DNA of 64,000 bases from Pseudomonadota bacterium (lineage in GTDB: Bacteria; UBA10199; 2-02-FULL-44-16; DYJF01), in contig JBDRBB010000008.1 in assembly GCA_043823065.1 (NCBI GenBank), positions 93,643-157,642 of the forward strand, written 5' to 3'. The notes beneath the pieces are model-generated. The model ran no database searches. It was not told the origin of the DNA and was given only the letters and a program-made list of their open reading frames with translations. Positions 1 through 64,000 of the stretch are shown piece by piece (positions within the stretch are counted from its first letter, which is position 1; each line of letters begins with the position of its first letter). A program made the position numbers and the translations under genes.

Positions 1-812
1 AATCTGCTATTGCCTTGGCCCAGACTGGGTTTAATCCAGAATACTTGGGAAATGCTGCTGGAGTTAAAGGAGCGGGTTTTTGTCTGAAAACATTTTTAAG
101 TTATTTTTATCAAAATCCGATTTCTGCTCATGACATTGAGATGGCTTTTGAACCCCAGGTTTTTATTCCTGGTTTTTCAGGAGATATTCACAAAGATCAA
201 ATTCAGTTTATTGCCCATTTACCAGTTGGTTTTCGTTCTCAGCAACCAGCAGGTATTAGCCGAGATTCAGTAGTAGGCATTGGTTCTTTGGCTATAAATA
301 TAGAGCATTTTTGGCATATTATAGATACTAAAGATTTAGAGATGTGGCTAGATCATGCCATTAGTTCTGGCTACCCAACAGCAACCGAACATCGTGGCGT
401 TAGAATTGGCGGCAATTCATTTGTGGTTGGAGCGTTTCAAGAATTTTTCCTGCGCTATAAATCCTATCTGTTTTCTATCATGCCAGTTTTTATTGATTGG
501 AGTTTTAAAGATAATGAAACCAATCAGCGTGCTGGATTTTCCATGAATGTGCTGAATGGCTCAATAGGTTATCAAATATTTCCTAATTTTGCTGCTGGGA
601 TCAATTTTGGTCTTTTGTTAGGTAATCTAGCTGGTTCAGAGGATGCCAATGGTGTGAAACTCCCAGTTTCAGCCAGGGCTTATGCTGGTCCAGCTTTTAA
701 TATTTCTTTTAATGATAATCTAGATCTGCAAATTGGTGGGATTTTTGATGTCTATACCAGGCAAAATACCAGGGGCCAGGGAATTTTTATGGCCTTGTGG
801 CACCATTTTTGA
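1..812 (+). CDS. Putative outer-membrane beta-barrel protein (5' partial; the ORF is open to the window edge)
   Basis: No in-frame stop back to position 3. Alternating hydrophobic pattern, Gly/Asn/Tyr-rich, C-terminal ...ALWHHF ending in Phe as in OMP beta-barrels. Confidence 0.35.
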   Translation, partial: SAIALAQTGFNPEYLGNAAGVKGAGFCLKTFLSYFYQNPISAHDIEMAFEPQVFIPGFSGDIHKDQIQFIAHLPVGFRSQQPAGISRDSVVGIGSLAINIEHFWHIIDTKDLEMWLDHAISSGYPTATEHRGVRIGGNSFVVGAFQEFFLRYKSYLFSIMPVFIDWSFKDNETNQRAGFSMNVLNGSIGYQIFPNFAAGINFGLLLGNLAGSEDANGVKLPVSARAYAGPAFNISFNDNLDLQIGGIFDVYTRQNTRGQGIFMALWHHF

Positions 813-834
813 TAAAAATGGCAAATCAAATAAT

Positions 835-870
835 GTCATTCTGAGGCGAAGTTGAAGGGCTCAGAATGAC
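835..870. repeat. REP-like hairpin, TGTCAT...ATGACA family (perfect 11-bp stem gtcattctgag/ctcagaatgac)
   Basis: Seen directly. Shares the TGTCAT/ATGACAA termini with the copies at 1589, 25036 and 52299. It sits in the leader of the next gene. Confidence 0.5.
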
Positions 871-889
871 AAACCATAAAGGGGGAGAT

Positions 890-1582
890 ATGCAAAGTCA
901 ACTTATGACCTGGAGGGATGCAATAGTGCAGGCCCTGCAAAGCTTTGTGAATGATATTGTGGCAGTTATACCCAATATCGTGGCTGCGATCGTAGTGCTG
1001 ATTGTGGGCTTAATTTTAGCCAGCTTACTGCGTCACGTAGCCAAGCGTCTCATAGCTTTGAGCAAATTAGATACCTTGCTCCAAAAAGCTGTGGGTTTTG
1101 GCAAGCTCAAAGAAAATGGGATGAACATTTCAGCTTCAGGCTTAGTGGGTTGGGTGGTGAAGTGGTTTGTAATTATTGTTACTTTTATTGCTGTAGCTGA
1201 TATTTTAAGATGGCAGCAGCTCACAAATTTCTTTGAAGCAGTTGCGCTTTATATTCCTAATGTGATTATTGCTGTTTTGATTCTCTTGTTTGGTTTTATT
1301 TTAGGTAGTGGTTTAAAAGAATTAGTAATCAAAGCTGTAAAAGCATCACAGTTTCCAGAAGCTTCAGTTGGTGTGCTAGGCACAGTTGCCCGCACTGCAG
1401 TTATTATTTTCTCATTCATGGCTGCCTTAACCCAATTGGGAGTGGCTTCTGATTTGGTAAAAATACTGTTTACCGCTTTTGTGGCTATGCTGGCTTTGGC
1501 TGGCGGCTTGGCTTTTGGTTTGGGCGGAAAAGATCATGCCACCAAATGGTTAAACAAAGTACGCAAAGAAATGGAACATTAA
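890..1582 (+). CDS. Polytopic membrane protein with repeated conserved TM-helix motifs (MscS-associated TM_helix type)
   Basis: Start moved from the ORF-track ATG at 866, which lies inside the hairpin, to ATG 890. That ATG is preceded by the SD AAAGGGGGAG. Multiple hydrophobic helices with a repeated pattern. Confidence 0.45.
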   Translation: MQSQLMTWRDAIVQALQSFVNDIVAVIPNIVAAIVVLIVGLILASLLRHVAKRLIALSKLDTLLQKAVGFGKLKENGMNISASGLVGWVVKWFVIIVTFIAVADILRWQQLTNFFEAVALYIPNVIIAVLILLFGFILGSGLKELVIKAVKASQFPEASVGVLGTVARTAVIIFSFMAALTQLGVASDLVKILFTAFVAMLALAGGLAFGLGGKDHATKWLNKVRKEMEH

Positions 1583-1588
1583 GAAAAG

Positions 1589-1627
1589 TTGTCATCGCGA
1601 GGAGCCTATGCTCCTCGCAATGACAAA
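1589..1627. repeat. REP-like hairpin (17-bp stem ttgtcatcgcgaggagc/gctcctcgcaatgacaa), probable bidirectional terminator
   Basis: Lies between convergent genes and overlaps the last 5 codons plus the stop of the ABC-F gene. Same TGTCAT...ATGACAA termini as the other copies. Confidence 0.5.
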
Positions 1628-3453
1628 TCAAACTCCTTCTCTTTTTCCTGATACAATTTAGCAGCTTTTTCTAGGTCGGCAAAAGTTTGATCTATTTTTT
1701 GCTGAATATTTGAGGCTTTTTTAGAGAGATTTATAACTTCTTCCATGTTTTGTGCTTCGTTGGCAATTTGCAATTGCTCATTAATGGTTTCCAACTGCTT
1801 TTCAAAATCGCAAATATTGTTTTCCAATTTTTCAATTTTTATTTTCAAAGGTTTAAGAGTTTTAGATTTTTCATTCAGGAGTTGGCCGCGTTTTTGGCGC
1901 AGCTCTTTTTTAGATAGTTGAGGTTGGTTTGCTGGTTTTGTTGTTTCTTTTAAATCTTTTTCTTCTTCCCAGCCAACTTGTCTTAAGAAATCATCGTAGC
2001 TGCCATGAAATAATTCTACATTGTCATGTTGAAAAACTAAAAGCTTGGTTGGAACGCGCTTGAGAATCATTTCATCATGAGTGACAATAATTACTGTTCC
2101 TGGAAAACGCTCTATGCTTTCCACCAAAGCTTCCACTGATTGCACGTCTAAATGGTTGGTTGGTTCATCCAGTAAGATTAAATTAGCTGGCGTGGCTAAG
2201 ATTTTAGCCAAAAGCACTCGGCTTTTTTCGCCACCAGAAAGTACGGAAATCTTTTTTAGGGCATCATCCCCACTAAACATCATTACCCCGCAAATGCCTC
2301 TTACTACAGTCCGTCCAAGATTGGGATTGCTGGTTTCCACTTCTTGTTCCACAGTTAGTTCTGAATTTAAGCGATCAATGTTGGTTTGGCCAAAATAGTC
2401 CAGTTTAGTGTTTACGCTATGTTTAATTTGTCCTTGCTTGGGGCTCAGTTCTTGGGCGATAAGTCTAAGCAAGGTAGATTTGCCTTTGCCGTTTTTGCCA
2501 ATTACTGCAATGCGATCATTAGTTTCCACAAAACAGCTAAGGTTTTTAATTAGTTCTTGTTTTGGTTCATAATAAAAACCAAGGTTTGTGATCTCCAACA
2601 TGGTTTTGCCGGGAAAGTCAGCAGCTTGAAAATCAAAACTCAAATCATAAAGCGTTTCCAGTTTTTGGCGTTCAGGTATTTTTTCCAACATGCGCCGCCT
2701 GGATTTGGCTTGAGTGGCTGTAGCTGGATTGGCGATATTTTTATCTATAAAAGTTTGTAATTGGCGACGCTGCTTTTCTTCACTTATTCTTTGTTTTTCA
2801 TAATGCTCTTCAAACTCATCAATAACCTTGGCCAGCTTGGCGGTAGATCCTTTAACCCTTAAAATATTTTGGCGATGAATAATTGCTGTGTGGGTGGTTA
2901 CATTGTCTAAAAAAGACTGATCATGCGAGATGATAATCATCTCATTTTTCCAAGATCTGATAAAACGAGTGATCCAACGGATAGCTACAATATCTAAATA
3001 GTTGGTTGGTTCATCTAAGAGTAAAAGATTGGGTTTAGAAACCAAGGCTTTGGCCAAACTTAAGCGCACTTGAAAACCGCCAGAAAGTTCGTGTGGGTCT
3101 TTGGTTAAATCTTCTTTGCTAAATCCTAGACCAAATAAAATTTCTTCTACTTTATAGTGATCATATTTTTCTTCAGATCTAAGTCCTTGGCAACCAACTT
3201 CCAGCACAGTTGGAACATTAAACTTAAGATGCTGGGAAAGATGTGAAATCTGATAATTTTTAGGTGAGATTATTTCGCCGCTGTCTAGACCTTCTTCGCC
3301 AGAAATTATTTTAAATAAAGTGGATTTGCCTGAGCCATTTCTGCCAATTAATCCTAGGCGCATTTCTGGTTCAATTTGAAGAGAACCCTTATCTAAGATA
3401 AGGTGTTTGCCAAAAGATTTTGTAATTTCATGCAAGCGAATCATGATGAGCAA
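1606..3453 (-). CDS. ABC-F family ATPase (two ABC cassettes plus C-terminal coiled coil, Uup/EttA-like)
   Basis: Two Walker A motifs (GRNGSGKST, GKNGKGKST), two LSGG signatures (LSGGFQVRL, LSGGEKSRV) and a charged coiled-coil C-terminus. Confidence 0.85.
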   Translation of the reverse strand: MLIMIRLHEITKSFGKHLILDKGSLQIEPEMRLGLIGRNGSGKSTLFKIISGEEGLDSGEIISPKNYQISHLSQHLKFNVPTVLEVGCQGLRSEEKYDHYKVEEILFGLGFSKEDLTKDPHELSGGFQVRLSLAKALVSKPNLLLLDEPTNYLDIVAIRWITRFIRSWKNEMIIISHDQSFLDNVTTHTAIIHRQNILRVKGSTAKLAKVIDEFEEHYEKQRISEEKQRRQLQTFIDKNIANPATATQAKSRRRMLEKIPERQKLETLYDLSFDFQAADFPGKTMLEITNLGFYYEPKQELIKNLSCFVETNDRIAVIGKNGKGKSTLLRLIAQELSPKQGQIKHSVNTKLDYFGQTNIDRLNSELTVEQEVETSNPNLGRTVVRGICGVMMFSGDDALKKISVLSGGEKSRVLLAKILATPANLILLDEPTNHLDVQSVEALVESIERFPGTVIIVTHDEMILKRVPTKLLVFQHDNVELFHGSYDDFLRQVGWEEEKDLKETTKPANQPQLSKKELRQKRGQLLNEKSKTLKPLKIKIEKLENNICDFEKQLETINEQLQIANEAQNMEEVINLSKKASNIQQKIDQTFADLEKAAKLYQEKEKEFDLSLRGA

Positions 3454-3462
3454 ACACTAATA

Positions 3463-3966
3463 CTAATTAGGGGTTCTCCAATCAATAAGAATATTGGTTG
3501 GTTTTTGAGGATCCACAAATACAGGAAAAACATTCCCTGGAGAAATTCTATTTAAGTAAAGCAAGCCAACATATTCTTCATGTTGAATAATATAGGGTTT
3601 TCTGTTGGGCAGCGTAATTTCCAGCTCAAAAGCTATTTTAGGGGCATTATTTAACATTGAACCTGTTTCTTCGCAGGAAATTAGCTTGGCTGTTCCTTGA
3701 AGGCCATTTTCCCACAGCCAAGTGGCATGTCTGTTACCGTGTTTAGCCCACAACAAAACGCTAAATATTCCGATAAAAGGAGAGATTATAAAGAAAACTG
3801 CCAGCAAGATCATCTCTGATCTACGGGACATAATATCAAAGGTGCCAGGGACATAAGAGCCAACTTGAATAGCAAGAAATAATATAAATAAACCAACTAG
3901 CACAGCAGTAGTGGTTACTAAAGTGAAAATCCAAGAGGCATGTTTTGTTGGTTTCCAAACTCCCAT
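3463..3966 (-). CDS. Hypothetical membrane protein
   Basis: Start trimmed to the internal ATG (MGVWKP...) so that it abuts the pilin stop. N-terminal TM helices plus a C-terminal soluble domain. Confidence 0.4.
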   Translation of the reverse strand: MGVWKPTKHASWIFTLVTTTAVLVGLFILFLAIQVGSYVPGTFDIMSRRSEMILLAVFFIISPFIGIFSVLLWAKHGNRHATWLWENGLQGTAKLISCEETGSMLNNAPKIAFELEITLPNRKPYIIQHEEYVGLLYLNRISPGNVFPVFVDPQKPTNILIDWRTPN

Positions 3967-3967
3967 C

Positions 3968-4375
3968 TTAATCCTCAGTATAGGTGAAAGTTCCAGCGCT
4001 GTCATCATATTCATACTGAGATCCGGTAGGTCCCTGATAGTTGGTGTCATCTATTTTGCTCCAACCTCCAGTTGTAATGCCGCTTTTAATTACATCATCA
4101 AAACAAGGGTTGGTGCGGGTGCAATTTCCAGCTGCAGAATTATCCAGCTCTGCTGGATATCCATCGCAAGCGCCATCAATGCAGCTGCTGACATAATAAA
4201 GACTAATGCCAGATCTAACAGCTGAGACCACACCTTCTTCAGCATTGATCCTGGCTTGGGTTAGAGAAATATTAAAGATATTGGGTAGGGCTGAAACCAC
4301 CAATAAACCTAAAATAGCTATGACCAAAACTAGCTCAATTAAGGTGAATCCAGATGCTTCTTTTGACATGCCCAT
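3968..4375 (-). CDS. Type IV pilin / pseudopilin-like protein (prepilin N-terminal cleavage-methylation domain)
   Basis: N-terminus MSKEASG|FTLIELVLVIAILGLL is the canonical prepilin leader followed by the FTLIE motif. Cys pair in the C-terminal region. Confidence 0.7.
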   Translation of the reverse strand: MGMSKEASGFTLIELVLVIAILGLLVVSALPNIFNISLTQARINAEEGVVSAVRSGISLYYVSSCIDGACDGYPAELDNSAAGNCTRTNPCFDDVIKSGITTGGWSKIDDTNYQGPTGSQYEYDDSAGTFTYTED

Positions 4376-4426
4376 TATATTTAATAAGTAATGTTTTTTA
4401 CTTAATTTTGCAAATTCATAATAAAA

Positions 4427-4457
4427 AGAGAGCCCTTATCGTTTGATAAGGGCTCTT
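4427..4457 (-). terminator. Rho-independent terminator downstream of the 4486..4899 gene
   Basis: Stem agagcccttatc/gataagggctct, followed on the minus strand by a TTTTTATT run. Confidence 0.5.
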
Positions 4458-4485
4458 TAAATCTAATTAGTTTGAATATTTTTAA

Positions 4486-4899
4486 TTATGCTGTTTGGAG
4501 ATGAGCTTGCTCTTGTTTTCCAAAAACCAAGATCAAAAATAAGATGATGTTAACTACTGGCACTAAAGCTATGACAATTCCCCACCAGCCTGGCTTGCCC
4601 AAGCGCTCACAAATAGCCATCCACAGCAAAATAGCAAAAACCAGATTTACAATGGGAATTAGAAACATGAAGAACCACCACCAGGGTTTGCCGCCAATTT
4701 TTATTACTAGAAAAATATTGGCAATAGGAATTAAGGCCCAGATAAAACTGGAACCCATGGGCATGCCCACTTTTTTGGCTAGTCTAGCCAGGCAATAGGC
4801 ACAAAAAACATAGAGCACGAGAAAGACAATTAGAGAGCCAACTCCCATCCATGGTGATTGCGGTGCCATTTCTTGCACTTGCAAAATTTCTTGTTCCAT
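4486..4899 (-). CDS. Small polytopic membrane protein with an internal duplication (DUF5684-like)
   Basis: Two repeated units: (IPIANIFLVIKIGGKPWWWFF / LVPVVNIILFLIL with GKPGWWG). SD AAAGGGGGA is supplied by the 31-bp repeat just upstream. Confidence 0.5.
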   Translation of the reverse strand: MEQEILQVQEMAPQSPWMGVGSLIVFLVLYVFCAYCLARLAKKVGMPMGSSFIWALIPIANIFLVIKIGGKPWWWFFMFLIPIVNLVFAILLWMAICERLGKPGWWGIVIALVPVVNIILFLILVFGKQEQAHLQTA

Positions 4900-4902
4900 A
4901 CT

Positions 4903-4933
4903 TCCCCCTTTGTTGGTTTTGATAGGTTATATT
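4903..4933. repeat. 31-bp direct repeat, copy 1 (reverse complement AATATAACCTATCAAAACCAACAAAGGGGGA)
   Basis: Identical to 6883..6913. Contains the histidine-kinase stop codon and the SD for the downstream gene. Confidence 0.6.
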
Positions 4934-6114
4934 GGTAATAAAATAACAAAATTAGAGCCCTTGCCAAGCTGAGATTCCAAGTGGATGCTCCCTTCATAGG
5001 CAGATACAATGTGTTTAACAATAGCCAGTCCCAGGCCAGCACCTTTAATATTTCCTGTAAAATACTTGTCTATCTGATAAAATTTATCAAATATTTTCTC
5101 TCTTTCTTCCGGTGGAATGCCAGGCCCGTTATCAGAGATTGAAAGATTGATTTTACCCCCTTCTTTTTTAACGCTAATATTGATTTTGATAATTTCTTTA
5201 TCATTAAATGTTATAGCATTTTCTAAAAGATTTCTTGCTATCCAATTCAGGTGGTTTCTATTTATATTTAGAGTTATATTTTCTACATTCTCAGTGTCAA
5301 ATTCTAGTTTCTTGTCTCTTGCGAATTGACTAAATTCATGAGTTAGATTTAATAAATAAGGTTTTAATTCTATAGCTTCTTTTGTTGTTTCTAATTTTTG
5401 ACCTTCCAGATTTGAAAAACCTATTAGTTTTTCGATTAAATTTTCCAAGGTGTCAGTTTTTTCTTGAATGGTAGTGACAAACTTCATTTGTTTTTCATTA
5501 AGCGCTCCTAATGTTTTGTCCCCTAAGATTTCTATGCTTCCCCTTAAAACTGTAAGAGGGGTGCGCAACTTATGGGAAATAAGATTGATGAAAATTTTCT
5601 TTAATGTTTCTTCTTGGCGAGCCTCTGTTACATTTCGCAAAATCCAAATAATATTGGTAATATTACCCCGCTGATCTTTTAATATGTCTAAGCTGCCTTC
5701 CAAGTATAGAGTTGTAAACTGCTCTGTTTCTTCTCGTACTAAATCAAACTTTTTATGGGGTTTTGAGACATCTAACAACTCCTCCTTACTCATGCTGATT
5801 TTGTATTGGTTAAACATGATTTCCTGTAAGTTAGCATTTTCATAATTTGTTAGGTTTAAATACCCTTGAGCCGTTTTGTTAATAGAAATGATTTTACAAT
5901 CTGGATTGCAGACAATAATTCCATCTCCCAAATTTTGAACAATAGTTTCAAATTTCTCTTTTTCTGCCTGTTCTTTAACTTTTTGTAATTCTGCTTGAAT
6001 ATGTCGTAAGCGTGTAATTGTTTCACCAATTATTTGTTTTTCTTGTGCTAAGAATATTTCTAGACTCTTGGCTCGAAAACGGTATTCTAATAGTTCTATT
6101 TTTTTGGTATCCAT
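4927..6114 (-). CDS. Sensor histidine kinase (PAS plus HisKA plus HATPase_c), no obvious TM segment
   Basis: H-box LISHKLRTPLTVLRGSIEIL. G-boxes SDNGPGIP and GAGLGLAIV. Confidence 0.85.
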   Translation of the reverse strand: MDTKKIELLEYRFRAKSLEIFLAQEKQIIGETITRLRHIQAELQKVKEQAEKEKFETIVQNLGDGIIVCNPDCKIISINKTAQGYLNLTNYENANLQEIMFNQYKISMSKEELLDVSKPHKKFDLVREETEQFTTLYLEGSLDILKDQRGNITNIIWILRNVTEARQEETLKKIFINLISHKLRTPLTVLRGSIEILGDKTLGALNEKQMKFVTTIQEKTDTLENLIEKLIGFSNLEGQKLETTKEAIELKPYLLNLTHEFSQFARDKKLEFDTENVENITLNINRNHLNWIARNLLENAITFNDKEIIKINISVKKEGGKINLSISDNGPGIPPEEREKIFDKFYQIDKYFTGNIKGAGLGLAIVKHIVSAYEGSIHLESQLGKGSNFVILLPI

Positions 6115-6875
6115 CCGTATAATTCCTCCTCAGTCAATTGAGAATCAATTCCACACTGAAGTTTGCTTAAAGCATCAATGCATTTGGGTATCATGTCTGC
6201 TTTGATGATTGAGCCATGTTGGGGCAAGATCATCGCTAGATCTAGCTTGCTGACCCTGGTCATAACTGCGTTTAAATGTTTGTTGCTGGCCATAAAGCCC
6301 ACATGAAAACTTTCCATTTGTTTTTCATATCCTTGTTCAGCATAAAGTTTCCATCCTTTGGATATGGCGCCAAAAATATCAGAGGAAAACAACAACTTCT
6401 GTTTAGCATCGTAGGTCATTAAGGCTGCTGGAAAATGACAAAAAGGAGTAGTTATGAATTTTAGTTGGCGACCGCTTTTGAGAGTAAGAGAATGCTTATG
6501 TTTATCTACCGGATAAATTTCACTTTTTATGTCATAATATTTGATAAGCACAGCTGCGCGTGAGTGGGTCACAATTTTTAATTGTTTATTTGGAATTAAA
6601 TCTTCTAAAAGAGGTACTGCAGCGCAAATATCTGGATCTTGATGATGCAAAACTATATAGCTGACTTGTTGAGGATCTATTAAAGAGAAGATTTTTCCTG
6701 CTACTTTGGGAAACTCCCTGGTCCCAGCAGGATCAAAGATCACTGCTTCTTCTCCATCTATTAATAGATAAGGATTGCAGTGAAAGGCAGCTTGCTCATC
6801 ATAAAAACCAACCCAATATACGCCTTCTACTATTTCAATTGGTTCAAGATAATCATATAATAACTTCTCTGCCAT
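6096..6875 (-). CDS. Metallo-beta-lactamase-fold protein, possibly an ODP-like di-iron sensor partner of the kinase
   Basis: LHHQDPD motif. Overlaps the kinase start by 19 nt, suggesting translational coupling. Size (~260 aa) and context (adjacent to a histidine kinase) resemble stand-alone oxygen-binding di-iron (ODP) proteins. Confidence 0.55.
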   Translation of the reverse strand: MAEKLLYDYLEPIEIVEGVYWVGFYDEQAAFHCNPYLLIDGEEAVIFDPAGTREFPKVAGKIFSLIDPQQVSYIVLHHQDPDICAAVPLLEDLIPNKQLKIVTHSRAAVLIKYYDIKSEIYPVDKHKHSLTLKSGRQLKFITTPFCHFPAALMTYDAKQKLLFSSDIFGAISKGWKLYAEQGYEKQMESFHVGFMASNKHLNAVMTRVSKLDLAMILPQHGSIIKADMIPKCIDALSKLQCGIDSQLTEEELYGWIPKK

Positions 6876-6882
6876 GTTATAA

Positions 6883-6913
6883 TCCCCCTTTGTTGGTTTT
6901 GATAGGTTATATT
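6883..6913. repeat. 31-bp direct repeat, copy 2
   Basis: Identical to 4903..4933. Supplies the SD (AAAGGGGGA) immediately upstream of the MBL-fold gene ATG. Confidence 0.6.
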
Positions 6914-7110
6914 TTACAGAAATTAGAGGCAGGAGAAAAGTAATTAATTTCTAGGCCATTTGTGCTGACAAACCTTTTTTAAGAATATGTTTTTGGATTA
7001 AATTTTTGCCAAAGACAAAATATAACATTAACCCAATGCTAGCCAAGAATATTAATCCAAAGCCAAATCTTGTTTAGGTTGGCAATTAAAACCCCCTAAA
7101 AACCTTAATT

Positions 7111-8952
7111 TTATTGCCTGGTGGCATTTATAGTAAAGGTATACTCATCCATACTTGATTGCTTGGTGCCAGATGCTGTCATGGTATTGCCTGAAATCGT
7201 GGCTGTAAATGGGGCCACATTTGTAACATCAAGATCAAAGAATGAGAATTCATAATTGCCGTTGCTAAGTACTGTGCCTGCTAGCGTGCCTTCAGAGCTG
7301 TGGATGTCTGGTGGACAGCTAAGTGTTGGATCTTCTGACACTACACTCTCTTGGATGTTAGTAAAATAACTTGTTCCAGAAAGTATGCCTGCTTCGTTGG
7401 TTATGGACATCGATATATTGCCGGTGGTGGTATAGGTGCAAACCCATACGCCGTTAAACACGTCAACAATTTCATAGGTTCCAGACCAGGTTTCGGTGCC
7501 TTCTGTGCCGCCTCCTCCATCTGCTGAAACAATGGTCAGAATGATTTCTTCAGATATGCCGTTTATAGTCACGGTTATTCTAACCGTGCCTGGCCCAACT
7601 CCAGTAACCAAGCACTCTTCGTCAACTGTGGCCACTGAAGTATCATCAGCAACGCAGCTATAGAGGAAATCTTCCAGTTCGTTTCCTGAAATGTCATAGG
7701 CGCTTGGTATCAGCTGAAGCAAGTAGCCGTCACATAGCTCATCGCTCTCAACACTTACATTTACGCTGGCCACGGCAGTTGCCGGGTTGCCATTGGCATT
7801 GGCCAAGTCCCAGACGTCGTTAAGCTCAGCCCCACCACCAGCCTCACCAGCAAAAATTATCATGCGGTTGGTTGCCTGGGCATAGGCAATGCCAAGGTAG
7901 CGACGCGCAGTTGGAACTGGATTGCAAACCACATAGGTGCTCCAGGTAGGTGAGGTTCCGCGGGAATCAAGCAATATGGAGACTTCGTTTAATGCTGTAT
8001 TTGAGGCATTAACGCCGCCAAAGACAATCATTCGATCTTGAGTAGGATCATATACTGCGCTGTGACTATATCTGTTTTCAGTTGAAGCTGAAGGGGACAA
8101 ATTGGTCCAGCTAGGTGTTTCGCCTGTGCCGTTGGCATTGGAAAGTACCCACGTATCATTTTTAGAAGATGAAGCAACGCTGGTGCGTGAAGTAGAAGTG
8201 CTGCCTCCAAAAATGATCAAGCGATTGTCTGTTGAATCATAAACAGCGCTGGCCGCAAGCCTGGCTGAAGGTGCTGTTCCAGAAGGGGTTAGCTGTTGCC
8301 AGGTTGGAGCAGTTGTTGCATTGGTGATAAGATAGACATTGTTATACAACGTGCAGGTAGAAGTTCCGCAGGCTCTGCCGCCAAACAAAATAAGCGTATC
8401 ATTTGTTTCATCATAGGCAAAAGCCATTATAGCTCTAGATGAAGGTGCGGTTCCAGCAATAGCTGGATTGGTCCAAACAGGCGCACCTCCAGTGCCATTG
8501 GCATTGGAGAGTAGCCACAGATCCATATAAATTCCTGCTGAGTCAGAACCACCAAAGAGGATAAAATTATTGGCATTACTGTTATAGGCAACAGCAGAAA
8601 ATGCCCGGGCTGCAGGCGGGCCTCCAACTGGAGCTAGCTCTGTCCAAGCAGGAGTGTCAGTTCCTGAAGCATTGGTTAGAACAAAAATATCATTAAGATA
8701 GTTTGTGCCGTCATACCCCCCAAAAGAAATAAGGATGTTGTTGGTTGCATCATAGGCCACGCCTGGCGAATAGCGTTCAGACGGGCTGGTCCCGGTTGGA
8801 GAATGTTGGGTCCATACAGATGCGCAGGTAGCTGTGCTTGTATAATTTAAACAGACAAGTTCACCACCACCAGACCCGCCGCCACCGCCACAACTAGCCA
8901 AGCAGATAATACTAAAACAAAATACTAATATTGTTCTGATCTGTTTTTTCAT
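7111..8952 (-). CDS. Kelch-repeat beta-propeller lipoprotein with a C-terminal bacterial Ig-like (Big_2-like) domain
   Basis: Signal peptide plus lipobox LASCGGGGGSGGG. Repeated motifs (NxLIxFGG, YDxTNNxLIxFGG, VYDSTDNRLIIFGG) typical of Kelch blades. Confidence 0.7.
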   Translation of the reverse strand: MKKQIRTILVFCFSIICLASCGGGGGSGGGELVCLNYTSTATCASVWTQHSPTGTSPSERYSPGVAYDATNNILISFGGYDGTNYLNDIFVLTNASGTDTPAWTELAPVGGPPAARAFSAVAYNSNANNFILFGGSDSAGIYMDLWLLSNANGTGGAPVWTNPAIAGTAPSSRAIMAFAYDETNDTLILFGGRACGTSTCTLYNNVYLITNATTAPTWQQLTPSGTAPSARLAASAVYDSTDNRLIIFGGSTSTSRTSVASSSKNDTWVLSNANGTGETPSWTNLSPSASTENRYSHSAVYDPTQDRMIVFGGVNASNTALNEVSILLDSRGTSPTWSTYVVCNPVPTARRYLGIAYAQATNRMIIFAGEAGGGAELNDVWDLANANGNPATAVASVNVSVESDELCDGYLLQLIPSAYDISGNELEDFLYSCVADDTSVATVDEECLVTGVGPGTVRITVTINGISEEIILTIVSADGGGGTEGTETWSGTYEIVDVFNGVWVCTYTTTGNISMSITNEAGILSGTSYFTNIQESVVSEDPTLSCPPDIHSSEGTLAGTVLSNGNYEFSFFDLDVTNVAPFTATISGNTMTASGTKQSSMDEYTFTINATRQ

Positions 8953-9301
8953 AACCCAACCTCCGAATGAAAAAACTCCACCAATATGATTGGCTTGTAG
9001 AAGATTCTATTTCCGCCAGTGGTAGTTGTCAAAATCTATTATTTCACGATCTAGGCTAAATTACGCTGATCCAATATTTAGTGCCAGGTTAAAAATAGTA
9101 TGTTATAAGCATTGAAGATTAATATGAATAAAATAAAAAATATTTATTATAATTGTGATTGTGTTTTTTGGCGTAAGCCTGAATAGCTGCGGCTCAGGTT
9201 CAGCATCTATCAAGGACACATTGTATCCTCGTGTAAAACAACGCCTTGTCTGGTTTTAGATTTTATAGTATATGTAACACAACTCAAAAGGAGGGAGCGT
9301 T

Positions 9302-9439
9302 ATGAAAAAAAGATGGCTGTGGTTGTTTTTTGGCTGTGTCGTATTGTCAGTTGCAGCTTTAGTATTATACTCATGTGGTTCCAGCGGAACGTTCGAACCC
9401 ACGACTTATACTGTGACGCTGAAAGGAGCATCATCATGA
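9302..9439 (+). CDS. Small (45 aa) lipoprotein-like ORF; not in the ORF track
   Basis: Strong SD AAAGGAGGGAG 6 nt upstream. Sequence MKKRWLWLFFGCVVLSVAALVLYSC GSS... has a signal peptide and lipobox. Its stop overlaps the next gene's start (ATGA). Confidence 0.35.
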   Translation: MKKRWLWLFFGCVVLSVAALVLYSCGSSGTFEPTTYTVTLKGASS

Positions 9440-10131
9440 AAAAAATTATTTATCTAGGGTTGCTACTTTCATTCTTGTCGTCCCCTGCTTTGGCAGCGAC
9501 AAACGCTTCTTCAGCTATAATAAGACTTTACAAGGCCTATATGTCAACCAGCGGTGACTGCTCGTCGCCAGAAGTGTTCTTTGATGCTGCCAGCGATCCA
9601 ACGACCTATCCCAACGGCTATGCCGAAGTAGACATGGTCAACAATCCGACGATAGGCAGCGGCTCTCTGACTGGCGGAACCTATCAGTGCGTTATCTTCA
9701 AAATGTCTGATCAGATCACCTTTACGGCAGCTGATGATGAAGGTGCCCAGTGCGTTCAAGATCAGACATACACGACCGATGTTTGCTGGAATTGGAACGA
9801 TAACGTGGTCATCAAGAACCCAGAAACTAATGAGGAGACGCTATGCACAACCATGGGTGAGCCAGCCGAAACCATTTGGGTTTATATTAGCACCTGGTCG
9901 ACCCTCTTAACAGGATCAGGGTGCGAGGACTGCGACGGGTTTATTCCGCCGACAACTGATGGTGACACGAAAAACGGCTATAAGTTAACAAACGCTGTTG
10001 ATCTTGGCAGTAATATTATTGGGACGTTTGTTTTCGGAACCGATGGTAAAGTCGTTACTGAACAGTCAGGGGGGCTGGAACGGTGCGGATTAGAGACTCC
10101 TGATTTTTCATTCAGAGTCGAGGCGCAGTAA
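9436..10131 (+). CDS. Secreted Cys-rich protein of unknown function
   Basis: Start trimmed to MKKIIYLGLLLSFLSSPALA (signal peptide) with SD GAAAGGAG upstream. About 10 Cys. Confidence 0.55.
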   Translation: MKKIIYLGLLLSFLSSPALAATNASSAIIRLYKAYMSTSGDCSSPEVFFDAASDPTTYPNGYAEVDMVNNPTIGSGSLTGGTYQCVIFKMSDQITFTAADDEGAQCVQDQTYTTDVCWNWNDNVVIKNPETNEETLCTTMGEPAETIWVYISTWSTLLTGSGCEDCDGFIPPTTDGDTKNGYKLTNAVDLGSNIIGTFVFGTDGKVVTEQSGGLERCGLETPDFSFRVEAQ

Positions 10132-10175
10132 AAATAGGTATATTAATCAGAGTAAAATATATAGTAAAACTATTT

Positions 10176-11402
10176 ATGAAAAAACCAATTTGCTCTTTGT
10201 TGTTTTTGATCATGTTGGCAGGCCTTGGTGGTTGTTCTGGCCCCTTGCCTTGTGCTGGGATATCTGCTCCAAATCTCACCTGTCTTAGTTCCTTTGAAGA
10301 AGGAGTTCTTTTTGAAACAACCGGACAAAGTGGAGGCAACAAGTTTAAAGTTTTGGTGTTAAATGGAACCTGGCAGGAGATGGGCAGGCAATATGGTTAT
10401 TTGGTTCTAGATGAATTAAATGAATTTTATGATCTAGTGGTCACTGATCATCTGATGAACACTCAGGGTCTTGCTTATGCAGAGATATTAGAATCTGCGC
10501 AACAACTATATGACCAAAGATATGATTATCAAAAAGAACTTGTTGCTGGTTTGGCTCAGGTTCCTACGTTAAGTTTGGAAAAAGCCATGATCATCAGCTC
10601 GCTTATTGATTTGGTCGAGCCAGAAGCAGGTTGTTCTAGTATGGCAGCCTGGGGCGAATATACTGCAGACAGGCCTTTGGTGGTTGGTAGAAACTGGGAC
10701 TTGGCGCCGCCATTTGGCGAATTCAAAAAATACATGTCGGTGGTTGTTTACAATCCACAAGATGGTGTCACCAGTTTGGCTGATATTAATTTTTTGGGCA
10801 CAATTTCTCTACAGACTGGTATAAATAGTCATGGTATATTTTTGGATGTGCAAAATGGATCACACTCAGATCCTACACCGCCTATTGAAGATAGAAGGTA
10901 TCCTACTTATGTATTAGGTGATGTTTTGCTAAATTCTCAGAACATCGAAGAACTTGACGCGCAAATGATGTCAGAGGCTAATCTTCCTAAACTTGCTGCA
11001 ATTATTAATGTGGCTGAACCAAGTGAGGATTTGGTTTATGAATGGGCTACTTATGATGTAAAACAAAGGACAGCACAGGGACTGATTGCTTCGTCTAATC
11101 ACTTTGTAAATCCAGATTGGACTGATTTGCCAGTGGTCGAGCCTGGCGCAGCAGGTGATTATAGCTTGGAAAGGTTGGCTAATCTATTGGCGCTGGGAGA
11201 AGAGTATAAAGGCTCTATTGATGCCACAGTAATGCAGCAGATATTTGATACTTCTTTTGATGATGGCGGCCCAACCTTTTCAGAATATACAGTTTATCAA
11301 GTTGTGGCCAGACCAGCAGGTAAAACCATCTGGCTTAAGACACCTGGCCTTTCTGGTTGGGAAATTATTGAACTTGAATCTCTTTTCGCTGTCTCACCTT
11401 GA
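10176..11402 (+). CDS. Lipoprotein, peptidase C45 / acyl-CoA:6-APA acyltransferase-like Ntn-hydrolase (putative)
   Basis: Lipobox LAGLGGCSG. Candidate autoproteolytic Gly-Cys nucleophile (GCSSMAAWG) followed by GRNWD, which resembles the C45 RNxDW motif. Confidence 0.45.
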   Translation: MKKPICSLLFLIMLAGLGGCSGPLPCAGISAPNLTCLSSFEEGVLFETTGQSGGNKFKVLVLNGTWQEMGRQYGYLVLDELNEFYDLVVTDHLMNTQGLAYAEILESAQQLYDQRYDYQKELVAGLAQVPTLSLEKAMIISSLIDLVEPEAGCSSMAAWGEYTADRPLVVGRNWDLAPPFGEFKKYMSVVVYNPQDGVTSLADINFLGTISLQTGINSHGIFLDVQNGSHSDPTPPIEDRRYPTYVLGDVLLNSQNIEELDAQMMSEANLPKLAAIINVAEPSEDLVYEWATYDVKQRTAQGLIASSNHFVNPDWTDLPVVEPGAAGDYSLERLANLLALGEEYKGSIDATVMQQIFDTSFDDGGPTFSEYTVYQVVARPAGKTIWLKTPGLSGWEIIELESLFAVSP

Positions 11403-13880
11403 GCGCTTGCGCGTGCTGATCATGGCTGGTTTTACGTTCCAAATCTCTTTGGTATATTCCTGAATGGCCCGGTCTGAAGAAAATTTTCCAGAACGTGCGG
11501 TATTAAAGATAGAAATGCTGGTCCATTTTTCCACATTCTCTCTGGTTTGGCTCACCCTTTCCTGACAAGCAGCATAGCTGGAAAAATCAGCAAGCACAAA
11601 ATAAGGATCATCCCAGCGCAAATTTTCCACGATCGGAAAAAAAACATCTTTATCGCCATTGGAAAAATGTCCAGAGGAAAGAAGTGAGAGTGCTTCAGCA
11701 ATTCTAGGATCATTTTCAATAAAAGATGCAGGCCGGTAACCATCATAGCGCAAACGTTCAACCTGCTTGGTGGTAAGACCAAAAAGGAAAAAATTTTCTG
11801 GTCCAACTTCTTTAAGAATTTCGATGTTGGCGCCGTCCAGCGTGCCAATGGTAGCAGCGCCGTTCATCATGAACTTCATATTGCCAGTGCCAGAGGCTTC
11901 TTTGCCAGCTGTTGATATTTGCTCAGAAAGATCGCCGGCTGGATAGATGAGCTGCGCTAGTTTAACATTAAAATCCGGGATAAAAGCCACTCGCATGTAT
12001 TGATTAACCTGAGGATCAGCATTTATTACTTCACCTACAGCTGTGATTAATTTGATAATTCGCTTGGCCATGAAATAGCCTGGCGCTGCTTTGCCGCCAA
12101 AGAGGAAAACTGTTGGTAGTGGCTGATATTTTGGATCGCGTTTTATCCGGCAATACTGGGTGATAACATAGAGCATATTTAGATGCTGCCGCTTATATTC
12201 GTGAATCCTTTTGACTTGCACGTCAAAAAACCAGTCAGGATCGATTTTGATTCCAGTTTGCGTAAACACGTGAGTAGTTAGCTGCTCTTTCTTTAAACGT
12301 TTAACAGCGCGCCACTGTTTTCTAAACTCTGCATCTTTGGCAAATGGCTCAAGTTCGCGCAAGCGCGTAATATCTGTCACCCAACCTTTGCCAATAGTAT
12401 CATTGATCAAAGTAGAAAGTTCAGAGTTACAAACTCTTAAGAAACGGCGGGGAGTGACGCCATTGGTCTTGTTGGAAAAGCGTTCTGGCCACATTTCAAA
12501 AAAATCTTTGAGCACAATTGTCTTGAGAAGTTCAGTATGTAGTTCAGCCACGCCATTGATAGCATGGCTGCCAATGCAAGCCAGGTGGGCCATGCGGATG
12601 CGTTTTGGATCTCCTTCAGCAATAATTGACATGCGACGCACGCGCTCTTCATCACCAGGAAACTTTTTGCGTACCTCATCCAAAAAGCGGCGATTGATTT
12701 CAAAAATAATTTCCAGATGTCTGGGTAGCTGACCTTGAAAAAGAGGCAAGCGCCAAGTCTCCAGAGCTTCCGGTAAAAGGGTGTGATTGGTGTAGCCAAA
12801 AGTTTTAACGGTAATCTCCCAGGCAGGATCCCAATCTAGATCATACACATCAATTAACAAGCGCATCAACTCAGCCACAGCAATTGAAGGATGAGTATCA
12901 TTGAGTTGAACTGCAAACAGATCTGGAAACGAGGTAAGTGGTTTGCCAGACATCTCAATAAAGTGCAGCATGTCTTGCAAAGAACAGGAAACGAAAAAGT
13001 ATTGCTGCATTAGCCTTAACTTTTTACCAACCAAAGGCCCGTCATTAGGATAAAGGACTTTGGTGATTGTCTCTGAGAACATCTTTTCGTGCACAGCTTC
13101 ATAATAATCGCCGGCATTGAAGGCCTGAAAGTCAAACGATTCGCAAGCCTCAGCGCTCCAAAGTCTTAAAGTGTTGCAGGAATTTACGTGATAGCCCAAA
13201 ATTGGTGTGTCATAAGCCATGCCCCGGACCATGTGAAAGGGAATCCAGCGCACGCGAAAGCGCCCATTCTCATCAGTAAAGCTTTCAGTATGTCCGCCAA
13301 TGCCCACGTTATAGGTAACAGTAGGTTTGGCAATCTCCCAAGGGTTTCCATAGCGCAGCCACTTGTCGGTGACCTCAACTTGCCAGCCATCGCGAATCTG
13401 TTGATCAAAAATTCCAAATTCATAGCGAATGCCATAGCCGATGGAGGGACAAGTAAGTGTAGCCAGCGAATCCAGATAGCAAGCAGCTAAACGCCCAAGT
13501 CCTCCATTGCCTAGACCAGGCTCTTCCTCTTCTATCAGAAGGTCTTCTAGTTCAAAGCCAAGATCTTTCAAGGCTGCGCGAACTTCCTGCTCAATGTCTA
13601 AATTGACAATATTGTTGCCAAGGTGAGGACCCATTAAAAACTCTGCAGAAAGATAGCAGGCAACTTTTAGGCCGCGGCCATGATAGGCTTCCACCGAGTG
13701 TCCCCAAAGATGCTGCATGCGGTCGCGCACTGCCAAGGCCAGGGCTTTATAATATTCGTGTTTGGTGGCAGAGGATGGTATCTTGCCAATGGTGTAGGTG
13801 AGGTGGTCTTGCACAGACTGTTTTATAGCTTCAACACTGTTGCTGATCCGGCCGTTTACTTTTGATTTTTGCTCGCTCAT
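11394..13880 (-). CDS. glgP: Glycogen (alpha-glucan) phosphorylase
   Basis: GNGGLGRLAACYLDSLATL and the PLP-lysine signature EASGTGNMKFMMNGA. 828 aa. Confidence 0.95.
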   Translation of the reverse strand: MSEQKSKVNGRISNSVEAIKQSVQDHLTYTIGKIPSSATKHEYYKALALAVRDRMQHLWGHSVEAYHGRGLKVACYLSAEFLMGPHLGNNIVNLDIEQEVRAALKDLGFELEDLLIEEEEPGLGNGGLGRLAACYLDSLATLTCPSIGYGIRYEFGIFDQQIRDGWQVEVTDKWLRYGNPWEIAKPTVTYNVGIGGHTESFTDENGRFRVRWIPFHMVRGMAYDTPILGYHVNSCNTLRLWSAEACESFDFQAFNAGDYYEAVHEKMFSETITKVLYPNDGPLVGKKLRLMQQYFFVSCSLQDMLHFIEMSGKPLTSFPDLFAVQLNDTHPSIAVAELMRLLIDVYDLDWDPAWEITVKTFGYTNHTLLPEALETWRLPLFQGQLPRHLEIIFEINRRFLDEVRKKFPGDEERVRRMSIIAEGDPKRIRMAHLACIGSHAINGVAELHTELLKTIVLKDFFEMWPERFSNKTNGVTPRRFLRVCNSELSTLINDTIGKGWVTDITRLRELEPFAKDAEFRKQWRAVKRLKKEQLTTHVFTQTGIKIDPDWFFDVQVKRIHEYKRQHLNMLYVITQYCRIKRDPKYQPLPTVFLFGGKAAPGYFMAKRIIKLITAVGEVINADPQVNQYMRVAFIPDFNVKLAQLIYPAGDLSEQISTAGKEASGTGNMKFMMNGAATIGTLDGANIEILKEVGPENFFLFGLTTKQVERLRYDGYRPASFIENDPRIAEALSLLSSGHFSNGDKDVFFPIVENLRWDDPYFVLADFSSYAACQERVSQTRENVEKWTSISIFNTARSGKFSSDRAIQEYTKEIWNVKPAMISTRKRSR

Positions 13881-13942
13881 ATTTTCCCAGAAGTTTTAAT
13901 AATAAGCTAGGTCATTATTTTTATCAATAACTACTATTAGTT

Positions 13943-13989
13943 GGTTTGTGGTTTTGATCATTGCAATGTTAAGGTTTTTTTTGGGGGGG
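13943..13989. repeat. Repeat B copy 1: ~40 bp with core palindrome CATTGCAATG and a T8G7 homopolymer tract
   Basis: Matches 18503..18543, where the tract is only T5G4. Lies in the divergent promoter region between glgP and the 14161 gene. Confidence 0.55.
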
Positions 13990-14160
13990 CGATGAGCTGT
14001 CTCGGAATTTTGCGTGTCAATTACCTGACTTGAAAAATATCGTTCAACAAGTAATTTATTACCCCCTCTTTCCAAAATACTATAATTAACAGTCAATTGG
14101 ATGATTTGTTTTTGGCATATAATATGCACAAAAAATTATATGGTATATAAAGGAGATTTT

Positions 14161-14610
14161 ATGAAAAAATTAATTTTTTCCATTTTTGCAACTTTTTTTC
14201 TGATTGCTCTAATGATTACAGAAGTTGCTGCCCAAGGTTTTCAAATTATGATTATTGATAAAGATACTGGCCAGGGAATTTCTAGTGCAACTGTAGATAT
14301 TGAACTTGGTACACGGCCTAAGCTTGGTGATATTTCTGCTCGGACTTATGATTACGAAAAGATTGCCACGTTGTGGACGTTGGATGGATATTTAAATGGA
14401 GTTACAACAATTCCCATTGATTTAGACGAAGTTGCTGAAGAATATATTAGCGTTAGATTAAAAATATCTGCGCCTGGATATAAAACTATTTTTAAAAAAT
14501 GGAATAATTTGAATAATAATTTTATAAATACTGAGCCTGCACCAACGCTGGAAATTGGTTTAGAAAAAATTCCAAAGATCAGAGTATTTCAAAGATTGCT
14601 TGATGAATAA
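14161..14610 (+). CDS. Small secreted protein with a carboxypeptidase-regulatory-like beta-sandwich
   Basis: Start at MKKLIFSIF... (signal peptide) with SD GGAG upstream. Motif GFQIMIIDKDTGQGISSATVDIE. Confidence 0.45.
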   Translation: MKKLIFSIFATFFLIALMITEVAAQGFQIMIIDKDTGQGISSATVDIELGTRPKLGDISARTYDYEKIATLWTLDGYLNGVTTIPIDLDEVAEEYISVRLKISAPGYKTIFKKWNNLNNNFINTEPAPTLEIGLEKIPKIRVFQRLLDE

Positions 14611-14689
14611 ATAAAGGGAAAGTCCTCAACCCTGCAAAATTGATAAAGCTGAGTGGATATTGGGGCTGAAGAAATGACCCAGATTTTGC

Positions 14690-15496
14690 CTATTGCACCG
14701 GTGTTATATAGACATTGGTGCCAACCAGCTTCCAGCCCAAACCTTCGTATATATATTTTAATTCAAATGAAATTCTGGATGGGCGTGTTGGGTAATGCCC
14801 TTTTATGGTTAGAATGCCATTTTTGGATAATGTAGGTTTTTGATCAAACACAGGCGGATAGCTTTCCAAAACAGGAACTATATTTATGTCCGCGTCTGTA
14901 AAAGATTTAAATGCCTGGCTGAACCCATTAACAGACAACTCTTTTTTCCAGGAATTGGAGACAAAATTATGAAATCCAGTAAAATCCTTGTCTCTTACAG
15001 ACACAGCAAATTTCATAAGACTTTCACTTACCAGCTCTATTGCTTCTGATTCGCTAGGAAGTCTGGTGTCTTCATTTTCTTGAAGCAGAGCAGGTTTCTC
15101 AACCAAACCAGCATTTGGTTTGGATATGGAATAGATTTTCCATTCACCTTTTTCTTTTACAAATTCCATCTTGACTGGAACAATTCCATCTGAATCGGTA
15201 ACAACCGACCCTTCCAGAGTTCCTTTTTCTCCTGATATGGAACGATTATCCCAGGAAAATTTTTTGAAATTCATTAAGCTGCTTTTGTTCAAAAATTCTA
15301 TAAATCTGTTCTGAGGGGTGCTTATTTTGAAATCTTCAGATACATATATATAGGCTTTTTGATAATCTCTGTTTTTTAAATTGATAAAAAAACTATCAGC
15401 AGTCTTAACCAGTCCGGATGTAAACCAAAAGACAAGGCTCACTCCTATGGCAGCAATAACAACCAGCCCTATAAGTATAAGAAACACTTTTTTCAT
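14690..15496 (-). CDS. Membrane-anchored protein of unknown function (two repeated domains)
   Basis: N-terminal TM anchor; no recognised catalytic motif. Confidence 0.45.
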   Translation of the reverse strand: MKKVFLILIGLVVIAAIGVSLVFWFTSGLVKTADSFFINLKNRDYQKAYIYVSEDFKISTPQNRFIEFLNKSSLMNFKKFSWDNRSISGEKGTLEGSVVTDSDGIVPVKMEFVKEKGEWKIYSISKPNAGLVEKPALLQENEDTRLPSESEAIELVSESLMKFAVSVRDKDFTGFHNFVSNSWKKELSVNGFSQAFKSFTDADINIVPVLESYPPVFDQKPTLSKNGILTIKGHYPTRPSRISFELKYIYEGLGWKLVGTNVYITPVQ

Positions 15497-15594
15497 ATAT
15501 AACCCCCGGTTTGATTTTTAACACAATGTTACTTGTTAAATCAATTAGGTTATTGAGTTGGGAAGGTGAAAAGGTGGTTGCTTAGGAAATCTAA

Positions 15595-16383
15595 TCAAAT
15601 TATTCCTAACCCGAGTAGCAAAGCAACAACTAGCAAGAGGCAGCCGGTGATTTGCTGTATTGTAATCATGGTTACCTTGTGTAAAAAACGTTTGCCAAGC
15701 ATCACTCCACAGAAAGCTGCAATGACTCCTGATGCAACCAGCCCCACTTCATGGTTATGAGTAATAGCGCTAAAGCGTGCGCCGACTAGAATTGCGCCAT
15801 AAGCCACAAGACGCGCCATGTCCACCAGCAATCCAATGATTGCATTCGTGCCTACAAAGGACTGGGGCGAAATACCAACCTTGGCCAAAAAAGCGGATCG
15901 GAGCGCACCTTGGTGCCCAGACAGACCTCCGAAGAACCCTGAGAGTAGGCCTCCAAGCAAGATCCAGCGGCGATTGATTTCCATTTTGGCAAATCGTGGA
16001 TGCAGTTCAATTGTTGCAAAAACAGCCATGAGCAGGGCTATGATGAGCTTAATTGGTGTGATGACTGCTTGTTTGCCAAATAGTGAATATGTCCAGATTT
16101 CTGTCATTCCGGAAAGAAGTGTGAGTACGTAGACACCGCCGAAAGCTGCAATGATGGCCGGAAGGCCAAAGCGCAACACCAGCCCTTTGTCCGCCATCTT
16201 GCCAAGCAGGACTGCCTTGAATATACCGTTGAAAAAGTGGACAAGCGCCGTGGCCGCAATTGCGATTTCTACAGGAAGAAACAGGGCGAACACCGGAAGA
16301 AGCAGGGTGCCCAATCCAAATCCGGAAAACATTGTCAGACCAGAAGCAAGTGTGGCTGCAACGATGATAAAAATATAATCCAT
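15595..16383 (-). CDS. TauE/SafE (DUF81) family membrane exporter
   Basis: Duplicated 4-TM halves with Gly-rich motifs (SGFGLGTLLLP, GGLSGHQGALRSAFL). Confidence 0.7.
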   Translation of the reverse strand: MDYIFIIVAATLASGLTMFSGFGLGTLLLPVFALFLPVEIAIAATALVHFFNGIFKAVLLGKMADKGLVLRFGLPAIIAAFGGVYVLTLLSGMTEIWTYSLFGKQAVITPIKLIIALLMAVFATIELHPRFAKMEINRRWILLGGLLSGFFGGLSGHQGALRSAFLAKVGISPQSFVGTNAIIGLLVDMARLVAYGAILVGARFSAITHNHEVGLVASGVIAAFCGVMLGKRFLHKVTMITIQQITGCLLLVVALLLGLGII

Positions 16384-16387
16384 AAGT

Positions 16388-16813
16388 TTAGATATCCTGT
16401 AACAGTTCAGAATGTATTTTCCTTAATAGCTTATCTCTTGCAGTTCTAAAGGCGTTGTACTTCTCATCTGTTGAGAATTTAACAACTGCCGGATCTTCGA
16501 TGTTCCAGTGAATCATCTTGCTTCCTGCAAAATAAGGACACGACTCTTTGGCATTATTGCAAACAGTAATGACAAAATCAAAAGAAGCGTTTTTAAATTC
16601 ATCTACTGATTTTGAACGATACGATGAAATATCAATTCCTATTTCCTTCATAACTTCTATTGCGTGTGGATTAACGACTGTAGGATTAATCCCTGCGCTA
16701 AATACTTCATACTTATTACCAGCTAGATGGCGCAGTAATCCTTCCGCAATTTGACTTCTGCAAGAATTCCCCGTGCATAAAAATAAAACTCGTTTCTTCA
16801 TTGTTCTCCTCAA
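16388..16813 (-). CDS. arsC: Arsenate reductase, LMW-PTP family (thioredoxin-coupled)
   Basis: P-loop VLFLCTGNSCRSQIAEG. 141 aa. Confidence 0.85.
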   Translation of the reverse strand: MRRTMKKRVLFLCTGNSCRSQIAEGLLRHLAGNKYEVFSAGINPTVVNPHAIEVMKEIGIDISSYRSKSVDEFKNASFDFVITVCNNAKESCPYFAGSKMIHWNIEDPAVVKFSTDEKYNAFRTARDKLLRKIHSELLQDI

Positions 16814-16829
16814 GCTGTTTTAAACCAAT

Positions 16830-17999
16830 TTATATAAAATATCCAAACAACATCCCGCTGATGGTTGACATAATAACAACCAAAGAAACATAGGCAATGG
16901 TCTTTTGGGTGCCAATCACTCCCCGAATGACCAGCATGTTTGGAAGGCTCAAGGCTGGTCCTGCCAGAAGAAGCGCCAGAGCAGGGCCTTGCCCCATTCC
17001 TGCGCCGATGAGTCCTTGCAATATCGGTATTTCAGTAAGTGTCGCGAAATACATAAACGCACCGACAAAGGAGGCAAAAAAGTTTGCTGACAGGGAATTC
17101 CCGCCTACAAATCTAGCGACCCAACTAGACGGTATGAGTCCCTCGTGATCGGGTCTGCCCAAAAGAAAACCCGCGACAACAACTCCGATAAAAAGAAGCG
17201 GCATGATCTGCTTGGCAAAATTCCAAGAAGCCCTAGTCCAACTTGTAATCTCATCTTTCTTAAACCAACTGATAATCGTGTAGATAAGCACTAAAAGAAA
17301 TGTTCCGGTGATGTACCATTTATATGAGTAGATCAAAGCCCATGTAGTAGAGTCTTCCCCAGAAGGTTTTCCCCAGTTTGCAAAGACCAAAACACCAACC
17401 ATAGAAGCAAAATAGATAATCTCTTTCCAAAAAGGCCGTGCGATTTTTTCTTCAGAAAAAGTAAGATTGCCGCTGGCATGCCTCTCTCTTTCTTCCCTAA
17501 GAAATAAGAAGTGCATCAATAGGCCGACAACCACACTAAAAAGAATCGCGCCGATTGCCCTTGCCAGACCCAGCTTAAAACCAAGTATTCTTGCGGTCAT
17601 TATGATGGCCAGAACATTTATGGCTGGCCCGGAATAAAGAAAGGCAATTGCAGGGCCAAGACCAGCACCTCTTTTGTATATACCTGAAAAAAGCGGCAGT
17701 ACCGTACAGGAGCAAACAGCAAGAATAGCACCTGACACAGAAGCGACGCCGTAAGCCAAGACTTTATTTGCCTTTGCGCCGAAATATTTGATGACCGAGG
17801 CCTGACTTACAAATACCGCTATTGCTCCGGCGATAAAAAAGGCTGGAACCAGACAAAGCATGACATGTTCCTGCGCATACCACTGGGTCAGCGCGAGCGA
17901 CTCGAAGAAGGGTCCACTAAACGGGAGCATTCCAAGTGGAAAAAAATACAAGACGAGGAACACCGCCAACATAAGGATAAATTTATAAATCTCTCTCAC
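16830..17999 (-). CDS. DUF318 / ArsP-like predicted permease
   Basis: CSCTVLP motif, resembling the ArsP-family motif as I recall it. GTG start with SD AAGGGGGAA, overlapping the DUF134 stop (GTGA). Confidence 0.7.
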   Translation of the reverse strand: MREIYKFILMLAVFLVLYFFPLGMLPFSGPFFESLALTQWYAQEHVMLCLVPAFFIAGAIAVFVSQASVIKYFGAKANKVLAYGVASVSGAILAVCSCTVLPLFSGIYKRGAGLGPAIAFLYSGPAINVLAIIMTARILGFKLGLARAIGAILFSVVVGLLMHFLFLREERERHASGNLTFSEEKIARPFWKEIIYFASMVGVLVFANWGKPSGEDSTTWALIYSYKWYITGTFLLVLIYTIISWFKKDEITSWTRASWNFAKQIMPLLFIGVVVAGFLLGRPDHEGLIPSSWVARFVGGNSLSANFFASFVGAFMYFATLTEIPILQGLIGAGMGQGPALALLLAGPALSLPNMLVIRGVIGTQKTIAYVSLVVIMSTISGMLFGYFI

Positions 18000-18325
18000 T
18001 TCTTCCCCCTTGAAGGTACCACCTTGCAACAACCACCTTCAATCTTGATTGCCTTGAGATTTACAAAAGCATCGGTTACTTTTTTGTGTGCAGAGGCTAA
18101 AATCCTTGAGATCGTTGAACGGTGAATTTTCATTTTGCTTGCTACTTCTTCCTGCTTCATTTTTTCAAGGTACGAAAGCCGCATGGCCTCAAATTCATCC
18201 AGTGACAATACAACACCTTCAAGCTCAGATGTCCTTTTACACTTCGGTCTGAAGCAGCGCTCGTTGATATCACATCTTACCCATCGTTGCTTTTTTGGTC
18301 TCATAATCACCTCATGGTATTGCAC
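17996..18325 (-). CDS. DUF134 (UPF0251) DNA-binding protein, putative operon regulator
   Basis: Matches the DUF134 pattern: RPKKxR...F.P...LSLDEFEAMRL...EVA..M...RSTI.RIL.SA.KKV.DA.VN.KAI.I. Confidence 0.7.
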   Translation of the reverse strand: MQYHEVIMRPKKQRWVRCDINERCFRPKCKRTSELEGVVLSLDEFEAMRLSYLEKMKQEEVASKMKIHRSTISRILASAHKKVTDAFVNLKAIKIEGGCCKVVPSRGKK

Positions 18326-18368
18326 CTATGTGCATAACATTTCAAACACAATGGAGTCAACAGCTTAT

Positions 18369-18412
18369 ATTAAGGGATCAAGTCTTGCGTTTCGTGTTTT
18401 GAATCTACTTAT
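18369..18412. repeat. Repeat A copy 1 (ATTAAGGGATCAAGTCTTGCGTTTCGTGTTTTGAATCTACTTAT)
   Basis: Near-identical copies at 20756 and 22158, all in the same orientation. Confidence 0.6.
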
Positions 18413-18502
18413 ATTAAACATAAGATGGAGGAAAATGTCTAAGGGTGTAATTACTTAGAGCTATTTGTCTTTTTGTTCGTCCGTCTTATGAGTTTCTTAG
18501 TG

Positions 18503-18543
18503 GGTTTATGGTTTTGATCATTGCAATGTTAAGGTTTTTGGGG
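18503..18543. repeat. Repeat B copy 2 (palindrome CATTGCAATG core, T5G4 tract)
   Basis: Matches 13943..13989. Lies in the divergent promoter region between the DUF134 gene and the 18642 lipoprotein gene. Confidence 0.55.
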
Positions 18544-18641
18544 AAAAATGATACTTATTTTATAAGTATGAAGTATATATTTAAAGCTTTTATTCAGTAG
18601 GAATTTAAAGTATATTATGTAGTATTCAAAAAGGAGGGGGT

Positions 18642-19772
18642 ATGAAAGTAAAAGATAGGAAATTCTTGTTCGTGTGTGGCATTGTTAGCCTGCTGGCGTT
18701 TGCAGCGTGTGGAGGTGGTTCTAGTGGTGGCGGCACAACAAGTGCGGCCTTTCCAACCAGTATGGGAGTTGATGTGAGCAGCGTTTCATCAGAAGATCTC
18801 CAGAACGTTAATTTTTCAGTGGCCAAGGCAGGCATACCTGACACAGGCACCATGTCCGCGCCCATAACTACGGCTACGAACATGGCAGATCTTGTTACCA
18901 AATTATCTGATCATATGTTTTCCGGAATTGCGGCTGCCTTAAATAGCCAGCTGACGTCAACTGCCACGCAAATAAGCGGCACTGTGTTTGGCGGCACCCT
19001 GAAAATGGATTTTTCAAACTACAATTATGATGTGGATGGAGATGGAGAAAATGATCCATGTTCTGGAACAGCATCAATAACTTCAACACAGTATACTTGT
19101 TTCAGGGCCTGGTTTAATGATAATCGCTTTATGATTGGATATCTTCAAACAGCGCCGACCGCTGACAATTCAGGCAGAGGCATAGTAATTGCGTCCCCTA
19201 CCTTAGTTGCTGATGCCACCCAGGTTGATGCGATTGGTATGGGCAATAATGTAATGACCTACCTCATGTGGGATAACACCGTGGCAGCAGAAAATACTTT
19301 TAACGGCTATATGTCAGGGCAGATGATGGAGGCCCCAGGTACAGGTACGCCAGTAGATCTCACCATTGGCAGAATTGCTGCTAGTTCTGATACAACAACA
19401 GATAAGATTACACTTAGAACAGCAGCCTACTTTGGTACACCGCAACCAGTAACAATCCCCAATGTTGGGGAAGTCGAGGTTGACCAAGTGTTCTTTAATT
19501 CACAATTTATTTCAACCGGCACCTATCTTTTGTTTGAAAATGATTTCCTCTTTCAAGGAGCTGAGGTTGCGGCTGCCCCGAATAACATCTGGTTTTGTGG
19601 TGTTATAGCAACTGGCAATCCGGCAGCTCCTGGAGAGCCTCAGGATACCAGGCTTTGCGAGGGAGAAGGGCTTAGTGCTACCGGCATTGAATATCCTTCG
19701 CTTGCGGCAACTGATGCCTCCAAGACCCAGTTCCCGAACACCACTGTATTTCCTGAAGCCCCGACGTTCTAG
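18642..19772 (+). CDS. Lipoprotein of unknown function with a Gly/Ser linker
   Basis: SD GGAGGGGG upstream. Signal peptide and lipobox LAFAACGGGSSGGG. Confidence 0.55.
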   Translation: MKVKDRKFLFVCGIVSLLAFAACGGGSSGGGTTSAAFPTSMGVDVSSVSSEDLQNVNFSVAKAGIPDTGTMSAPITTATNMADLVTKLSDHMFSGIAAALNSQLTSTATQISGTVFGGTLKMDFSNYNYDVDGDGENDPCSGTASITSTQYTCFRAWFNDNRFMIGYLQTAPTADNSGRGIVIASPTLVADATQVDAIGMGNNVMTYLMWDNTVAAENTFNGYMSGQMMEAPGTGTPVDLTIGRIAASSDTTTDKITLRTAAYFGTPQPVTIPNVGEVEVDQVFFNSQFISTGTYLLFENDFLFQGAEVAAAPNNIWFCGVIATGNPAAPGEPQDTRLCEGEGLSATGIEYPSLAATDASKTQFPNTTVFPEAPTF

Positions 19773-19793
19773 CTTTTCATAGTTATAACTTGG

Positions 19794-19848
19794 AATTCCA
19801 GGGATACGATACATATTCATCGTGTCCCTGGAATTTTTATTTTGTTTG
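19794..19848 (+). terminator. Rho-independent terminator (16-bp stem aattccagggatacga/tcgtgtccctggaatt plus a T-run)
   Basis: Seen directly, 22 nt after the 18642..19772 stop. Confidence 0.6.
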
Positions 19849-19960
19849 TCACCTTTGGAGAAATGTCCAGAGGAAAGTAGCTCAAGCACTTCAGAAATTC
19901 TGGGAACGGTATTGGCTTGTTCGGGTAGCTTTAAATGGTAATTCTGTTGACAGGTTGTCT
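19845..19960 (-). pseudogene. Decayed fragment of an alpha-glucan phosphorylase gene
   Basis: The minus-strand translation ...NTVPRISEVLELLSSGHFSKGDK aligns with resident GlgP ...NDPRIAEALSLLSSGHFSNGDK. About 75-80% nucleotide identity to 11645..11705 by eye. In-frame stops lie upstream and the similarity is lost downstream. Confidence 0.55.
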
Positions 19961-20058
19961 AGTCTCGGCCAGTATCTTATCAATACCTTGTATCCAAATG
20001 GTTGGTCGGAATTTTTTGGAGCATTGTACCGCTAGATGGTTAAAGAAGGTGAGTGTAT

Positions 20059-20700
20059 ATGGAAAACAGAAAAATTATAGGACTATCTGCTGTAATTGCT
20101 ATTGCTATTTGTTGCGTTGGTTGTGGCTCTGGTTCATCAGGTGGATCAGACGACAATGATCTGTCAGAAACACAGGCTGACGCTCTTTCTGGACAAATCG
20201 CGGATGCAGCGGTCAATGCCATGAATAGCGGCAATTTTGCCGCCATGGTGAGCAAAGCGCTTGCGGGCGAAGATCTTCCCAGTAAAATAGCCAAAACCAT
20301 CCAATGCAATGATGCTGGTTGCACGATCAATGTTCCGATTGACTACGGAGTTAACTGTACTGCGGGAGGTAGGATAGCGGTTACCGGGAGCATTACCGGA
20401 AGCACTAGCAGCAGCGGTACGGGGATTTTGCAGATTGGTGCCACAGAGACGATTACCGACTGGGAATGTATTAGTGGCTTTATCATCAATGGCGATCCTT
20501 ACATTTCCTTGAGCGGGACCTTTAGTTTTCTTAATGGTGCTCCATCTACCCAACAATCGCTTACCATCAGCGGTGGTTTTAAATGGGGAACAACAGCTGC
20601 AGAAAGTTGCCAAATACATCTCTCAACCAATTTTTATACCAGCGGCGGCGGAACAACCACAGGTACAATCTGTGGTTACACGGTTAATGAAAGTTTTTGA
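20059..20700 (+). CDS. Lipoprotein of unknown function with a Gly/Ser linker
   Basis: SD AAGGTGAG upstream. Sequence MENRKIIGLSAVIAIAICCVGCGSGSSGGSDD. Confidence 0.5.
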   Translation: MENRKIIGLSAVIAIAICCVGCGSGSSGGSDDNDLSETQADALSGQIADAAVNAMNSGNFAAMVSKALAGEDLPSKIAKTIQCNDAGCTINVPIDYGVNCTAGGRIAVTGSITGSTSSSGTGILQIGATETITDWECISGFIINGDPYISLSGTFSFLNGAPSTQQSLTISGGFKWGTTAAESCQIHLSTNFYTSGGGTTTGTICGYTVNESF

Positions 20701-20755
20701 GTTAAATCTTATAATATTTACTCCGTCTGACGAATTTAGAGCACTTGTGTTTCTT

Positions 20756-20812
20756 ATTAAGGGATCAAGTCTTGCGTTTCGTGTTTTGAATCTACTTATG
20801 AGTTTCTTGCGC
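20756..20812. repeat. Repeat A copy 2, extended by TATGAGTTTCTTGCG
   Basis: Immediately 3' of the AAA+ ATPase gene. The extension also occurs at 18487, next to copy 1. Confidence 0.6.
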
Positions 20813-20884
20813 CATTAGTTCTTTGCAAACTCAGAACTAGAGAACGGAGAACGAACGGAGAAGAACGGGTCAAGACAATGACCT

Positions 20885-22153
20885 TTACAGCGCCTTGCGC
20901 ATGAAGTCGATGTCTTCGGCCTCCACCCACGGCAAAAACCTTACGTGTCTGCCTTGATATGCAATTTCTTCAGACAAGTAATCGTTGAACACAAGCGCTT
21001 CTGGCGCATCTTCGTAAATATCGAGAAATTTTTTCATTCCATCCGGCACCTCAGCCCTTTTTATAGCTGATTTCACTTCGATGGGATATGGAACGCGGTT
21101 CTTGATGACAATAAAATCGACTTCATGTCCTTGTTTGGTTCGCCAAAATCTAAGTTCCATATTTGCTTTCAATTGGCGAATGAGATTCAGAGCAACAAAG
21201 CTTTCCTTCAAAAAACCCGCGTCCTTTCTTTTGTTGATAGAGCTAAAATCTTTCAACAAACTATTTCTAATACCGGTATCGAACAAAAATTGTTTCCGAG
21301 ATTTTTTGAGTTCGTTGCCAAGGTTTCGCGCAAAACTTGGCACGGTATGACACACATAAGTTTGCGACAGGATGTCGAGATATTTTTCAACGGTCGGTTT
21401 TGACATATCGATCTCGTTTGCGAGATTTGCCGATACAACGATTGATCCCTGTTGTTCAGCAAGGAGATACATCATATGATTAAAGGCACGCACATTCTCT
21501 TCTCTGACCATCCCTTTGATGTCGCGATTGATATACGTTGCGACTATTGTCTGTAATTCCTTTGGCGCCTCATCTTTGCTTGCCAGATTAACTAATCCAG
21601 GCATTGCACCTGTCACAAGAATATCCTCGTCCTTGAACCCTTGTTTTTGACGAAGCTCGGCAAGCGAAAGTGGAAAGATTCTGTTGAAAATAACTCTGCC
21701 TGCCATGCTTTCTTTCAAATGCGTGTGCAACTCAAGCGCAGAAGATCCCGAGGCAAAAATCTTAGGTTTTTTAATTCTGCTGTCGAAGATGGCTTTGAAA
21801 ACGTGGGAGATGTTTTTTAGGAGATAGAGTTCATCGATAAACACCACGTCGCCACTTGATATTATAGTATCGAATTGTTGTTTGTCTGTAGCGCCCAAAG
21901 ACAGGAGATTGTCCGGAATTTCAAGATCAAAAAATCGTGTCTTACGACCTTTCTTTTTTGCCGCTGTTTCCAGCTCTCGAAGTAGAAATGTTTTCCCGAC
22001 TTGCCTTGGACCCACAAGAACCGAGATCTTCGGATCATTGATTTGCGCTAATAACTCATTGAATATGTTGCGTTTTATCTTTATATAACTATTGTAAATC
22101 TTAACTTTACAATGGTCAAGAAAGTTTTTAACACTCCTTAAAATTGGGATCAT
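20885..22153 (-). CDS. AAA+ superfamily ATPase, COG1373 type (AAA_14 plus DUF4143)
   Basis: Walker A VLVGPRQVGKTFLL and Walker B-like VVFIDE. 422 aa, the typical size. Confidence 0.8.
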   Translation of the reverse strand: MIPILRSVKNFLDHCKVKIYNSYIKIKRNIFNELLAQINDPKISVLVGPRQVGKTFLLRELETAAKKKGRKTRFFDLEIPDNLLSLGATDKQQFDTIISSGDVVFIDELYLLKNISHVFKAIFDSRIKKPKIFASGSSALELHTHLKESMAGRVIFNRIFPLSLAELRQKQGFKDEDILVTGAMPGLVNLASKDEAPKELQTIVATYINRDIKGMVREENVRAFNHMMYLLAEQQGSIVVSANLANEIDMSKPTVEKYLDILSQTYVCHTVPSFARNLGNELKKSRKQFLFDTGIRNSLLKDFSSINKRKDAGFLKESFVALNLIRQLKANMELRFWRTKQGHEVDFIVIKNRVPYPIEVKSAIKRAEVPDGMKKFLDIYEDAPEALVFNDYLSEEIAYQGRHVRFLPWVEAEDIDFMRKAL

Positions 22154-22157
22154 TAAG

Positions 22158-22199
22158 ATTAAGGGGTCAAGTCTTGCGTTTCGCGTTTTGAATCTACTT
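22158..22199. repeat. Repeat A copy 3
   Basis: Abuts the ATPase start codon (ATG at 22151-22153). Two substitutions relative to copies 1 and 2. Confidence 0.6.
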
Positions 22200-22213
22200 T
22201 AAAAAATCATAAA

Positions 22214-22247
22214 CAAAAACCCCGCAAATGCTTGCGGGGTTTTGTTT
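22214..22247. terminator. GC-rich hairpin ccccgcaa/ttgcgggg flanked by T/A runs on both strands (terminator for tRNA-His)
   Basis: Seen directly, just 3' of the tRNA on the minus strand. Confidence 0.5.
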
Positions 22248-22251
22248 TCTG

Positions 22252-22327
22252 GGTGGCTAGAGGGATTTGAACCCTCGGCCTTCTGGGCCACAACCAGACG
22301 CTCTAACCAAGCTGAGCTATAGCCACC
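22252..22327 (-). tRNA. tRNA-His (anticodon GTG)
   Basis: Folds as a cloverleaf with an 8-bp acceptor stem including G-1:C73, which is the hallmark of tRNA-His. Anticodon loop TTGTGGC. T-arm GAGGGTTCAAATCCCTC. CCA is not encoded. Confidence 0.85.
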
Positions 22328-22335
22328 ATAAAAAC

Positions 22336-22821
22336 TTAGGCAATTTTCAAACTCTTCAAATACTCCTGAAACGGTTTGTAATATTCTTCAAATTTATCTG
22401 CTGGAAAACTGGCAGTCATGTTAATGGCCAAGCTATCTTTAAGTAAAGTTACTTGAACTTGTTTCACAATTTGTCCTGGTTGAATATTTGGAGCTGGGGC
22501 ATTAGGATTTTTTTGCTTCATCATTTCCGCCATGGCTGAAACATCCCAACTGCAAACCATCATTTTGCCACGCACACCAGAGATGGCAATGTCTTTTTCA
22601 TCCGAGATTTTTAGATCTTTAATGCCTCTTTTTTGGATGGATTCCTTAATCTTGCCAAAATAAGTGGCCAGATCAGATGCTTTTGGCAAATACTCTTTGG
22701 TTAAAATAATGTTGGGCTTGACGTTTGGATCTTGAGAAGGCAACGTCAAGGTCAACATGCCTTGTACTTGCCAGTCATCTGGGATGTTGGCAGTTAAACC
22801 TGATAAATTGATATTGGCCAT
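22336..22821 (-). CDS. DUF1795 / DcrB-like protein
   Basis: Start trimmed to MANINLSGL. Overall pattern similarity to DcrB-family proteins. Confidence 0.4.
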   Translation of the reverse strand: MANINLSGLTANIPDDWQVQGMLTLTLPSQDPNVKPNIILTKEYLPKASDLATYFGKIKESIQKRGIKDLKISDEKDIAISGVRGKMMVCSWDVSAMAEMMKQKNPNAPAPNIQPGQIVKQVQVTLLKDSLAINMTASFPADKFEEYYKPFQEYLKSLKIA

Positions 22822-22905
22822 AATAGTCCTCCAAGTTGAATTGGCCCAAATAGCTAGCATGTGGCGTCAACTAGATCAAGTATTTTAAGGGATTAGAGGT
22901 GAAAG

Positions 22906-23754
22906 ATGCGTTTAGATCTCTGGCTTAAGGAAAATAAAAAATTTTCACGTAAAAAGGCCAAACAGCTGATAGATGCTGGAAAAATATATATTAATGGTAA
23001 AAAAGTGCATATGGCTGGCTGGGAAGTGGGAGCTCAAGATAAGGTTGTGGTTAAACAGGTGCAATCCCCAAAGGGTGGATATGTAAAAGTTATCCATGAA
23101 GATCAGCATATTATAGTGGTGGATAAACCTGCAGGTTTGCTTTCTGTGCCAGATGGCCCTGAAGGACAAGAATCCATGCTGGCTTGGGTGCAAAAATATC
23201 TGCAGCGAAAATATGCTAAAAAAGGCGCGTTTGTTTATCCAGTGCATCGCTTAGATGCTGAAACCAGTGGAGTAATGGTTTTTGCCCTATCAAATGCAGG
23301 TAAAAAACTGGAAGATATATTCAAACAACATCAAATTAATCGGCGCTATTTGGCTATAGTTGAGGGACAACTCCTGCCAGAATCAGGGCGGTTCCAAGCT
23401 GATTTGGAAAAGGGCGATTTTAAAGGAGGCAAGAAAACTAAAGTTGCCAAATCTAGCACTGCTAAAAAAGCAGTCACAGATTATCAAGTCAAAGAATATT
23501 ATCAAAACGCCAGCTTGGTTGAACTCACCGTGCATACTGGTCGCACGCATCAAATTCGGGTGCATTTATCTGAGGCTGGTTTTCCCATTATTGGCGATAA
23601 AGTTTATGGGGGAAAGCAGACATTTGCGCGCCAGGCCTTGCATGCTCATGCCCTGGCTTTTAAACATCCGGTTTCTAATAAGAAATTAAAATTTGATTCA
23701 CCTCTGCCCAAAGATTTGGAAAAGCTGATAGATGAACTGCGGGTTAGCTGTTAA
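22906..23754 (+). CDS. rluD: RluA-family 23S rRNA pseudouridine synthase with an N-terminal S4 domain (RluD/RluC-like)
   Basis: Catalytic motif HRLDAETSGVMVFA. S4-like N-terminus. Confidence 0.85.
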   Translation: MRLDLWLKENKKFSRKKAKQLIDAGKIYINGKKVHMAGWEVGAQDKVVVKQVQSPKGGYVKVIHEDQHIIVVDKPAGLLSVPDGPEGQESMLAWVQKYLQRKYAKKGAFVYPVHRLDAETSGVMVFALSNAGKKLEDIFKQHQINRRYLAIVEGQLLPESGRFQADLEKGDFKGGKKTKVAKSSTAKKAVTDYQVKEYYQNASLVELTVHTGRTHQIRVHLSEAGFPIIGDKVYGGKQTFARQALHAHALAFKHPVSNKKLKFDSPLPKDLEKLIDELRVSC

Positions 23755-24880
23755 AGTGATTAATAATTTTGATTTGCGTGTCTTTTTCAATTCTATCGTG
23801 CTTGGTAGAAATAGTTATAATGTCACCGCGTTTAATGTTTGCTAAACAGGAATTAGCTGAACTAGTGTCACGATCCAGACGCATAATTTTTCTTAAACGT
23901 TTATTAGCGCATAAAATTAATTCTATTTTGCCTTTGGAAAACAAAGGAGAGCTGACAACACGCCATTTTGTTTCGTCGCTCGTTGTTCGTCGCTCGTCGT
24001 TTGTTTTTTTGATGATAAGATAGGCCATTTTTAGATAATCGTGTTTAATACCTAAGAGCTGATCAACTCTGCGAATAATATCCGGGCATTTCCATTCCAA
24101 ATAAAAATGACACCAGTCACGCTTGTTATGAGTTAGCATGGGGCAATTGCCCTGATGCAAACAAGGATTAACAATTTGATAGCCAGTTAGATTTTGTAAA
24201 ATCTGATCGCGCAATTCCATTAAGGGTCTGGTGGTTTTTTGCAAGGCTGGATCTAAAATAATTAAACAACCATCTGGGTTTAAGTTGTGTTCTAGCAAGT
24301 TTTGGCACAAGCGATATTGCTGTTTGCTGGTTTTGAGTTCATTTAAGACATTGGCTGCGATTATTAAATCAAAGCGCTCATTTATTCTGGTTTGATCAGA
24401 AATGGTTTGTTGCTTGGTGCGAAAAATATGCTTGGGATTTCCTAGTTGTTTAAAAAGCTGCTGGGCATCTTCTAGTATGCCGGCGTTTTGATCTAAGGCT
24501 GTAAGTTGAATTGGTGAATTGTTGAAAAAATAGGAACAAGCTAGGCAGGCTGTTCCTGGACCGGAGCCAAGGTCTAAGATTTTATTAACACGTCCATTTA
24601 AATTAGCTTCAGCCAAACATTTAAAGATTTTAGCAAAATTAGTTAAAGTAAAATAAAGTAAATATGCTGAACGAAACTCTTTTTTGTTGAAATAATTTTG
24701 AGGCATATTGCCACGTTCAACAGTAAAGGCATTAGAGAGAAGGGCTGCTCCTTGGGCAAAAAACATTAAGTCCTTATTGGTAAAGTGTGCCTTAGTGGAT
24801 TTTTGAAAACGTTGAGGCAGGTATTGGAGTTTGAGATATTGCAAAAGCTTTTGTTCAAAATGTGAGGGAATAAGATTCAT
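23744..24880 (-). CDS. SAM-dependent methyltransferase, Rsm22-like (COG5459)
   Basis: Motif I ILDLGSGPGTACLA. C-terminal Cys cluster CLHQGNCPMLTHNKRDWCHF. Confidence 0.5.
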   Translation of the reverse strand: MNLIPSHFEQKLLQYLKLQYLPQRFQKSTKAHFTNKDLMFFAQGAALLSNAFTVERGNMPQNYFNKKEFRSAYLLYFTLTNFAKIFKCLAEANLNGRVNKILDLGSGPGTACLACSYFFNNSPIQLTALDQNAGILEDAQQLFKQLGNPKHIFRTKQQTISDQTRINERFDLIIAANVLNELKTSKQQYRLCQNLLEHNLNPDGCLIILDPALQKTTRPLMELRDQILQNLTGYQIVNPCLHQGNCPMLTHNKRDWCHFYLEWKCPDIIRRVDQLLGIKHDYLKMAYLIIKKTNDERRTTSDETKWRVVSSPLFSKGKIELILCANKRLRKIMRLDRDTSSANSCLANIKRGDIITISTKHDRIEKDTQIKIINHFNS

Positions 24881-24904
24881 AGTAATTAATTATTGCTAAA
24901 GAAG

Positions 24905-24929
24905 AAAAAGGGGTGAAAACCCCTTTTTC
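24905..24929 (-). terminator. Terminator for tRNA-Leu (stem aaaaagggg/cccctttt)
   Basis: Hairpin plus T-run on the minus strand, 8 nt after the tRNA 3' end. Confidence 0.5.
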
Positions 24930-24936
24930 TTCTTTG

Positions 24937-25018
24937 TGCCCAGGGCGGGATTTGAACCCGCAAGGGTTACCCCATACGCCCCTCAAACGTACGTGTATGC
25001 CAATTCCACCACCTGGGC
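24937..25018 (-). tRNA. tRNA-Leu (anticodon GAG), long variable arm
   Basis: Acceptor GCCCAGG/CCTGGGC. Anticodon loop TTGAGGG. Variable arm TGGGGTAACCCTT. T-arm GCGGGTTCAAATCCCGC. Confidence 0.85.
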
Positions 25019-25035
25019 AGATGCTGCTACATTAG

Positions 25036-25060
25036 ATTCCCGCTTTCGCGGGAATGACAA
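25036..25060. repeat. REP-like hairpin, single-ended copy (minus-strand TTGTCATTCCCGCGAAAGCGGGAAT)
   Basis: Almost identical to 52299..52327. Lies between the secG stop and tRNA-Leu. Confidence 0.5.
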
Positions 25061-25408
25061 CTATTTTGAATCTTGCTTCTTGGGCTCATCTGCTTTTTTC
25101 TCTGTAGTTGTCGCAGGTACCGCTTCTTCAGTTGTCTGCTCCGCAGCTACTGGTGTTGTATCCATTACCGAAGTAATGGATTTAGTCCTGGCAATGTGGG
25201 CCAACCAAATTGAGGTTACCAAAAAAGTAAACGCAACAATTACGGTGAGCTTGTTTAAAAAAGTAGCTGGGCCGCGACTTCCAAAAACAGTTTGTGAACC
25301 ACCACCAAATACCGCGCCAATATCAGCTCCTTTGCCTGCTTGCAAAAGAATGGTGATGATTAAAAAAATGCAGATTACATAATGTAAACCTAATAAAATT
25401 GATTCCAT
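25061..25408 (-). CDS. secG: Preprotein translocase subunit SecG
   Basis: LLQAGKGADIGAVFGGGSQTVFGSRG pattern with two TM segments. Conserved tpiA-secG gene order. Confidence 0.8.
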   Translation of the reverse strand: MESILLGLHYVICIFLIITILLQAGKGADIGAVFGGGSQTVFGSRGPATFLNKLTVIVAFTFLVTSIWLAHIARTKSITSVMDTTPVAAEQTTEEAVPATTTEKKADEPKKQDSK

Positions 25409-25424
25409 AACTTAACCTTCTTTC

Positions 25425-26198
25425 TTAATTTTTTTCCACTGGCAAACTTCTGATAATATCTGAAAACTGAATTGGGTCTAAGCTGGCGCCGCCAACTAGG
25501 AGCCCGTCTATATCTGGCTGAGAAAGCAACTCTTTGCTGTTGGCTGGCTTGGCGCTGCCGCCATATAGAATTCGAACGCGATCAGAAACATCGCCGTCAT
25601 AATTTTTAGAAATCCAATTTCTAATCATAGAATGAACTTCGTTGGCTTGCGCAGAAGTTGCGGTTTTGCCTGTGCCAATGGCCCAAACTGGTTCATAGGC
25701 AATTACAAAATTCTCCACATCTTGCAGAGCAATGCTGGCTAAACCAATTTTAAGTTGTTTTTCGCAAACTTCCCAGGTTTGGTTGCTTTCGCGTTGCTCC
25801 AGGGTTTCGCCAATGCAAAGCATAGGTACAATGTCATTTCTTAAAGCAGCAACCACTTTTTTGCCAACCATTTCATTGGTTTCACCAAAGATATGGCGAC
25901 GTTCAGAATGGCCCAAAATTACGTATTCACAGCCCAAATCTTTAATAAAGCTGCCGGAAACTTCACCCGTAAAAGCGCCACTATCTTCAAAATAAATATT
26001 TTGGGCAGCTAGTTTGTATGGAGTATCAGCCATGGCCACGCCAGTGGAATAAAGCGCAGTAGTTGGTGGGGCAATCACAATTTCCACGTTTCCAGTGGCT
26101 TTAAGTTCATGACTAAAAGCAGTGATAAACTTCAAGGCTTCTGGAATAGTAAAATTCATTTTCCAATTTGCTGCAATCAGCGGGGTTCTCTTAGCCAT
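25425..26198 (-). CDS. tpiA: Triosephosphate isomerase
   Basis: Start trimmed to MAKRTPLIAANWKMN. Active-site signature AYEPVWAIGTGKTAT. Confidence 0.9.
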   Translation of the reverse strand: MAKRTPLIAANWKMNFTIPEALKFITAFSHELKATGNVEIVIAPPTTALYSTGVAMADTPYKLAAQNIYFEDSGAFTGEVSGSFIKDLGCEYVILGHSERRHIFGETNEMVGKKVVAALRNDIVPMLCIGETLEQRESNQTWEVCEKQLKIGLASIALQDVENFVIAYEPVWAIGTGKTATSAQANEVHSMIRNWISKNYDGDVSDRVRILYGGSAKPANSKELLSQPDIDGLLVGGASLDPIQFSDIIRSLPVEKN

Positions 26199-27381
26199 TT
26201 TTGCTCTCCAAAGCCTGAATGCCAGGCATTTCTTTGCCTTCCACAAATTCCAAAGAAGCGCCGCCACCAGTGGAAATATGGGTAATTTTATCAGCTACAC
26301 CTGCTTTGTTAACTGCAGATACAGAATCTCCACCGCCAATTATTGAAGTGGCAGGAGAAGCAGCCACAGCCTTGGCCAGGGCCATGGTGCCTTTGGCAAA
26401 GGCTGGAATTTCAAAAACTCCCATGGGGCCGTTCCAAAAAATAGTTTTTGCGCCATTCAAGCTTTTTTCAAATTGGGCAATTGTTTTGGGGCCAATATCT
26501 ACGCCCATCATATTGTCTGGAATATCGCCTTCCACAGTTTGAAACTTGGCATTTTCAGTAATTTCATTGGCAACGATATTGTCAACCGGTAGATGAATTG
26601 GAATGTCTCGGTTGGTAGCTCGTTCCAAAATCTTTTTTGCTGTATGTAACTTATCTTCTTCTAGAAGTGATTTACCAACTTCCTGACCTTTGGCTTTTAA
26701 GAAAGTATAGGCCATGCCGCCACCAATAATAAAAGAAGTAGCCAGAGTCATCAGGTTTTCAATAACCCCGATTTTATCTGAAACCTTGGCGCCGCCCAAT
26801 ATTACCACAAATGGCTTTTCAGGATTAGCTGTGACCTTGCTTAAGTTTTCAATTTCAGCTTTTAGCAAAAAGCCAGCGCCTTTTTCTGCGCAAAATTGAG
26901 CCATACCAAAAGTTGAAGCATGAGCCCGGTGGCAAGTGCCAAAAGCATCATTAATATAAACTTGAGCTAAAGAAGCTAGTTGTTTGGAAAAATTTTCATC
27001 ATTAGCGGTTTCTTCTTTATGAAAGCGTAAATTTTCCAAAAGCATCACTTGTCCAGGTTCTAAATCATGGGCTAGTTTTTTCACTGCATCGCCCACGCAA
27101 TCTTCAGGTAGTAATACATCTGTATTGCCCAAAAGTTCAGCTAAGCGCTGGCCAACTGGTTTCATGGAATATTTTGGATTAACTTCACCTTTGGGACGTC
27201 CCAGATGAGAAGCTAAAATAACTTTAGCTTTTTGATCCAAGGCATATTTAATAGTTGGCAAGGCTTTCTTGATTCTGGTGTCATCAGTGATTACTCCGTC
27301 TTTCATGGCCACATTAAAATCCACCCGAATGAAAACGCGTTTATCTTTAATATCTAGTTGGTCAATGTACTTTATAGTCAT
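26191..27381 (-). CDS. pgk: Phosphoglycerate kinase
   Basis: Start trimmed to MTIKY... (ATGA overlap with the gap stop). RVDFNVP-type N-terminus. GGGASLEF near the C-terminus. Confidence 0.92.
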   Translation of the reverse strand: MTIKYIDQLDIKDKRVFIRVDFNVAMKDGVITDDTRIKKALPTIKYALDQKAKVILASHLGRPKGEVNPKYSMKPVGQRLAELLGNTDVLLPEDCVGDAVKKLAHDLEPGQVMLLENLRFHKEETANDENFSKQLASLAQVYINDAFGTCHRAHASTFGMAQFCAEKGAGFLLKAEIENLSKVTANPEKPFVVILGGAKVSDKIGVIENLMTLATSFIIGGGMAYTFLKAKGQEVGKSLLEEDKLHTAKKILERATNRDIPIHLPVDNIVANEITENAKFQTVEGDIPDNMMGVDIGPKTIAQFEKSLNGAKTIFWNGPMGVFEIPAFAKGTMALAKAVAASPATSIIGGGDSVSAVNKAGVADKITHISTGGGASLEFVEGKEMPGIQALESKNG

Positions 27382-28382
27382 AAGGATTTTCCCATATAGT
27401 TTGCAAAATCCATCATGCGATAGCAAAAGCCCATTTCATTATCATACCAGCCAATGATTTTTACCATATTATCAATCACTTTTGTGGAAAGACCATCTAC
27501 GATAGAAGAATGAGTAGCGCCGTTAAAATCAACTGAAACTAGAGGTTCTTCGCAGAATTCCATAACGTTTTTTAAAGAACCATTAGCTTCTCTTTTTAAG
27601 GCTGCATTTACAGTTTCAACAGTAATTGGTTTTTTGCAAACTGCCACCAAATCAACGCAGGACACATTGGGCGTTGGAACGCGAATGGCCATGCCGTCTA
27701 ATTTGCCAGCTAATTCTGGAAGTACCAAGCCAACTGCTTTGGCTGCACCAGTTGTGGTTGGAATTTGAGATAGAGCAGCAGAACGGGCTCTTCTTAAATC
27801 TTTGTGTGGAGCATCCAAAATACATTGGTCATTAGTATAAGCGTGAATAGTGGTCATTAAACCGCGTTCAATAGTAAAGTTTTCATGTACTACTTTGGCA
27901 ATTGGAGCCAAACAGTTTGTAGTACAAGAAGCATTGGAAACCACATGATGCTTATCTGGTTGATAAGTTTCATGATTAACGCCAAACACAAAAGTTGCTG
28001 TATCTTTTTCCTTGGCTGGAGCAGAAATAATAACTTTTTTGGCGCCAGCAGTGAGGTGCTTGGAAGCATCAGCAGTTTTGACAAATTTGCCAGTGCATTC
28101 CAAAACAATATCTACGCCTAAATCTTTCCAAGGAAGTTTTTCAGGCTCTTTTTCACAAAAAGTTTTCATCTTGTTTTTGTTAACAGTTAAGGTTCCTTCA
28201 GTGGCAGTTACTGTGCCTTTAAAACGACCATGAGTGGAATCATATTTGAAAAGATGGGCCATAACATTGGTGGGAATGAGATCATTTACTGCTACAAATT
28301 CAAAATTTGGGTTGTCAGCTGCAACTCTTAAAGCCAGTCTACCAATTCTGCCAAAACCATTGATCGCTACTTTTAATGCCAT
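27378..28382 (-). CDS. gap: Glyceraldehyde-3-phosphate dehydrogenase
   Basis: NGFGRIGR NAD-binding motif. Catalytic ASCTTNCLAP. Confidence 0.95.
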   Translation of the reverse strand: MALKVAINGFGRIGRLALRVAADNPNFEFVAVNDLIPTNVMAHLFKYDSTHGRFKGTVTATEGTLTVNKNKMKTFCEKEPEKLPWKDLGVDIVLECTGKFVKTADASKHLTAGAKKVIISAPAKEKDTATFVFGVNHETYQPDKHHVVSNASCTTNCLAPIAKVVHENFTIERGLMTTIHAYTNDQCILDAPHKDLRRARSAALSQIPTTTGAAKAVGLVLPELAGKLDGMAIRVPTPNVSCVDLVAVCKKPITVETVNAALKREANGSLKNVMEFCEEPLVSVDFNGATHSSIVDGLSTKVIDNMVKIIGWYDNEMGFCYRMMDFANYMGKSL

Positions 28383-28463
28383 AAATTCCTCCTGTTATTT
28401 TAAGTTTTTTATTATCTTGATTTCAAAGTTGCGGGAGTATACATCCTAGCACCTTAGAGTCAA

Positions 28464-30920
28464 GTGTTCTTAAAAATTACTATGTTACTGCCAAAAATCG
28501 TAAAATTTGTAGTGCAAAAAGTGGTTCGTTACTATCTGGTGGTTTTATTATTAGCAGGTCTATTAACTGCTGTGTGTTTTCCGCGTGCCTCTAAATTTTT
28601 TGCTAATATTAATACTGACTTAACCAAGTTAATACCCGAACACTACAAAAGCGTTGAGTCGATAACTGAAATTCGGGAAAAGTTCAAGTCAATTAAGACA
28701 GCTATTTTAGTGGTAGAAGATGAGAATCCCCAGGTTGCCCAAGACCTAATGGCCAATCTGGCGACTTTTTTGGAAAAAGATCCCATAATCGATGAGGTAG
28801 AATATAAAAAGCGTGGCTACCAGTTTTTTGAAGATCATGTGCTTTTGTTCTTAGAATTAGAGGACTTAGAAACTATTCGGGATAGAATAGACCGCCGTAT
28901 TCAGCAGGAAAAGCTGGGCAGTTTGTATATAGATTTCGAGGATAATGGTGAAGATGAAGAGTTTAAGTTTGGAGACATAGAAAGTAAGTATAAGAGCAAA
29001 TATAGCTCAGGCTCCACAAGCCCCTATTATGCCAATGATCAGGAAACTGTGTATGCCATGTATATTTATCCGCTAAAGGATCCTGAGGAGATTACAGATA
29101 GCAAGAAATTCTATGAAAATTTACAGCAAAAGGTTGCCCAGTTTTTTAAGGAAAATAAATATCCAAGTTCAAAAATCTATTTTACAGGAACAATTCGCAC
29201 CCATGTTGATGAGTATGACACGCTTATTCATGATTTGAAAAAAGCAGGTTTAATTTCAGGGTTGGGCATTTTTTTGATTCTTTCCCTGTATTTTAGACGA
29301 GTCATAACTGTGGGGTTATTGTTTTTGCCAATTTCCATGGCAATTTTGATTACTTTTGCTTTTAGTTCTTTGTTTATTGAAAATCTTAATTTAGTTACTT
29401 CGTTTTTGTTTGCCATTCTGGGAGGTTTGGGTGTTGAAATTGGCATTCATTTTTTGTCGCGCTATATAGAAGAGCGACGAATTGGCAAAGATATCAACCA
29501 GGCGCTATTTGCTGTTTTGTATCATACTGGCGGTTCTGCCTTAACTTCAGCAGTTTCAGTGGCAGCTACGTTTTTAATTTTAATGGTCAATGATTTTAAG
29601 GGATTTTCCGAATTTGGCTTTATTGCTGGTTTTGGTTTAATTATGAATTATCTTTGTTATGTTTTGGTGTTTCCTTCATTGCTGGTATTGGCAGAAAAAC
29701 TGCATTTATTAAGATTTAAGCGAAGTATTGGTTTGGAGTTTGATCAAACTCAGATTACTTCTCAGTATATATTAGAACATCCCAAGCGTTTTCCAGTGCC
29801 TAAATTTGTTTTGGTTTGTTTAAGTGTTTTTGCCATTATTTCCATTATTGATTTACCCAGCCTGGAATTTGAATGGCGGTTTTCCAAAATCAAATCCAAT
29901 ATTCCAGCATCTTTGGAGGCAAGAGAAAAACAACGTTTAACCAGTAAAAGTGTTAATTCGCCAGCTATCGTAATTTTAAAAAATAAGGAACAAGCTCAGG
30001 CAATTAAGCAAGCTGTAAAAAAATTGCAAGAAAATCCTGGTTCTTCGGTTAATGACTTCAAGTCGTATTATGATTTAATGCCTGATGATCAAATGGCTAA
30101 GCTGGAAGTTATTGGGCAGATGCACAAGCTTTTGGAAGACGATACCTTAAAATTGGTTAAGGGCGAGCACAAAGAAGATATTGAAAGGTTTAAAGATGTG
30201 TTGGCCAAGATGAACCCTATTAATGAAGAAGATATTCCGCCCAAGATTAAAGAAATTTTTCAGGGCAATGTAAAAGGAGATACAGCTCAAATTGGTTATA
30301 TTAATCCCTTGCCGCTTTTGGAAATGGATGATGGCCGCAATGCTATTCGCTTTGCTAAGGAAATTCAACAAATAGAAACACCGCAAGGAACTTTTTATCC
30401 TTCTAATAATGCCATTGTTTTTGCAGATGTGCTGCGCACCATGATGAAAGATTCAAAAAGGGTAATTATCATGGCCTTTGGCATTGTGTTTTTGATTGTG
30501 TTATTAGATTTTCGTAGTGTTAAAGCCACCTGCTTAGTGCTTTCGCCAATTGTTTTAGGTGTGCTTTTCTTAAGCGGTTTTATGTACATCTTAAAACTCA
30601 AACTCAATTTCTATAATATGATTGCAGCACCCATTGTGGTTGGAACCAGCATAGATAATTCTGTGCATTTGTATCATCGGTATAAAGAAATGGGTAAGGG
30701 TTCTTTGATTTATGCCCTGCGTTCTACAGGTGGAGCAGCTTTTATGAGTTCCATGACCAATATTTGCGGGTTTTTAGGTTTGGTGTTTGCTTTTCATAAT
30801 GGTTTGCAATCTATTGGTGATTTGGCAGTGACTGGAATGGTAGCGTGCCTGATAACCACTTTGGTTTTCTTCCCGGCGTTGTTGCAGGTTATAGAGGATA
30901 GAAAGGTAAAGAAGATATGA
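28464..30920 (+). CDS. MMPL/RND-superfamily exporter (COG1033 type)
   Basis: Two 6-TM bundles, each preceded by a large extracytoplasmic domain. 818 aa. Confidence 0.7.
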   Translation: MFLKITMLLPKIVKFVVQKVVRYYLVVLLLAGLLTAVCFPRASKFFANINTDLTKLIPEHYKSVESITEIREKFKSIKTAILVVEDENPQVAQDLMANLATFLEKDPIIDEVEYKKRGYQFFEDHVLLFLELEDLETIRDRIDRRIQQEKLGSLYIDFEDNGEDEEFKFGDIESKYKSKYSSGSTSPYYANDQETVYAMYIYPLKDPEEITDSKKFYENLQQKVAQFFKENKYPSSKIYFTGTIRTHVDEYDTLIHDLKKAGLISGLGIFLILSLYFRRVITVGLLFLPISMAILITFAFSSLFIENLNLVTSFLFAILGGLGVEIGIHFLSRYIEERRIGKDINQALFAVLYHTGGSALTSAVSVAATFLILMVNDFKGFSEFGFIAGFGLIMNYLCYVLVFPSLLVLAEKLHLLRFKRSIGLEFDQTQITSQYILEHPKRFPVPKFVLVCLSVFAIISIIDLPSLEFEWRFSKIKSNIPASLEAREKQRLTSKSVNSPAIVILKNKEQAQAIKQAVKKLQENPGSSVNDFKSYYDLMPDDQMAKLEVIGQMHKLLEDDTLKLVKGEHKEDIERFKDVLAKMNPINEEDIPPKIKEIFQGNVKGDTAQIGYINPLPLLEMDDGRNAIRFAKEIQQIETPQGTFYPSNNAIVFADVLRTMMKDSKRVIIMAFGIVFLIVLLDFRSVKATCLVLSPIVLGVLFLSGFMYILKLKLNFYNMIAAPIVVGTSIDNSVHLYHRYKEMGKGSLIYALRSTGGAAFMSSMTNICGFLGLVFAFHNGLQSIGDLAVTGMVACLITTLVFFPALLQVIEDRKVKKI

Positions 30921-30924
30921 AATT

Positions 30925-31058
30925 CTAATATCTAATATCTAAATCCTAAACAAATTCTAATATTCAAAATTCAAATATTCGAAACAAAGTGTTTTGGATT
31001 TTGGTCATTATGATTTAGATATTGTTTAGAGTTTAGAAATTAGGGTTTAGGGTTTGCA
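30925..31058. repeat. AT-rich imperfect inverted repeat of degenerate heptamers (CTAAAYC-like arm versus GTTTAGR/GGGTTTA arm) in the mnmE leader
   Basis: Exact 11-bp inverted pair atatctaaatc (30935-30945) and gatttagatat (31012-31022), plus flanking degenerate heptamer repeats. Confidence 0.35.
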
Positions 31059-31064
31059 TTAATT

Positions 31065-32435
31065 ATGAATAACAAAGACACAATTTGCGCTATCGTAACT
31101 CCTCCTGGCACAGGCGGTGTAGGCATAGTACGTATTAGCGGTGGGAAGGCTCAAGAAGTTTTGCAAAAAATTTGGCAAGGAAAAGTCAAAGTTGCTAACT
31201 TTGAATCCCACAAAATGCATTTAGGTCATATCCAGGATCCACAATCCAAAAACCCGGTGGATAATGTTTTAGTAGTAATCATGCGTGCCCCGCATTCTTA
31301 TACAGGAGAAGATGTAGTGGAAATCTCTGGCCATGGCGGGCAGATGCTTTTGGGCAGGATCTTGGCTAGCTGTCAAAAAGCAGGAGCACGTTTAGCCCAG
31401 CCCGGCGAGTTTACCAGACGGGCGTTTTTAAATGGCAAAATGGATCTGGCTCAAGCTGAAGCAGTTGCAGATTTGATTGCTGCTAATAATGAATCTGCCG
31501 CGCGTTTGGCGTTAAATCAATTAGAAGGAAAATTATCTGAAACAATTTCAAGCTTGCAAGAAGGGCTAACTAATTTGCGAGCCTTTGTAGAAGCAGCCAT
31601 AGATTTTCCAGAAGAAGATATTGAGTTTATCAAAAAAGAAGGTGTGGCAGAAAAGTTAAAAGTTATAGCAAGTAAGCTGCAAACATTGATTAGCACTTAT
31701 GCAGACGGCCGTCTTTTGAAAGACGGAGTAAAAGTGGCGATCATTGGCAAACCAAATGTAGGTAAATCAAGTTTGTTTAATAAGTTGGTTGGTAGTGCGC
31801 GAGCAATTGTGCACTACAGCCCAGGCACAACTCGTGATTTAGTTTCAGAAACCATTCAGTTGGAAGGGGTTGCTTTTCATCTAATTGATGCAGCAGGAAT
31901 TAGAGATGAGGGACATGAAGTAGAGATGATTGGCATTGAGCTGGCTCGCGAACAAGTTAAAAAAGCAGATCTAATCATCAGGGTGGTTGATGAGCCCAAA
32001 GTTGAGGAATTAAAAGGACTTGATCTGCAAAAGACAATTTTGTGTTTAAATAAAATTGATCTATTAACTTCGGAGCAAAAAACTTCTTATTTAAAAAACT
32101 TGGGTACGGATTGGTATGCAGTGGTTTCAGTTTCAGCTTTAGAGGGAAAAGGTTTATCAGATCTGCAAAAAGCTTTGTCTTTATTTGCGGTTTCAGGGAA
32201 GAACAAAGGTAGCCAAGAAGGCGTGGTCATTACTTCTGCCAGGCATAAGCAAGCTTTAAAAGAAGCTGTTGTTAATATTAGCGAGGCCATCAAGGCAGTA
32301 AAGGAAAACAGTTCAGCAGAATTCATTGCTGAACATCTCACCCAAGCCAGTGGGGCTCTGGGCCAAATCATTGGCCAAGTTAGCACTGATGACATCTTAA
32401 ACCAAATCTTCTCCAAATTTTGCATAGGGAAATAA
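31065..32435 (+). CDS. mnmE: tRNA modification GTPase MnmE
   Basis: G1 motif GKPNVGKSSLFN. C-terminal CIGK motif. Confidence 0.92.
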   Translation: MNNKDTICAIVTPPGTGGVGIVRISGGKAQEVLQKIWQGKVKVANFESHKMHLGHIQDPQSKNPVDNVLVVIMRAPHSYTGEDVVEISGHGGQMLLGRILASCQKAGARLAQPGEFTRRAFLNGKMDLAQAEAVADLIAANNESAARLALNQLEGKLSETISSLQEGLTNLRAFVEAAIDFPEEDIEFIKKEGVAEKLKVIASKLQTLISTYADGRLLKDGVKVAIIGKPNVGKSSLFNKLVGSARAIVHYSPGTTRDLVSETIQLEGVAFHLIDAAGIRDEGHEVEMIGIELAREQVKKADLIIRVVDEPKVEELKGLDLQKTILCLNKIDLLTSEQKTSYLKNLGTDWYAVVSVSALEGKGLSDLQKALSLFAVSGKNKGSQEGVVITSARHKQALKEAVVNISEAIKAVKENSSAEFIAEHLTQASGALGQIIGQVSTDDILNQIFSKFCIGK

Positions 32436-32439
32436 ACCC

Positions 32440-33521
32440 TTGTTATTCCCGCGGAAAAACCAGACGGACCAAAATTGGACAGTTGGTGCATCAAAACGCT
32501 ACACCTGTTAGCAACTGAGTCGGTGCAAAAGCCCTATTTTACGCACTTTTTATTTTGGCACGAGGTTTGCTTTATATTTTAGCATGCCCTACTTACCTAG
32601 ATACTTTATTATCTGCGATGACTCCTACTTCCATGTGACTTGGCAATGCCACAACCAAGATTGGCTTCTAAAATGGGATTGGGCCAAGGAAATCTATTAT
32701 AATCTCCTGCGTAAATATAAAGATAAGTATGGAGTAGAAATCTATGCTTATAACTTTATGGATAATCACCCGCACCTTGCTGGTCACTTAAGATCTAAAG
32801 ATGAATTTTCTGCCTTTTTTCGCCTAGTTAATGGTTTATTTGCCAAAGCTGTTAACAAACGCCTTAACAGAAAAGGTCAGGTCATTATGGATAGATTCAA
32901 ATCTCCTAGAATTGAATCTGATAATCATTTGATAAATGTCATGACTTATATTGATCTAAATCAGCAACGAGTAGGCAAAGTAGATCATCCAAAGCAAAAT
33001 ACATGGTCATCTTATAGGTACTATGCATATGGCCAAAAAGATTCTCTGATTACCCCTTCACCTTCATATTTACTATTAGGAAGAACACCAACAGAGAGGC
33101 AAAATGAATATAGGAGATTAGTTGAGGGATTAATTGGAAATGACAAAGAAATAAATATATCTAAAACCTATTTCATAGGAAACCCAGATTGGGTAATTGC
33201 CAGATACAAAGAGTATAGAATTTTGTGGAAGACTGTCTATATCAAGCAAGGCCTATCCAATGCTAATTCTCCGCCAGGATAGCAAAAAAAGCAAGCAAGC
33301 GTGCAGTTTAATTTGAGAAATTAAGGATTTGATTGTAGAGCTGTATCCAAATTTAGCCAAATTCAAAAAAAATACCAAAATACAAATCGACAAGCGAAAA
33401 TTTAGTTTTGCAAGAGAGGTTTGCAAGTTTCAGATATTTGTAAATTGCCAATCAAATACAAAGTTGAGCAACTTTTATTCAAAAACTAATCAATAAGTAA
33501 AAATTGGTCCGTCTGAGTTTC
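32440..33521 (+). mobile_element. IS200-like / RAYT-like element: HuH transposase gene flanked by 12-bp inverted repeats, with a REP half-site at the left end
   Basis: Left end has TGTTATTCCCGCGG, a REP-like half hairpin. Inverted repeats are cagacggaccaa (32461-32472) and ttggtccgtctg (33505-33516). Confidence 0.4.
32584..33282 (+). CDS. HuH Y1 transposase-like protein (IS200/Transposase_17 fold; REP-associated tyrosine transposase-like)
   Basis: HuH motif MDNHPHLAGHL. YIDLNQQRV (similar to the YIxxNPV motif) and a Tyr-rich region SSYRYYAY. 232 aa. Confidence 0.55.
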   Translation: MPYLPRYFIICDDSYFHVTWQCHNQDWLLKWDWAKEIYYNLLRKYKDKYGVEIYAYNFMDNHPHLAGHLRSKDEFSAFFRLVNGLFAKAVNKRLNRKGQVIMDRFKSPRIESDNHLINVMTYIDLNQQRVGKVDHPKQNTWSSYRYYAYGQKDSLITPSPSYLLLGRTPTERQNEYRRLVEGLIGNDKEINISKTYFIGNPDWVIARYKEYRILWKTVYIKQGLSNANSPPG

Positions 33522-33648
33522 GAGAGCTTCCAAAATTTTTGACGCATGAAGAAATTTTGGATTTAACGAAGCAATGCTCGTCCGTCCAGCTAATTAAAGG
33601 ACAGAATTCCAGGGGCATGATACTTAATAGGCTATCTGATGATTTTAT

Positions 33649-34140
33649 TTATGACTTCATGTTTACGTACTGAAGCGGGATTTTATAGTCTTTGGAATTC
33701 AGGGTTTGAATAACCTTCTGAAGATCATCTATTTTTTTGCCAGTAACGCGTACCTGTTCATCCTGAATTGCAGCCTGAACCTTTAGGTTTAAATCTTTGA
33801 TTGTTTTCACAAGCTCGCGGGCAATATCCTTGGATATTCCCTCATTGATTTTAATGGTTCTTTTTAGCAGCCCTTGCGAGGTTGGTTCGATTTTTTTGAA
33901 TTCCAGGCACCTTGGATCTACTTTTCTTCTTACGCAATTCGCGCGAATCATTTCTTCAAGTAACTTCATCTTCATCTCGTCAGAGGTGGTAATCTGCAGA
34001 GACTTCTCTTTTTTATCCAGATTTATAGATGTTTTCGAATTCTTAAAATCATATCTGGTTGTTACTTCGCGAGATGTATTATTAACCACGTTGTCCATTT
34101 CAGCTAGATCAACTTTATTTACAATATCAAATGACGGCAT
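33649..34140 (-). CDS. yajQ: YajQ-family nucleotide (c-di-GMP)-binding protein, UPF0234
   Basis: N-terminus MPSFDIVNKVDLAEMDNVVNNTSREVTTRYDFKNS matches the YajQ pattern. 163 aa. Confidence 0.85.
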   Translation of the reverse strand: MPSFDIVNKVDLAEMDNVVNNTSREVTTRYDFKNSKTSINLDKKEKSLQITTSDEMKMKLLEEMIRANCVRRKVDPRCLEFKKIEPTSQGLLKRTIKINEGISKDIARELVKTIKDLNLKVQAAIQDEQVRVTGKKIDDLQKVIQTLNSKDYKIPLQYVNMKS

Positions 34141-34295
34141 ATTAGCTCCTTTTTTGTTAAACCTTTTATCAAACCTTGTCTTAACTAACTCATCTATGCC
34201 TTTTTTGGCCAGAAAAAAACGATTTTAGGATATTAAGCAAATTGACAAATATTTCAGTTTATAGGCGTATTTCTGTGGATTGAAGGGAGGGGTCT

Positions 34296-34772
34296 ATGCC
34301 ATTTGTTCAGGTATACCAAGGCTTGCGGTCTAATGGAGTAACTGCTGCTGAGATGAACCAACTTACCCAGGCTGTGGCAGAAGCAGAAGGAATTATCAGA
34401 AATGAAAATGGAGAAGTGATTAACGCTACTGCAGATACTTTAGATCTGTTTATGGCCATAAACAGAGATATAAGATCTTTTGCTTATAACCGTCCAGAAT
34501 TTGAAGAACAAGCCCTTGGTAATTTTCAAAATTTTTTTTCAGGGGTAGATCAATTTCTACAACATAGATGCCAGGCCATTGGCAGCCAGCATTGGCAGCA
34601 TGCGGCTGGTTTAACCTTTGCTGGCGGAATTAGTGTTAGCATAGGAGCCGTTCTGCTCTTGCCTGGCTGGCTAAAGTTAATAGCTATAATTCCTGGAGTA
34701 GTTACTATTGGCGCGGGTCTGTATCATCAGCATGTGCATTATAATATTTTGCCAGAATATTGCCGGTATTGA
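34296..34772 (+). CDS. Hypothetical protein with a C-terminal TM hairpin
   Basis: ORF with a plausible start. No recognised motifs. Confidence 0.35.
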   Translation: MPFVQVYQGLRSNGVTAAEMNQLTQAVAEAEGIIRNENGEVINATADTLDLFMAINRDIRSFAYNRPEFEEQALGNFQNFFSGVDQFLQHRCQAIGSQHWQHAAGLTFAGGISVSIGAVLLLPGWLKLIAIIPGVVTIGAGLYHQHVHYNILPEYCRY

Positions 34773-34773
34773 T

Positions 34774-37287
34774 TTAAAAATATAAAATCAATTCCAATAT
34801 TTCATTATCAGCAACTTTGATGTTGATCCATTTTTTGAGCAGCACGCTTGCTTCAGGATCAACATAGCCAGCTTCCAAATAATAATCTCCTGGTTCTATT
34901 TCATAAATTTGCCAATCATCACCGGTTTCGCCAAGGATAAGCTCACGATCAGAACCATATTCAAATACCTTAAATTTACAATTAATAATGATATTATTTG
35001 AACCTCGACCAATGATTTTGAGCTTGCCAGTGGTAAAAATGCTTTCTTGGCTAATCAATTTGCCGTTTTTTATTTCAATGTCTTTTAACCAATTGGTGGT
35101 TTCAATCTTATCTTTGGTTTCTGCATTTATTGCCTTGGCGTTATAAAACCCTTGAGGAAGTTCAAATACCACCCAATCGCTTGATGCGTTTGCTGTGCCA
35201 AAGGGTTCATCCAGGCCTGCCCGATAAATCATAAATTCTGTTTCAATTGGTTGTTCTTTGGAATTAATGCCGCGCACACGCAAAGTGCCATAACTAAACT
35301 GAGCTACCTTTTCCACCGGTTTGGTGGCATCAATGCGCACATTGGGAATTAATGTTGTTGGTTTGGGCGTAGTTAAAATATTTTTTGAAGCCAGGATTTC
35401 GTATGTGTCTGGTGGAACAGGTACTGTAATGGTTTTGTCTGTTGCCACAAATTTTACTTTAGCAATAGATTCGGCTTTGGGCATCAGGCGAATATCAAAC
35501 TCAGCATCAGTTAATTTGCCTTCTGTATCTACGGCAGACAAGGTTAACAACCCCATTTCAAATGAAGCTAAGACTTCTGTGATTTCTGAAGCTTTCACAG
35601 ATACAGCATTGGCTTTGGAGCGCGGACTAATAATCATTTGAGGATCCTGACCAATAAAGACAATATCGTAATTTCCAGGAGCTACATTAACGGTGCCGCC
35701 GGATTTGGTTAAGGCGCCGCTAACATAAATCTGGTCTGGTTTTTCTGTTTTATAGATTTGATAGATAAACGGTATTTCTGTTTTTTGGGAAGTGATTCCT
35801 TCTAGTTTTAAAGTGCCTTCTTGAAATAAATATTTAACCAAGGTGCTTTCGCCTGTTTTAATGTCCACTCCAGATTCGGTTAAACGAATTCTTTCTGGAA
35901 TTGCCCCTTCTTGTTCAGAAGTGATGTCATATTGTCCTGGAGGTAAATAAATTTGTTGGGGGTGATCAGTTATTCTGGCTTCAGCAATAATTTCTGGTTG
36001 GCCTTTTTTGCGAATTTCAAAACGGGCCGGGCTGGGGTTGCCTGTAGCATCTATGGCAGCCAAGGTTATAGCGCCTAAGTCAAAATTTATTTTTTGTTCA
36101 ACTTTAGTTTTTTCTAAAATTTCTACACCTTTAATGATTTTAGATGGTTTTTTAAATTCAGGTGAAGCTGTGTATTCCACCATAATATCGTAAGTTCCAG
36201 GAGCCAAGCTTAACAGCTTGGTGCCAAAGCTGGTTTCAGTTTTAACCACTTCATTGGTCTGGCTCTTGTAAACAGTTAGGGTAACAGGAATGGGTGTGGC
36301 GCCAATAACTGTATTTAAGCGCAAATTATAAGGCAGCTTAGAGCTTACTGCTTCATCCAAAGATTTTCTGAGTTCTTCCTCATTGCGAGCTAAATAGAAT
36401 TTGCCATCAGAATTTTTGGCAATGCAGCTGAGTTTTTCTTGATCTGCGCTACTAATATCAAATCCAATCACTTGAATTGAAGTTCTAGGGTTTTGGGTGT
36501 GAATGGTTTGAGCTATCTGGCAAGGATCAGCTTGGCAAGTGTCAGAGCCATCAGTTATTAGCACAATGATTTGGTCAACGTCAGTCATAGCAGGAAAATC
36601 ATTGCTAGCAGCTTCTAGGCTCGCAGCTATTGGGCTTTCCCCCTGAGCGGTCAAAGGCAGAACAACTTCTTTGATTTTATCTAAATTTGGCTGGCTCACT
36701 GGATATAGTTGTCGCATATCTGCACAATCGCGATCATTTAATGATGTTTGCGAGCCAAAGGTTCTAATGCCTACATTACGCGGAAACTCAGTATCTTTTA
36801 AGGATAACATTACTTCAAACAAGGCCTTTTTTTGCAGGTCCAGTTTACTCTGAGTTGTGATGCCATAAATTGCACTTTGGCTGCCAGATGCATCTAAAAT
36901 AATATTGATGTTGGTTTTGGCATCCACCAGCTTAGGTGCAAAAGGCACTTCAGGGAATTGTTTTTTGCCAACTTCTTCAATAACCGGGGTGGGTATGTCA
37001 GCAGCGCCCAGGTTGGCTAGGGTTTCTGGCTCGGTTGGCGCTGCTTTTTGCTCCGTCTGAGTAGGTTCTGTTTGCTCCGTCTGAGTAGGTTCTACAGGTT
37101 CAGGAGCTGGTTCTATGGTCTTGGGACCTGGTAGCTCAATCTTCTTGCTTTGAGTTGTGCCAGATTGGGCAGGTTTTTGTTTTTCTTTGTTTTTACAGCT
37201 TGTTAAGCTACCCAGACTAAAACAAATAGCTAGGCAGATTACAAAAATAAGATAGTTTAATTTTCGCATAATTTGAATATTTACCAT
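34774..37287 (-). CDS. Large secreted lipoprotein with a von Willebrand factor A domain and repeated beta-sandwich domains
   Basis: Lipobox LTSCKNK. Pro/Thr/Glu linker with a tandem 24-nt repeat (TEPTQTEQ x2). VWA MIDAS-like motifs (ILDASGS, LITDGSDTC). Confidence 0.7.
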   Translation of the reverse strand: MVNIQIMRKLNYLIFVICLAICFSLGSLTSCKNKEKQKPAQSGTTQSKKIELPGPKTIEPAPEPVEPTQTEQTEPTQTEQKAAPTEPETLANLGAADIPTPVIEEVGKKQFPEVPFAPKLVDAKTNINIILDASGSQSAIYGITTQSKLDLQKKALFEVMLSLKDTEFPRNVGIRTFGSQTSLNDRDCADMRQLYPVSQPNLDKIKEVVLPLTAQGESPIAASLEAASNDFPAMTDVDQIIVLITDGSDTCQADPCQIAQTIHTQNPRTSIQVIGFDISSADQEKLSCIAKNSDGKFYLARNEEELRKSLDEAVSSKLPYNLRLNTVIGATPIPVTLTVYKSQTNEVVKTETSFGTKLLSLAPGTYDIMVEYTASPEFKKPSKIIKGVEILEKTKVEQKINFDLGAITLAAIDATGNPSPARFEIRKKGQPEIIAEARITDHPQQIYLPPGQYDITSEQEGAIPERIRLTESGVDIKTGESTLVKYLFQEGTLKLEGITSQKTEIPFIYQIYKTEKPDQIYVSGALTKSGGTVNVAPGNYDIVFIGQDPQMIISPRSKANAVSVKASEITEVLASFEMGLLTLSAVDTEGKLTDAEFDIRLMPKAESIAKVKFVATDKTITVPVPPDTYEILASKNILTTPKPTTLIPNVRIDATKPVEKVAQFSYGTLRVRGINSKEQPIETEFMIYRAGLDEPFGTANASSDWVVFELPQGFYNAKAINAETKDKIETTNWLKDIEIKNGKLISQESIFTTGKLKIIGRGSNNIIINCKFKVFEYGSDRELILGETGDDWQIYEIEPGDYYLEAGYVDPEASVLLKKWINIKVADNEILELILYF

Positions 37288-37396
37288 AAGTTAAAAAATT
37301 TGAAAATGAGTAAAAGCAAAAGAAAAACTGCTTTCATTTTGAGAAAAAAAAAGGTATTGTTCAGCTAATATCGTCAAAAATCCTATAAAAACCTTT

Positions 37397-38578
37397 ATGT
37401 CTATAAAAAATATTAAGAAAATTAAGCAAAAGAGAGTTAAGAAAACCCCAGCGTCAAGAAAACTGCAAGTCCCTTGTCAAAAAACCCTACTAGCAAAAAT
37501 TAAAACCTTAGAAAATTTGGTAAAGATTATTGAACGCGGCAAACGTCAGTGGGAAGCAACCTTTGATGCAATTGCTTCACCAGTTATGATTGTTGGCAAA
37601 GATTATAAAATAGAGCGGGCAAATATTTTTTTGGCAAATTTAATTGGGGCGGAGATAAAAAAGGTTGTTAATAGGAAGTGTTATCAGGTTTTTGCTGGAC
37701 GAGAAGAAATCTGCGTGGGCTGCCCGGTAAAAGAAGCTGTGGCCATTTATCGACCTTGTTCAAATATGCTTAATAATAAAATTGCTCGAAAAGATTTTGA
37801 AGCTCATGCTTTTCCCTATCTAAATAGGGAGGAAGTATCTGAAGCAGTGGTTATGTATTATCGGGATGTTACCCAAGAAAATTACTTACATCAGGAGTTA
37901 ATCCAAAATGAAAAAATGGCAGCCATTGGTCTTATTTCTGGTGGTATTGCCCATGAAATTAACAATCCTTTAGCAGTAATTTTGGTTTCAGCCCAATATT
38001 TAGTAGAAAATAATCGGCACAATGAGGCTCTTTTAAGTGATTTGAAAAAAATAGAAACAGCAGCCATGCAATGCAAAAGCGTGGTGCGAGATTTGCTTGA
38101 TTTTGCGCGTATTTCCAAAGCAACAGATAAATTGTTGATGGATATTAATTTGGTAATTGAAAAGATGATACCCTTTATTAAAGCTGATTTGGCTTTAAGA
38201 AATATTGAGCTTGTTTTGAAATTGGGTTCAAGTTTGCCCAACTTAAACGGCAGGCAAGACCGCATTCAGCAAGTACTTCTAAATCTTTTTACCAATGCTT
38301 GCCATGCTATGTCCCAAGGAGGAATTTTAACCATTGCCTCTGCCACCAACAATAAAAAAGAGATTTTAGTAACTGTAAGTGACACAGGCCAGGGCATGGA
38401 CGAGGAACAATTAAACAGATTGTTTGAGCCGTTCTATACCACCAAACAAGGCGATGAAGGCACAGGTTTGGGTTTGTCAATTTCCAAACAGATCGTGCAA
38501 GAACATGGTGGCAAGATTGAGGTTCAAAGCAAAAAAAATAAAGGAACTACTTTTAAGCTTGTATTTCCTGGGTGTTAA
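37397..38578 (+). CDS. Cytoplasmic PAS sensor histidine kinase
   Basis: PAS region with CVGCPV. H-box IAHEINNPLAVI. G-boxes SDTGQGMD and GTGLGLSI. Confidence 0.85.
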   Translation: MSIKNIKKIKQKRVKKTPASRKLQVPCQKTLLAKIKTLENLVKIIERGKRQWEATFDAIASPVMIVGKDYKIERANIFLANLIGAEIKKVVNRKCYQVFAGREEICVGCPVKEAVAIYRPCSNMLNNKIARKDFEAHAFPYLNREEVSEAVVMYYRDVTQENYLHQELIQNEKMAAIGLISGGIAHEINNPLAVILVSAQYLVENNRHNEALLSDLKKIETAAMQCKSVVRDLLDFARISKATDKLLMDINLVIEKMIPFIKADLALRNIELVLKLGSSLPNLNGRQDRIQQVLLNLFTNACHAMSQGGILTIASATNNKKEILVTVSDTGQGMDEEQLNRLFEPFYTTKQGDEGTGLGLSISKQIVQEHGGKIEVQSKKNKGTTFKLVFPGC

Positions 38579-38594
38579 GTAAGCGGGGAGGATT

Positions 38595-39977
38595 ATGCAG
38601 CATATTTTAATTGTCGATGATGAACCAGGTATCCGTTCAACCTTGCAAAAATATTTAAGCAACAAAAACTATAATGTTTCTATAGCTGGAAGTTGTGAAG
38701 AGGCTTTTAAAATTTTAGAAGAAGAGCCAGTGCAAGTTGCTTTGGTGGATTTGGTTATGCCTAAAATGGACGGCATTCAATTGATTCACAAGATGAAGCA
38801 GATTCAGCCATCCTTGGTGCCGATTGTAATCACTGGTTTTGGCACTATTACTTCAGCAATTCAGGCCATGAAAGCCGGCGCTTTTCATTATATTACTAAG
38901 CCTTTTGAGCTAGACGATATTTCCCTAATTGTTAATGCAGCTTTGGAACATTACAACCTAAAAGAAGAGAATATTTCTTTACGCAAGCAACTTAAGACAG
39001 AATATAAATTTAAAAATATTGTTGGCAAAAGTGAACCAATGCAGGCGGTTTTTGATTTGGTGGATAAAGTTGCCACAACTGATTCCACAATTTTGATTTT
39101 AGGAGAAAGTGGTACTGGTAAAGAGCTGGTGGCCAGGGCCCTGCATTACAACAGTCGGCGCGCTGAAAAAGCCTTGGTAACCGTGAACTGTGCGGCCATT
39201 CCAGAAGGTCTTTTAGAAACAGAACTTTTTGGGCATGTTAAGGGAGCTTATACTGGTGCTATTTCTACTGCACCGGGCCGTTTTGATAATGCTGATCAGG
39301 GAACAATTTTTTTAGATGAAATTGGTGATATGAGTTTTAAGTTGCAAGTCAAGTTATTGCGTGTCTTGCAGGAACAATCATTTGAGCCAGTTGGTTCAGC
39401 CAAAACTCATAATGTTGATGTGCGTGTAATTGCCGCTACCAATCATGATTTGGAAAAAGCGGTTAAAGAAAAACGTTTTCGGGAAGATCTTTATTATCGA
39501 TTAAATGTAATTCCCATTCATATTCCACCGCTGCGTGAACGCAAGGATGACATACCTTTGCTGGCTAATCATTTTATTGAAAAATTTAATCGAGAAGGCG
39601 AATGCGCCATAGACGGCATTGATGATACAGCTTTGGCTATTTTAATGGATTATGACTGGCCAGGCAATGTGCGCGAACTGGAAAACACCATTGAGCGAGT
39701 TGCGGTGTTAAAAAGAAAAGGACAAATTACCCCGACTGATTTACCGCAAAAAATTGAGGCCTGGCAAGGTACAGCTCAAACAAACCAGAAAAAAGTTAAA
39801 AAAATTAATTTAGATGAGAATATCTCTTTTAGAGAGTTAGTTGCTGATTATGAAACCAATTTAATCAAGCAAGCTTTAGAAAAAGCAGGTTGGAACAAAA
39901 ATAAAGCAGCTAATTTATTGGGGCTAAATCGTACTACTTTGGTGGAGAAACTTAAAAAATTAAAGATCAATAAATGA
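38595..39977 (+). CDS. Sigma-54-dependent response regulator (REC plus AAA+ sigma-54 interaction plus Fis-type HTH), NtrC family
   Basis: REC with Asp in ALVDLVMPKMDG. GESGTGKE. GAYTGA (the GAFTGA motif). C-terminal HTH. Confidence 0.9.
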   Translation: MQHILIVDDEPGIRSTLQKYLSNKNYNVSIAGSCEEAFKILEEEPVQVALVDLVMPKMDGIQLIHKMKQIQPSLVPIVITGFGTITSAIQAMKAGAFHYITKPFELDDISLIVNAALEHYNLKEENISLRKQLKTEYKFKNIVGKSEPMQAVFDLVDKVATTDSTILILGESGTGKELVARALHYNSRRAEKALVTVNCAAIPEGLLETELFGHVKGAYTGAISTAPGRFDNADQGTIFLDEIGDMSFKLQVKLLRVLQEQSFEPVGSAKTHNVDVRVIAATNHDLEKAVKEKRFREDLYYRLNVIPIHIPPLRERKDDIPLLANHFIEKFNREGECAIDGIDDTALAILMDYDWPGNVRELENTIERVAVLKRKGQITPTDLPQKIEAWQGTAQTNQKKVKKINLDENISFRELVADYETNLIKQALEKAGWNKNKAANLLGLNRTTLVEKLKKLKINK

Positions 39978-41419
39978 TTAAAGAAACAGACCTATTAATA
40001 ATTGATAATGATAGCGTTCAAGCTCATCTCTTAGAGGGGTTGGCTGAAGATAAGCGCTGGTCCTATGTGCATGCCAAAACAGGTGAAGAAGCCATCCGTC
40101 TTTTAAATCAGCAGCTATTTAAATTAGTGATTGTTGATGTGAAATTACCTGGGTTTAGCGGTTTGCAAGTTCTGGAATATATCAAGCTTAATCGAATTTT
40201 TGCTGAAGTAATTATGCTCGCAGATCCAGAGAGCATGGAGGTTGCGGTTCAGGGAATTAAAAAAGGCGCCTATGGTTATCTTACCAAACCCTTGCTTGAT
40301 TTAAGCAAGGTGCAAATAACTGTGGAAAAGGCCTTTGAGCATTATGGCTTAAATGCCCAGGTTCGGGATTTAAAAAGAGAAAAATTAGATCGCATTTCTT
40401 ATGAAGGTATTATTGGTCGTAGTAAAAAAATCCAGGAAATCTTTAATACTATCGACAGCGTTGCCGCTACTAATTCCACCATCTTAATTACCGGAGAAAG
40501 CGGTACTGGCAAGGAAATGGTGGCCAAGGCCATTCACAGCAGATCGAATCGCAAAAATAAAAAATTTGTGGTTATTAATTGTGCGGCTATTCCAGAACAA
40601 CTTATGGAGTCAGAGTTGTTTGGTCATAAGCGGGGTTCTTTTACCGGAGCTATTGCTGATAAAAAAGGTCTTTTTGAAGAAGCAAATGGCGGCACTGTTT
40701 TTTTAGATGAGATTGGCGAAGTATCTCCGGTTATTCAAGTTAAGCTCTTGCGAACTATTCAAGAAGGAGAGGTTAAGCCAGTTGGTTCAGGTGAAACTTC
40801 TCAGGTAGATGTGCGCATAATTTCAGCCACGAATCAAGATTTGGTGGAGTTAGTAAAACAAGGTCTTTTTAGAGAAGATCTTTATTATCGCCTAAATGTA
40901 ATCACCCTGCATATGCCATCACTCAGAGAAAGAATGGAAGATATCCCCTTGCTAACTTATCATTTCTTGGAAAAATATAGCCAAAGAGTGGGCAGAATTG
41001 TGAGCAAAATTTCCATTGATGCTTTGCAAGCCCTGCAAAACCATGAATGGATTGGTAATGTTAGAGAATTGGAAAACGTAATTGAACGGGCCGTGGTTTT
41101 GAGTTCAGATGAAACACTTTCTATTTCTGATTTGCCGCCCCGGGTTTTGGGAGATGCTTTTTATCTTTATAAAGAAGATGATCTTGATTTAAGTAAATAT
41201 TCCTACAGGGAAGCTAAAGAGAGGGCCTTGGTCAATTTTAATCGATCCTATTTGCGTAACTTGCTCAAACAAACTTCTGGCAATATTTCCTTTGCCGCCC
41301 AGAAAGCGCATATGGATCGCAGTAATTTTAAAAAATTGATTAAAAAGTATGGAGTGGATCCACGAGAAATTGTTTCGCCAGCAAGGGAATGGTCATTGAA
41401 GCCTGGCGGATCAAAATAA
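39974..41419 (+). CDS. Sigma-54-dependent response regulator, second paralogue
   Basis: REC with Asp in VIVDVKLPGFSG. GESGTGKE. GSFTGA. 4-nt overlap with the upstream gene. Confidence 0.9.
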   Translation: MIKETDLLIIDNDSVQAHLLEGLAEDKRWSYVHAKTGEEAIRLLNQQLFKLVIVDVKLPGFSGLQVLEYIKLNRIFAEVIMLADPESMEVAVQGIKKGAYGYLTKPLLDLSKVQITVEKAFEHYGLNAQVRDLKREKLDRISYEGIIGRSKKIQEIFNTIDSVAATNSTILITGESGTGKEMVAKAIHSRSNRKNKKFVVINCAAIPEQLMESELFGHKRGSFTGAIADKKGLFEEANGGTVFLDEIGEVSPVIQVKLLRTIQEGEVKPVGSGETSQVDVRIISATNQDLVELVKQGLFREDLYYRLNVITLHMPSLRERMEDIPLLTYHFLEKYSQRVGRIVSKISIDALQALQNHEWIGNVRELENVIERAVVLSSDETLSISDLPPRVLGDAFYLYKEDDLDLSKYSYREAKERALVNFNRSYLRNLLKQTSGNISFAAQKAHMDRSNFKKLIKKYGVDPREIVSPAREWSLKPGGSK

Positions 41420-41431
41420 GGGAGGGGTTTC

Positions 41432-42805
41432 ATGAATAACGCAGTACTAATTGTCCATGAATCAGAACCAGTCATTATTGAAAAAACATTGGCAGATAAT
41501 GATCTTCAATTAATTCGCACGGATGTTAAGGCTTTAGAGGGAAGATTGTATCATGAGGCGCCAGAGGTGGTAATTTTCTATAGTGAAAAAGAAGATGCCA
41601 ACCATGCCCTGCAGGTTTTAAAAACTGTTAAGAGTTTTGATGATAATTTGCCGGTAGTGGTTATTGCCAAGCAAACTGGTTTAGCTGAAGTTGTAAACAT
41701 TATGAAAGCCGGGGCTTATGATTTTTTTCCCCTGCCTTTGGATAAAACCAAGTTCAATAATTCGGTTAATAATTCCATAAGACTATATAATCTTACTAAA
41801 CGCGTTTTTTTATTAGAAAACCAAATGGGCTTAAGGGAAGGTTTTGATGATATTATTGGAACTAGTCCAGTGATGCAGGATATTTATCGTACCATTGAAA
41901 TTGTGGCCAAAAGCAATGCTACAGTGCTGGTTTTGGGCGAGAGCGGCAGTGGCAAAGAATTGGTAGCCAAGGCCATTCATCGTCATTCTCCGCGTGTGGA
42001 CAAGGTTTTTATGGATATTAATTGCGGAGCTATTCCTTCTGAGCTGTTGGAAAATGAAATGTTTGGCCATGAAAAAGGCGCCTATACTGGAGCAGATCGC
42101 CGCTATATCGGCAGTTTCGAGCGGGCCAGTGGTGGCACCATTTTTCTAGATGAAATAAGTGAAATGAGCCCGAATTTGCAGGTTAAGCTGCTGCGGTTTT
42201 TACAAGAGCGAAATTTTACGCGCGTGGGATCAAGCGAACCAATTAATGTGGATGTGAGAATTGTGGCAGCTACCAATCGAGATTTGGCAAAATGCGTGAA
42301 AGAAGGCGTTTTTCGCGAAGATCTATATTACCGGCTAAACGTGGTGCCTATTTCAATTCCTAGCCTGCGCGATCGGAGGGAAGATATTCCTTTACTAGCC
42401 AAATACTTTTTGCAAAAACTTTCTGCTAAGAACGAACGGATTTTTTTAGATTTTGCGCCCCAAGCAATGGAAGCGCTAATATCCTATGATTGGCCTGGAA
42501 ATGTGCGCGAACTGGAAAACACCATTGAGCGAGTAGTGGTTTTGAACAATGATAGTAAAGTAAAGCTCAGCCACTTACCTTTGGTAATTAGAGAAAACTC
42601 AGAAAGTAAGCTAGAAGATAGACCTAAAGTTGAGCCAACCTTTGTTGAACAACAAAAAATTGTTCCTCTGGAACTGGTGGAAAGATATGCTATTGAAGCT
42701 GCCCTACGAAAGTGTTATGGAAATGTTGCTGAAGCATCAAACAAACTTAAAATAGGCCAGGCAACATTGTATAGAAAGATAAAGCAATATGGATTAAGAA
42801 CTTAG
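41432..42805 (+). CDS. Sigma-54 enhancer-binding protein with a degenerate (pseudo-)receiver domain
   Basis: GESGSGKE and GAYTGA present. The N-terminal REC-like domain has EVVIFYSEKED at the position where the phospho-acceptor Asp is expected. Confidence 0.8.
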   Translation: MNNAVLIVHESEPVIIEKTLADNDLQLIRTDVKALEGRLYHEAPEVVIFYSEKEDANHALQVLKTVKSFDDNLPVVVIAKQTGLAEVVNIMKAGAYDFFPLPLDKTKFNNSVNNSIRLYNLTKRVFLLENQMGLREGFDDIIGTSPVMQDIYRTIEIVAKSNATVLVLGESGSGKELVAKAIHRHSPRVDKVFMDINCGAIPSELLENEMFGHEKGAYTGADRRYIGSFERASGGTIFLDEISEMSPNLQVKLLRFLQERNFTRVGSSEPINVDVRIVAATNRDLAKCVKEGVFREDLYYRLNVVPISIPSLRDRREDIPLLAKYFLQKLSAKNERIFLDFAPQAMEALISYDWPGNVRELENTIERVVVLNNDSKVKLSHLPLVIRENSESKLEDRPKVEPTFVEQQKIVPLELVERYAIEAALRKCYGNVAEASNKLKIGQATLYRKIKQYGLRT

Positions 42806-42813
42806 GAGGTTTA

Positions 42814-43173
42814 ATGAATATCAATGTAGAACAACAAGGTAATGTTTCAATTTTGCACTGCGGAGGAAGTTTGGATGCAGAATCTGTGGCTGGATTTAAA
42901 AAAATCGCCTATGATTTGGTGGAAAAAGGATCGGTAAATATTGTGATAGATTGTGAAGCAATTAATTTTGTGGATAGCATGGGCTTGGGCGCTTTAATTT
43001 CTCTGTTGCGTAGGGCTCGTTCCAGAAAAGGAGATGTAAAAGTATCTGCTCTAAGTGAAGATGTTAGAACAGTTTTTGAAATCACTAGACTGCATCGTCT
43101 TTTTGATATTTGCGCTGATGCCAGTGCTGCATGTCACCGTTTTGATAAGGCTGCCATACAAAAAAACAATTAA
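42814..43173 (+). CDS. STAS-domain anti-sigma-factor antagonist (SpoIIAA/RsbV-like)
   Basis: Conserved phosphorylatable Ser context FVDSMGLGALI. 119 aa. Confidence 0.8.
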   Translation: MNINVEQQGNVSILHCGGSLDAESVAGFKKIAYDLVEKGSVNIVIDCEAINFVDSMGLGALISLLRRARSRKGDVKVSALSEDVRTVFEITRLHRLFDICADASAACHRFDKAAIQKNN

Positions 43174-43180
43174 TTGATTC

Positions 43181-43591
43181 ATGGATTTTTCAGTTAAAAT
43201 AAGTATTTTAAGTGATACAAAATATTTGGCCCCCTTAAGGGGGCTTGTTCATGCTGTGTCAAAAGCGGTTGAACGCCATGATATTCCAGAACAAGCTTGG
43301 AAGGCCTGCGCTCTTGGTTTGATTGAAGCAGTTGATAATGCGATTTTTCATGCGCATCAAAACAAGGAGAACGAGCCTATTGACGTAAAGCTCACTGTGG
43401 GTGATAGTGCCATCGAAATTTCAATATTGGATCAAGGTTTGGGATTTAATACAGCTTTTGACCCAGACCAAGCGCCAGATTTAATGTCTACAAGTGGTCG
43501 TGGTCTTTATTTAATGCACGCCTTAATGAGTAAAGTGGAAAGGCGGCAAAGCGAGCAAGGACATGAAGTTGTGTTAACCTATAATCTTTGA
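43181..43591 (+). CDS. Anti-sigma regulatory factor / serine protein kinase (RsbW/SpoIIAB-like HATPase_c)
   Basis: N-box EAVDNAIFHAH. G1 DQGLGF. G2 GRGLYLM. Confidence 0.7.
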   Translation: MDFSVKISILSDTKYLAPLRGLVHAVSKAVERHDIPEQAWKACALGLIEAVDNAIFHAHQNKENEPIDVKLTVGDSAIEISILDQGLGFNTAFDPDQAPDLMSTSGRGLYLMHALMSKVERRQSEQGHEVVLTYNL

Positions 43592-43637
43592 AGAATAAGC
43601 TCAATTTGAGGAGAGTAAGCTTTGAGGTTGAAGCAAT

Positions 43638-44981
43638 ATGATGAGAAAAAGCAGGGAGAGTATTAGCAAGGAAGTGGCTATGGCGGAAAAATTGCATAAA
43701 AAATTAAAAGCCCAGAGCGCTACCAGAAAAACCGATGAATCTATGGAAAGCATTTATTCCTTAAGTAAGGCCATTGCCCAGGCTTCAGAGATAAAAGAGA
43801 TTTATGAATTAATTTTAGATGAAGTGGTGAGAATTTTTGGCGTGGAAAAAGCATCTATCATGGTTTATGACCCGGATTTAGATGCCTTAAAGATTGCAGC
43901 TGCTAGAGGATTAGATATAGACATTAAAAACAAGGCTTTTGTTAGAGTTGGAGAAGGCATTAGCGGTAAGGTTTTTAAAAGCAGCGAACCTTTGCTAATT
44001 CAAGATATTCAGGCTTCTGGAATGGATAAAGGCAGGGATCGCTATAAAACAAAATCTCTCATGTCTGCGCCAGTCACTTGTTTTCCCATGAAAGTTGGCA
44101 AGCAGACCCTGGGCGTTATCAATGTAACTGATCGCGCTAGTGGCAAATCTTTTGATGCTACTGACCTAAAAGTTCTGACCACTTTATCCAACCAGGTGGC
44201 GTCATATTTGCGAATAGTGCAATTGTCCAGAGAAGTTGCTTCAACTGAGCAGCTCAAACAACAGTTGGAAATTGCCCGCCAAATTCAATATCGCTTATTG
44301 CCAGTTAACCCCCCAAATTTAGAGGGAATTGAAGCTGCTGGTAGAGTTGTTACAGCTGATCGGGTTGGTGGCGATTATTATGATTTTTTTATTTCACACA
44401 GTAAGCGTCCTTCATTTGCTATTGCTGATGTGTCTGGGCATTCCATTGGCGCGGCTCTAACTATGGCTGCTTTTCGTTCAGCAATTAGGGCTCAAATGGA
44501 TTCTGAGTTTACAACTTCAATTTTGGTTCAGCGAATCAATCAGATTCTTTTTGAAGATTTATTTCAAGCAGAGCAATTTATCTCCATGGCTTTTTTGAAA
44601 TATATGAAGGCCAGGCAGCTTATCCAGTTTACCAATGCTGGTCATCCGCCGCCAATTATTTGGCGGAGTGGCTTGCGTAAGTTCGAAGAATTATATACAG
44701 ATGATCCCTTGTTGGGAATTGAACCGATTAGCATCTACCATGAAAAACAAGTTGTGGTTTCCAAGGGAGATGTGGTGCTGTTATATACTGATGGCTTAAC
44801 TGAAGCAGCAAATACTAAAGGAGAGCGTTTTGGAAAAGCCCGGCTGCTTAATTTCCTAGAGCCTATCATGGAAAAGAGCGCTGAGGAAATTGTTGGAGAA
44901 ATTGTTGAACAAGCAGCTAGTTTTGCTGATCCAGCGCCGATTAAAGACGATATTACAGCTATGGTTTTAAAGATTACGTAG
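43638..44981 (+). CDS. GAF-domain PP2C (SpoIIE-type) serine phosphatase, RsbU-like
   Basis: PP2C motifs GGDYYDF, ADVSGHSIGAAL and LYTDGLTEA. N-terminal GAF. Confidence 0.85.
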   Translation: MMRKSRESISKEVAMAEKLHKKLKAQSATRKTDESMESIYSLSKAIAQASEIKEIYELILDEVVRIFGVEKASIMVYDPDLDALKIAAARGLDIDIKNKAFVRVGEGISGKVFKSSEPLLIQDIQASGMDKGRDRYKTKSLMSAPVTCFPMKVGKQTLGVINVTDRASGKSFDATDLKVLTTLSNQVASYLRIVQLSREVASTEQLKQQLEIARQIQYRLLPVNPPNLEGIEAAGRVVTADRVGGDYYDFFISHSKRPSFAIADVSGHSIGAALTMAAFRSAIRAQMDSEFTTSILVQRINQILFEDLFQAEQFISMAFLKYMKARQLIQFTNAGHPPPIIWRSGLRKFEELYTDDPLLGIEPISIYHEKQVVVSKGDVVLLYTDGLTEAANTKGERFGKARLLNFLEPIMEKSAEEIVGEIVEQAASFADPAPIKDDITAMVLKIT

Positions 44982-44986
44982 AGACT

Positions 44987-46186
44987 ATGGAATATCAAGC
45001 AACCCTAAAATATCTGGAGTCATTAATACCCGTTAATTTTAAACAAGATTTAGTTGCTTTGAGCGAAGCTTGTCATTTGTTTGACAATCCCAGCTTGGCT
45101 TTCCCTACTATTCATATTGCTGGTACTAATGGCAAAGGTTCTACGGCAACTTTTTTGACTTCAATTTTAATGCATAGTGGTTACAAAGTTGGTCTCTACA
45201 CTTCTCCGCATTTAATAGATGTTAGGGAGCGTATTCAGGTTAATCGCCAACCAATTTCCGAACAAGATTTTGTCAAACTAACAGAAGAAATTCGCAAAGT
45301 TCTACCAAATGAGCGGTATTTAACTTATTTTGAGTTTTTAACTTTAATGTCTTTTCTATATTTTAAACAGCAAAAAGTTGATATAGCAGTGTTTGAAACT
45401 GGTTTGGGTGGTCGTCTTGACGCCACAAATGTGATAAAGCCTCAAGTGGCAATTATTACCTCTATTTCTTTTGATCATAGACATCATTTAGGGGCTAGCT
45501 TGGCAGATATTGCCAAAGAAAAATGCGGAATTATCAAACGTGGTGTGCCCACAGTAGTTGCCGAGCAGCAAAATGAAGTCATGGATGTAGTGCGCAGGTG
45601 GTGTGATGATCAAGGTTCTCCTTTGTGTGTGGCCCATCCAGCAGATATTACTCAGCCGTTAGGTTTGCTAGGTAAACATCAAAAACAAAATGCCTCTTGT
45701 GCAGTAGAGGCAGCGCAGCTTTTGTCAGCCATGTTTAAGATTAAAAAAGTAGATGAAGCTTTGCTAAATACACATTGGAGCGGTCGTCTGGAACAAGTTA
45801 ATGCTGCTCCTAAAGTTTTGGTAGATGGGGCCCATAATTTAGCTGGAGCACAAGTGTTGGCTGAATATATTTCTGAAACAATTCCTCGCGATAAGGTAGT
45901 GTTGATGATTGGAATTATGCAGGATAAAGATATCAAAGGTATTTGCCGAGTTTTGGCGCCAACGGCAAAAGAGATAATTTGTGTGCGCGCGCCAATAGAT
46001 CGCAGCGCTTCGCCAAAAGATATCGCTGCTGCAGCCAGATCTTATGGGGCTGAAGTGCATGTTGAAGAAGAAGTTGCTCAGGCCCTGGCTACCTGGCTTA
46101 AAAAATTAAAAAAGCAAGATATTCTAATTATCTCTGGTTCTTTAATGATTGTGGCTGAAGCCAAGAAATATTTCGACAAAGCTTAA
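44987..46186 (+). CDS. folC: Folylpolyglutamate synthase / dihydrofolate synthase
   Basis: P-loop IHIAGTNGKGST. Mur-ligase-like architecture. Confidence 0.9.
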   Translation: MEYQATLKYLESLIPVNFKQDLVALSEACHLFDNPSLAFPTIHIAGTNGKGSTATFLTSILMHSGYKVGLYTSPHLIDVRERIQVNRQPISEQDFVKLTEEIRKVLPNERYLTYFEFLTLMSFLYFKQQKVDIAVFETGLGGRLDATNVIKPQVAIITSISFDHRHHLGASLADIAKEKCGIIKRGVPTVVAEQQNEVMDVVRRWCDDQGSPLCVAHPADITQPLGLLGKHQKQNASCAVEAAQLLSAMFKIKKVDEALLNTHWSGRLEQVNAAPKVLVDGAHNLAGAQVLAEYISETIPRDKVVLMIGIMQDKDIKGICRVLAPTAKEIICVRAPIDRSASPKDIAAAARSYGAEVHVEEEVAQALATWLKKLKKQDILIISGSLMIVAEAKKYFDKA

Positions 46187-47226
46187 ACAAGCAACATACA
46201 ATCCCCATAACTAAAAAGCCGGTATTTTTGTTTAATAGCTTCCTGGTAGGCGTTAAGTACAAACTCTTTGCCGGCAAAAGCAGAAACCAGCATGATTAAA
46301 GTTGATTTAGGTTGATGAAAATTAGTGAGCACTGCATCTACAATCTGAAATTCATAGCCTGGAGTAATAAAAAGATGAGTTTCTTGCTCACCTGCTTGCA
46401 CCAAGTTATTTTTAGCGCTGGCTTCTAAGGCACGTACAGTGGTGGTGCCAATAGCCACAATTTTTTTTCCTTGGTTTTTTGCGTTATTAACTGTTTCTGC
46501 AGTTTTTGCTGAAATAAAAATTTTTTCACCATGCATCTTATGATCTTTAATGTTTTCCTCACGCACTGGAGCAAAAGTATCCATCCCAACATGTAGTGTT
46601 ACGTATTCAATTAAAACACCCTTATCCTGGATTTTTTGTAAAAGCTCTGTGGAAAAGTGCAGGCCAGCAGTAGGCGCTGCTGCAGAGCCAGGAGTTTTGG
46701 CATATACAGTTTGGTAACGCTGGCGATCTAAATCAGTATAATCCTGAAACTCTTTTTTCCTAATATAAGGAGGCAGGGGTGGAACACCGCAACGTTCAAT
46801 TGCTCTTTGACAGTGGCCAGCTGGAAATTCTACAACTAAGAAATCTTGATCTCTACCTTTAACAACTGCTTGGGCGGAAATGCCAAAAAAGAATTTATCT
46901 CCTTTGTGATAATTGCGCACACGCTTTGTTAAGCAGCGCCAGGTTTGAACTGTATGTTCCTCTCCTTTTGTTTTTTCCACCAAAAGCAGCTCTAAAGATC
47001 TGCCACCAGATCTCTGGCCAAAAATTCGCCAAGCCATAACCTGAGAATTGTTAAGTATTAAGACATCACCTTTATTCAAATACTTAATGATGTCAGTTAA
47101 TTGAGCATGTTCATAGGTCTGAGCTTGCCGGTTGAGAACCATCATTTTGGAGGCTGTTCGCTCTGCTAAAGGTTGCTGGGCAACCAACTCTTCAGGAAAT
47201 TTATAATTGAAATCACTAAGTTTCAT
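46183..47226 (-). CDS. queA: S-adenosylmethionine:tRNA ribosyltransferase-isomerase
   Basis: N-terminus MKLSDFNYKFPEELVAQQPLAERTASKMMVL is typical of QueA. 347 aa. Confidence 0.92.
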   Translation of the reverse strand: MKLSDFNYKFPEELVAQQPLAERTASKMMVLNRQAQTYEHAQLTDIIKYLNKGDVLILNNSQVMAWRIFGQRSGGRSLELLLVEKTKGEEHTVQTWRCLTKRVRNYHKGDKFFFGISAQAVVKGRDQDFLVVEFPAGHCQRAIERCGVPPLPPYIRKKEFQDYTDLDRQRYQTVYAKTPGSAAAPTAGLHFSTELLQKIQDKGVLIEYVTLHVGMDTFAPVREENIKDHKMHGEKIFISAKTAETVNNAKNQGKKIVAIGTTTVRALEASAKNNLVQAGEQETHLFITPGYEFQIVDAVLTNFHQPKSTLIMLVSAFAGKEFVLNAYQEAIKQKYRLFSYGDCMLLV

Positions 47227-47289
47227 AAGTGGGCCAGAGATAGCTTAGGCCTAGGTAGTTAGTCAAGAAGCAACGGAAGTGTTGTTCAT

Positions 47290-47358
47290 GGTTCGACAAG
47301 CTCACCACGAACGGCTAACTATTTGATTTTCCGTTCACCCTGAGCTGGTCGAAGGGTT
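47290..47358. other. Long imperfect hairpin (~25-bp arms, 16-nt loop) followed by a T-run, in the queA/nfeD divergent region
   Basis: Arms ggttcgacaagctcaccacgaacgg and ccgttcaccctgagctggtcgaagg, about 18/25 complementary. Then gcttgctttttt. Confidence 0.3.
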
Positions 47359-47408
47359 AAACAACAATTCCGCTTGCTTTTTTGTGGTTAGTGGCGAAAC
47401 TGCAGGTT

Positions 47409-48782
47409 ATGAAACTAAGAAAATATAAAAAATATTTTTATCTCATCCCTTTTTGTTTAGCTTTTTTCTCTTTTCTAATAGGTGCTAGTTCCCAGTCAGA
47501 ACAAAAAGTTTATATAGCCACTCTTGATGACCAAATTATCAATCCAGTTATGGTGGATTATATTGATAAGGCAATTGCCGAGGCTAAAGCTAACCAAGCC
47601 CAGTGTTTGATCTTAAAGCTAGACACACCAGGTGGTCTTTTAACCTCAACTAGAAAAATCGTGAAATCTATTATGAACTCAGAAGTGCCAGTGGTTGTTT
47701 ATGTTGCTCCCCAAGGCGCGCGCGCTGGATCAGCAGGTGTTTTTATAACTTTAGCGGCAAATATTGCTGCCATGGCGCCTTCTACTAATATTGGCGCTGC
47801 TCATCCAGTTAATTTGCAAGAAGATAAGGGTAGTAAAGATAATTTGGAAGATTTGTTGCAAAGATTAGTAGATAAAAAGCCAGACCAGAAACAAGATCAG
47901 GAATCAGCTAGTCCAATGCAAGATAAGATATTAAATGACACCACAGCTTGGGTTAAAGGTATCGCTCAAACCAGAGGAAGAAATGTAAATTGGGCGATAA
48001 AAGCAGTAACTGAAAGTGTTTCGGTTGAAGAACAAGAAGCCTTAAAACTTAATATTATTAATTTTATTGCTAAGGATGTTGCGGATTTGCTAACCAAAAT
48101 AGATGGCCAGAAAATAACTATTGGTGATCAAAATAAAATTTTAAACACCAAAAATGCAGCTCAAATTCAAATTGAACCAGGTTTGCGTGTCAAAATTTTA
48201 GCTACACTGGCTCATCCAAATATTGCTTATATATTATTGATGTTAGGTTTTTATGGTTTGTTGTTTGAATTTACCAATCCTGGAATTGGTTTTTCCGGAA
48301 TTGCTGGAGTAATTTGTTTGGTACTGGCTTTTTTTGGATTACAAATTTTGCCAACTAATTACGCAGGTATTGTATTAATTGCCCTGGCTATTATTCTTTT
48401 TATTGTTGAGATTAAAGTGATTAGTTATGGGCTTTTAACCCTGGGTGGATTGGTCTCTTTTTTAGTTGGATCCTTAATTTTGTTTGATACTCCGCATAAG
48501 TTTATGCAGGTTTCCTTGCCTTTGGTGGGTGGTTTTGCTGCTGCAACATTTATCGTTGCTGCTTTTTTAGCCTTTATTGCCATTAGATCCCATCAACGTA
48601 AAAGTAAAATTGGTTTGGAAGGTTTAATAGGAGAAGTAGCTGAGGTAAGCAAGGCCAGGGGCAAAAAAGGCAAAGTATTTGTGCATGGTGAAATATGGGA
48701 TGTTATTTCTGAAAATAACCTTGAAGTAGGTAAGCCAGTTGAGGTAATAGGTAAGCAAGCTACAAAATTAATTGTGAAATAG
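47409..48782 (+). CDS. NfeD-family membrane-bound serine protease (ClpP-class N-domain, TM region, C-terminal OB-fold)
   Basis: Start trimmed to MKLRKYKK.... ClpP-like GGxxT region. Four or five TM helices. C-terminal beta domain with GEIWDV. Confidence 0.75.
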   Translation: MKLRKYKKYFYLIPFCLAFFSFLIGASSQSEQKVYIATLDDQIINPVMVDYIDKAIAEAKANQAQCLILKLDTPGGLLTSTRKIVKSIMNSEVPVVVYVAPQGARAGSAGVFITLAANIAAMAPSTNIGAAHPVNLQEDKGSKDNLEDLLQRLVDKKPDQKQDQESASPMQDKILNDTTAWVKGIAQTRGRNVNWAIKAVTESVSVEEQEALKLNIINFIAKDVADLLTKIDGQKITIGDQNKILNTKNAAQIQIEPGLRVKILATLAHPNIAYILLMLGFYGLLFEFTNPGIGFSGIAGVICLVLAFFGLQILPTNYAGIVLIALAIILFIVEIKVISYGLLTLGGLVSFLVGSLILFDTPHKFMQVSLPLVGGFAAATFIVAAFLAFIAIRSHQRKSKIGLEGLIGEVAEVSKARGKKGKVFVHGEIWDVISENNLEVGKPVEVIGKQATKLIVK

Positions 48783-48800
48783 TAAATTAAGGAGGATTGG

Positions 48801-49322
48801 ATGAAACTGAAACATTGGTCAATATTGGTTGGTTTGGTTTTAATGTTTACAATTGGTTGTGAAAAAGCAGACCTATTTCCTGAAACACAAGAACCAGCAG
48901 CAACAGAGGAAACAGCAACTCTACCAACGCCGAGCGCGGAGTTAAGCGCTGGCACAGTGGTGATTCATGGAGCTGATAAAGATCTAAATTTAACGGTTGA
49001 ATTAGCCAACGATCGGGAATCCAGGGCTAAGGGTTTGTCTGGTCGGGAAGCTTTGGCGCCAAACAGTGGCATGTTATTTATCTTTGAAGAAGATGTGCGA
49101 GATGCTTTTTGGACCAAAGATACCTATGTTCCCCTGGATTTAATTTTTATCGATAGCGCTAAAAATATTGTAGATATTATTGTTAATGCTGAACCAAATT
49201 CTACAGAGCGTTTAGTGCCAAATGCAGATTATCGTTATGTATTAGAAGTGCCGGCAGGTTATGCTAATGCCAATGCTATTGAAGTTGGCAACTTAGTTGA
49301 ATTAAGAATTGGTCCTAGATAA
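48801..49322 (+). CDS. DUF192 (COG1430) secreted/lipoprotein
   Basis: Lipobox FTIGCEK. DUF192-like motifs (AKGLSGRE, MLFIFEED, VLEVPAG). Confidence 0.6.
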   Translation: MKLKHWSILVGLVLMFTIGCEKADLFPETQEPAATEETATLPTPSAELSAGTVVIHGADKDLNLTVELANDRESRAKGLSGREALAPNSGMLFIFEEDVRDAFWTKDTYVPLDLIFIDSAKNIVDIIVNAEPNSTERLVPNADYRYVLEVPAGYANANAIEVGNLVELRIGPR

Positions 49323-49342
49323 CAGCGATTGTTATCCTCAAT

Positions 49343-49376
49343 AAAAAAGCCCCAGTGTTAAACTGGGGCTTTTTGC
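49343..49376. terminator. Bidirectional rho-independent terminator (gccccagt/actggggc) between convergent genes
   Basis: A-run upstream and T-run downstream. Confidence 0.6.
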
Positions 49377-49389
49377 ATATCTGATAAGC

Positions 49390-50382
49390 TTAATTCTTTA
49401 CAGTTTCTTTGTTTTCTTCACTTTTTTCAGCAGTGCCAAGGTTTGTTGTTTCTGATTTGTTTTCTTTTACAGCTTGTCCTTGGGCTTCTGCTTTTTTCTC
49501 TTCTTTAGGAAAACTAATTTTAGCTTCAGCCTTGAGTTGCTTCAAGAGATCGTCTTTAACGGTATTTCTGACTTTGAAAATAATACTATTCTTAGCTTGA
49601 TCATAAGGGCTGAGTTCAAAACCTTTGGTAACTGTGATTAGATGATAACCTTTGTTTGTTTTAATTGGTCCAGCAATTTCTCCAACTTTGATTTCCGCAG
49701 CTTTTTCCAAAAGAGGGCCAAAACCACGCGCTGCCAACCGTTGGTCAGTTTTATCAACTAAACCAAGATCTCCACCACGATTTTTAGTGGCAACATCTTC
49801 AGAAACTTCTTTAGCTACAGTAGCAAAATCCTCACCCTTGTCTAAACGAGCTTTAATTTTTTGAATATAAATAAGGGCTTCTTCTTCACTTCTTGGGCCA
49901 GTCTGCTTTTTGCTTTTTTGTTTTTTATGTTTCTTGTCATTTTTTAAGTCAGCTGGATTAGCATATTCCACCATGATGTGAGAAAAACTAAGCTTGTTAA
50001 ACTCATCTTTATTTTCATCATAATATTTTTGGGCTGCCTTTTCGATCTCCTCTTCCATTAGAGTTTGAGAAATAATCACCCGGCGATAAAGATCGCTTTT
50101 CACTTTAACATCTTCCCGACGGTTGATGCCTTGTTTAACAGCCTCTTGATAAAGGAGTTCCTGTTCGATCATATTGTCCAGTAATTTTTGTCTGCCTTCA
50201 GGATTCGTGAGTTGGGCTTTAATGCGCGGGTTAATAGTGCCCAAAAATTCCAGGTCATTTTCAGTAATAACTTCATTATTAACTTTGGCTACAGTATCGC
50301 CTTTTTTATTGGAAGAACAGCTGCCAGCCAAAAAACTTAGGCCGAAGGCAGCGCAAATAACTAATAAGCCTACTTTTTTCAT
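49390..50382 (-). CDS. Parvulin-type peptidyl-prolyl isomerase lipoprotein (PrsA/SurA-like)
   Basis: Lipobox LAGSCSS. SurA_N-like N-terminus. Parvulin core GGDLG...GYHLITV. Confidence 0.75.
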   Translation of the reverse strand: MKKVGLLVICAAFGLSFLAGSCSSNKKGDTVAKVNNEVITENDLEFLGTINPRIKAQLTNPEGRQKLLDNMIEQELLYQEAVKQGINRREDVKVKSDLYRRVIISQTLMEEEIEKAAQKYYDENKDEFNKLSFSHIMVEYANPADLKNDKKHKKQKSKKQTGPRSEEEALIYIQKIKARLDKGEDFATVAKEVSEDVATKNRGGDLGLVDKTDQRLAARGFGPLLEKAAEIKVGEIAGPIKTNKGYHLITVTKGFELSPYDQAKNSIIFKVRNTVKDDLLKQLKAEAKISFPKEEKKAEAQGQAVKENKSETTNLGTAEKSEENKETVKN

Positions 50383-50442
50383 AAAAACCTCCTTAATTTT
50401 GTTGCTGGTTTATACACCTGTTGGGTGATACTGTCAAATTGG

Positions 50443-50718
50443 TTAAAAATGACTGATTTTAAAATCTGAGAATTTTCCTTTTGCTTGAGACCAAACCGTT
50501 TCCACCTTGTCAACTCTGGCTGAAGGAGGTCCTTGACGGCACCAGGCGATTAGTTGTTCAAGTGCTGTTTTTTCACCTTCGGCAATCACTTCCACCCCTC
50601 CATCATCTGTATTTTTAACCGCGCCGGTTAGGCCAAGGCTTTTGGCTTTTTTTTGGGTATGCATCCTAAAAAATACACCCTGGACCAAACCAGAAATTTT
50701 TATTTGAATTTGTTGCAT
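50443..50718 (-). CDS. acyP: Acylphosphatase
   Basis: Start trimmed to MQQIQ.... Signatures VQGVFFRMHT and GAVKNTDDGGVEV. Confidence 0.8.
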   Translation of the reverse strand: MQQIQIKISGLVQGVFFRMHTQKKAKSLGLTGAVKNTDDGGVEVIAEGEKTALEQLIAWCRQGPPSARVDKVETVWSQAKGKFSDFKISHF

Positions 50719-50813
50719 AATGCTCAATTGTCGCCAGATTAGGGAAAAAATCAAGAATTAAAGGATTAAGAAAATCTTGCTGAATTCTTGCATGCAAGTT
50801 ATGCTTTAGAAAG

Positions 50814-51239
50814 ATGAAAATTATATGTTTAGATGTAGGAACTAAAAGAATTGGTTTGGCTGCTTGTGATCCCTTGGAAATCACTGCCCAAGGTTTGGGT
50901 GTTATTGAGCGTACTACAAAACAGCGTGATTTTGCGGAAATTTTGCAATGTATTCAGCAAGAAGCGGCAGAAAAGCTCTTGATTGGTTTGCCTTTGGATG
51001 CAGAAAGCAAAATTGGGGTCTCAGCCCAAAAGATTTTGGATTTTATTCAGGAATTGAGAGGATATTTAAGAGAAAATCAGTGCCAGATACCTATTGAAAC
51101 TTGGGATGAGCGCTATTCTACTGCTCAAGCTCAAGAACATTTGATTGAATTTGAGGTAAGCCGCAAGAAGCGCAAGAAAGTCATTGATAAAATGGCTGCT
51201 TTAATGATCTTGCGGGATTATTTGGAATCAAAAGTTTAG
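50814..51239 (+). CDS. ruvX: Holliday-junction resolvase-like nuclease YqgF/RuvX
   Basis: MKIICLDVGTKRIGLA N-terminus. 141 aa. Confidence 0.88.
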   Translation: MKIICLDVGTKRIGLAACDPLEITAQGLGVIERTTKQRDFAEILQCIQQEAAEKLLIGLPLDAESKIGVSAQKILDFIQELRGYLRENQCQIPIETWDERYSTAQAQEHLIEFEVSRKKRKKVIDKMAALMILRDYLESKV

Positions 51240-51247
51240 GGGGAGTT

Positions 51248-52285
51248 ATGGGTGTAAGAAAGTTTTTTAGGCGTTTAGTGTTAACAGTTTTTCTGCTTTG
51301 TTTAATTGCTGCTGGTTTTCTAGGTTGGTCTTTTTATGCAGCTATTTATAAATGGACCTCGCCTATTAAAGCAATTGTGGAAATTGAGCCTGGTTCTTCA
51401 GTGCAAACCATTGCGCTTAAATTGGCTGCCAACAAAGTGCTTAATACCCCCAAAATTTTTACTGCTTATGTTCGGCTGGCCGGTAAATCAGGAAAGCTTA
51501 AAGCTGGAGAATATGAATTCCCGGCAGGACTGACTGCTCATGAAGTTTTACAAAAAATTCTCAAAGGAGATGTAATACATTATGAGCTGCAGATTATTGA
51601 AGGCTGGTCTGTTGCTGATATTGCTGATTATTTAGCAAAGCAGCCAATCATTACTGACCCCCAGTTTGCGGCAGATTTTAAACGTTTGGCTAAAAGTAAA
51701 GAGGGGTATATGTTTCCCGATACCTATCGAATTTTACGTCCCAAAAGCGCGCAAGATTTGATTGATCGTTTTGAAGCCAGATTCAACGAGGTCTATTCTC
51801 CAGAGATTGCAGCTGTTGCTAAAGATCAAGGTTTGAGCAAGCAAGAAGTAATTACCCTGGCATCTATTGTGGAAAAGGAAACTGGCCTGGCTGATGAACG
51901 GCCAGTAATTGCTTCAGTATTTCTAAATCGTTTAAAAAATAATATTGCCCTGCAAAGCGACCCTACGGTGATTTATGGTTTGTCAAATTTTGACGGTAAT
52001 TTGCGCAAACAAGATTTAGCTAACCCTCATCCTTATAATACCTATGTGCATGCTGGTTTGCCGCCTGGGCCGATTTGTAATCCAGGCCAGGCTTCTATTG
52101 AAGCAGTTTTGTATCCAGCCCAAACCCATTATCTATATTTTGTTTCCAAAAATGACGGCAGTCATGAATTTTCCAGAACCTTGGAAGAACACAACCGGGC
52201 AGTGCAGAAATATCAAATGCGGAGAAACGTCAGCAATAATCCACCTAAATCATTACCAGCACCAAAAATAATACCCCAAAGGTAG
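51248..52285 (+). CDS. mltG: Endolytic murein transglycosylase MltG (YceG family)
   Basis: N-terminal TM. Motifs YEFPAGLT, LASIVEKE and LQSDPTVIYG. Confidence 0.9.
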   Translation: MGVRKFFRRLVLTVFLLCLIAAGFLGWSFYAAIYKWTSPIKAIVEIEPGSSVQTIALKLAANKVLNTPKIFTAYVRLAGKSGKLKAGEYEFPAGLTAHEVLQKILKGDVIHYELQIIEGWSVADIADYLAKQPIITDPQFAADFKRLAKSKEGYMFPDTYRILRPKSAQDLIDRFEARFNEVYSPEIAAVAKDQGLSKQEVITLASIVEKETGLADERPVIASVFLNRLKNNIALQSDPTVIYGLSNFDGNLRKQDLANPHPYNTYVHAGLPPGPICNPGQASIEAVLYPAQTHYLYFVSKNDGSHEFSRTLEEHNRAVQKYQMRRNVSNNPPKSLPAPKIIPQR

Positions 52286-52298
52286 TTTTCCACTATGT

Positions 52299-52375
52299 TT
52301 TGTCATTCCCGCGAAGGCGGGAATCTAGCCTGTTATAACGGACTGGATCCCCACTTTCGTGGGGATGACAAACCT
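52299..52375. repeat. Compound REP-like element: outer TGTCAT...ATGACAA ends enclosing two hairpins (attcccgc/gcgggaat and atccccac/gtggggat)
   Basis: First hairpin is near-identical to 25036..25060. Same termini as the 835 and 1589 copies. Confidence 0.5.
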
Positions 52376-52597
52376 TTGGCGACAGGCTCTTTGATAGTCT
52401 TCGAGCGAAGCAAAGCGGAGTCGAGAAGCACAATTTGGACTTCGGAAACAGCCTCTATCTAGGCTGCTGTTATGGCTCGTTCGCACGCCGCTCAACAACA
52501 CTTCCCAGCGCAACTAACCAAACATAAATTTCGCAGTCTAATAACTTCTACGCTATTTTCTGACCGACAATTTTTGAGGAGGCCAATATGTTGTCTA

Positions 52598-52660
52598 GAA
52601 AAAAGTGTTTGGATTATCGGACTATGATTCACCTTAAGTTACCCCAAACACTTTTTTCTT
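52598..52660 (-). terminator. Terminator-like long hairpin (13-bp stem aaaaagtgtttgg/ccaaacacttttt) downstream of the permease gene
   Basis: T-runs on both sides. Lies 11 nt after the stop of the 52671..53729 gene. Confidence 0.5.
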
Positions 52661-52670
52661 GAGAAAATAT

Positions 52671-53729
52671 TTACTTCTTCTTAAAGGCAGCAACTAGCAT
52701 TACTAGGGTTAGGGGCACCGCAGTGATCCATTTGAGCCAATCTGGAATTACTTGATGGGCATGGCCTAAGTGAGTTTGGATGTTAATGCCAAAGCCTGCA
52801 TAAATTTCATTAAGCAGCAATCCTAAAACCAGGGCACAAACAGCAATAGATACAACATAGATAATTGCAGTACGAATTCCTAACATTTTGACAATTACTG
52901 AAAAAGAAGCAGCATTAGTGGCTGGGCCAACCAAAAGAAAGACCAGGGCTGCGCCAGGATCCATGCCCTTTAGAAGCAGGGCAGCGGCGATTGGCGTGGA
53001 AGCAACTGCGCACACATATAGAGGCAAGCCAACAACTAGCATGATAAGAAGTGAAATAAAGCCAGCGCCTAAATAATTTTCAATAATACTGGTTGGTACT
53101 AAAAAAGTAATAATACCAGCAATAACCATGCCGATTAAAAACCAGCGACTAATATCAGTTAGAAGTTCGACAAAGGCAAAGTGCAGGCCATGTCCAATTC
53201 TTTCCCCAAGAGAATGGGAGTGTGGCCCTTGTCCGTGGTCAACACAATGAGGACAGGCTACTTCTTTATTTTTAGTTTCATCTTTTTTACCCCATACAAT
53301 TTCAATGGCTCCAGAAACAAAACCAGTGATAAAAGCAGCAATAGGACGAAACACGGTCATGATGGGATCAATCAAAGCATAAGTAAGTGCAATAGAATCA
53401 ATGCTAGACTCTGGAGTGGAGATCAAAAAAGAAAGGGTGGCTGGCTTGGAAGCTCCTTGTTTGCGCAAGGCCATGGCTGTGGGCACTACACCACAAGAGC
53501 ACAAAGGTAAAGGAACGCCAAACAAAGCTGCGCGCAGCACAGATTTAAGATCATTGCCTCCCATATATCTTACAATAGTTTCACTGGAGATAAAGGCGCG
53601 AATCAGAGCTGCAATGACAAATCCCAAAAGAATAAAAAAACTGGCATCTAGCAATACATTCCAGGTTGCGTTTAATATGCCCCAAAAGATTTCATAAATT
53701 CTATCCATATTTCCCCCGTTCCTGCTCAA
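52671..53729 (-). CDS. DUF318 / ArsP-like predicted permease with a His/Cys-rich cytoplasmic loop
   Basis: LCSCGVVP motif, as in the paralogue at 16830. Loop CPHCVDHGQGPHSHSLGERIGHGLH suggests metal binding. Confidence 0.7.
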   Translation of the reverse strand: MSRNGGNMDRIYEIFWGILNATWNVLLDASFFILLGFVIAALIRAFISSETIVRYMGGNDLKSVLRAALFGVPLPLCSCGVVPTAMALRKQGASKPATLSFLISTPESSIDSIALTYALIDPIMTVFRPIAAFITGFVSGAIEIVWGKKDETKNKEVACPHCVDHGQGPHSHSLGERIGHGLHFAFVELLTDISRWFLIGMVIAGIITFLVPTSIIENYLGAGFISLLIMLVVGLPLYVCAVASTPIAAALLLKGMDPGAALVFLLVGPATNAASFSVIVKMLGIRTAIIYVVSIAVCALVLGLLLNEIYAGFGINIQTHLGHAHQVIPDWLKWITAVPLTLVMLVAAFKKK

Positions 53730-54109
53730 TATACTAGTTCAGAAATGCTGATATTACAATATATCAATTGGCAATCCGTCATTCCCTTTGCCTTGAAAAA
53801 AGTGCATGGGGTCCTGAGGTGACAGAGCAGTCTGATGTTATGGGGTATTGCTCTCGTGGCTCTCGGCCGACTTTTTTTATTTCCCTACAACCATTCCGGT
53901 GTATTCCTGTTTTTTTGTTATATCGGGAAAGTAAAAAAAGCCGCCCTACGCCACTAGCGCAATACCCAAAGTATCTACATATTCTGTAAGCGCGCGCCTA
54001 AATTGCTTCAAACACCTCACCTCCTGCAGGGATTTTGGATAAGCAATTAAGTAGATGTCCCCGGAATTCTTTGATGTTGCTTAGTTGCATATGATATTCA
54101 ACGTCATTG

Positions 54110-54583
54110 CTACACAACATTATAATATTCTCGATAAGCAGTGTTCTGATATAGATCTAGAAACTCTCGGCAAGGTTTATCGTCAATATACTTCCATTGC
54201 GTAAATAAAGTGGGGCTAACTTTTACCACAATTTGGTTTTTCGTATGAGCATACATTTCATAAGCGCGAGGGTGTTTGTGCTTAAAATGTTCGGAAAATT
54301 TTGCATTTGTAACTTCCGATGGATGTCCAAGTAATTCAGCAGTTCCTTCTATTTGTAAACTGCCAAGGCAAAAAGCAACTTGAGGATTTTTGCGTATTTG
54401 GTCAATTTTTAAAAATCTACTGTCTGTTTGAAAGAATATGTTAAGGCCAATATTGACGTGACACATAGATCTAACTGTCACCCGACTATCTGCACATGTA
54501 GCCAGTACAATGTGTTTTGACTTTTCAAGTAGCTCAGTTATCTCTTTTTTCTTTTCGTCAATATTAAGTGTGACTTTATCCAT
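54110..54583 (-). CDS. Pyridoxamine 5'-phosphate oxidase-like FMN-binding split-barrel protein
   Basis: Start at MDKV with SD GGAGG. Pattern HIVLATCADSRVTVRSM...FFQTDSRFLK...NPQVAFCL. Confidence 0.5.
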   Translation of the reverse strand: MDKVTLNIDEKKKEITELLEKSKHIVLATCADSRVTVRSMCHVNIGLNIFFQTDSRFLKIDQIRKNPQVAFCLGSLQIEGTAELLGHPSEVTNAKFSEHFKHKHPRAYEMYAHTKNQIVVKVSPTLFTQWKYIDDKPCREFLDLYQNTAYREYYNVV

Positions 54584-54864
54584 AAAACCTCCATTATTCA
54601 TGGCTTCTAATCACAGTTATCGTTCACTTTTCAAGGATAAAGTGTAAAAGAATGATAGATGTCTTTGATTAAAGGTATGAATTTGAGGCAGCGTAGAGCA
54701 GGTCTTTGAATCCGGACCGACATCATCCAAGCTGCTAATAGTTTCGTAATAGCCTGAGGGAGGTGAGAAGACCTGGTCGAGAGCTGTCTCAAATTCATTT
54801 TTGTGATCAAATATATTATATTTCCACTGGCAATATTGTTTCAGAATGTTATAGGAACCAAACT

Positions 54865-55185
54865 ATGGAAATAATTCCCGGAGTGCGCAAAAAATTAAGA
54901 AAACGCCGTACTGAAAAATTTTTAGACACTCAGAACCTGGCGAGTGAATGTCATAATTTTTCTGTGGAAGGTTTTGTAGATCAAAAATTAGAATTTTTCT
55001 TCACCCGTCTAGGAGATTTAGAAGCAGAAGGTCTTTATGAGACCGTGATGGATCAAGTTGAGAGGTCTTTGCTAAAAAAATCATTAACCTGGGCTAAAGG
55101 AAATCAACTTAAAGCTGCCCGGGTTTTGGGGATTAATCGCAACACTTTGCGGACAAAAATGCGTAAGTTAAAAGTTGACTTATAG
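54865..55185 (+). CDS. fis: Fis-family DNA-binding protein
   Basis: Start trimmed to MEIIPGV. C-terminal HTH KGNQLKAARVLGINRNTLRTKMRKL. Confidence 0.55.
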   Translation: MEIIPGVRKKLRKRRTEKFLDTQNLASECHNFSVEGFVDQKLEFFFTRLGDLEAEGLYETVMDQVERSLLKKSLTWAKGNQLKAARVLGINRNTLRTKMRKLKVDL

Positions 55186-55192
55186 CTGTCTT

Positions 55193-55972
55193 ATGAATGC
55201 AACTGTATTAACAATTGCAGGTTCAGACCCTTCTGGTGGAGCTGGAGTGCAGGCTGATCTCCAGACATTTGGAGATCTAGAAGTTTCAGCTATCTCAGCA
55301 GTAACTGCTATTACAGCTCAAAATGATCAAGAGGTTTTGGCAATTCATCCCACGCCAGCAGATGTTTTAACTCAACAACTATCCACAGCCTTAAAAGGCA
55401 AAAAAGTGGAAGTGGTAAAAATTGGCATGGTGGCAACGTTAAGCAATGTGCGCGCCATAGCCTGGTTTTTGAAGCATACTTCATTTAAACAAGTTGTGCT
55501 TGATCCTGTTTTACATTCTTCAACTGGAATACCGCTTTTGGAAACCAAAGCGCTCAGCATTTTTCGTCAGCAGCTAATGCCTTTGGCAACTGTGATTACC
55601 CCTAATTTACCTGAAGCACAAGTGCTGGCTGGTATGCAAGTAACCTCTTTGGAAACAATGAAAAAAGCAGCTGAAGTTATTCATTTAGATGCTTTTAAAT
55701 TGCGAGCTGGTATAAATAAGCCACTTTATGTGTTAATTAAAGGAGGTCATCTAAAAGGAGACGCAGCTGATGTTCTTTATAATGGCGAAAAATTTGAAAT
55801 TTTTTCAGCAAAAAGAATTTCAGGTCCATCCCCTCGGGGTACTGGCTGCCGTTTTTCAGCAGCCATTGCTGCAGGCCTGGCCAAAGGAGAGCAATTAGAA
55901 GTTGCCATTAAGAATGCAAAAACATATTTAGAGAGTTATATTGCAGGAGAAAAATCTAAAAAGCATAATTGA
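55193..55972 (+). CDS. thiD: Hydroxymethylpyrimidine / phosphomethylpyrimidine kinase
   Basis: VLTIAGSDPSGGAGVQADL N-terminal signature. GTGCRFSAAIAAGLA. Confidence 0.9.
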   Translation: MNATVLTIAGSDPSGGAGVQADLQTFGDLEVSAISAVTAITAQNDQEVLAIHPTPADVLTQQLSTALKGKKVEVVKIGMVATLSNVRAIAWFLKHTSFKQVVLDPVLHSSTGIPLLETKALSIFRQQLMPLATVITPNLPEAQVLAGMQVTSLETMKKAAEVIHLDAFKLRAGINKPLYVLIKGGHLKGDAADVLYNGEKFEIFSAKRISGPSPRGTGCRFSAAIAAGLAKGEQLEVAIKNAKTYLESYIAGEKSKKHN

Positions 55973-56035
55973 CCATTGACTATAGACCATTGACCTTTTT
56001 CCGTTTTAGGTCAATTGTCTATGGTCAATAGTCGA
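55968..56035. promoter_or_regulatory. Large palindrome with four TTGACC/GGTCAA-type half-sites and a T-rich loop (terminator and/or operator)
   Basis: Arms ttgaccattgactatagaccattgacc and ggtcaattgtctatggtcaatagtcga, about 22/27 complementary. Loop tttttccgttttag, followed by TTTTATT. Confidence 0.4.
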
Positions 56036-56042
56036 TTTTATT

Positions 56043-57752
56043 ATGGGCGAGTTAATCCTTAATGACATTTTAGTGATTGTTATCATAGCCATCCCTGTTG
56101 TGCTAATTGCCCATCGTCTAAACTTGCCGCCCATTGTTGGTTTTTTGCTCACTGGAATTATTATTGGTCCAGAGGGTATTGGTTTTGTCAGAGATGCTCA
56201 GCGCATTGAGCTGTTAGCTGAAGTAGGTGTGGCGCTTTTACTATTTCATATTGGTTTAGAATTCTCAGTTAGTAATTTGCGAGGTTTAAAAAGAATTGTT
56301 TTAGGCGGAGGCCTTCTTCAGGTCTCCTTCACTATTATAGCCGGAACTTTTTTTGGTGTTTTGTTGGGTTGGCATTTAACCCGCAGCATCTTTTTTGGCT
56401 GTGCTGCAGCCTTGTCCAGCACAGCTATTACCTTAAGTTTTCTTTCCCATCGTCGACGCCTAGATTCCCCTGCTGGTAGAATAACCACTGGCATTTTGAT
56501 CTTACAAGATTTGGCAATTGTACCCATGCTGGTTTTTTTGCCTTTGATTGCTGCCACCGACCTTAGCGCAGAATTAAATTGGACCTTATTATTGCCTTTT
56601 TTAAAAATAATTTTGGTTTTTGGAGTGCTCTGGATATTTTACTATTATGTTTTAGATCTATTGTTGCACCAAGTAGCTCGGGTAGGCAGCAAAGAATTGT
56701 TTGTAATAATTTTAATCGGCATGGCCATTGGTTTTGCTTGGTTTACTAAACAGCTAGGTCTTTCTTTTGCTTTGGGTGCGTTTTTAGGTGGGTTGATGAT
56801 TTCTGCCACTCCGTTTCGTTTTCATGCGCTTTCGGAAATTGCTCCTTTTAGAGCCCTGGTTAGCGGAGTATTTTTTGTTTCTGTGGGTATGTTGATCTCG
56901 CCTTCTTTTGTAATTAATCATTTGGGCCAAGTTACCGCAATTGTTTTGTTTATTGTGGTGGCTAAGACTTTGTTGACTACTGCTTCAATAATGATCTTTC
57001 GTTATCCTCTAACAATTGCCCTGGTGGTAGGCATGCTTTTAGGACAAATGGGAGAGTTTTCTTTTGTGCTGATGCAGGCTGGTTTTAAGTCAGGTATTAT
57101 TAAGAGCGAATTATTTAATCTTTTAATTGCCGCCAGTGGTTTGAGTATTGTGATTGCTCCCATCATGATGGAGCTTTCAGCTTATGTTTGTGTGATTAAA
57201 GATAAATTTTTTTCCCGCTTGCCACAAGAGAGTCCTAGAGCAGAGCCTTTCCAAGAGCCTGGTTCAGAAGAATTGGAAAATCATGCGATAATTTGTGGAT
57301 TTGGACCTTTGGGGGAAACTATTGGCCAGTTGCTGGAAAAAAGCGGGATGCATTATGTGGTGTTGGAGTTAAATCCCATGACTGCCAAGAAATTGATTAG
57401 CGCCAAGAAGAAGGCTTATGTTGGGGATGGAGCCAGTGCTGAACTTTTGTCTCACTCTAGAATTGAAAAAGCCAAAATGTTAGCTATTGCTGTTCCAGAC
57501 TACATCAATGGCCTGGCTATTGTCAGGCAGGCCAGAAGGCTAAATTCCCAAATTACTATTGTAGCCAGATCCAGATATCGCGATCAAGTTAGCGATTTTT
57601 ATGAGGTTGGCGCAGATATAGTGATTTGCGAAGAACTTGAAGCTGGTATTGAAATGGGGCGTCATGTTTTGTTGCAGCTAGGGGTGGAAGAAGAAACAGC
57701 TAACCAGTTTATTAGCGAGATCAGATCCTTTGGAAGTGCTGATTTTTTCTAG
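56043..57752 (+). CDS. CPA2-family cation:proton antiporter with a C-terminal RCK/TrkA-N domain (KefB/KefC-like)
   Basis: About 12 TM helices. Rossmann motif IICGFGPLGETIG in the C-terminal domain. Confidence 0.8.
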   Translation: MGELILNDILVIVIIAIPVVLIAHRLNLPPIVGFLLTGIIIGPEGIGFVRDAQRIELLAEVGVALLLFHIGLEFSVSNLRGLKRIVLGGGLLQVSFTIIAGTFFGVLLGWHLTRSIFFGCAAALSSTAITLSFLSHRRRLDSPAGRITTGILILQDLAIVPMLVFLPLIAATDLSAELNWTLLLPFLKIILVFGVLWIFYYYVLDLLLHQVARVGSKELFVIILIGMAIGFAWFTKQLGLSFALGAFLGGLMISATPFRFHALSEIAPFRALVSGVFFVSVGMLISPSFVINHLGQVTAIVLFIVVAKTLLTTASIMIFRYPLTIALVVGMLLGQMGEFSFVLMQAGFKSGIIKSELFNLLIAASGLSIVIAPIMMELSAYVCVIKDKFFSRLPQESPRAEPFQEPGSEELENHAIICGFGPLGETIGQLLEKSGMHYVVLELNPMTAKKLISAKKKAYVGDGASAELLSHSRIEKAKMLAIAVPDYINGLAIVRQARRLNSQITIVARSRYRDQVSDFYEVGADIVICEELEAGIEMGRHVLLQLGVEEETANQFISEIRSFGSADFF

Positions 57753-57830
57753 ACAAATGCCCTTTACAACTATTTTGGGACAATGTTATGAAGCCATTCT
57801 GGTTGTCAAATAACCACAACAGGAGGACAT

Positions 57831-59087
57831 ATGCCAGAAGAAAATCTTAATCCATTTGCTATAGCTCAGCAGCAACTTGATGAAGCTGCAAAAATTTTAG
57901 GGTTAGATGCAGGCACTCATGCAGCGCTTAGAGAACCAATGCGCGAGTTGCATGTTAGTTTGCCTGTGCGCATGGATGATGGCACAACCAAGGTTTTTAA
58001 AGGGTTTCGTGTGCAATATAATGATGCTCGTGGCCCCACTAAAGGTGGTCTTCGTTTTCATCCTGAAGAAACAATTGATACAGTGCGTGCTTTAGCAGCT
58101 TGGATGACCTGGAAAACTGCAGTGGTTGATATCCCCTTGGGTGGTGGTAAAGGTGGAATAGTTTGCAATCCTAAGGAGATGAGCCCAACAGAACTGGAAA
58201 GGCTTAGCAGACAATATGTTAGGCAGGTAGGTAGAATTTTGGGTATTGAAAAAGATTGCCCAGCACCAGATGTCTATACCACACCTCAAATCATGGCCTG
58301 GATGATGGATGAATTTTATTGGCAGAAAGGTTATAACGCGCCAGGCGTAATTACGGGCAAACCTTTGGCAGTAGGTGGTTCAAAAGGGCGCAGTGATGCC
58401 ACAGCTAGAGGTGGAGTATATTGTGTGCGCGAAGCAGCCAAGCGCTTAGATCTTGATCCTAAAAAAGCCAGGTTTGCAGTGCAAGGCTTTGGCAATGCTG
58501 GTCAATATGCAGCAACTTTGATGGACGAAATTTTAGGCGCAAAAAATTTAGTAGCTGTTTCTGATTCCAAAGGCGGAATTTATAATCCAAAAGGAATTGA
58601 GGCAAAAGAAATTGTAAAATATAAATTGGAAACAGGCAGTGTGGCTGATTTTCCAGGGAGCAAGCCAATTACCAACCAGGAGTTGTTAGAATTGGATGTT
58701 GATATTTTATTTCCTTCAGCTTTAGAAAACGTTATCACTGCTAAAAATGCTGCTAATATTAAAGCCAAGATTATTGCTGAACTAGCTAATGGCCCAACTA
58801 CTCCTGAAGCTGATGAAATCCTCTATAAGAATAAGGTTTTTGTGATTCCAGATTTTTTGTGCAATGCTGGCGGAGTGACTGTTTCTTATTTTGAAATGGT
58901 GCAAAATAGTTATAACTTTTTCTGGGAGCTGCCTGAAGTGCATGCTCGTTTAGATCAAAAAATGACCCATGCTTTTAATGGTGTGTATGAAATGCATGAT
59001 CAGCACAAAGTGCATATGCGCTCAGCTGCCTATTTGGTTGCAGTGCAACGAGTGGCAGAAGCCATGAGATTTAGAGGTTGGGTATAA
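57831..59087 (+). CDS. gdhA: Glutamate dehydrogenase
   Basis: KGGLRFHP motif and the catalytic Lys loop PLGGGKGGIVCNP. 418 aa. Confidence 0.9.
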   Translation: MPEENLNPFAIAQQQLDEAAKILGLDAGTHAALREPMRELHVSLPVRMDDGTTKVFKGFRVQYNDARGPTKGGLRFHPEETIDTVRALAAWMTWKTAVVDIPLGGGKGGIVCNPKEMSPTELERLSRQYVRQVGRILGIEKDCPAPDVYTTPQIMAWMMDEFYWQKGYNAPGVITGKPLAVGGSKGRSDATARGGVYCVREAAKRLDLDPKKARFAVQGFGNAGQYAATLMDEILGAKNLVAVSDSKGGIYNPKGIEAKEIVKYKLETGSVADFPGSKPITNQELLELDVDILFPSALENVITAKNAANIKAKIIAELANGPTTPEADEILYKNKVFVIPDFLCNAGGVTVSYFEMVQNSYNFFWELPEVHARLDQKMTHAFNGVYEMHDQHKVHMRSAAYLVAVQRVAEAMRFRGWV

Positions 59088-59091
59088 ACTT

Positions 59092-60849
59092 ATGGATGTT
59101 TTAGCAGGTGGAGAAATTGGTGGTAAGACCAAGGGGTTTATCAAGGCCAGAGATGTTTTAACTTCTGAAGAATTTAAAACAGAAAATTCTTATGAGGCGG
59201 GGCTAATTAGGTTTCCCGCCTCGTTTTGTGTTGGCACCAATGGTTATGTCAATTTTATTAAGCGCAATGGTTTGGAAAAATTGATAGCACGTTATCGCCA
59301 AGCTCCAAATGACAAAAATTACGAGAAGTTTAAAAAACATTTTTTGCAGGGCACGTTTGCTGGCGACTTTGTGCAAGAGATTTCGAACCTCATAGATAAT
59401 TTACTCTATCCCTTGGCTGTGCGTTCATCTTCTTTACTGGAAGATCAGCCAGGAACTTCTTTTGCCGGTAAATACGACACAGTTTTTATCAGTAATCGAG
59501 GAGAAAAAGATGAAAGGGTATCACAAATTCTAACAGCTATTAAAGAAGTCTATGCCAGCACCTTTAATCCAAGCGCTGTGGAATACAGAACCAAACACAA
59601 TCTTACAGTGGATAATGAAAAAATGGCCATTCTTTTGCAGGAAGCAATTGGCAGAGAATATAAAGGTTACTTTTTTCCTTTAATGGCTGGGGTTGGTTTT
59701 TCTAAAAATGATTATTGTTGGAGCAAAGAAATTAATAAAGATGATGGTTTGGTGAGGTTGGTTTTTGGTTTAGGCACCAGGGCTGTGGGTAGAGGATATG
59801 CCAGACTATTTTCACCTCCTAAACCACTTATTCGTCCAGAAGGCAATGCAGTGCGGGAAATTGATAAATTTTCTCAAGCAACTATGGACGCCTTAGACTT
59901 GACTGAAAACGAAATCGTTTCCTTTCATTTTTCTAAAGTAGTGAAAAATGGCCTGGATTGTTATCCTAGATCCCAAAAACTTTTTTCCCTGCGCGATGGC
60001 GCTCATTTATATAATCCAGTGACCGATATTTGGGATGAAAAACACAAGCCATTGCTCACGTTTGATCCAGTCTTGGTTAAACCCTGGTGTGATCTGCACT
60101 TGCCAACTATGGCAGAAAAGGTTTTTAAGGCATTAGAAAAACATTTTGGCTGTCCAGTGGATATTGAGTTTGCGGTGCGGGTTGATGATGACACAAATCA
60201 GGCCCATTTTTATATGTTGCAAGCCAGGCCTTTAAGCCAGCGTGAGGTAATGGCTCCAAGACGAATTCCAAAAAATATACCCCTGGAAGACCAGATTTTT
60301 ACAGCGCATAAAAATGTGCCATCTGGCATCATCAAAAATATTGAATATATTGTTTATGTTGATTCTTTTGCCTATGATAAATGGCCAATTAACGATCGTT
60401 TTCAGGTGGCGCGAATTGTTGGCCAGATAAATCGACTTTTGGAAGGCAAGATTTTTATCTTAATGGGTCCTGGTAGATGGGGGTCTCAAAAAGTTGATTT
60501 AGGTGTACCCACCAGATATTCAGAAATCTCAAATTGTTCTATGCTAGTGGAAATTGCGCGCAGTACTGAAGAATATGTGCCAGAAGTGTCTTTTGGTACC
60601 CATTTTTTTCAGGATTTGATTGAGGATCAAATAATTTATGCACCACTTTATCCAGATGAACCAGAAGTTGTTTTTAATGAAGCATTTTTGAAAAAACAAA
60701 ATGATCTTAAAAAACTTTTGGGTGATCATTATGATTCTTCTTATGAAAATTTAATCTATGTTGCACATATTCCAGATATTGCTAATGGTCGGTTTGCCAG
60801 GGCCGTCCTCAACGGCATAAAAGAAAAAGCATTAGTTTATTTACAATAA
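59092..60849 (+). CDS. Stand-alone PEP/pyruvate-binding (PPDK_N-like ATP-grasp) domain protein, function unknown
   Basis: LAVRSSSLLEDQPGTSFAGKYDTVFI matches the PPDK_N signature (VAVRSSAxxEDxxxASFAGQ). No phospho-His or PEP-utilizer domains evident. Confidence 0.55.
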   Translation: MDVLAGGEIGGKTKGFIKARDVLTSEEFKTENSYEAGLIRFPASFCVGTNGYVNFIKRNGLEKLIARYRQAPNDKNYEKFKKHFLQGTFAGDFVQEISNLIDNLLYPLAVRSSSLLEDQPGTSFAGKYDTVFISNRGEKDERVSQILTAIKEVYASTFNPSAVEYRTKHNLTVDNEKMAILLQEAIGREYKGYFFPLMAGVGFSKNDYCWSKEINKDDGLVRLVFGLGTRAVGRGYARLFSPPKPLIRPEGNAVREIDKFSQATMDALDLTENEIVSFHFSKVVKNGLDCYPRSQKLFSLRDGAHLYNPVTDIWDEKHKPLLTFDPVLVKPWCDLHLPTMAEKVFKALEKHFGCPVDIEFAVRVDDDTNQAHFYMLQARPLSQREVMAPRRIPKNIPLEDQIFTAHKNVPSGIIKNIEYIVYVDSFAYDKWPINDRFQVARIVGQINRLLEGKIFILMGPGRWGSQKVDLGVPTRYSEISNCSMLVEIARSTEEYVPEVSFGTHFFQDLIEDQIIYAPLYPDEPEVVFNEAFLKKQNDLKKLLGDHYDSSYENLIYVAHIPDIANGRFARAVLNGIKEKALVYLQ

Positions 60850-60851
60850 TT

Positions 60852-61901
60852 ATGAACGAAAAGCTATCTACAAGAGATCAGGAGATTTTAGAAATCCTGA
60901 TTGCTGATTATATTGCAACTGCTTTGCCGGTTGGCTCCAGAACTATTTCTAAAAAACATGGAGTGCACTATTCAGCAGCAACAATTAGAAGCGTTCTGGC
61001 GGAACTAGAGGAGATGGGTTTGTTAAAACAGCCGCATACATCTGCGGGCAGAATACCTACAGCTTATGGCTTGCGCTATTATGTTAACACGCTTTTAAAA
61101 TGCAGAAATTTAACTCTTGAAGAGCAAGAAAGTCTGAAGAAAAAATATCTTGCTTCAAAGGGATTGGGGATGGAGGCGGTTTTAGATCGTACTTCTCAGA
61201 CGCTTTCTGCTATTTCAAATTATGTGGGTTTGGTAACCTCTGCCTCTAAAAATCAGGTTGTTTTTAAACAGATTCAATTTGTATTACTTTCTAAAAAAAG
61301 AATTTTAGGAATTTTTGTTTCTCAAGAAGGTTTGGTGCAGAATAAGCTAATTGAAGTTAATAATGATTTGAATTATGCTGATTTGGAAAAAATTAATAAT
61401 TATGTTAATAATGCTTTCTTGGGTTTAACTATAGAACAAGCAAAAAAGAAAATCGGCAAAGAATTGGCAGAAATAAAAAAAGATTATGATCAGTTGCTAA
61501 GCCAAGCCATGCTTTTTTCTCAAGAATTATTTGCTGCTGCAGGCGATGCACACCTGGTTTTTGATGGTGAGGCGCATTTGGTTGGGGAACCAGAATTTTC
61601 AAAAGTGGAACAACTTAAAAATATTTTGGAAATGTTGCGAGAAAAAGAACTGGTGCTAAGTATTTTAGAAGGATCGCAAAAATCAGAAGGAGTCCAAATA
61701 TTTATTGGCGCAGAATCTGATTTAAATAGCGCCCCTAATTATCGTGTAGCCATGGAGAAGGTAAGTGTGGTTTCAGCTCCATTTAAAAAGGATGGACGTG
61801 TTTTAGGTTACTTAGGAGTTATAGGTCCCATGCGCATGGATTATTCCAGGGTCATACCTGTGGTGGATTTTACCGCTAAAATACTGGAGGATATCTTATG
61901 A
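60852..61901 (+). CDS. hrcA: Heat-inducible transcription repressor HrcA
   Basis: N-terminal wHTH LPVGSRTISKKHGVHYSAATIRSVLAELEEMGLL. Followed by grpE with an ATGA overlap. Confidence 0.9.
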   Translation: MNEKLSTRDQEILEILIADYIATALPVGSRTISKKHGVHYSAATIRSVLAELEEMGLLKQPHTSAGRIPTAYGLRYYVNTLLKCRNLTLEEQESLKKKYLASKGLGMEAVLDRTSQTLSAISNYVGLVTSASKNQVVFKQIQFVLLSKKRILGIFVSQEGLVQNKLIEVNNDLNYADLEKINNYVNNAFLGLTIEQAKKKIGKELAEIKKDYDQLLSQAMLFSQELFAAAGDAHLVFDGEAHLVGEPEFSKVEQLKNILEMLREKELVLSILEGSQKSEGVQIFIGAESDLNSAPNYRVAMEKVSVVSAPFKKDGRVLGYLGVIGPMRMDYSRVIPVVDFTAKILEDIL

Positions 61902-62488
61902 CCAAAAAGCCAACAAATAAGGTAGATGAATTAAGGGAAGTTCTGCAAGGCAGAAAACAGGTTGAAAAAGCCAAGGAATATCCTGAAAAAAATGAGCAAA
62001 CAGAACCGGAAATAGAAAATTTAAGGCAAAAGCTTAAAGCTACAGAAGAAAAAGCCCAAAAAAATCATGAACAGCTTTTGCGAGTTATGGCAGAATTTGA
62101 AAATTATAAAAAACGAACTGCTAAAGAAAAAACAGAGCAGATAAAGTTTGCCAATGAAAAACTGGTGCAGGAATTATTGCCAATAGTAGATGATTTGGAG
62201 CGCGTTTCTCACCATGTTTCTGAGGATTCATCTGAAGAAGCTAAAAATATTATGCAAGGTGTGGGTATGGTGGAAAAAAGCTTGCTTAAAATTTTAAAGC
62301 ATTTTGGTTTGCATGAAATTCACGCCAAAGGATCTCATTTTGATCCAAATCTTCATGAGGCCTTGTGCTGTCAAACAGCACAAGATGTTGAGGATGATAC
62401 AGTGCTAGCTGTGCATCGCAAAGGATATAAATTGGGAGATCGGGTAATTAGAGCGGCCCAAGTGACAGTGGCCAAAAAACAAGCTTAG
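61898..62488 (+). CDS. grpE: Nucleotide exchange factor GrpE
   Basis: Motifs RVMAEFENYKKR and LPIVDDLER. Confidence 0.9.
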   Translation: MTKKPTNKVDELREVLQGRKQVEKAKEYPEKNEQTEPEIENLRQKLKATEEKAQKNHEQLLRVMAEFENYKKRTAKEKTEQIKFANEKLVQELLPIVDDLERVSHHVSEDSSEEAKNIMQGVGMVEKSLLKILKHFGLHEIHAKGSHFDPNLHEALCCQTAQDVEDDTVLAVHRKGYKLGDRVIRAAQVTVAKKQA

Positions 62489-62489
62489 T

Positions 62490-64000
62490 ATGATAAAACG
62501 ATATTTAATCATCTTTTTATTACTAGTTTTAACAGCTTGCGCCAAGGCGCCCATACTTGCCAAGTATCCCACTTCTGTTACGCCGGAAATTCAAAAAGCT
62601 TATAACGAAGCGCAGTCTCTGGTGGCCGCAAAAAAATACAAGCAAGCCAAAGCAGCTTATCAAAATTTTATTACGATTCATGGTTATAATGCCTTAACTG
62701 ATAAGGCTTATTTTCAGTTAGGTGAAATAGATTTTTTATATGCTGATTTTCGGGCTGCCTTAAATAATTATCAGCAAGCTTATGCCAGAACATATTCTGC
62801 GGAAGTTGTGCCTAGGGCCAGGTTTAAGGCTGCTTTTTGTTTATATCGTTTGACTCAATTGCAAAAAGCAACTCAAGAGTTAAATCAAATTCAAAGACAA
62901 GATGCCTCGCCAGTTTTGCGAACCAGGATAGATTCTTTGGCTGTGATTATTTCCAAGCAGGCTGGTGAATCTCAAGCAGAGCGGATTAAGTGGTATTTGT
63001 ATTTAGTAGATGATTATGCCCAACTAGATGCAGGTCGCCATATATTAAAAAATCTGCAAGATATTGTGTCTGAAACAGAAACCATGGAAGCAGTGAATAA
63101 TTGGGTAAATAATGATTTAATTGATTCTGCCCAAGTGCGTAAATTGCCATTGGCGGAATTTAAGGGTAAACGTTCTGGTGGTTATGCGTTGTTCAAATTA
63201 GGCAAGGCCCTAAACAAAGAAGGCCAGTTTGAAGAATCTAGTCGGGAACTTAAAGCCTATACTTTTGCCTATCCCAAACATGAATATTATCAAGAAGCAG
63301 TGGCTTTATTAAGTGAAGTAAAGGGCAGAAGCGGACAGGTCAAAGCCAAAGTAGGAGTGATTTTGCCGTTAAGTGGTAAATATGCGGTTTATGGTGAATC
63401 AGTTTTACACGGTATTGAATGTGCAGTTGGAGTTTATGCTCCTTGCCAAAAAGATGCAGATATTCAACTTATCATTCAGGACACAGCAGGCGAAGCCAGT
63501 CGTGCGGCCAGCGATGTTGAGGAATTGGCCAATCAGGGTGTAATTGCCATTATTGGACCGTTGCTTTCAGCTACAGCTGCCGAAGCAGCTAAGAAAGCCC
63601 AGCAAATAGGAATTCCTTTAATTACTGTTTCCCAGCGTCCAGGTGTTTCTTTGTTGGGAGATTATATCTTTCGCAACACTGTGACTGCAACTTCTCAAGT
63701 GGCTGCAGTTACAGAATATGCAAAACTTCGAGGTTTAGATAAATTTCTGTTGCTTTATCCTCGCACCAAAAAAGGGGAGGAATATAAAAAATTATTTGAA
63801 CAAAGGGTCTTGGATGAAGGGGGAAAAGTGGTTGCAGCCTATCCTTATAATTCAAGCCATGTGGAATTGGCTACAGATCTGATGAGTATGCCTTTTAAGA
63901 AAGAACGCGGCATACCTTTTTACAACGCAATCTTTATTCCAGATTCTTTTTCAATTGTGGCTTATTTAATTCCCATGTTGAATTCCTTGGGTGTGGAGAA
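62490..64000 (+). CDS. LpoA-like lipoprotein: N-terminal TPR-like helical domain plus C-terminal periplasmic-binding-protein type I fold (3' partial)
   Basis: Open frame to the window end. Lipobox LLVLTACAK. C-terminal region KVGVILPLSGKYAVYGESVLHGIECAV resembles LivK-type PBPs, as in LpoA. Confidence 0.45.
   Translation, partial: MIKRYLIIFLLLVLTACAKAPILAKYPTSVTPEIQKAYNEAQSLVAAKKYKQAKAAYQNFITIHGYNALTDKAYFQLGEIDFLYADFRAALNNYQQAYARTYSAEVVPRARFKAAFCLYRLTQLQKATQELNQIQRQDASPVLRTRIDSLAVIISKQAGESQAERIKWYLYLVDDYAQLDAGRHILKNLQDIVSETETMEAVNNWVNNDLIDSAQVRKLPLAEFKGKRSGGYALFKLGKALNKEGQFEESSRELKAYTFAYPKHEYYQEAVALLSEVKGRSGQVKAKVGVILPLSGKYAVYGESVLHGIECAVGVYAPCQKDADIQLIIQDTAGEASRAASDVEELANQGVIAIIGPLLSATAAEAAKKAQQIGIPLITVSQRPGVSLLGDYIFRNTVTATSQVAAVTEYAKLRGLDKFLLLYPRTKKGEEYKKLFEQRVLDEGGKVVAAYPYNSSHVELATDLMSMPFKKERGIPFYNAIFIPDSFSIVAYLIPMLNSLGVE

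Follow-up and report, generated by a model that had tools for sequence, protein, structure and literature searches.

Subclass 2.1 is the second largest group of TnpA_Y1 transposases. The TIR-associated tyrosine transposases are numerous; to our knowledge they have not been the subject of any biochemical study. In a TIRYT/TIRtron the tyrosine transposase gene is flanked by terminal inverted repeats (TIRs) that are not REPs and that carry GGGGWSAS in most members, not in all, and the repeats may form dimers, clusters and dispersed families (PMC3733652). The category (Di Nocera, De Gregorio and Rocco 2013, PMC3733652) largely coincides with TnpA_Y1 subclass 2.1 (Quentin et al. 2018, PMC6006769) and with RAYT Group 1 (Bertels et al. 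2017, PMC5581495). Proteins of subclass 2.1 are about 238 aa long and have the motifs NHVH or NH[YF]H, W[EQ]/FQ, and YIELNP or Y[IV]HLNP, with an SS motif in the proximal tail and an HTH-like distal tail (PMC6006769).

The locus studied here lies within a 64-kb window, the whole stretch of DNA that was analysed. Positions 32456/32461 to 33515/33520 probably hold a stand-alone unit of the TIRtron type, about 1.05 kb long and made up of one Y1 HuH gene, for a protein resembling single-strand-DNA nucleases/transposases, and short terminal inverted repeats. The unit looks selfish, and its repeats are conserved in dozens of uncultured bacteria. Among published categories the TIRYT/TIRtron (TnpA_Y1 subclass 2.1) fits it most closely, not the RAYT/REPtron. 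Like TIRYTs, the unit has one Y1 HuH gene, whose product of about 230-240 aa bears a W-S-S-Y motif in a C-terminal extension; terminal inverted repeats stand at fairly fixed distances in place of REPs, genomes carry a small number of diverged copies, and the distribution is patchy. Iteration or clustering of the repeats, known from TIRYTs, is also seen in some relatives of the unit.

Two canonical TIRYTs, L062 (Iodobacter) and L063 (P. aeruginosa plasmids), in which GGGGWSAS TIRs and iterated tips were confirmed, encode proteins 27-33% identical to the one described here over most of its length. Judged by sequence, the unit and its relatives (the unit family) differ from known TIRYTs in TIR core, catalytic motifs and a predicted sigma-54 promoter. 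The TIR core is NWGACGRAG instead of GGGGWSAS, and the protein in the window has NHPH, MDRFK and YIDLNQ where canonical TIRYTs have NHVH, LWEGR[FY] and YIELNP. The 3' spacer is about 220 nt long in the unit family, compared to 2-60 nt in L062 and L063. The putative sigma-54 promoter of the unit family comes without a ribosome-binding site, whereas the Shine-Dalgarno sequence of L063 is normal; a sigma-54 motif near the ATG is absent from both L062 and L063.

The encoded Y1 HuH protein

The gene at 32584-33282 (plus strand) encodes a protein of 232 aa with N61-H62-P63-H64-LAGHL, Y122 and W141-S-S, and the reading frame with HuH and tyrosine motifs reported in the preliminary description is thus found in place. 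Residues 14-124 cover positions 5-119 of the 121 in the Pfam Y1_Tnp model PF01797, with a score of 35.5 bits that exceeds the cut-off of 23. The AF2 model has a pLDDT of 81.3, the tail being of low confidence, and its best PDB match in Foldseek is E. coli TnpA_REP (4er8_A; E=2.1e-5, 161 aligned columns, target-normalised TM 0.70). The TnpA proteins of IS200, IS608 and ISDra2 rank below it, and all of the best 30 PDB matches are Y1 transposases. In the PDB a Y1 match came from the fold search only; sequence searches there with the family profile and the core domain returned none. With a HuH alpha/beta fold, the metal-binding motif of two histidines and a single tyrosine in the helix after it, the 232-aa protein is a member of the Y1 HuH transposase superfamily.

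H62, H64, Y122 and S142-S143 are invariant among 106 homologues. The middle HuH residue is an unusual proline (NHPH), those given for TnpA_Y1 being L, V, I, F, Y and M (PMC6006769). MD replaces the W[EQ] motif usual in the class, and the tyrosine motif is YIDLNQ, which in some members of the family reads YIDLNP (the class 2 motif Y-x3-N-P). In terms of subclass 2.1, length and the W-S-S motif fit, and NHPH, MD and YIDLNQ deviate. We assume that a protein bearing HPH and MD may be catalytically competent.

The comparison with HMM profiles proposed in the preliminary description gave a divided answer, as the Y1_Tnp assignment stands while the score against the NCBIfam RAYT model NF047646 (REP_Tyr_transpos) is 45.4 bits for a cut-off of 80; ten more distant relatives score 26-49 bits with this model. 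The NCBIfam model NF033573 (transpos_IS200) gives 16 bits, below its cut-off of 55. A search for an HTH Pfam domain in the tail detected none. HMM similarity runs continuously from the protein family of the unit to canonical proteins of the 2.1 type, and identity among the best 120 database matches, which carry varied taxonomic labels, is 59-73%. Such strong protein conservation is also compatible with a host-beneficial, domesticated gene.

Terminal inverted repeats and genomic context of the unit

The left repeat lies at 32456-32472 on the plus strand and the right repeat at 33504-33520 on the minus strand, with the core CAGACGGAC at 32461-32469 and, on the minus strand, at 33515-33507. The perfect 12-mer CAGACGGACCAA at 32461-32472 has its reverse complement at 33504-33515, and the match lengthens to 17 nt at 88% identity. 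Shuffling gave a perfect inverted repeat of at least 12 bp between the intergenic flanks, which measure 148 and 366 nt, in 6 of 2000 trials (P=0.003). The inverted core NWGACGRAG was found on both sides of the gene in all 39 assessable related elements: its left copy, [CAT][AT]GACG[GA]A[GC], stands 98-185 nt (typically ~127 nt) upstream of the ATG, its right copy follows the stop codon by 192-306 nt (median ~221), and the units are 1029-1186 bp long, compared to ~1.05 kb here. Since this inverted core recurs at like distances in these 39 loci, the inverted repeat, first noted as a 12-bp pair about 1.05 kb apart, is confirmed beyond doubt.

These repeats are the true boundaries of the unit. Alignments of paralogs within a genome begin and end at the cores (L001/L048, 2368-3426; L051/L054; L035/L037), and the left and right ends of one element co-vary at positions 0, 6 and 9-11, cognate ends agreeing in 86% of cases at position 0 (47% for non-cognate ends) and in 51-68% at positions 9-11 (26-35%). 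In the unit family the tips are often iterated in tandem directly outside the element ends; extra outward cores occur in 14 of the 39 elements (background 0.04 per 200 nt), and L017 has a left end on its own that bears the core. Within the 64-kb window the terminal repeats are limited to the two end copies. Two matches to CAGACGGAGCAA at 37048-37083, considered as element ends, proved to be coding repeats (TQTEQ) in a VWA protein. None of the pairs of ends showed a target-site duplication, and the window's own ends do not fold better than shuffled sequence.

Between stop codon and right repeat lies a 3' non-coding spacer of ~220 nt (33283-33503, plus strand), the length of which is kept across the family and the sequence of which is not; the spacers align poorly among relatives except close to the right end, and they share no common ORF. 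An Rfam search of 32300-33700 gave no match, and terminators are not enriched within the unit over shuffles.

Neither neighbour belongs to the unit. On the left is mnmE (31065-32435, plus strand), encoding a tRNA modification GTPase of 456 aa that is 100% identical to an NCBI MAG protein named MnmE and has the Pfam TrmE_N and MnmE_helical domains; on the right is a gene of the DUF520/YajQ family (33649-34140, minus strand; PF04461, 194.6 bits). Across 60 loci, no family of neighbouring genes was seen more than 4 times. Both flanks are collinear with those of the relative L060 (76-78% DNA identity), in which other genes take the place of the unit between mnmE and the VWA gene, the DUF520/YajQ gene also being missing from this interval. 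A conserved single-copy gene at the same site, named in the preliminary description as an observation that would count against a transposase locus, was thus not seen. The conserved flanking cores, the loss of paralog similarity at the cores, the lack of any conserved neighbour and the absence of the unit from its closest syntenic relative together argue for a TIR-bounded unit of ~1.05 kb.

The unit family occurs in genomes of uncultured 'Deltaproteobacteria'/UBA10199, Pseudobdellovibrionaceae, Oligoflexia and Myxococcota. Several genomes have 3-6 diverged copies; a 66%-identical paralog (P0054) is recorded on a contig as long as the source contig. The best pairs of copies within a genome are 91-97% identical and most are 77-88% identical. 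None are identical or near-identical, which suggests that transposition, if any, is slow or ancient. Identical copies may be collapsed in assemblies of uncultured genomes. No relatives were found among phage records, and all those in plasmid records have at most 33% identity. A metagenome scan for an empty site in the same species, using a 21-mer from the end of mnmE, gave only five unrelated organisms, a result of the conserved C-terminal FCIGK motif.

Putative sigma-54 promoter and upstream palindrome

A sigma-54-type -24/-12 promoter, TGGCACGAGGTTTGCT, is predicted at 32556-32571 (plus strand), with a start about 2 nt before the ATG; promoters of this class start transcription about 12 nt past the GC. 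It is the sole match in the 64-kb window to the strict pattern (TGGCAC-N5-TTGC, GG and GC 12 nt apart), for which 0.64 matches are expected, so that on its own it is not significant. Over 1.02 Mb the pattern has 47 matches, and in 36 of 56 loci one of them falls 28-32 nt ahead of the ATG. This conserved position implies a leaderless mRNA. No Shine-Dalgarno sequence was found before the ATG in the unit family, and sigma-70-like sites within the unit show no enrichment over shuffles. Three sigma-54 activators (Sigma54_activat) are encoded in the window, at 38595-42805. A sigma-54 promoter appears, from its sequence and position, to switch on the transposase-like gene.

Between left repeat and promoter lies an imperfect palindrome, GGTGCATCAAAACGCTACACC (32485-32505, plus strand), which is probably an enhancer (UAS) for a sigma-54 activator; the copy in the window is degraded, with 6 of 9 pairs. 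The corresponding dyad GGTGCAGCGAAACGCAGCACC is conserved in 10 close relatives, with 76.7% of cells paired and three pairs changed on both sides, a covariation score reached in 12 of 500 shuffles. In L013 an equivalent palindrome is also found between two divergent sigma-54 promoters of unrelated genes (2520-2680), where palindrome and promoter stand at the same distance from the ATG as in the unit. In L043 the sigma-54 promoter of a neighbouring gene has a reversed core ~85 nt ahead of it.

The REP half-site and alternative explanations

Just outside the unit, at 32441-32453 (plus strand), there is a truncated REP of the CGTC-1 type, consisting of the tag TGTT and the left stem arm ATTCCCGCG. 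This 13-nt half-site, TGTTATTCCCGCG, begins 6 nt past the mnmE stop codon (32433-32435) and is identical to the left arm and tag of the hairpins at 25036-25059 and 52301-52324. The match noted in the preliminary description is therefore exact, with further copies at 25047-25059 (minus strand) and 52301-52313 (plus strand), and three exact matches in the window compared to none in 100 shuffles. The last base of the half-site stands two bases before the 17-nt imperfect left arm (32456); the REP breaks off exactly where its own left arm ends, and the A-rich outer extension of the left repeat follows one base on (32454). The right arm GCGGGAAT is absent both after the half-site and after the right repeat.

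The window has three full hairpins of the same family, of which two form an inverted (head-to-head) doublet at 52301-52370. CGTC-1 REPs are described as having a CGTC or TGTC tag, an 8-bp stem starting with AT, a 4-nt loop and a short tail (PMC3733652). The hairpins in the window, laid out as TGTC-ATTCCCGC-GAAG-GCGGGAAT-CTA, share with this type (which includes Neisseria dRS3 and Rickettsia RPE-6; PMC3733652) the TGTC/TGTT tag as a variant of CGTC, the 8-bp stem ATTCCCGC, the 4-nt loop (GAAG/GAAA), the second arm and the head-to-head doublets, and depart from it in a CTA tail where CCA is usual. The invariant GACG of the unit's tips reads CGTC on the opposite strand, i.e. the tag of the CGTC REPs. 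We know of no dedicated transposase or other enzyme for the CGTC-REP superfamily (dRS3, RPE). It is conceivable, and in our view very improbable, that sites with a CGTC tag are what the putatively sigma-54-controlled Y1 family recognises, and that the junction, at which a CGTC-1 REP cut at its loop meets such a tip, would be the footprint of the enzyme processing a CGTC REP; if true, this family or its relatives would be the missing CGTC-REP enzyme.

The preliminary description had taken the gene for a RAYT on account of its link to REPs, in which case the ATTCCCGCG hairpins of the genome (ATTCCCGCGAAGGCGGGAAT) would be the cognate repeats mobilised by it. The perfect left half at the left boundary, the three full hairpins with their doublet, the fold match to the E. 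coli RAYT and the GACG within the conserved tip all point that way. We nevertheless regard this as very unlikely, since such hairpins occur in only 2 of 59 related loci (L013 and L020; L024 has a lone match to the half-site), where more than 900 bp always separate them from the gene, so that they never flank it; moreover, no REP is present on the right side of the unit, the RAYT model scores far below its cut-off (45.4 and 80), and non-palindromic NWGACGRAG repeats flank the gene in every lineage. The literature, too, reports no case of a tyrosine transposase gene flanked by CGTC REPs (PMC3733652). E. coli TnpA_REP (RAYT, subclass 2.2; 4ER8) resembles the protein in the window in its Y1 HuH core with one catalytic tyrosine, and its REPtrons resemble the unit in having mutually inverted flanking repeats, but identity is only 20%, and RAYTs are flanked by dispersed, high-copy, palindromic REPs with a GTAG tag and the unit by non-palindromic repeats of 9-17 nt. 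An ordinary insertion sequence of the IS200/IS605 family is hardly credible. The Pfam Y1_Tnp match, the IS200, IS608 and ISDra2 transposases among the fold matches, the shared HuH/Tyr catalytic core fold and a presumed single-stranded DNA substrate would suit it. However, the transpos_IS200 score is 16 bits for a cut-off of 55, the protein has 232 aa and a conserved C-terminal extension where IS200/IS605 TnpA proteins (IS608, ISDra2) have ~150 aa, and the tyrosine motif is Y-x3-N-Q and not Y-x3-Q. The unit ends in inverted repeats, while those elements have no TIRs and dissimilar left and right subterminal hairpins. They also form near-identical multi-copy insertions, often with tnpB, and neither was seen in the unit family, with copies in a genome 77-97% and not ~99% identical.

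As established for IS608, Y1 enzymes have single-stranded DNA, hairpin loops included, as their substrate. A TIR-bounded unit may have entered the loop of a pre-existing REP, by insertion or by recombination, with the REP as a target and not as the cognate repeat; the right half would have been lost later by rearrangement. This course is possible but less likely than not. The clean break of the REP beside the left repeat is consistent with it; relatives do not agree in what lies between mnmE and the VWA gene, an interval that has thus been rearranged, and REPs are known targets of insertion sequences (PMC3733652). Against it, the right REP arm is absent after the right repeat, none of the 38 other elements adjoins a REP or an obvious truncated palindrome, and the metagenome scan produced no empty site from the same species. 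The preliminary description had suggested that relatives might retain an intact REP downstream of mnmE; the nearest one available, L060, has no REP at the site, and an intact REP there was not found in any strain. A different possibility, which we consider unlikely, is a domesticated, non-mobile host gene, with cores and palindromes as regulatory sites (sigma-54 enhancers or repressor sites) that travel with the gene on duplication. The conserved sigma-54 promoter, a left core that precedes the predicted start by ~120 nt, as enhancers typically do, iterated cores that look like enhancer arrays and the reversed core near the L043 promoter would agree with this, as would strong purifying selection on the protein and the divergence of copies within a genome, as in class 2 TnpA_Y1 (PMC6006769). 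Yet two other sigma-54 promoters in L013 use the palindrome without any core, which indicates that the core is dispensable for that module. The cores are also inverted at both extremities, where homology stops, the gene is missing from the syntenic relative and nowhere has a conserved genomic context, and in about 16 of 59 loci a contig end is no more than roughly 400 bp away (read by eye from coordinates), as expected of assembly-breaking repeats.

In relatives, REPs of the ATTCCCGCG type are never found beside the gene, which is therefore not taken for their cognate RAYT, and we infer that the half-site is a truncated CGTC-1 REP at the junction and not the cognate repeat of the enzyme. For the preferred reading, a TIRtron-type unit, we likewise infer catalysis and mobility. 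By analogy with TnpA_REP and its GTAG-tagged REPs and with IS608 TnpA, the protein, by means of Y122 and a metal bound by H62 and H64, would nick and rejoin single-stranded DNA at or beside the GACGRAG tip of each repeat, and the whole unit would thereby be moved or copied, with tips now and then duplicated. The transcript would be leaderless and would require a host enhancer-binding ATPase at the lineage-specific palindrome between left tip and promoter; we propose that this dependence would tie activity to a host signal. The copy in the window may be an old one or have lost its activity, as its palindrome is degraded and its tips are single.

For annotation, the locus teaches that an adjoining REP fragment alone is no ground for the label of a REP-associated transposase. 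The unit family is an unusually clean case among its kind, its short invariant tip GACGRAG offering a direct substrate for work in vitro, and the co-varying left and right ends and the tip iterations, which resemble enzyme products, add to its value. The putative sigma-54 promoter and the lineage-specific palindrome would provide a regulatory handle, in at least one genome common to unrelated host genes. If confirmed, this would be a rare transposase-like gene wired into a signal-dependent regulon of the host and translated from a leaderless mRNA, and sigma-54 control would offer a way to induce the protein and to watch its effect on DNA.

The Y1 unit and its protein

Six bases past the end of mnmE, whose stop lies at 32435, the window carries the REP half-site TGTTATTCCCGCG (32441-32453), followed by the left inverted repeat CAGACGGACCAA (32461-32472, within an imperfect arm at 32456-32472), the reverse complement of which forms the right inverted repeat at 33504-33515 (imperfect arm 33504-33520). 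The sole ORF between the repeats (32584-33282) encodes a Y1 protein of 232 aa and is single copy within the 64-kb window; the unit as a whole measures 1055 bp. A perfect inverted repeat of equal length between both intergenic flanks was found in 0.3% of shuffles. These features confirm the preliminary description, which had reported a HuH transposase gene flanked by 12-bp inverted repeats with a REP half-site at its left boundary.

The same description had classed the protein as RAYT or IS200-like. On HMM comparison it passed Pfam Y1_Tnp (35.5 bits vs. a cut-off of 23) but missed the NCBIfam models REP_Tyr_transpos (45.4 vs. 80) and transpos_IS200 (16 vs. 55). A structure model built on 106 homologues (pLDDT 81.3) matched Y1 transposases only among solved structures, the top predicted match being E. 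coli TnpA_REP (4er8_A; E=2.1e-5, TM 0.70 on target, 20% identity). The protein has the Y1 HuH fold and residues, with H62, H64, Y122 and S142-S143 invariant in the family. Full-length homologues are 59-73% identical and come from metagenome-assembled genomes labelled Deltaproteobacteria/UBA10199, Pseudobdellovibrionaceae, Oligoflexia, Myxococcota or 'Pseudomonadota'. Among 1.84 billion cluster representatives searched, 84 clusters make up the tight family (E<1e-30), which grades into 5,585 clusters (E<1e-10), mostly of 220-250 aa, with a C-terminal extension in common.

Ends and genomic setting of the unit

The inverted repeats mark the ends of the unit, and these ends co-vary and carry iterated tips. 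We fetched 59 related loci and searched for inverted repeats linking the two flanks of every gene. Nearly all share the core [CAT][AT]GACG[GA]A[GC], with lineage variants CAGACGGAG, AAGACGAAG and ATGACGAAG, located 98-185 nt upstream of the ATG (median ~127) and, inverted, 192-306 nt downstream of the stop (median ~221), which gives unit lengths of 1029-1186 bp. Beyond the cores there is no sequence relatedness. In same-genome paralogs, the comparison being limited to pairs of sufficient similarity (L001/L048, L051/L054, L035/L037 and L028/L030), DNA similarity spans core to core and ends within a few bases. Cognate left and right ends agree at position 0 in 86% of cases vs. 47% for ends of other elements, and at positions 9-11 in 51-68% vs. 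26-35%. Of 39 elements, 14 have extra tip copies stacked immediately beyond an end, against a background of 0.04 per 200 nt; related locus L053 has a tandem array of seven 19-bp units, AAGACGAAGGTTCGAAATT (1-240), and L011 has four and six copies at varied spacing (4790-4900 and 5930-6100).

Further tandem tip arrays lie just outside ends in L007 (1860-2010) and L026 (5950-6130). Locus L017 contains, 750 bp upstream of its complete unit, a solo left end (4192-4253; core plus TTCGATTTTCGG / TCCGAATTTCGGA palindromes) that shares 96% identity with its L014 counterpart and has no partner right end nearby. Two CAGACGGAGCAA matches to the tip motif, on the minus strand of the window (37048-37083), are coincidental; they fall in the VWA gene and code for a repeated TQTEQ peptide.

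The units are TIR-bounded, context-free and multi-copy. No flanking genes are conserved, the largest neighbour family occurring in 4 of 60 loci. The closest genome available, L060, whose MnmE shares 80% identity, is collinear with the window at 28000-30898, mnmE and 34774-38000 with 76-78% DNA identity and lacks the Y1 gene between mnmE and the VWA gene, where two other small genes are found. The database paralog P0054, 66% identical, is most likely a second copy on the source contig. Approximately 16 of the 59 loci, as read off coordinates rather than computed, are no more than roughly 400 bp away from a contig end, which fits the behaviour of repeats in assemblies. Within-genome copies are 77-97% identical and none is identical, indicating that movement is slow, old or hidden by assembly. 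Taken together, the features of these loci define a discrete, duplicating, horizontally scattered unit.

The mnmE-VWA interval varies in content. In the window (32436-34773) it comprises, besides the REP half-site and Y1 unit, a DUF520/YajQ gene and an ORF of 158 aa without Pfam match; L060 (7371-8287; relative 77% identical) has DUF6868 and DUF3617 genes there. Elsewhere in the window (20885-22326), an AAA_14/DUF4143 ATPase gene (422 aa, minus strand) directly adjoins tRNA-His (22251-22326), and this site might represent a border of some integrated element.

A sigma-54-type promoter and a possible mechanism

As judged from the aligned 5' non-coding parts, a sigma-54-type promoter is conserved ahead of the Y1 gene, in a block matching the consensus TGGCAC-N5-TTGC. 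In 36 of 56 loci the strict pattern TGGCA[CT]N5[TC]TGC[TA] begins 28-32 nt upstream of the ATG, while near-matches are seen in most others, and strict sites at this position make up about three quarters of all 47 strict matches in 1.02 Mb; the window promoter TGGCACGAGGTTTGCT (32556-32571) is the sole strict match in 64 kb. Since 13-17 nt separate the GC of the -12 element from the ATG, which no Shine-Dalgarno sequence precedes, the transcript is predicted to be leaderless. Three tandem sigma-54 activator ATPases are encoded in the window (38595-42805). In the region 37397-42805 a histidine kinase gene precedes these enhancer-binding protein genes, whose products are 460, 481 and 457 aa long; the 481-aa protein, encoded by the second of them, has no HTH_8 DNA-binding domain by Pfam.

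Between left tip and promoter lies a lineage-specific palindrome, GGTGCAGCGAAACGCAGCACC in the window lineage, with modest covariation and degraded in the window copy (6 of 9 pairs). The main rival explanation, a domesticated host gene under regulation, with flanking motifs that act as regulatory sites, is weakened by homology that stops at the inverted cores and by related locus L013. There (2520-2700) the same palindrome, CTGCCGCCATTTGATGCAGCTGCTGCAAATGGCGGCAG, also present in the left ends of that genome's Y1 units (L012, L013), is central to two divergent sigma-54 -24/-12 promoters, each with an unrelated gene whose ATG is 13 nt away (one for a metallo-beta-lactamase-fold lipoprotein, the other without Pfam match), with apparently leaderless transcripts and no GACGRAG core. 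This argues for a functional promoter module that is wired to the host, in which the palindrome serves as enhancer, and for another role of the cores, as ends. In L043 (6240-6360), a sigma-54-type promoter 12 nt from a neighbouring gene's ATG is preceded, ~85 nt upstream, by a reversed tip core, CCTCCGTCAT, a hint that tips or unit ends may come within enhancer range of host promoters.

For a mobile unit, a host activator at the palindrome would switch on the leaderless Y1 transcript, and the Y1 protein would bind the tips. It might then use Y122 to nick and rejoin single-stranded DNA at GACGRAG or next to it, acting on one strand at the left end and on the other at the right, so that the unit would be moved or copied and tips sometimes duplicated.

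Relation to REP sequences and TIRtrons

The half-site is genuine: TGTTATTCCCGCG, tag plus left hairpin arm, has three exact matches in the window vs. none in 100 shuffles, the others being in the hairpins at 25036-25059 and 52301-52324. It is cut exactly past the left arm, adjoining the left repeat's A-rich outer part, with no right arm after it. It is possible that the unit inserted into a pre-existing REP; no empty site was found. The window hairpins, TGTC-ATTCCCGC-GAAG-GCGGGAAT, fit the CGTC-1 REP family, which includes Neisseria dRS3. According to the published description (PMC3733652), no transposase is dedicated to this class, whose members are never found beside tyrosine transposase genes; for the hairpins described here we see no evident cognate enzyme. 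Among related loci they were seen only in L013 (eight copies over 3.2 kb, 6671-9880, each >900 bp from the Y1 gene) and L020 (two copies, 2256-2330), besides one isolated half-site match in L024. This rarity indicates that the gene family is not associated with these REPs, and the proposed RAYT/REP reading holds only in part. That the tip, which contains CGTC, is connected with the orphan CGTC REPs is very improbable. The L013 and L020 hairpins, from other uncultured genomes, are nearly identical to those of the window, where an inverted, REPIN-like doublet occurs at 52301-52370 and a single copy (25036-25059) lies 18 nt from tRNA-Leu (24936-25018).

The unit belongs to a known kind. Di Nocera et al. 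(2013, PMC3733652) coined 'TIRYT' for RAYT-like genes with terminal inverted repeats and 'TIRtrons' for their units; GGGGWSAS was the motif common to these TIRs, which could form dimers or clusters. Most were placed in TnpA_Y1 subclass 2.1, corresponding to Bertels' RAYT Group 1 (~238 aa, NHVH, W[EQ], YIELNP, SS motif, HTH-like tail, no REP; Quentin et al. 2018, PMC6006769). The canonical plasmid members L062 (Iodobacter) and L063 (P. aeruginosa), which share 33% identity with the protein of the window, carry MTNHVH, LWE[GS]R and YIELNP, with GGGGTCAG/GGGGACAG in their TIRs and iterated left tips in L063. In L063 (NZ_CP116719.1, 13578-15469; three query matches in that record) a ~90-bp left end is duplicated (AAAGGGGACAG... 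twice), and a DNA/RNA non-specific endonuclease gene follows the TIRYT gene 9 nt later.

The window family, from uncultured lineages, shares architecture, length and WSS motif with canonical TIRYTs but differs in its TIR core, in its key motifs (NHPH, MDRFK, YIDLNQ) and in 3' spacers of ~220 nt, far longer than in L062 and L063. It also differs in the sigma-54/leaderless arrangement: neither plasmid locus has a sigma-54 motif near the ATG, and we found no mention of the arrangement, or of a RAYT paired with sigma-54, in the papers searched. While the TIRtron concept is known, what is new here, and can be tested, is that the tip is invariant, that the HuH motif takes the unusual form HPH and that the sigma-54 wiring is conserved.

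Follow-up and report, generated by a model that had tools for sequence, protein, structure and literature searches.

Gene Order and Conservation of the Block

At positions 37397-44981 of the window, the whole 64,000-nucleotide stretch of DNA that was analysed, seven genes on a single strand encode a PAS histidine kinase, three NtrC-type activators and the three members of a phospho-serine switch (table 1). Pfam agrees with the domain calls and coordinates of the original prediction for all seven products. The tight, co-directional packing that it described also holds for most junctions, where genes overlap or lie at most 16 nt apart (16, -4, 12, 8 and 7 nt, from the kinase gene onward), but not for that between the RsbW-like kinase and PP2C genes, where the gap is 46 nt. 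The seven products are real, yet the conserved block does not end with them: folC, omitted from the predicted unit, starts 5 nt past the PP2C gene, co-directionally, and is the eighth and last member.

Table 1. Genes of the conserved block, with positions in the window and profile matches
Product	Position	Strand	Matches
PAS histidine kinase, 393 aa	37397..38578	+	Pfam PAS_4 (weak), HisKA, HATPase_c
EBP1, NtrC-type sigma-54 activator	38595..39977	+	Pfam REC, Sigma54_activat, HTH_8
EBP2, NtrC-type sigma-54 activator	39974..41419	+	Pfam REC, Sigma54_activat
EBP3, pseudo-receiver activator	41432..42805	+	Pfam Sigma54_activat, HTH_8; REC sub-threshold
Single-domain STAS protein	42814..43173	+	Pfam STAS
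RsbW/SpoIIAB-like GHKL serine kinase	43181..43591	+	Pfam HATPase_c_2
GAF-PP2C (SpoIIE-family) phosphatase	43638..44981	+	Pfam GAF, SpoIIE
folC, dihydrofolate synthase / folylpolyglutamate synthase	44987..46186	+	TIGR01499, 379 bits (cut-off 163)

All genomes that carry the block are metagenome-assembled and come from a groundwater lineage of uncultured bacteria, and every informative locus (~35), in two deep clades, has the eight genes in the same order. The STAS gene directly follows the EBP3 gene in 17/17 informative loci retrieved by EBP3 alone, and likewise in all those reached by way of PP2C or STAS. The sister clade keeps the same order despite identities of only 45-50% for STAS and 37-40% for PP2C, and its flanking genes differ. 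The three tandem activator paralogues stay together in all genomes, and folC is linked to the block as invariantly as the switch genes are. The flanks vary among loci and share no conserved polysaccharide or other effector genes. The locus, singled out earlier as system-like, does behave as a system. Its architecture had been presented as unusual; the gene order turns out to be common within the lineage, but no function has been assigned to it anywhere. The families of its parts are all known; the combination of a kinase, three activators and a sigma-less switch has not been previously described.

The Histidine Kinase and the Three Activators

The PAS domain of the kinase carries a cysteine motif, C95-x10-C106-x2-C109-P, that suggests a redox or metal (Fe-S-like) sensor; 13 orthologues keep all three Cys. 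The protein is soluble, no membrane segment being predicted from its top 19-residue hydropathy of 1.29, and its best NCBIfam match, AtoS, falls under the cut-off of that model. The activators share 40-41% pairwise identity and score 243 (EBP1), 244 (EBP2) and 240 bits (EBP3) against Sigma54_activat (Pfam cut-off 20.2). Walker A (GESGTGKE or GESGSGKE) and Walker B (FLDEI) are found in all three, with the sigma-54 contact loops GAYTGA, GSFTGA and GAYTGA, respectively, and the complete ATPase motifs are retained by all three in nearly all genomes. Each also has a distinct and strongly conserved recognition helix. HTH_8 was not matched in EBP2 by Pfam; its C-terminus aligns to the Fis helix-turn-helix and is divergent, with a conserved GN-S-A-MDRSNFKKL segment.

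The receivers differ in their state of preservation. That of EBP1 is fully canonical, with DD, D, T and K intact in all orthologues, and by these residues EBP1 is predicted to be a canonical phospho-accepting NtrC-type activator. In this genome, EBP2 reads DND for DDD, keeps the Asp and the Lys and has Ala for Thr, so that its receiver is partly degenerate. Against the Pfam REC model, EBP3 reaches 19 bits, under the 30.2-bit cut-off. Read by alignment with NtrC and CheY, EBP3 has H/E for the DD pair, Y/S/E at the beta3 end, Ala for Thr and Leu for Lys, with no properly placed Asp. The conserved Lys occurs in 0/51 orthologues and an Asp near the beta3 end in 5/51, all five without the Lys. An AlphaFold model (pLDDT 85.5) retains a (beta-alpha)5 receiver fold in the N-terminal domain, residues 1-131, of which residues 105-131 form a single continuous helix, alpha5 plus linker, as in NtrC1. 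The alignment, the orthologues and the model agree that the phospho-acceptor Asp has been lost, as originally predicted: EBP3 has a genuine pseudo-receiver, which cannot be phosphorylated, and this state is ancestral. Because EBP3 is a pseudo-receiver and the receiver of EBP2 is partly degenerate here, it is unlikely that a single kinase serves all three activators, as had been proposed; only the EBP1 receiver is fully canonical.

Downstream of its receiver-like domain EBP3 is intact, both in the AAA+ domain (GAYTGA loop) and in HTH_8. Foldseek matches for the model include NtrX, NtrC1 (1ny5), FleQ-FleN, LuxO and NtrC4. The resemblance to FleQ (8p53) is at the fold level only, the Pfam FleQ domain giving no match to the N-terminal 135 aa at E up to 1. 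Two conserved motifs are specific to EBP3, DDNLP (70-74) and LTKRVFLLE (121-129); the latter, in the linker, is the most conserved N-terminal segment of the protein. The C-terminal half of the receiver (alpha4-beta5-alpha5, with the linker) is conserved while the active-site half drifts, and the first half of this domain and the RsbW-like kinase are the parts that evolve fastest.

This pattern would also fit control of EBP3, and of degenerate forms of EBP2, by pairing with the phosphorylatable EBP1 through the alpha4-beta5-alpha5 face and linker, the switch being functionally separate. The cohesion of the three tandem paralogues in all genomes is in line with such hetero-oligomers, as is the EBP2 orthologue of locus L017, retained without the GAFTGA loop, Walker B, the acidic pair or the Lys, which fits a non-catalytic subunit; HrpR and HrpS, moreover, form a strictly co-operative pair (PMC3105312). 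Yet the distinct conserved recognition helices suggest three separate DNA specificities, and the ATPase motifs are complete in all three activators in nearly all genomes, so we regard control by pairing as quite improbable.

The Phospho-Serine Switch and Sigma Factors

The single-domain STAS protein scores 78 bits against TIGR00377 (cut-off 53). The phosphorylatable Ser of its DSMGLG motif aligns with SpoIIAA S58 and RsbV S56, and the motif is invariant in 19 sequences. The RsbW-like kinase matches HATPase_c_2 at 80 bits, with EAVDNAIFHA, DQGLGF and GRGL as N, G1 and G2 boxes; no protein of the block evolves faster than this one (30-50% identity), STAS being the best-conserved switch member. 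The phosphatase matches SpoIIE at 154 bits, with invariant metal-binding Asp motifs (GGDYYD, DVSGHS, YTDG and DDIT), and among GAF domains its own most resembles those of NifA, PtsP and Nlh1. With all catalytic and phospho-acceptor motifs intact, the switch is predicted to be complete. Since a GAF domain, not a receiver, gates the phosphatase, there is no obvious route from the histidine kinase into the switch.

The STAS family is discrete: it clusters into a single representative at 50% identity, and the E-value of the next match is weaker by 22 orders of magnitude. The nearest STAS relative not belonging to the block shares 43% identity and comes from an exopolysaccharide locus that has glycosyltransferase, Poly_export, Wzy_C, REC-SpoIIE and HATPase_c_2 genes and no sigma factor; the lack of an activator near this relative counts against an action of the switch on EBP3.

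As originally predicted, the switch has no sigma factor beside it: a profile search found no Sigma70 or Sigma54 domain in any ORF of at least 120 aa in the 64 kb window, from which rpoN is also missing, and ~20 Pfam-annotated orthologous loci show no sigma factor in the ~10 kb on each flank of the block. No sigma-54 promoter was found inside or ahead of the operon. The window holds one perfect TGGCACG-N4-TTGCT promoter sequence, at 32556, and related loci contain sequences like it, which would imply that the organism uses sigma-54.

The three switch proteins belong to the same families, with the same catalytic and phospho-acceptor motifs, as the Bacillus modules RsbV-RsbW-RsbU/sigma B and SpoIIAA-SpoIIAB-SpoIIE/sigma F, and among solved structures RsbW (6m36, the best match to the RsbW-like kinase) and SpoIIAB come closest. 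The module could thus be a textbook anti-sigma one, its RsbW-like protein sequestering an alternative sigma-70-family factor encoded elsewhere and its place in the operon reflecting no more than co-expression or hitch-hiking with folC. Adjacency alone is no proof of coupling, since folC, an unrelated housekeeping gene, is equally conserved, and the inspected part of the genome amounts to 64 kb. In canonical partner-switching modules, however, the sigma factor gene is normally adjacent, whereas here the order STAS, kinase, phosphatase stands behind an activator gene, and neither the window nor the flanks of the annotated loci encode a sigma factor. Nor would the fast evolution of the RsbW-like protein be expected if it had to fit a conserved sigma factor. 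Sigma-less modules are, besides, known (PMC8256260), and we consider an anti-sigma role unlikely.

Comparison with Known Systems

The original prediction likened the switch to HsbR/HsbA-type systems. The comparison stands insofar as HsbR-HsbA of Pseudomonas aeruginosa is likewise sigma-less, with the STAS protein as output, but it is loose: HsbR joins REC, PP2C and kinase in one protein, which HptB feeds, and the block has neither a fusion of this kind nor an Hpt protein or a receiver input. The Syp circuit of Vibrio fischeri (RscS/SypF, SypG, SypE, SypA) is the closer precedent. There, a sensor kinase controls both the sigma-54 activator SypG and the sigma-less switch SypE/SypA (PMC10120452; PMC8256260), and the conserved phospho-Ser on STAS is common to both systems. 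Syp has one activator, whereas the block has three, one a pseudo-receiver; SypE is a tripartite protein (kinase, REC, PP2C), whereas kinase and phosphatase are separate in the window; and its phosphatase is gated by a receiver rather than a GAF domain. Unlike the block, Syp is set in a polysaccharide locus, and the lineages are unrelated.

A two-branch circuit of the Syp kind would have the kinase and activators drive a sigma-54 regulon while unphosphorylated STAS acts post-transcriptionally, in the same process, on a target other than an activator, so that EBP3 is not the object of the switch. SypA is the output of its circuit, with a target below transcription (PMC10120452), and the polysaccharide locus of the nearest outside STAS relative, again without a sigma factor, points the same way. 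Locus L027 alone has the kinase joined to GAF-PP2C in one protein, in the order of SypE (kinase, sensor, phosphatase), and the standing of STAS as the best-conserved switch member would fit a protein with an extra partner. Yet the block has no conserved polysaccharide or other effector neighbours, EBP3 is left without an input, and it is not explained why the switch should adjoin EBP3 in every genome over so deep a divergence. Such a circuit seems to us somewhat unlikely.

Other precedents concern activators under the control of a protein partner. FleQ-FleN of Pseudomonas and FlbD-FliX of Caulobacter each comprise a sigma-54 activator whose receiver-like domain, like that of EBP3, lacks the phosphorylation residues and which a protein partner controls. 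The partners there are a MinD-like ATPase and FliX, while that of EBP3 would be a STAS/RsbW-type module; no MinD/ParA-like gene is found in the block and no flagellar genes nearby. In Pseudomonas syringae, HrpR and HrpS are tandem paralogous activators, and an anti-activator neutralised by a third protein (HrpV, HrpG) follows the logic of a partner switch; HrpS-HrpV-HrpG thus sets a precedent for a receiver-less activator controlled by partners (PMC3105312). HrpR and HrpS differ from EBP1-3, however, in lacking an N-terminal domain, and HrpV and HrpG are unrelated to RsbW/STAS and involve no phosphorylation.

A Model for the Block

EBP3 retains a receiver-linker unit of the NtrC1/DctD type, in which such a unit holds the ATPase off. 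As it keeps this unit and yet cannot be phosphorylated, EBP3 needs a non-phosphoryl input. Because EBP3 lacks an input, the switch lacks an output and the adjacency of the two is invariant, we tentatively propose, on grounds of synteny and parsimony, that the switch acts on EBP3, a reading that we hold to be possible rather than probable, with the Syp-like circuit and an unlinked sigma factor as strong competitors. STAS pairwise distances correlate with those of the EBP3 AAA+/HTH region (Spearman 0.88) about as well as with those of PP2C (0.90), and much better than with those of EBP2 (0.32-0.38); this tracking is suggestive only, as the correlations are confounded by shared phylogeny and positive controls failed with n=10. 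On the other side, the equal linkage of folC means that operon hitch-hiking can preserve adjacency without functional coupling, and the fast evolution of the first half of the EBP3 receiver and of the RsbW-like kinase speaks against strong constraint on an interface in those regions. SypA, the best-studied sigma-less STAS protein, works at a level below transcription (PMC10120452), which also counts against the proposal. Alternatively, EBP3 could simply be active at all times, or its control could lie in hetero-oligomers formed with EBP1 or EBP2.

The domain content, the catalytic motifs, the pseudo-receiver state of EBP3 and the invariant gene order are observed; the receivers served by the kinase, the sensing chemistry and the link from the switch to EBP3 we infer. 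In a first branch, the cytoplasmic PAS kinase would phosphorylate EBP1 and, where its receiver is intact, EBP2. In a second, the GAF-regulated PP2C phosphatase and the RsbW-like kinase would set the phosphorylation state of STAS, and the output of the switch, either unphosphorylated STAS or free RsbW-like kinase, would bind EBP3 and control its assembly into an active ring. Overall, the block is best explained as one signalling operon, ancestral to this uncultured lineage, through which two sensory branches converge on transcription that depends on sigma-54.

Results

Gene Content of the Operon

The ORF listing and the Pfam/NCBIfam scans agree exactly with the earlier gene calls: a histidine kinase, three tandem NtrC-type sigma-54 activators (EBP1–EBP3, pairwise identity 40–41%) and a partner-switching module, hereafter the switch, made of a STAS protein, an RsbW-like serine kinase, and a GAF-PP2C phosphatase. 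The scans add folC behind it (table). The predicted spacing of 16 nt or less applies to junctions of 16, −4, 12, 8, and 7 nt but not to the last, of 46 nt. The reported lack of a sigma factor was borne out, no sigma-70-family or sigma-54 gene occurring among window ORFs of at least 120 aa. All these proteins are ordinary members of known families, except that the EBP3 receiver has lost its phospho-acceptor residues and the switch comes without the sigma factor that defines such modules.

Features of the window and of related loci (L numbers)
Locus	Feature	Coordinates	Strand	Description
Window	second kinase gene	4927-6114	-	HisKA, HATPase_c
Window	ODP-family gene	6096-6875	-	di-iron metallo-beta-lactamase fold
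Window	repeat arrays	30924-31055; 55968-55995
Window	sigma-54 site	32556-32571		TGGCACGAGGTTTGCT
Window	Y1-like gene	32584-33282	+	232 aa, IS200/Y1-transposase-like, HUH motif
Window	VWA-domain gene	34774-37287	-	837 aa
Window	histidine kinase	37397-38578	+	393 aa; PAS_4 (weak), HisKA, HATPase_c
Window	EBP1	38595-39977	+	REC, Sigma54_activat, HTH_8
Window	EBP2	39974-41419	+	REC (partly degenerate, 39974-40350), Sigma54_activat
Window	EBP3	41432-42805	+	Sigma54_activat, HTH_8; receiver match sub-threshold, 19 bits vs cut-off 30.2
Window	STAS protein	42814-43173	+	STAS
Window	RsbW-like kinase	43181-43591	+	HATPase_c_2
Window	phosphatase	43638-44981	+	GAF, SpoIIE/PP2C
Window	folC	44987-46186	+	5 nt after phosphatase gene, same strand
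Window	stand-alone protein	54763-55185	+	140 aa; C-terminal Fis-type HTH_8
L002	two GC-rich hairpins	11383-11496		CCCCGCGCAGGCGGGG and TTCCCGCTTTCGCGGGAA
L005	repeat arrays	7049-7121; 11397-11469
L008	repeat arrays	3426-3518; 9213-9247; 16428-16487
L011	repeat array	9195-9219
L014	repeat array	1614-1650
L016	repeat arrays	3255-3358; 4624-4732; 9102-9252
L017	EBP2	6253-7650		degenerate receiver and ATPase
L021	Y1-like gene	7021-7765	-	together with the preceding site TGGCACGTCTATTGCT
L027	RsbW-like kinase/GAF-PP2C fusion	10351-12069		572-aa ORF

Receivers and DNA Binding of the Activators

Walker A, Walker B, and GAFTGA-type loops are present in all three activators, and their three different recognition helices, one per paralogue and each conserved, point to three DNA specificities. 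Absence of a DNA-binding domain from EBP2 was ruled out, as the C-terminus missed by Pfam aligns to the Fis helix-turn-helix. The only recognizable domain of a stand-alone protein elsewhere in the window is of this same type (table). Aligned with Escherichia coli NtrC and CheY, the EBP1 receiver is canonical across all orthologues, with acidic pair, Asp, Thr, and Lys, and together with the histidine kinase EBP1 forms a complete two-component pair. The window EBP2 receiver keeps the Asp, but its acidic DDD reads DND and its Thr is replaced by Ala. In the related locus L017, whose RsbW-like protein is among the most divergent (32% identity), EBP2 no longer has an acidic pair, a Lys, a GAFTGA loop, or Walker B (DE to DD), though the helix-turn-helix is kept. 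EBP2 is decaying in some lineages.

For EBP3, the predicted loss of the phospho-acceptor was confirmed and extends further: acidic pair, Asp, Thr, and Lys are all missing in every orthologue aligned. Across 51 orthologues the Lys position never holds Lys (L, Y, F, M, or I instead), the Thr position is mostly Ala, and His-Asp usually stands where the acidic pair would be; immediately past β3, Glu is the most frequent residue (31/51), and the five orthologues with an Asp among the three residues around the β3 end all lack the Lys. Phosphorylation signaling is thereby lost in part from the EBP2 receiver and wholly from that of EBP3. An AlphaFold model of EBP3 built on the 51-orthologue alignment (pLDDT 85.5) nevertheless displays a regular (βα)5 receiver fold, residues 105–131 forming a single continuous helix from α5 into the linker, and Foldseek matched the full-length model to NtrX, the inactive state of NtrC1 (1ny5), FleQ-FleN, LuxO, NtrC4, and VpsR. 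Taken together, the residues lost in the orthologues and the modeled fold with its matches indicate that the pseudo-receiver of EBP3 is ancestral and belongs to the NtrC1/DctD architectural type. Its conservation is low at residues 1–60 (0.34–0.47) and peaks in the linker LTKRVFLLE (0.83), and a DDNLP loop (residues 70–74) is EBP3 specific and nearly invariant.

Switch and Sensor Kinase

The STAS protein retains the phosphorylatable Ser within an invariant DSMGLG motif, the RsbW-like kinase its N, G1, and G2 boxes, and the phosphatase every metal-binding Asp motif; among solved structures, those nearest to these proteins are RsbW, SpoIIAB, SpoIIAA, and GAF domains of the NifA-like Nlh1 type. 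This catalytically complete phospho-serine switch has no sigma factor nearby, in a search that covered the 64 kb window and some 10 kb on each side of the block in related loci. That it is a canonical anti-sigma module with its sigma factor at an unlinked locus is, we consider, unlikely.

The PAS domain of the histidine kinase bears an invariant C-x10-C-x2-C-P, and the protein, lacking any hydrophobic stretch (19-residue hydropathy at most 1.29), is cytoplasmic. A c-type haem was ruled out on this ground and because the motif is CxxCP rather than CxxCH. By analogy with the PAS domain of OrpR, which has three Cys and binds a [4Fe-4S] cluster (PMC8359166), the domain may be a redox or metal sensor. 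The second kinase gene of the window overlaps the end of an ODP-family gene, and the two look like an ODP-kinase sensor pair.

Distribution and Gene Order

An EBP3 protein identical to that of the window is recorded in NCBI from a metagenome-assembled genome labelled Pseudomonadota. All source genomes are uncultured, largely from groundwater or the subsurface, and NCBI labels of the relatives are inconsistent (Deltaproteobacteria, Pseudomonadota, Bdellovibrio, and Myxococcales); the lineage probably belongs to GTDB phylum UBA10199. Loci were sampled via EBP3 (3), via the phosphatase (17 genomes, one per species), and through 2 divergent STAS members, and because most were thus retrieved via switch genes the sample is biased. 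To correct for this, metagenomes were scanned at the DNA level with a degenerate pattern matching the linker that is specific to EBP3. Eighteen of the 30 matches were true EBP3 genes; the STAS gene follows directly in 14/14 loci extending downstream, with the RsbW-like kinase, phosphatase, and folC next wherever sequence continues past it. Adding three earlier look-ups, STAS follows EBP3 in 17/17 informative EBP3-anchored loci. The order kinase, EBP1, EBP2, EBP3, STAS, RsbW-like, GAF-PP2C, folC is constant in every sufficiently long locus. An architecture that the original prediction called unusual is therefore common among relatives, being present in every informative locus; no function is annotated at any.

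When 1.84 billion cluster representatives were searched exhaustively with HMMER, the STAS family of the operon proved discrete: a single representative scored E 5e-49, and the match after it 6e-27. The nearest relatives outside it, 45–50% identical, sit in the same eight-gene block in a sister clade with other flanks (purM/purN upstream, coaE downstream), where EBP3 likewise lacks the Lys; the order of the kinase, activator, and switch genes is fixed in both of these deep clades. In one sister-clade locus (L027) the RsbW-like kinase and GAF-PP2C form one ORF, on a single automated-assembly contig where a frameshift artefact is possible. One more distant STAS relative lies in an exopolysaccharide locus with a REC-PP2C, a kinase, and a second STAS, and no sigma factor; another lies on a short contig and is followed by a receiver gene.

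Genes beside the block differ among loci: many have ALAD and polA downstream, where the window has queA. Within the block, folC is the invariant final gene in both clades, usually 1–60 nt past the phosphatase gene. The VWA-domain gene, divergent from the kinase gene and 109 nt away, has upstream homologues in many main-clade loci, some with a large unannotated gene (452–1055 aa) between it and the operon, and is absent from the sister clade.

Promoters and Intergenic Elements

Promoter evidence, which is indirect, suggests that this organism uses sigma-54; the 64 kb window contains no rpoN. The sole perfect consensus in the window, TGGCACGAGGTTTGCT, lies 4.8 kb upstream of the operon and fronts an unrelated Y1-like gene; no convincing inverted repeat for an activator precedes it. 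A perfect site, TGGCACGTCTATTGCT, also precedes a distantly related gene (24% identity, E 4e-7) in L021, so that a sigma-54-driven, apparently domesticated Y1 transposase-like gene recurs in the lineage. At the block itself, no sigma-54 site with up to one mismatch was found in or just upstream of it in the window and 16 loci, and most loci lack GG-N10-GC in the 400 nt preceding the kinase gene. Sigma-54 autoregulation, of which nothing is visible, was therefore rejected, and the operon has its targets elsewhere. Sigma-70 promoter and terminator scans by consensus (34000-47500) gave sites no commoner than in shuffled sequence.

Tandem arrays of 7–9-nt units in 3–9 copies are frequent in intergenic spacers of the window and related loci, several of them between the kinase and EBP1 genes or between the EBP3 and STAS genes in orthologous operons. 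The unit varies among sites and genomes, and a reverse-complement array often trails, an arrangement that would fold into a long imperfect hairpin; the arrays are similar to cyanobacterial STRR heptamer repeats. In L002, the spacer between EBP3 and STAS carries hairpins that look like REP-type elements.

Discussion

In activators of the NtrC1/DctD type, the receiver-linker unit holds the ATPase off. EBP3 keeps this unit without a phosphorylation site and thus needs a non-phosphoryl input; the adjacent switch, itself output-less, is the only co-conserved candidate, and we therefore propose, tentatively and with less than even confidence, that it acts on EBP3 via unphosphorylated STAS or free kinase. 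The histidine kinase would serve EBP1, and EBP2 where its receiver is intact. A bolder reading, which we hold rather doubtful, is that an RsbV/RsbW/PP2C switch has exchanged a sigma-70-family factor for a sigma-54 activator as its target; the phosphorylation state of STAS, set by the GAF-gated phosphatase, would then decide EBP3 assembly and firing. Among the closest precedents is FleQ-FleN, a pseudo-receiver activator under protein-partner control, as is FlbD-FliX; for partner-switch logic applied to an activator, the closest is HrpS-HrpV-HrpG.

Pairwise distances in 17 non-redundant loci (mirror-tree) bear on this coupling: the STAS-PP2C control worked (Spearman 0.90) and STAS tracked the EBP3 core (0.88), with 0.76 for the RsbW-like kinase and 0.32–0.38 for EBP2. 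In 10 genomes the positive controls failed. Owing to shared phylogeny and lineage-specific EBP2 acceleration, these correlations are suggestive at most. Against the coupling, folC is linked equally tightly, so operon hitch-hiking can preserve adjacency, and the fastest-evolving parts are the RsbW-like kinase and the first half of the EBP3 receiver. That the activators form hetero-oligomers as HrpR/HrpS do (PMC3105312), and that the switch has no connection with them, seems quite improbable.

The overall logic of the block has its closest precedent in Vibrio fischeri, where a single sensor kinase governs SypG, a sigma-54 activator, together with a sigma-less SypE/SypA switch (PMC10120452, PMC8256260), SypA having an unknown target below transcription (PMC10120452). 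A similar two-branch circuit here would fit the polysaccharide locus around the nearest outside STAS, the strong conservation seen in STAS, and the fusion in L027, whose order (kinase, GAF, PP2C) is that of SypE with GAF replacing the receiver; we regard it as somewhat unlikely. Coupling of the switch to EBP3, argued from synteny and parsimony, is a sharp hypothesis set on striking conservation, if one held with reserve.

Full-text literature searches returned no description of this operon or of a partner switch joined to sigma-54 activators, and a review of single-domain STAS proteins nowhere mentions sigma-54 or enhancer-binding proteins. Sigma-less partner switches are widespread, and the targets of SypA, RbaV, and HmpV are still unknown (PMC8256260, PMC10120452). 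In every genome examined, an output-less switch adjoins an input-less sigma-54 activator, a concrete and cheaply testable candidate pair. If true, the coupling would be the first known phospho-serine partner switch controlling enhancer-dependent transcription, a natural system naming a target for such sigma-less STAS proteins, and would at once give enhancer-binding proteins a new mode of control and partner switches a new class of output. If not, the block still offers a clean marker operon, conserved at depth, for a subsurface lineage of which little is known, and a natural series of receiver decay: EBP1 is intact, the decay of EBP2 is under way in some genomes, and that of EBP3 is ancient.
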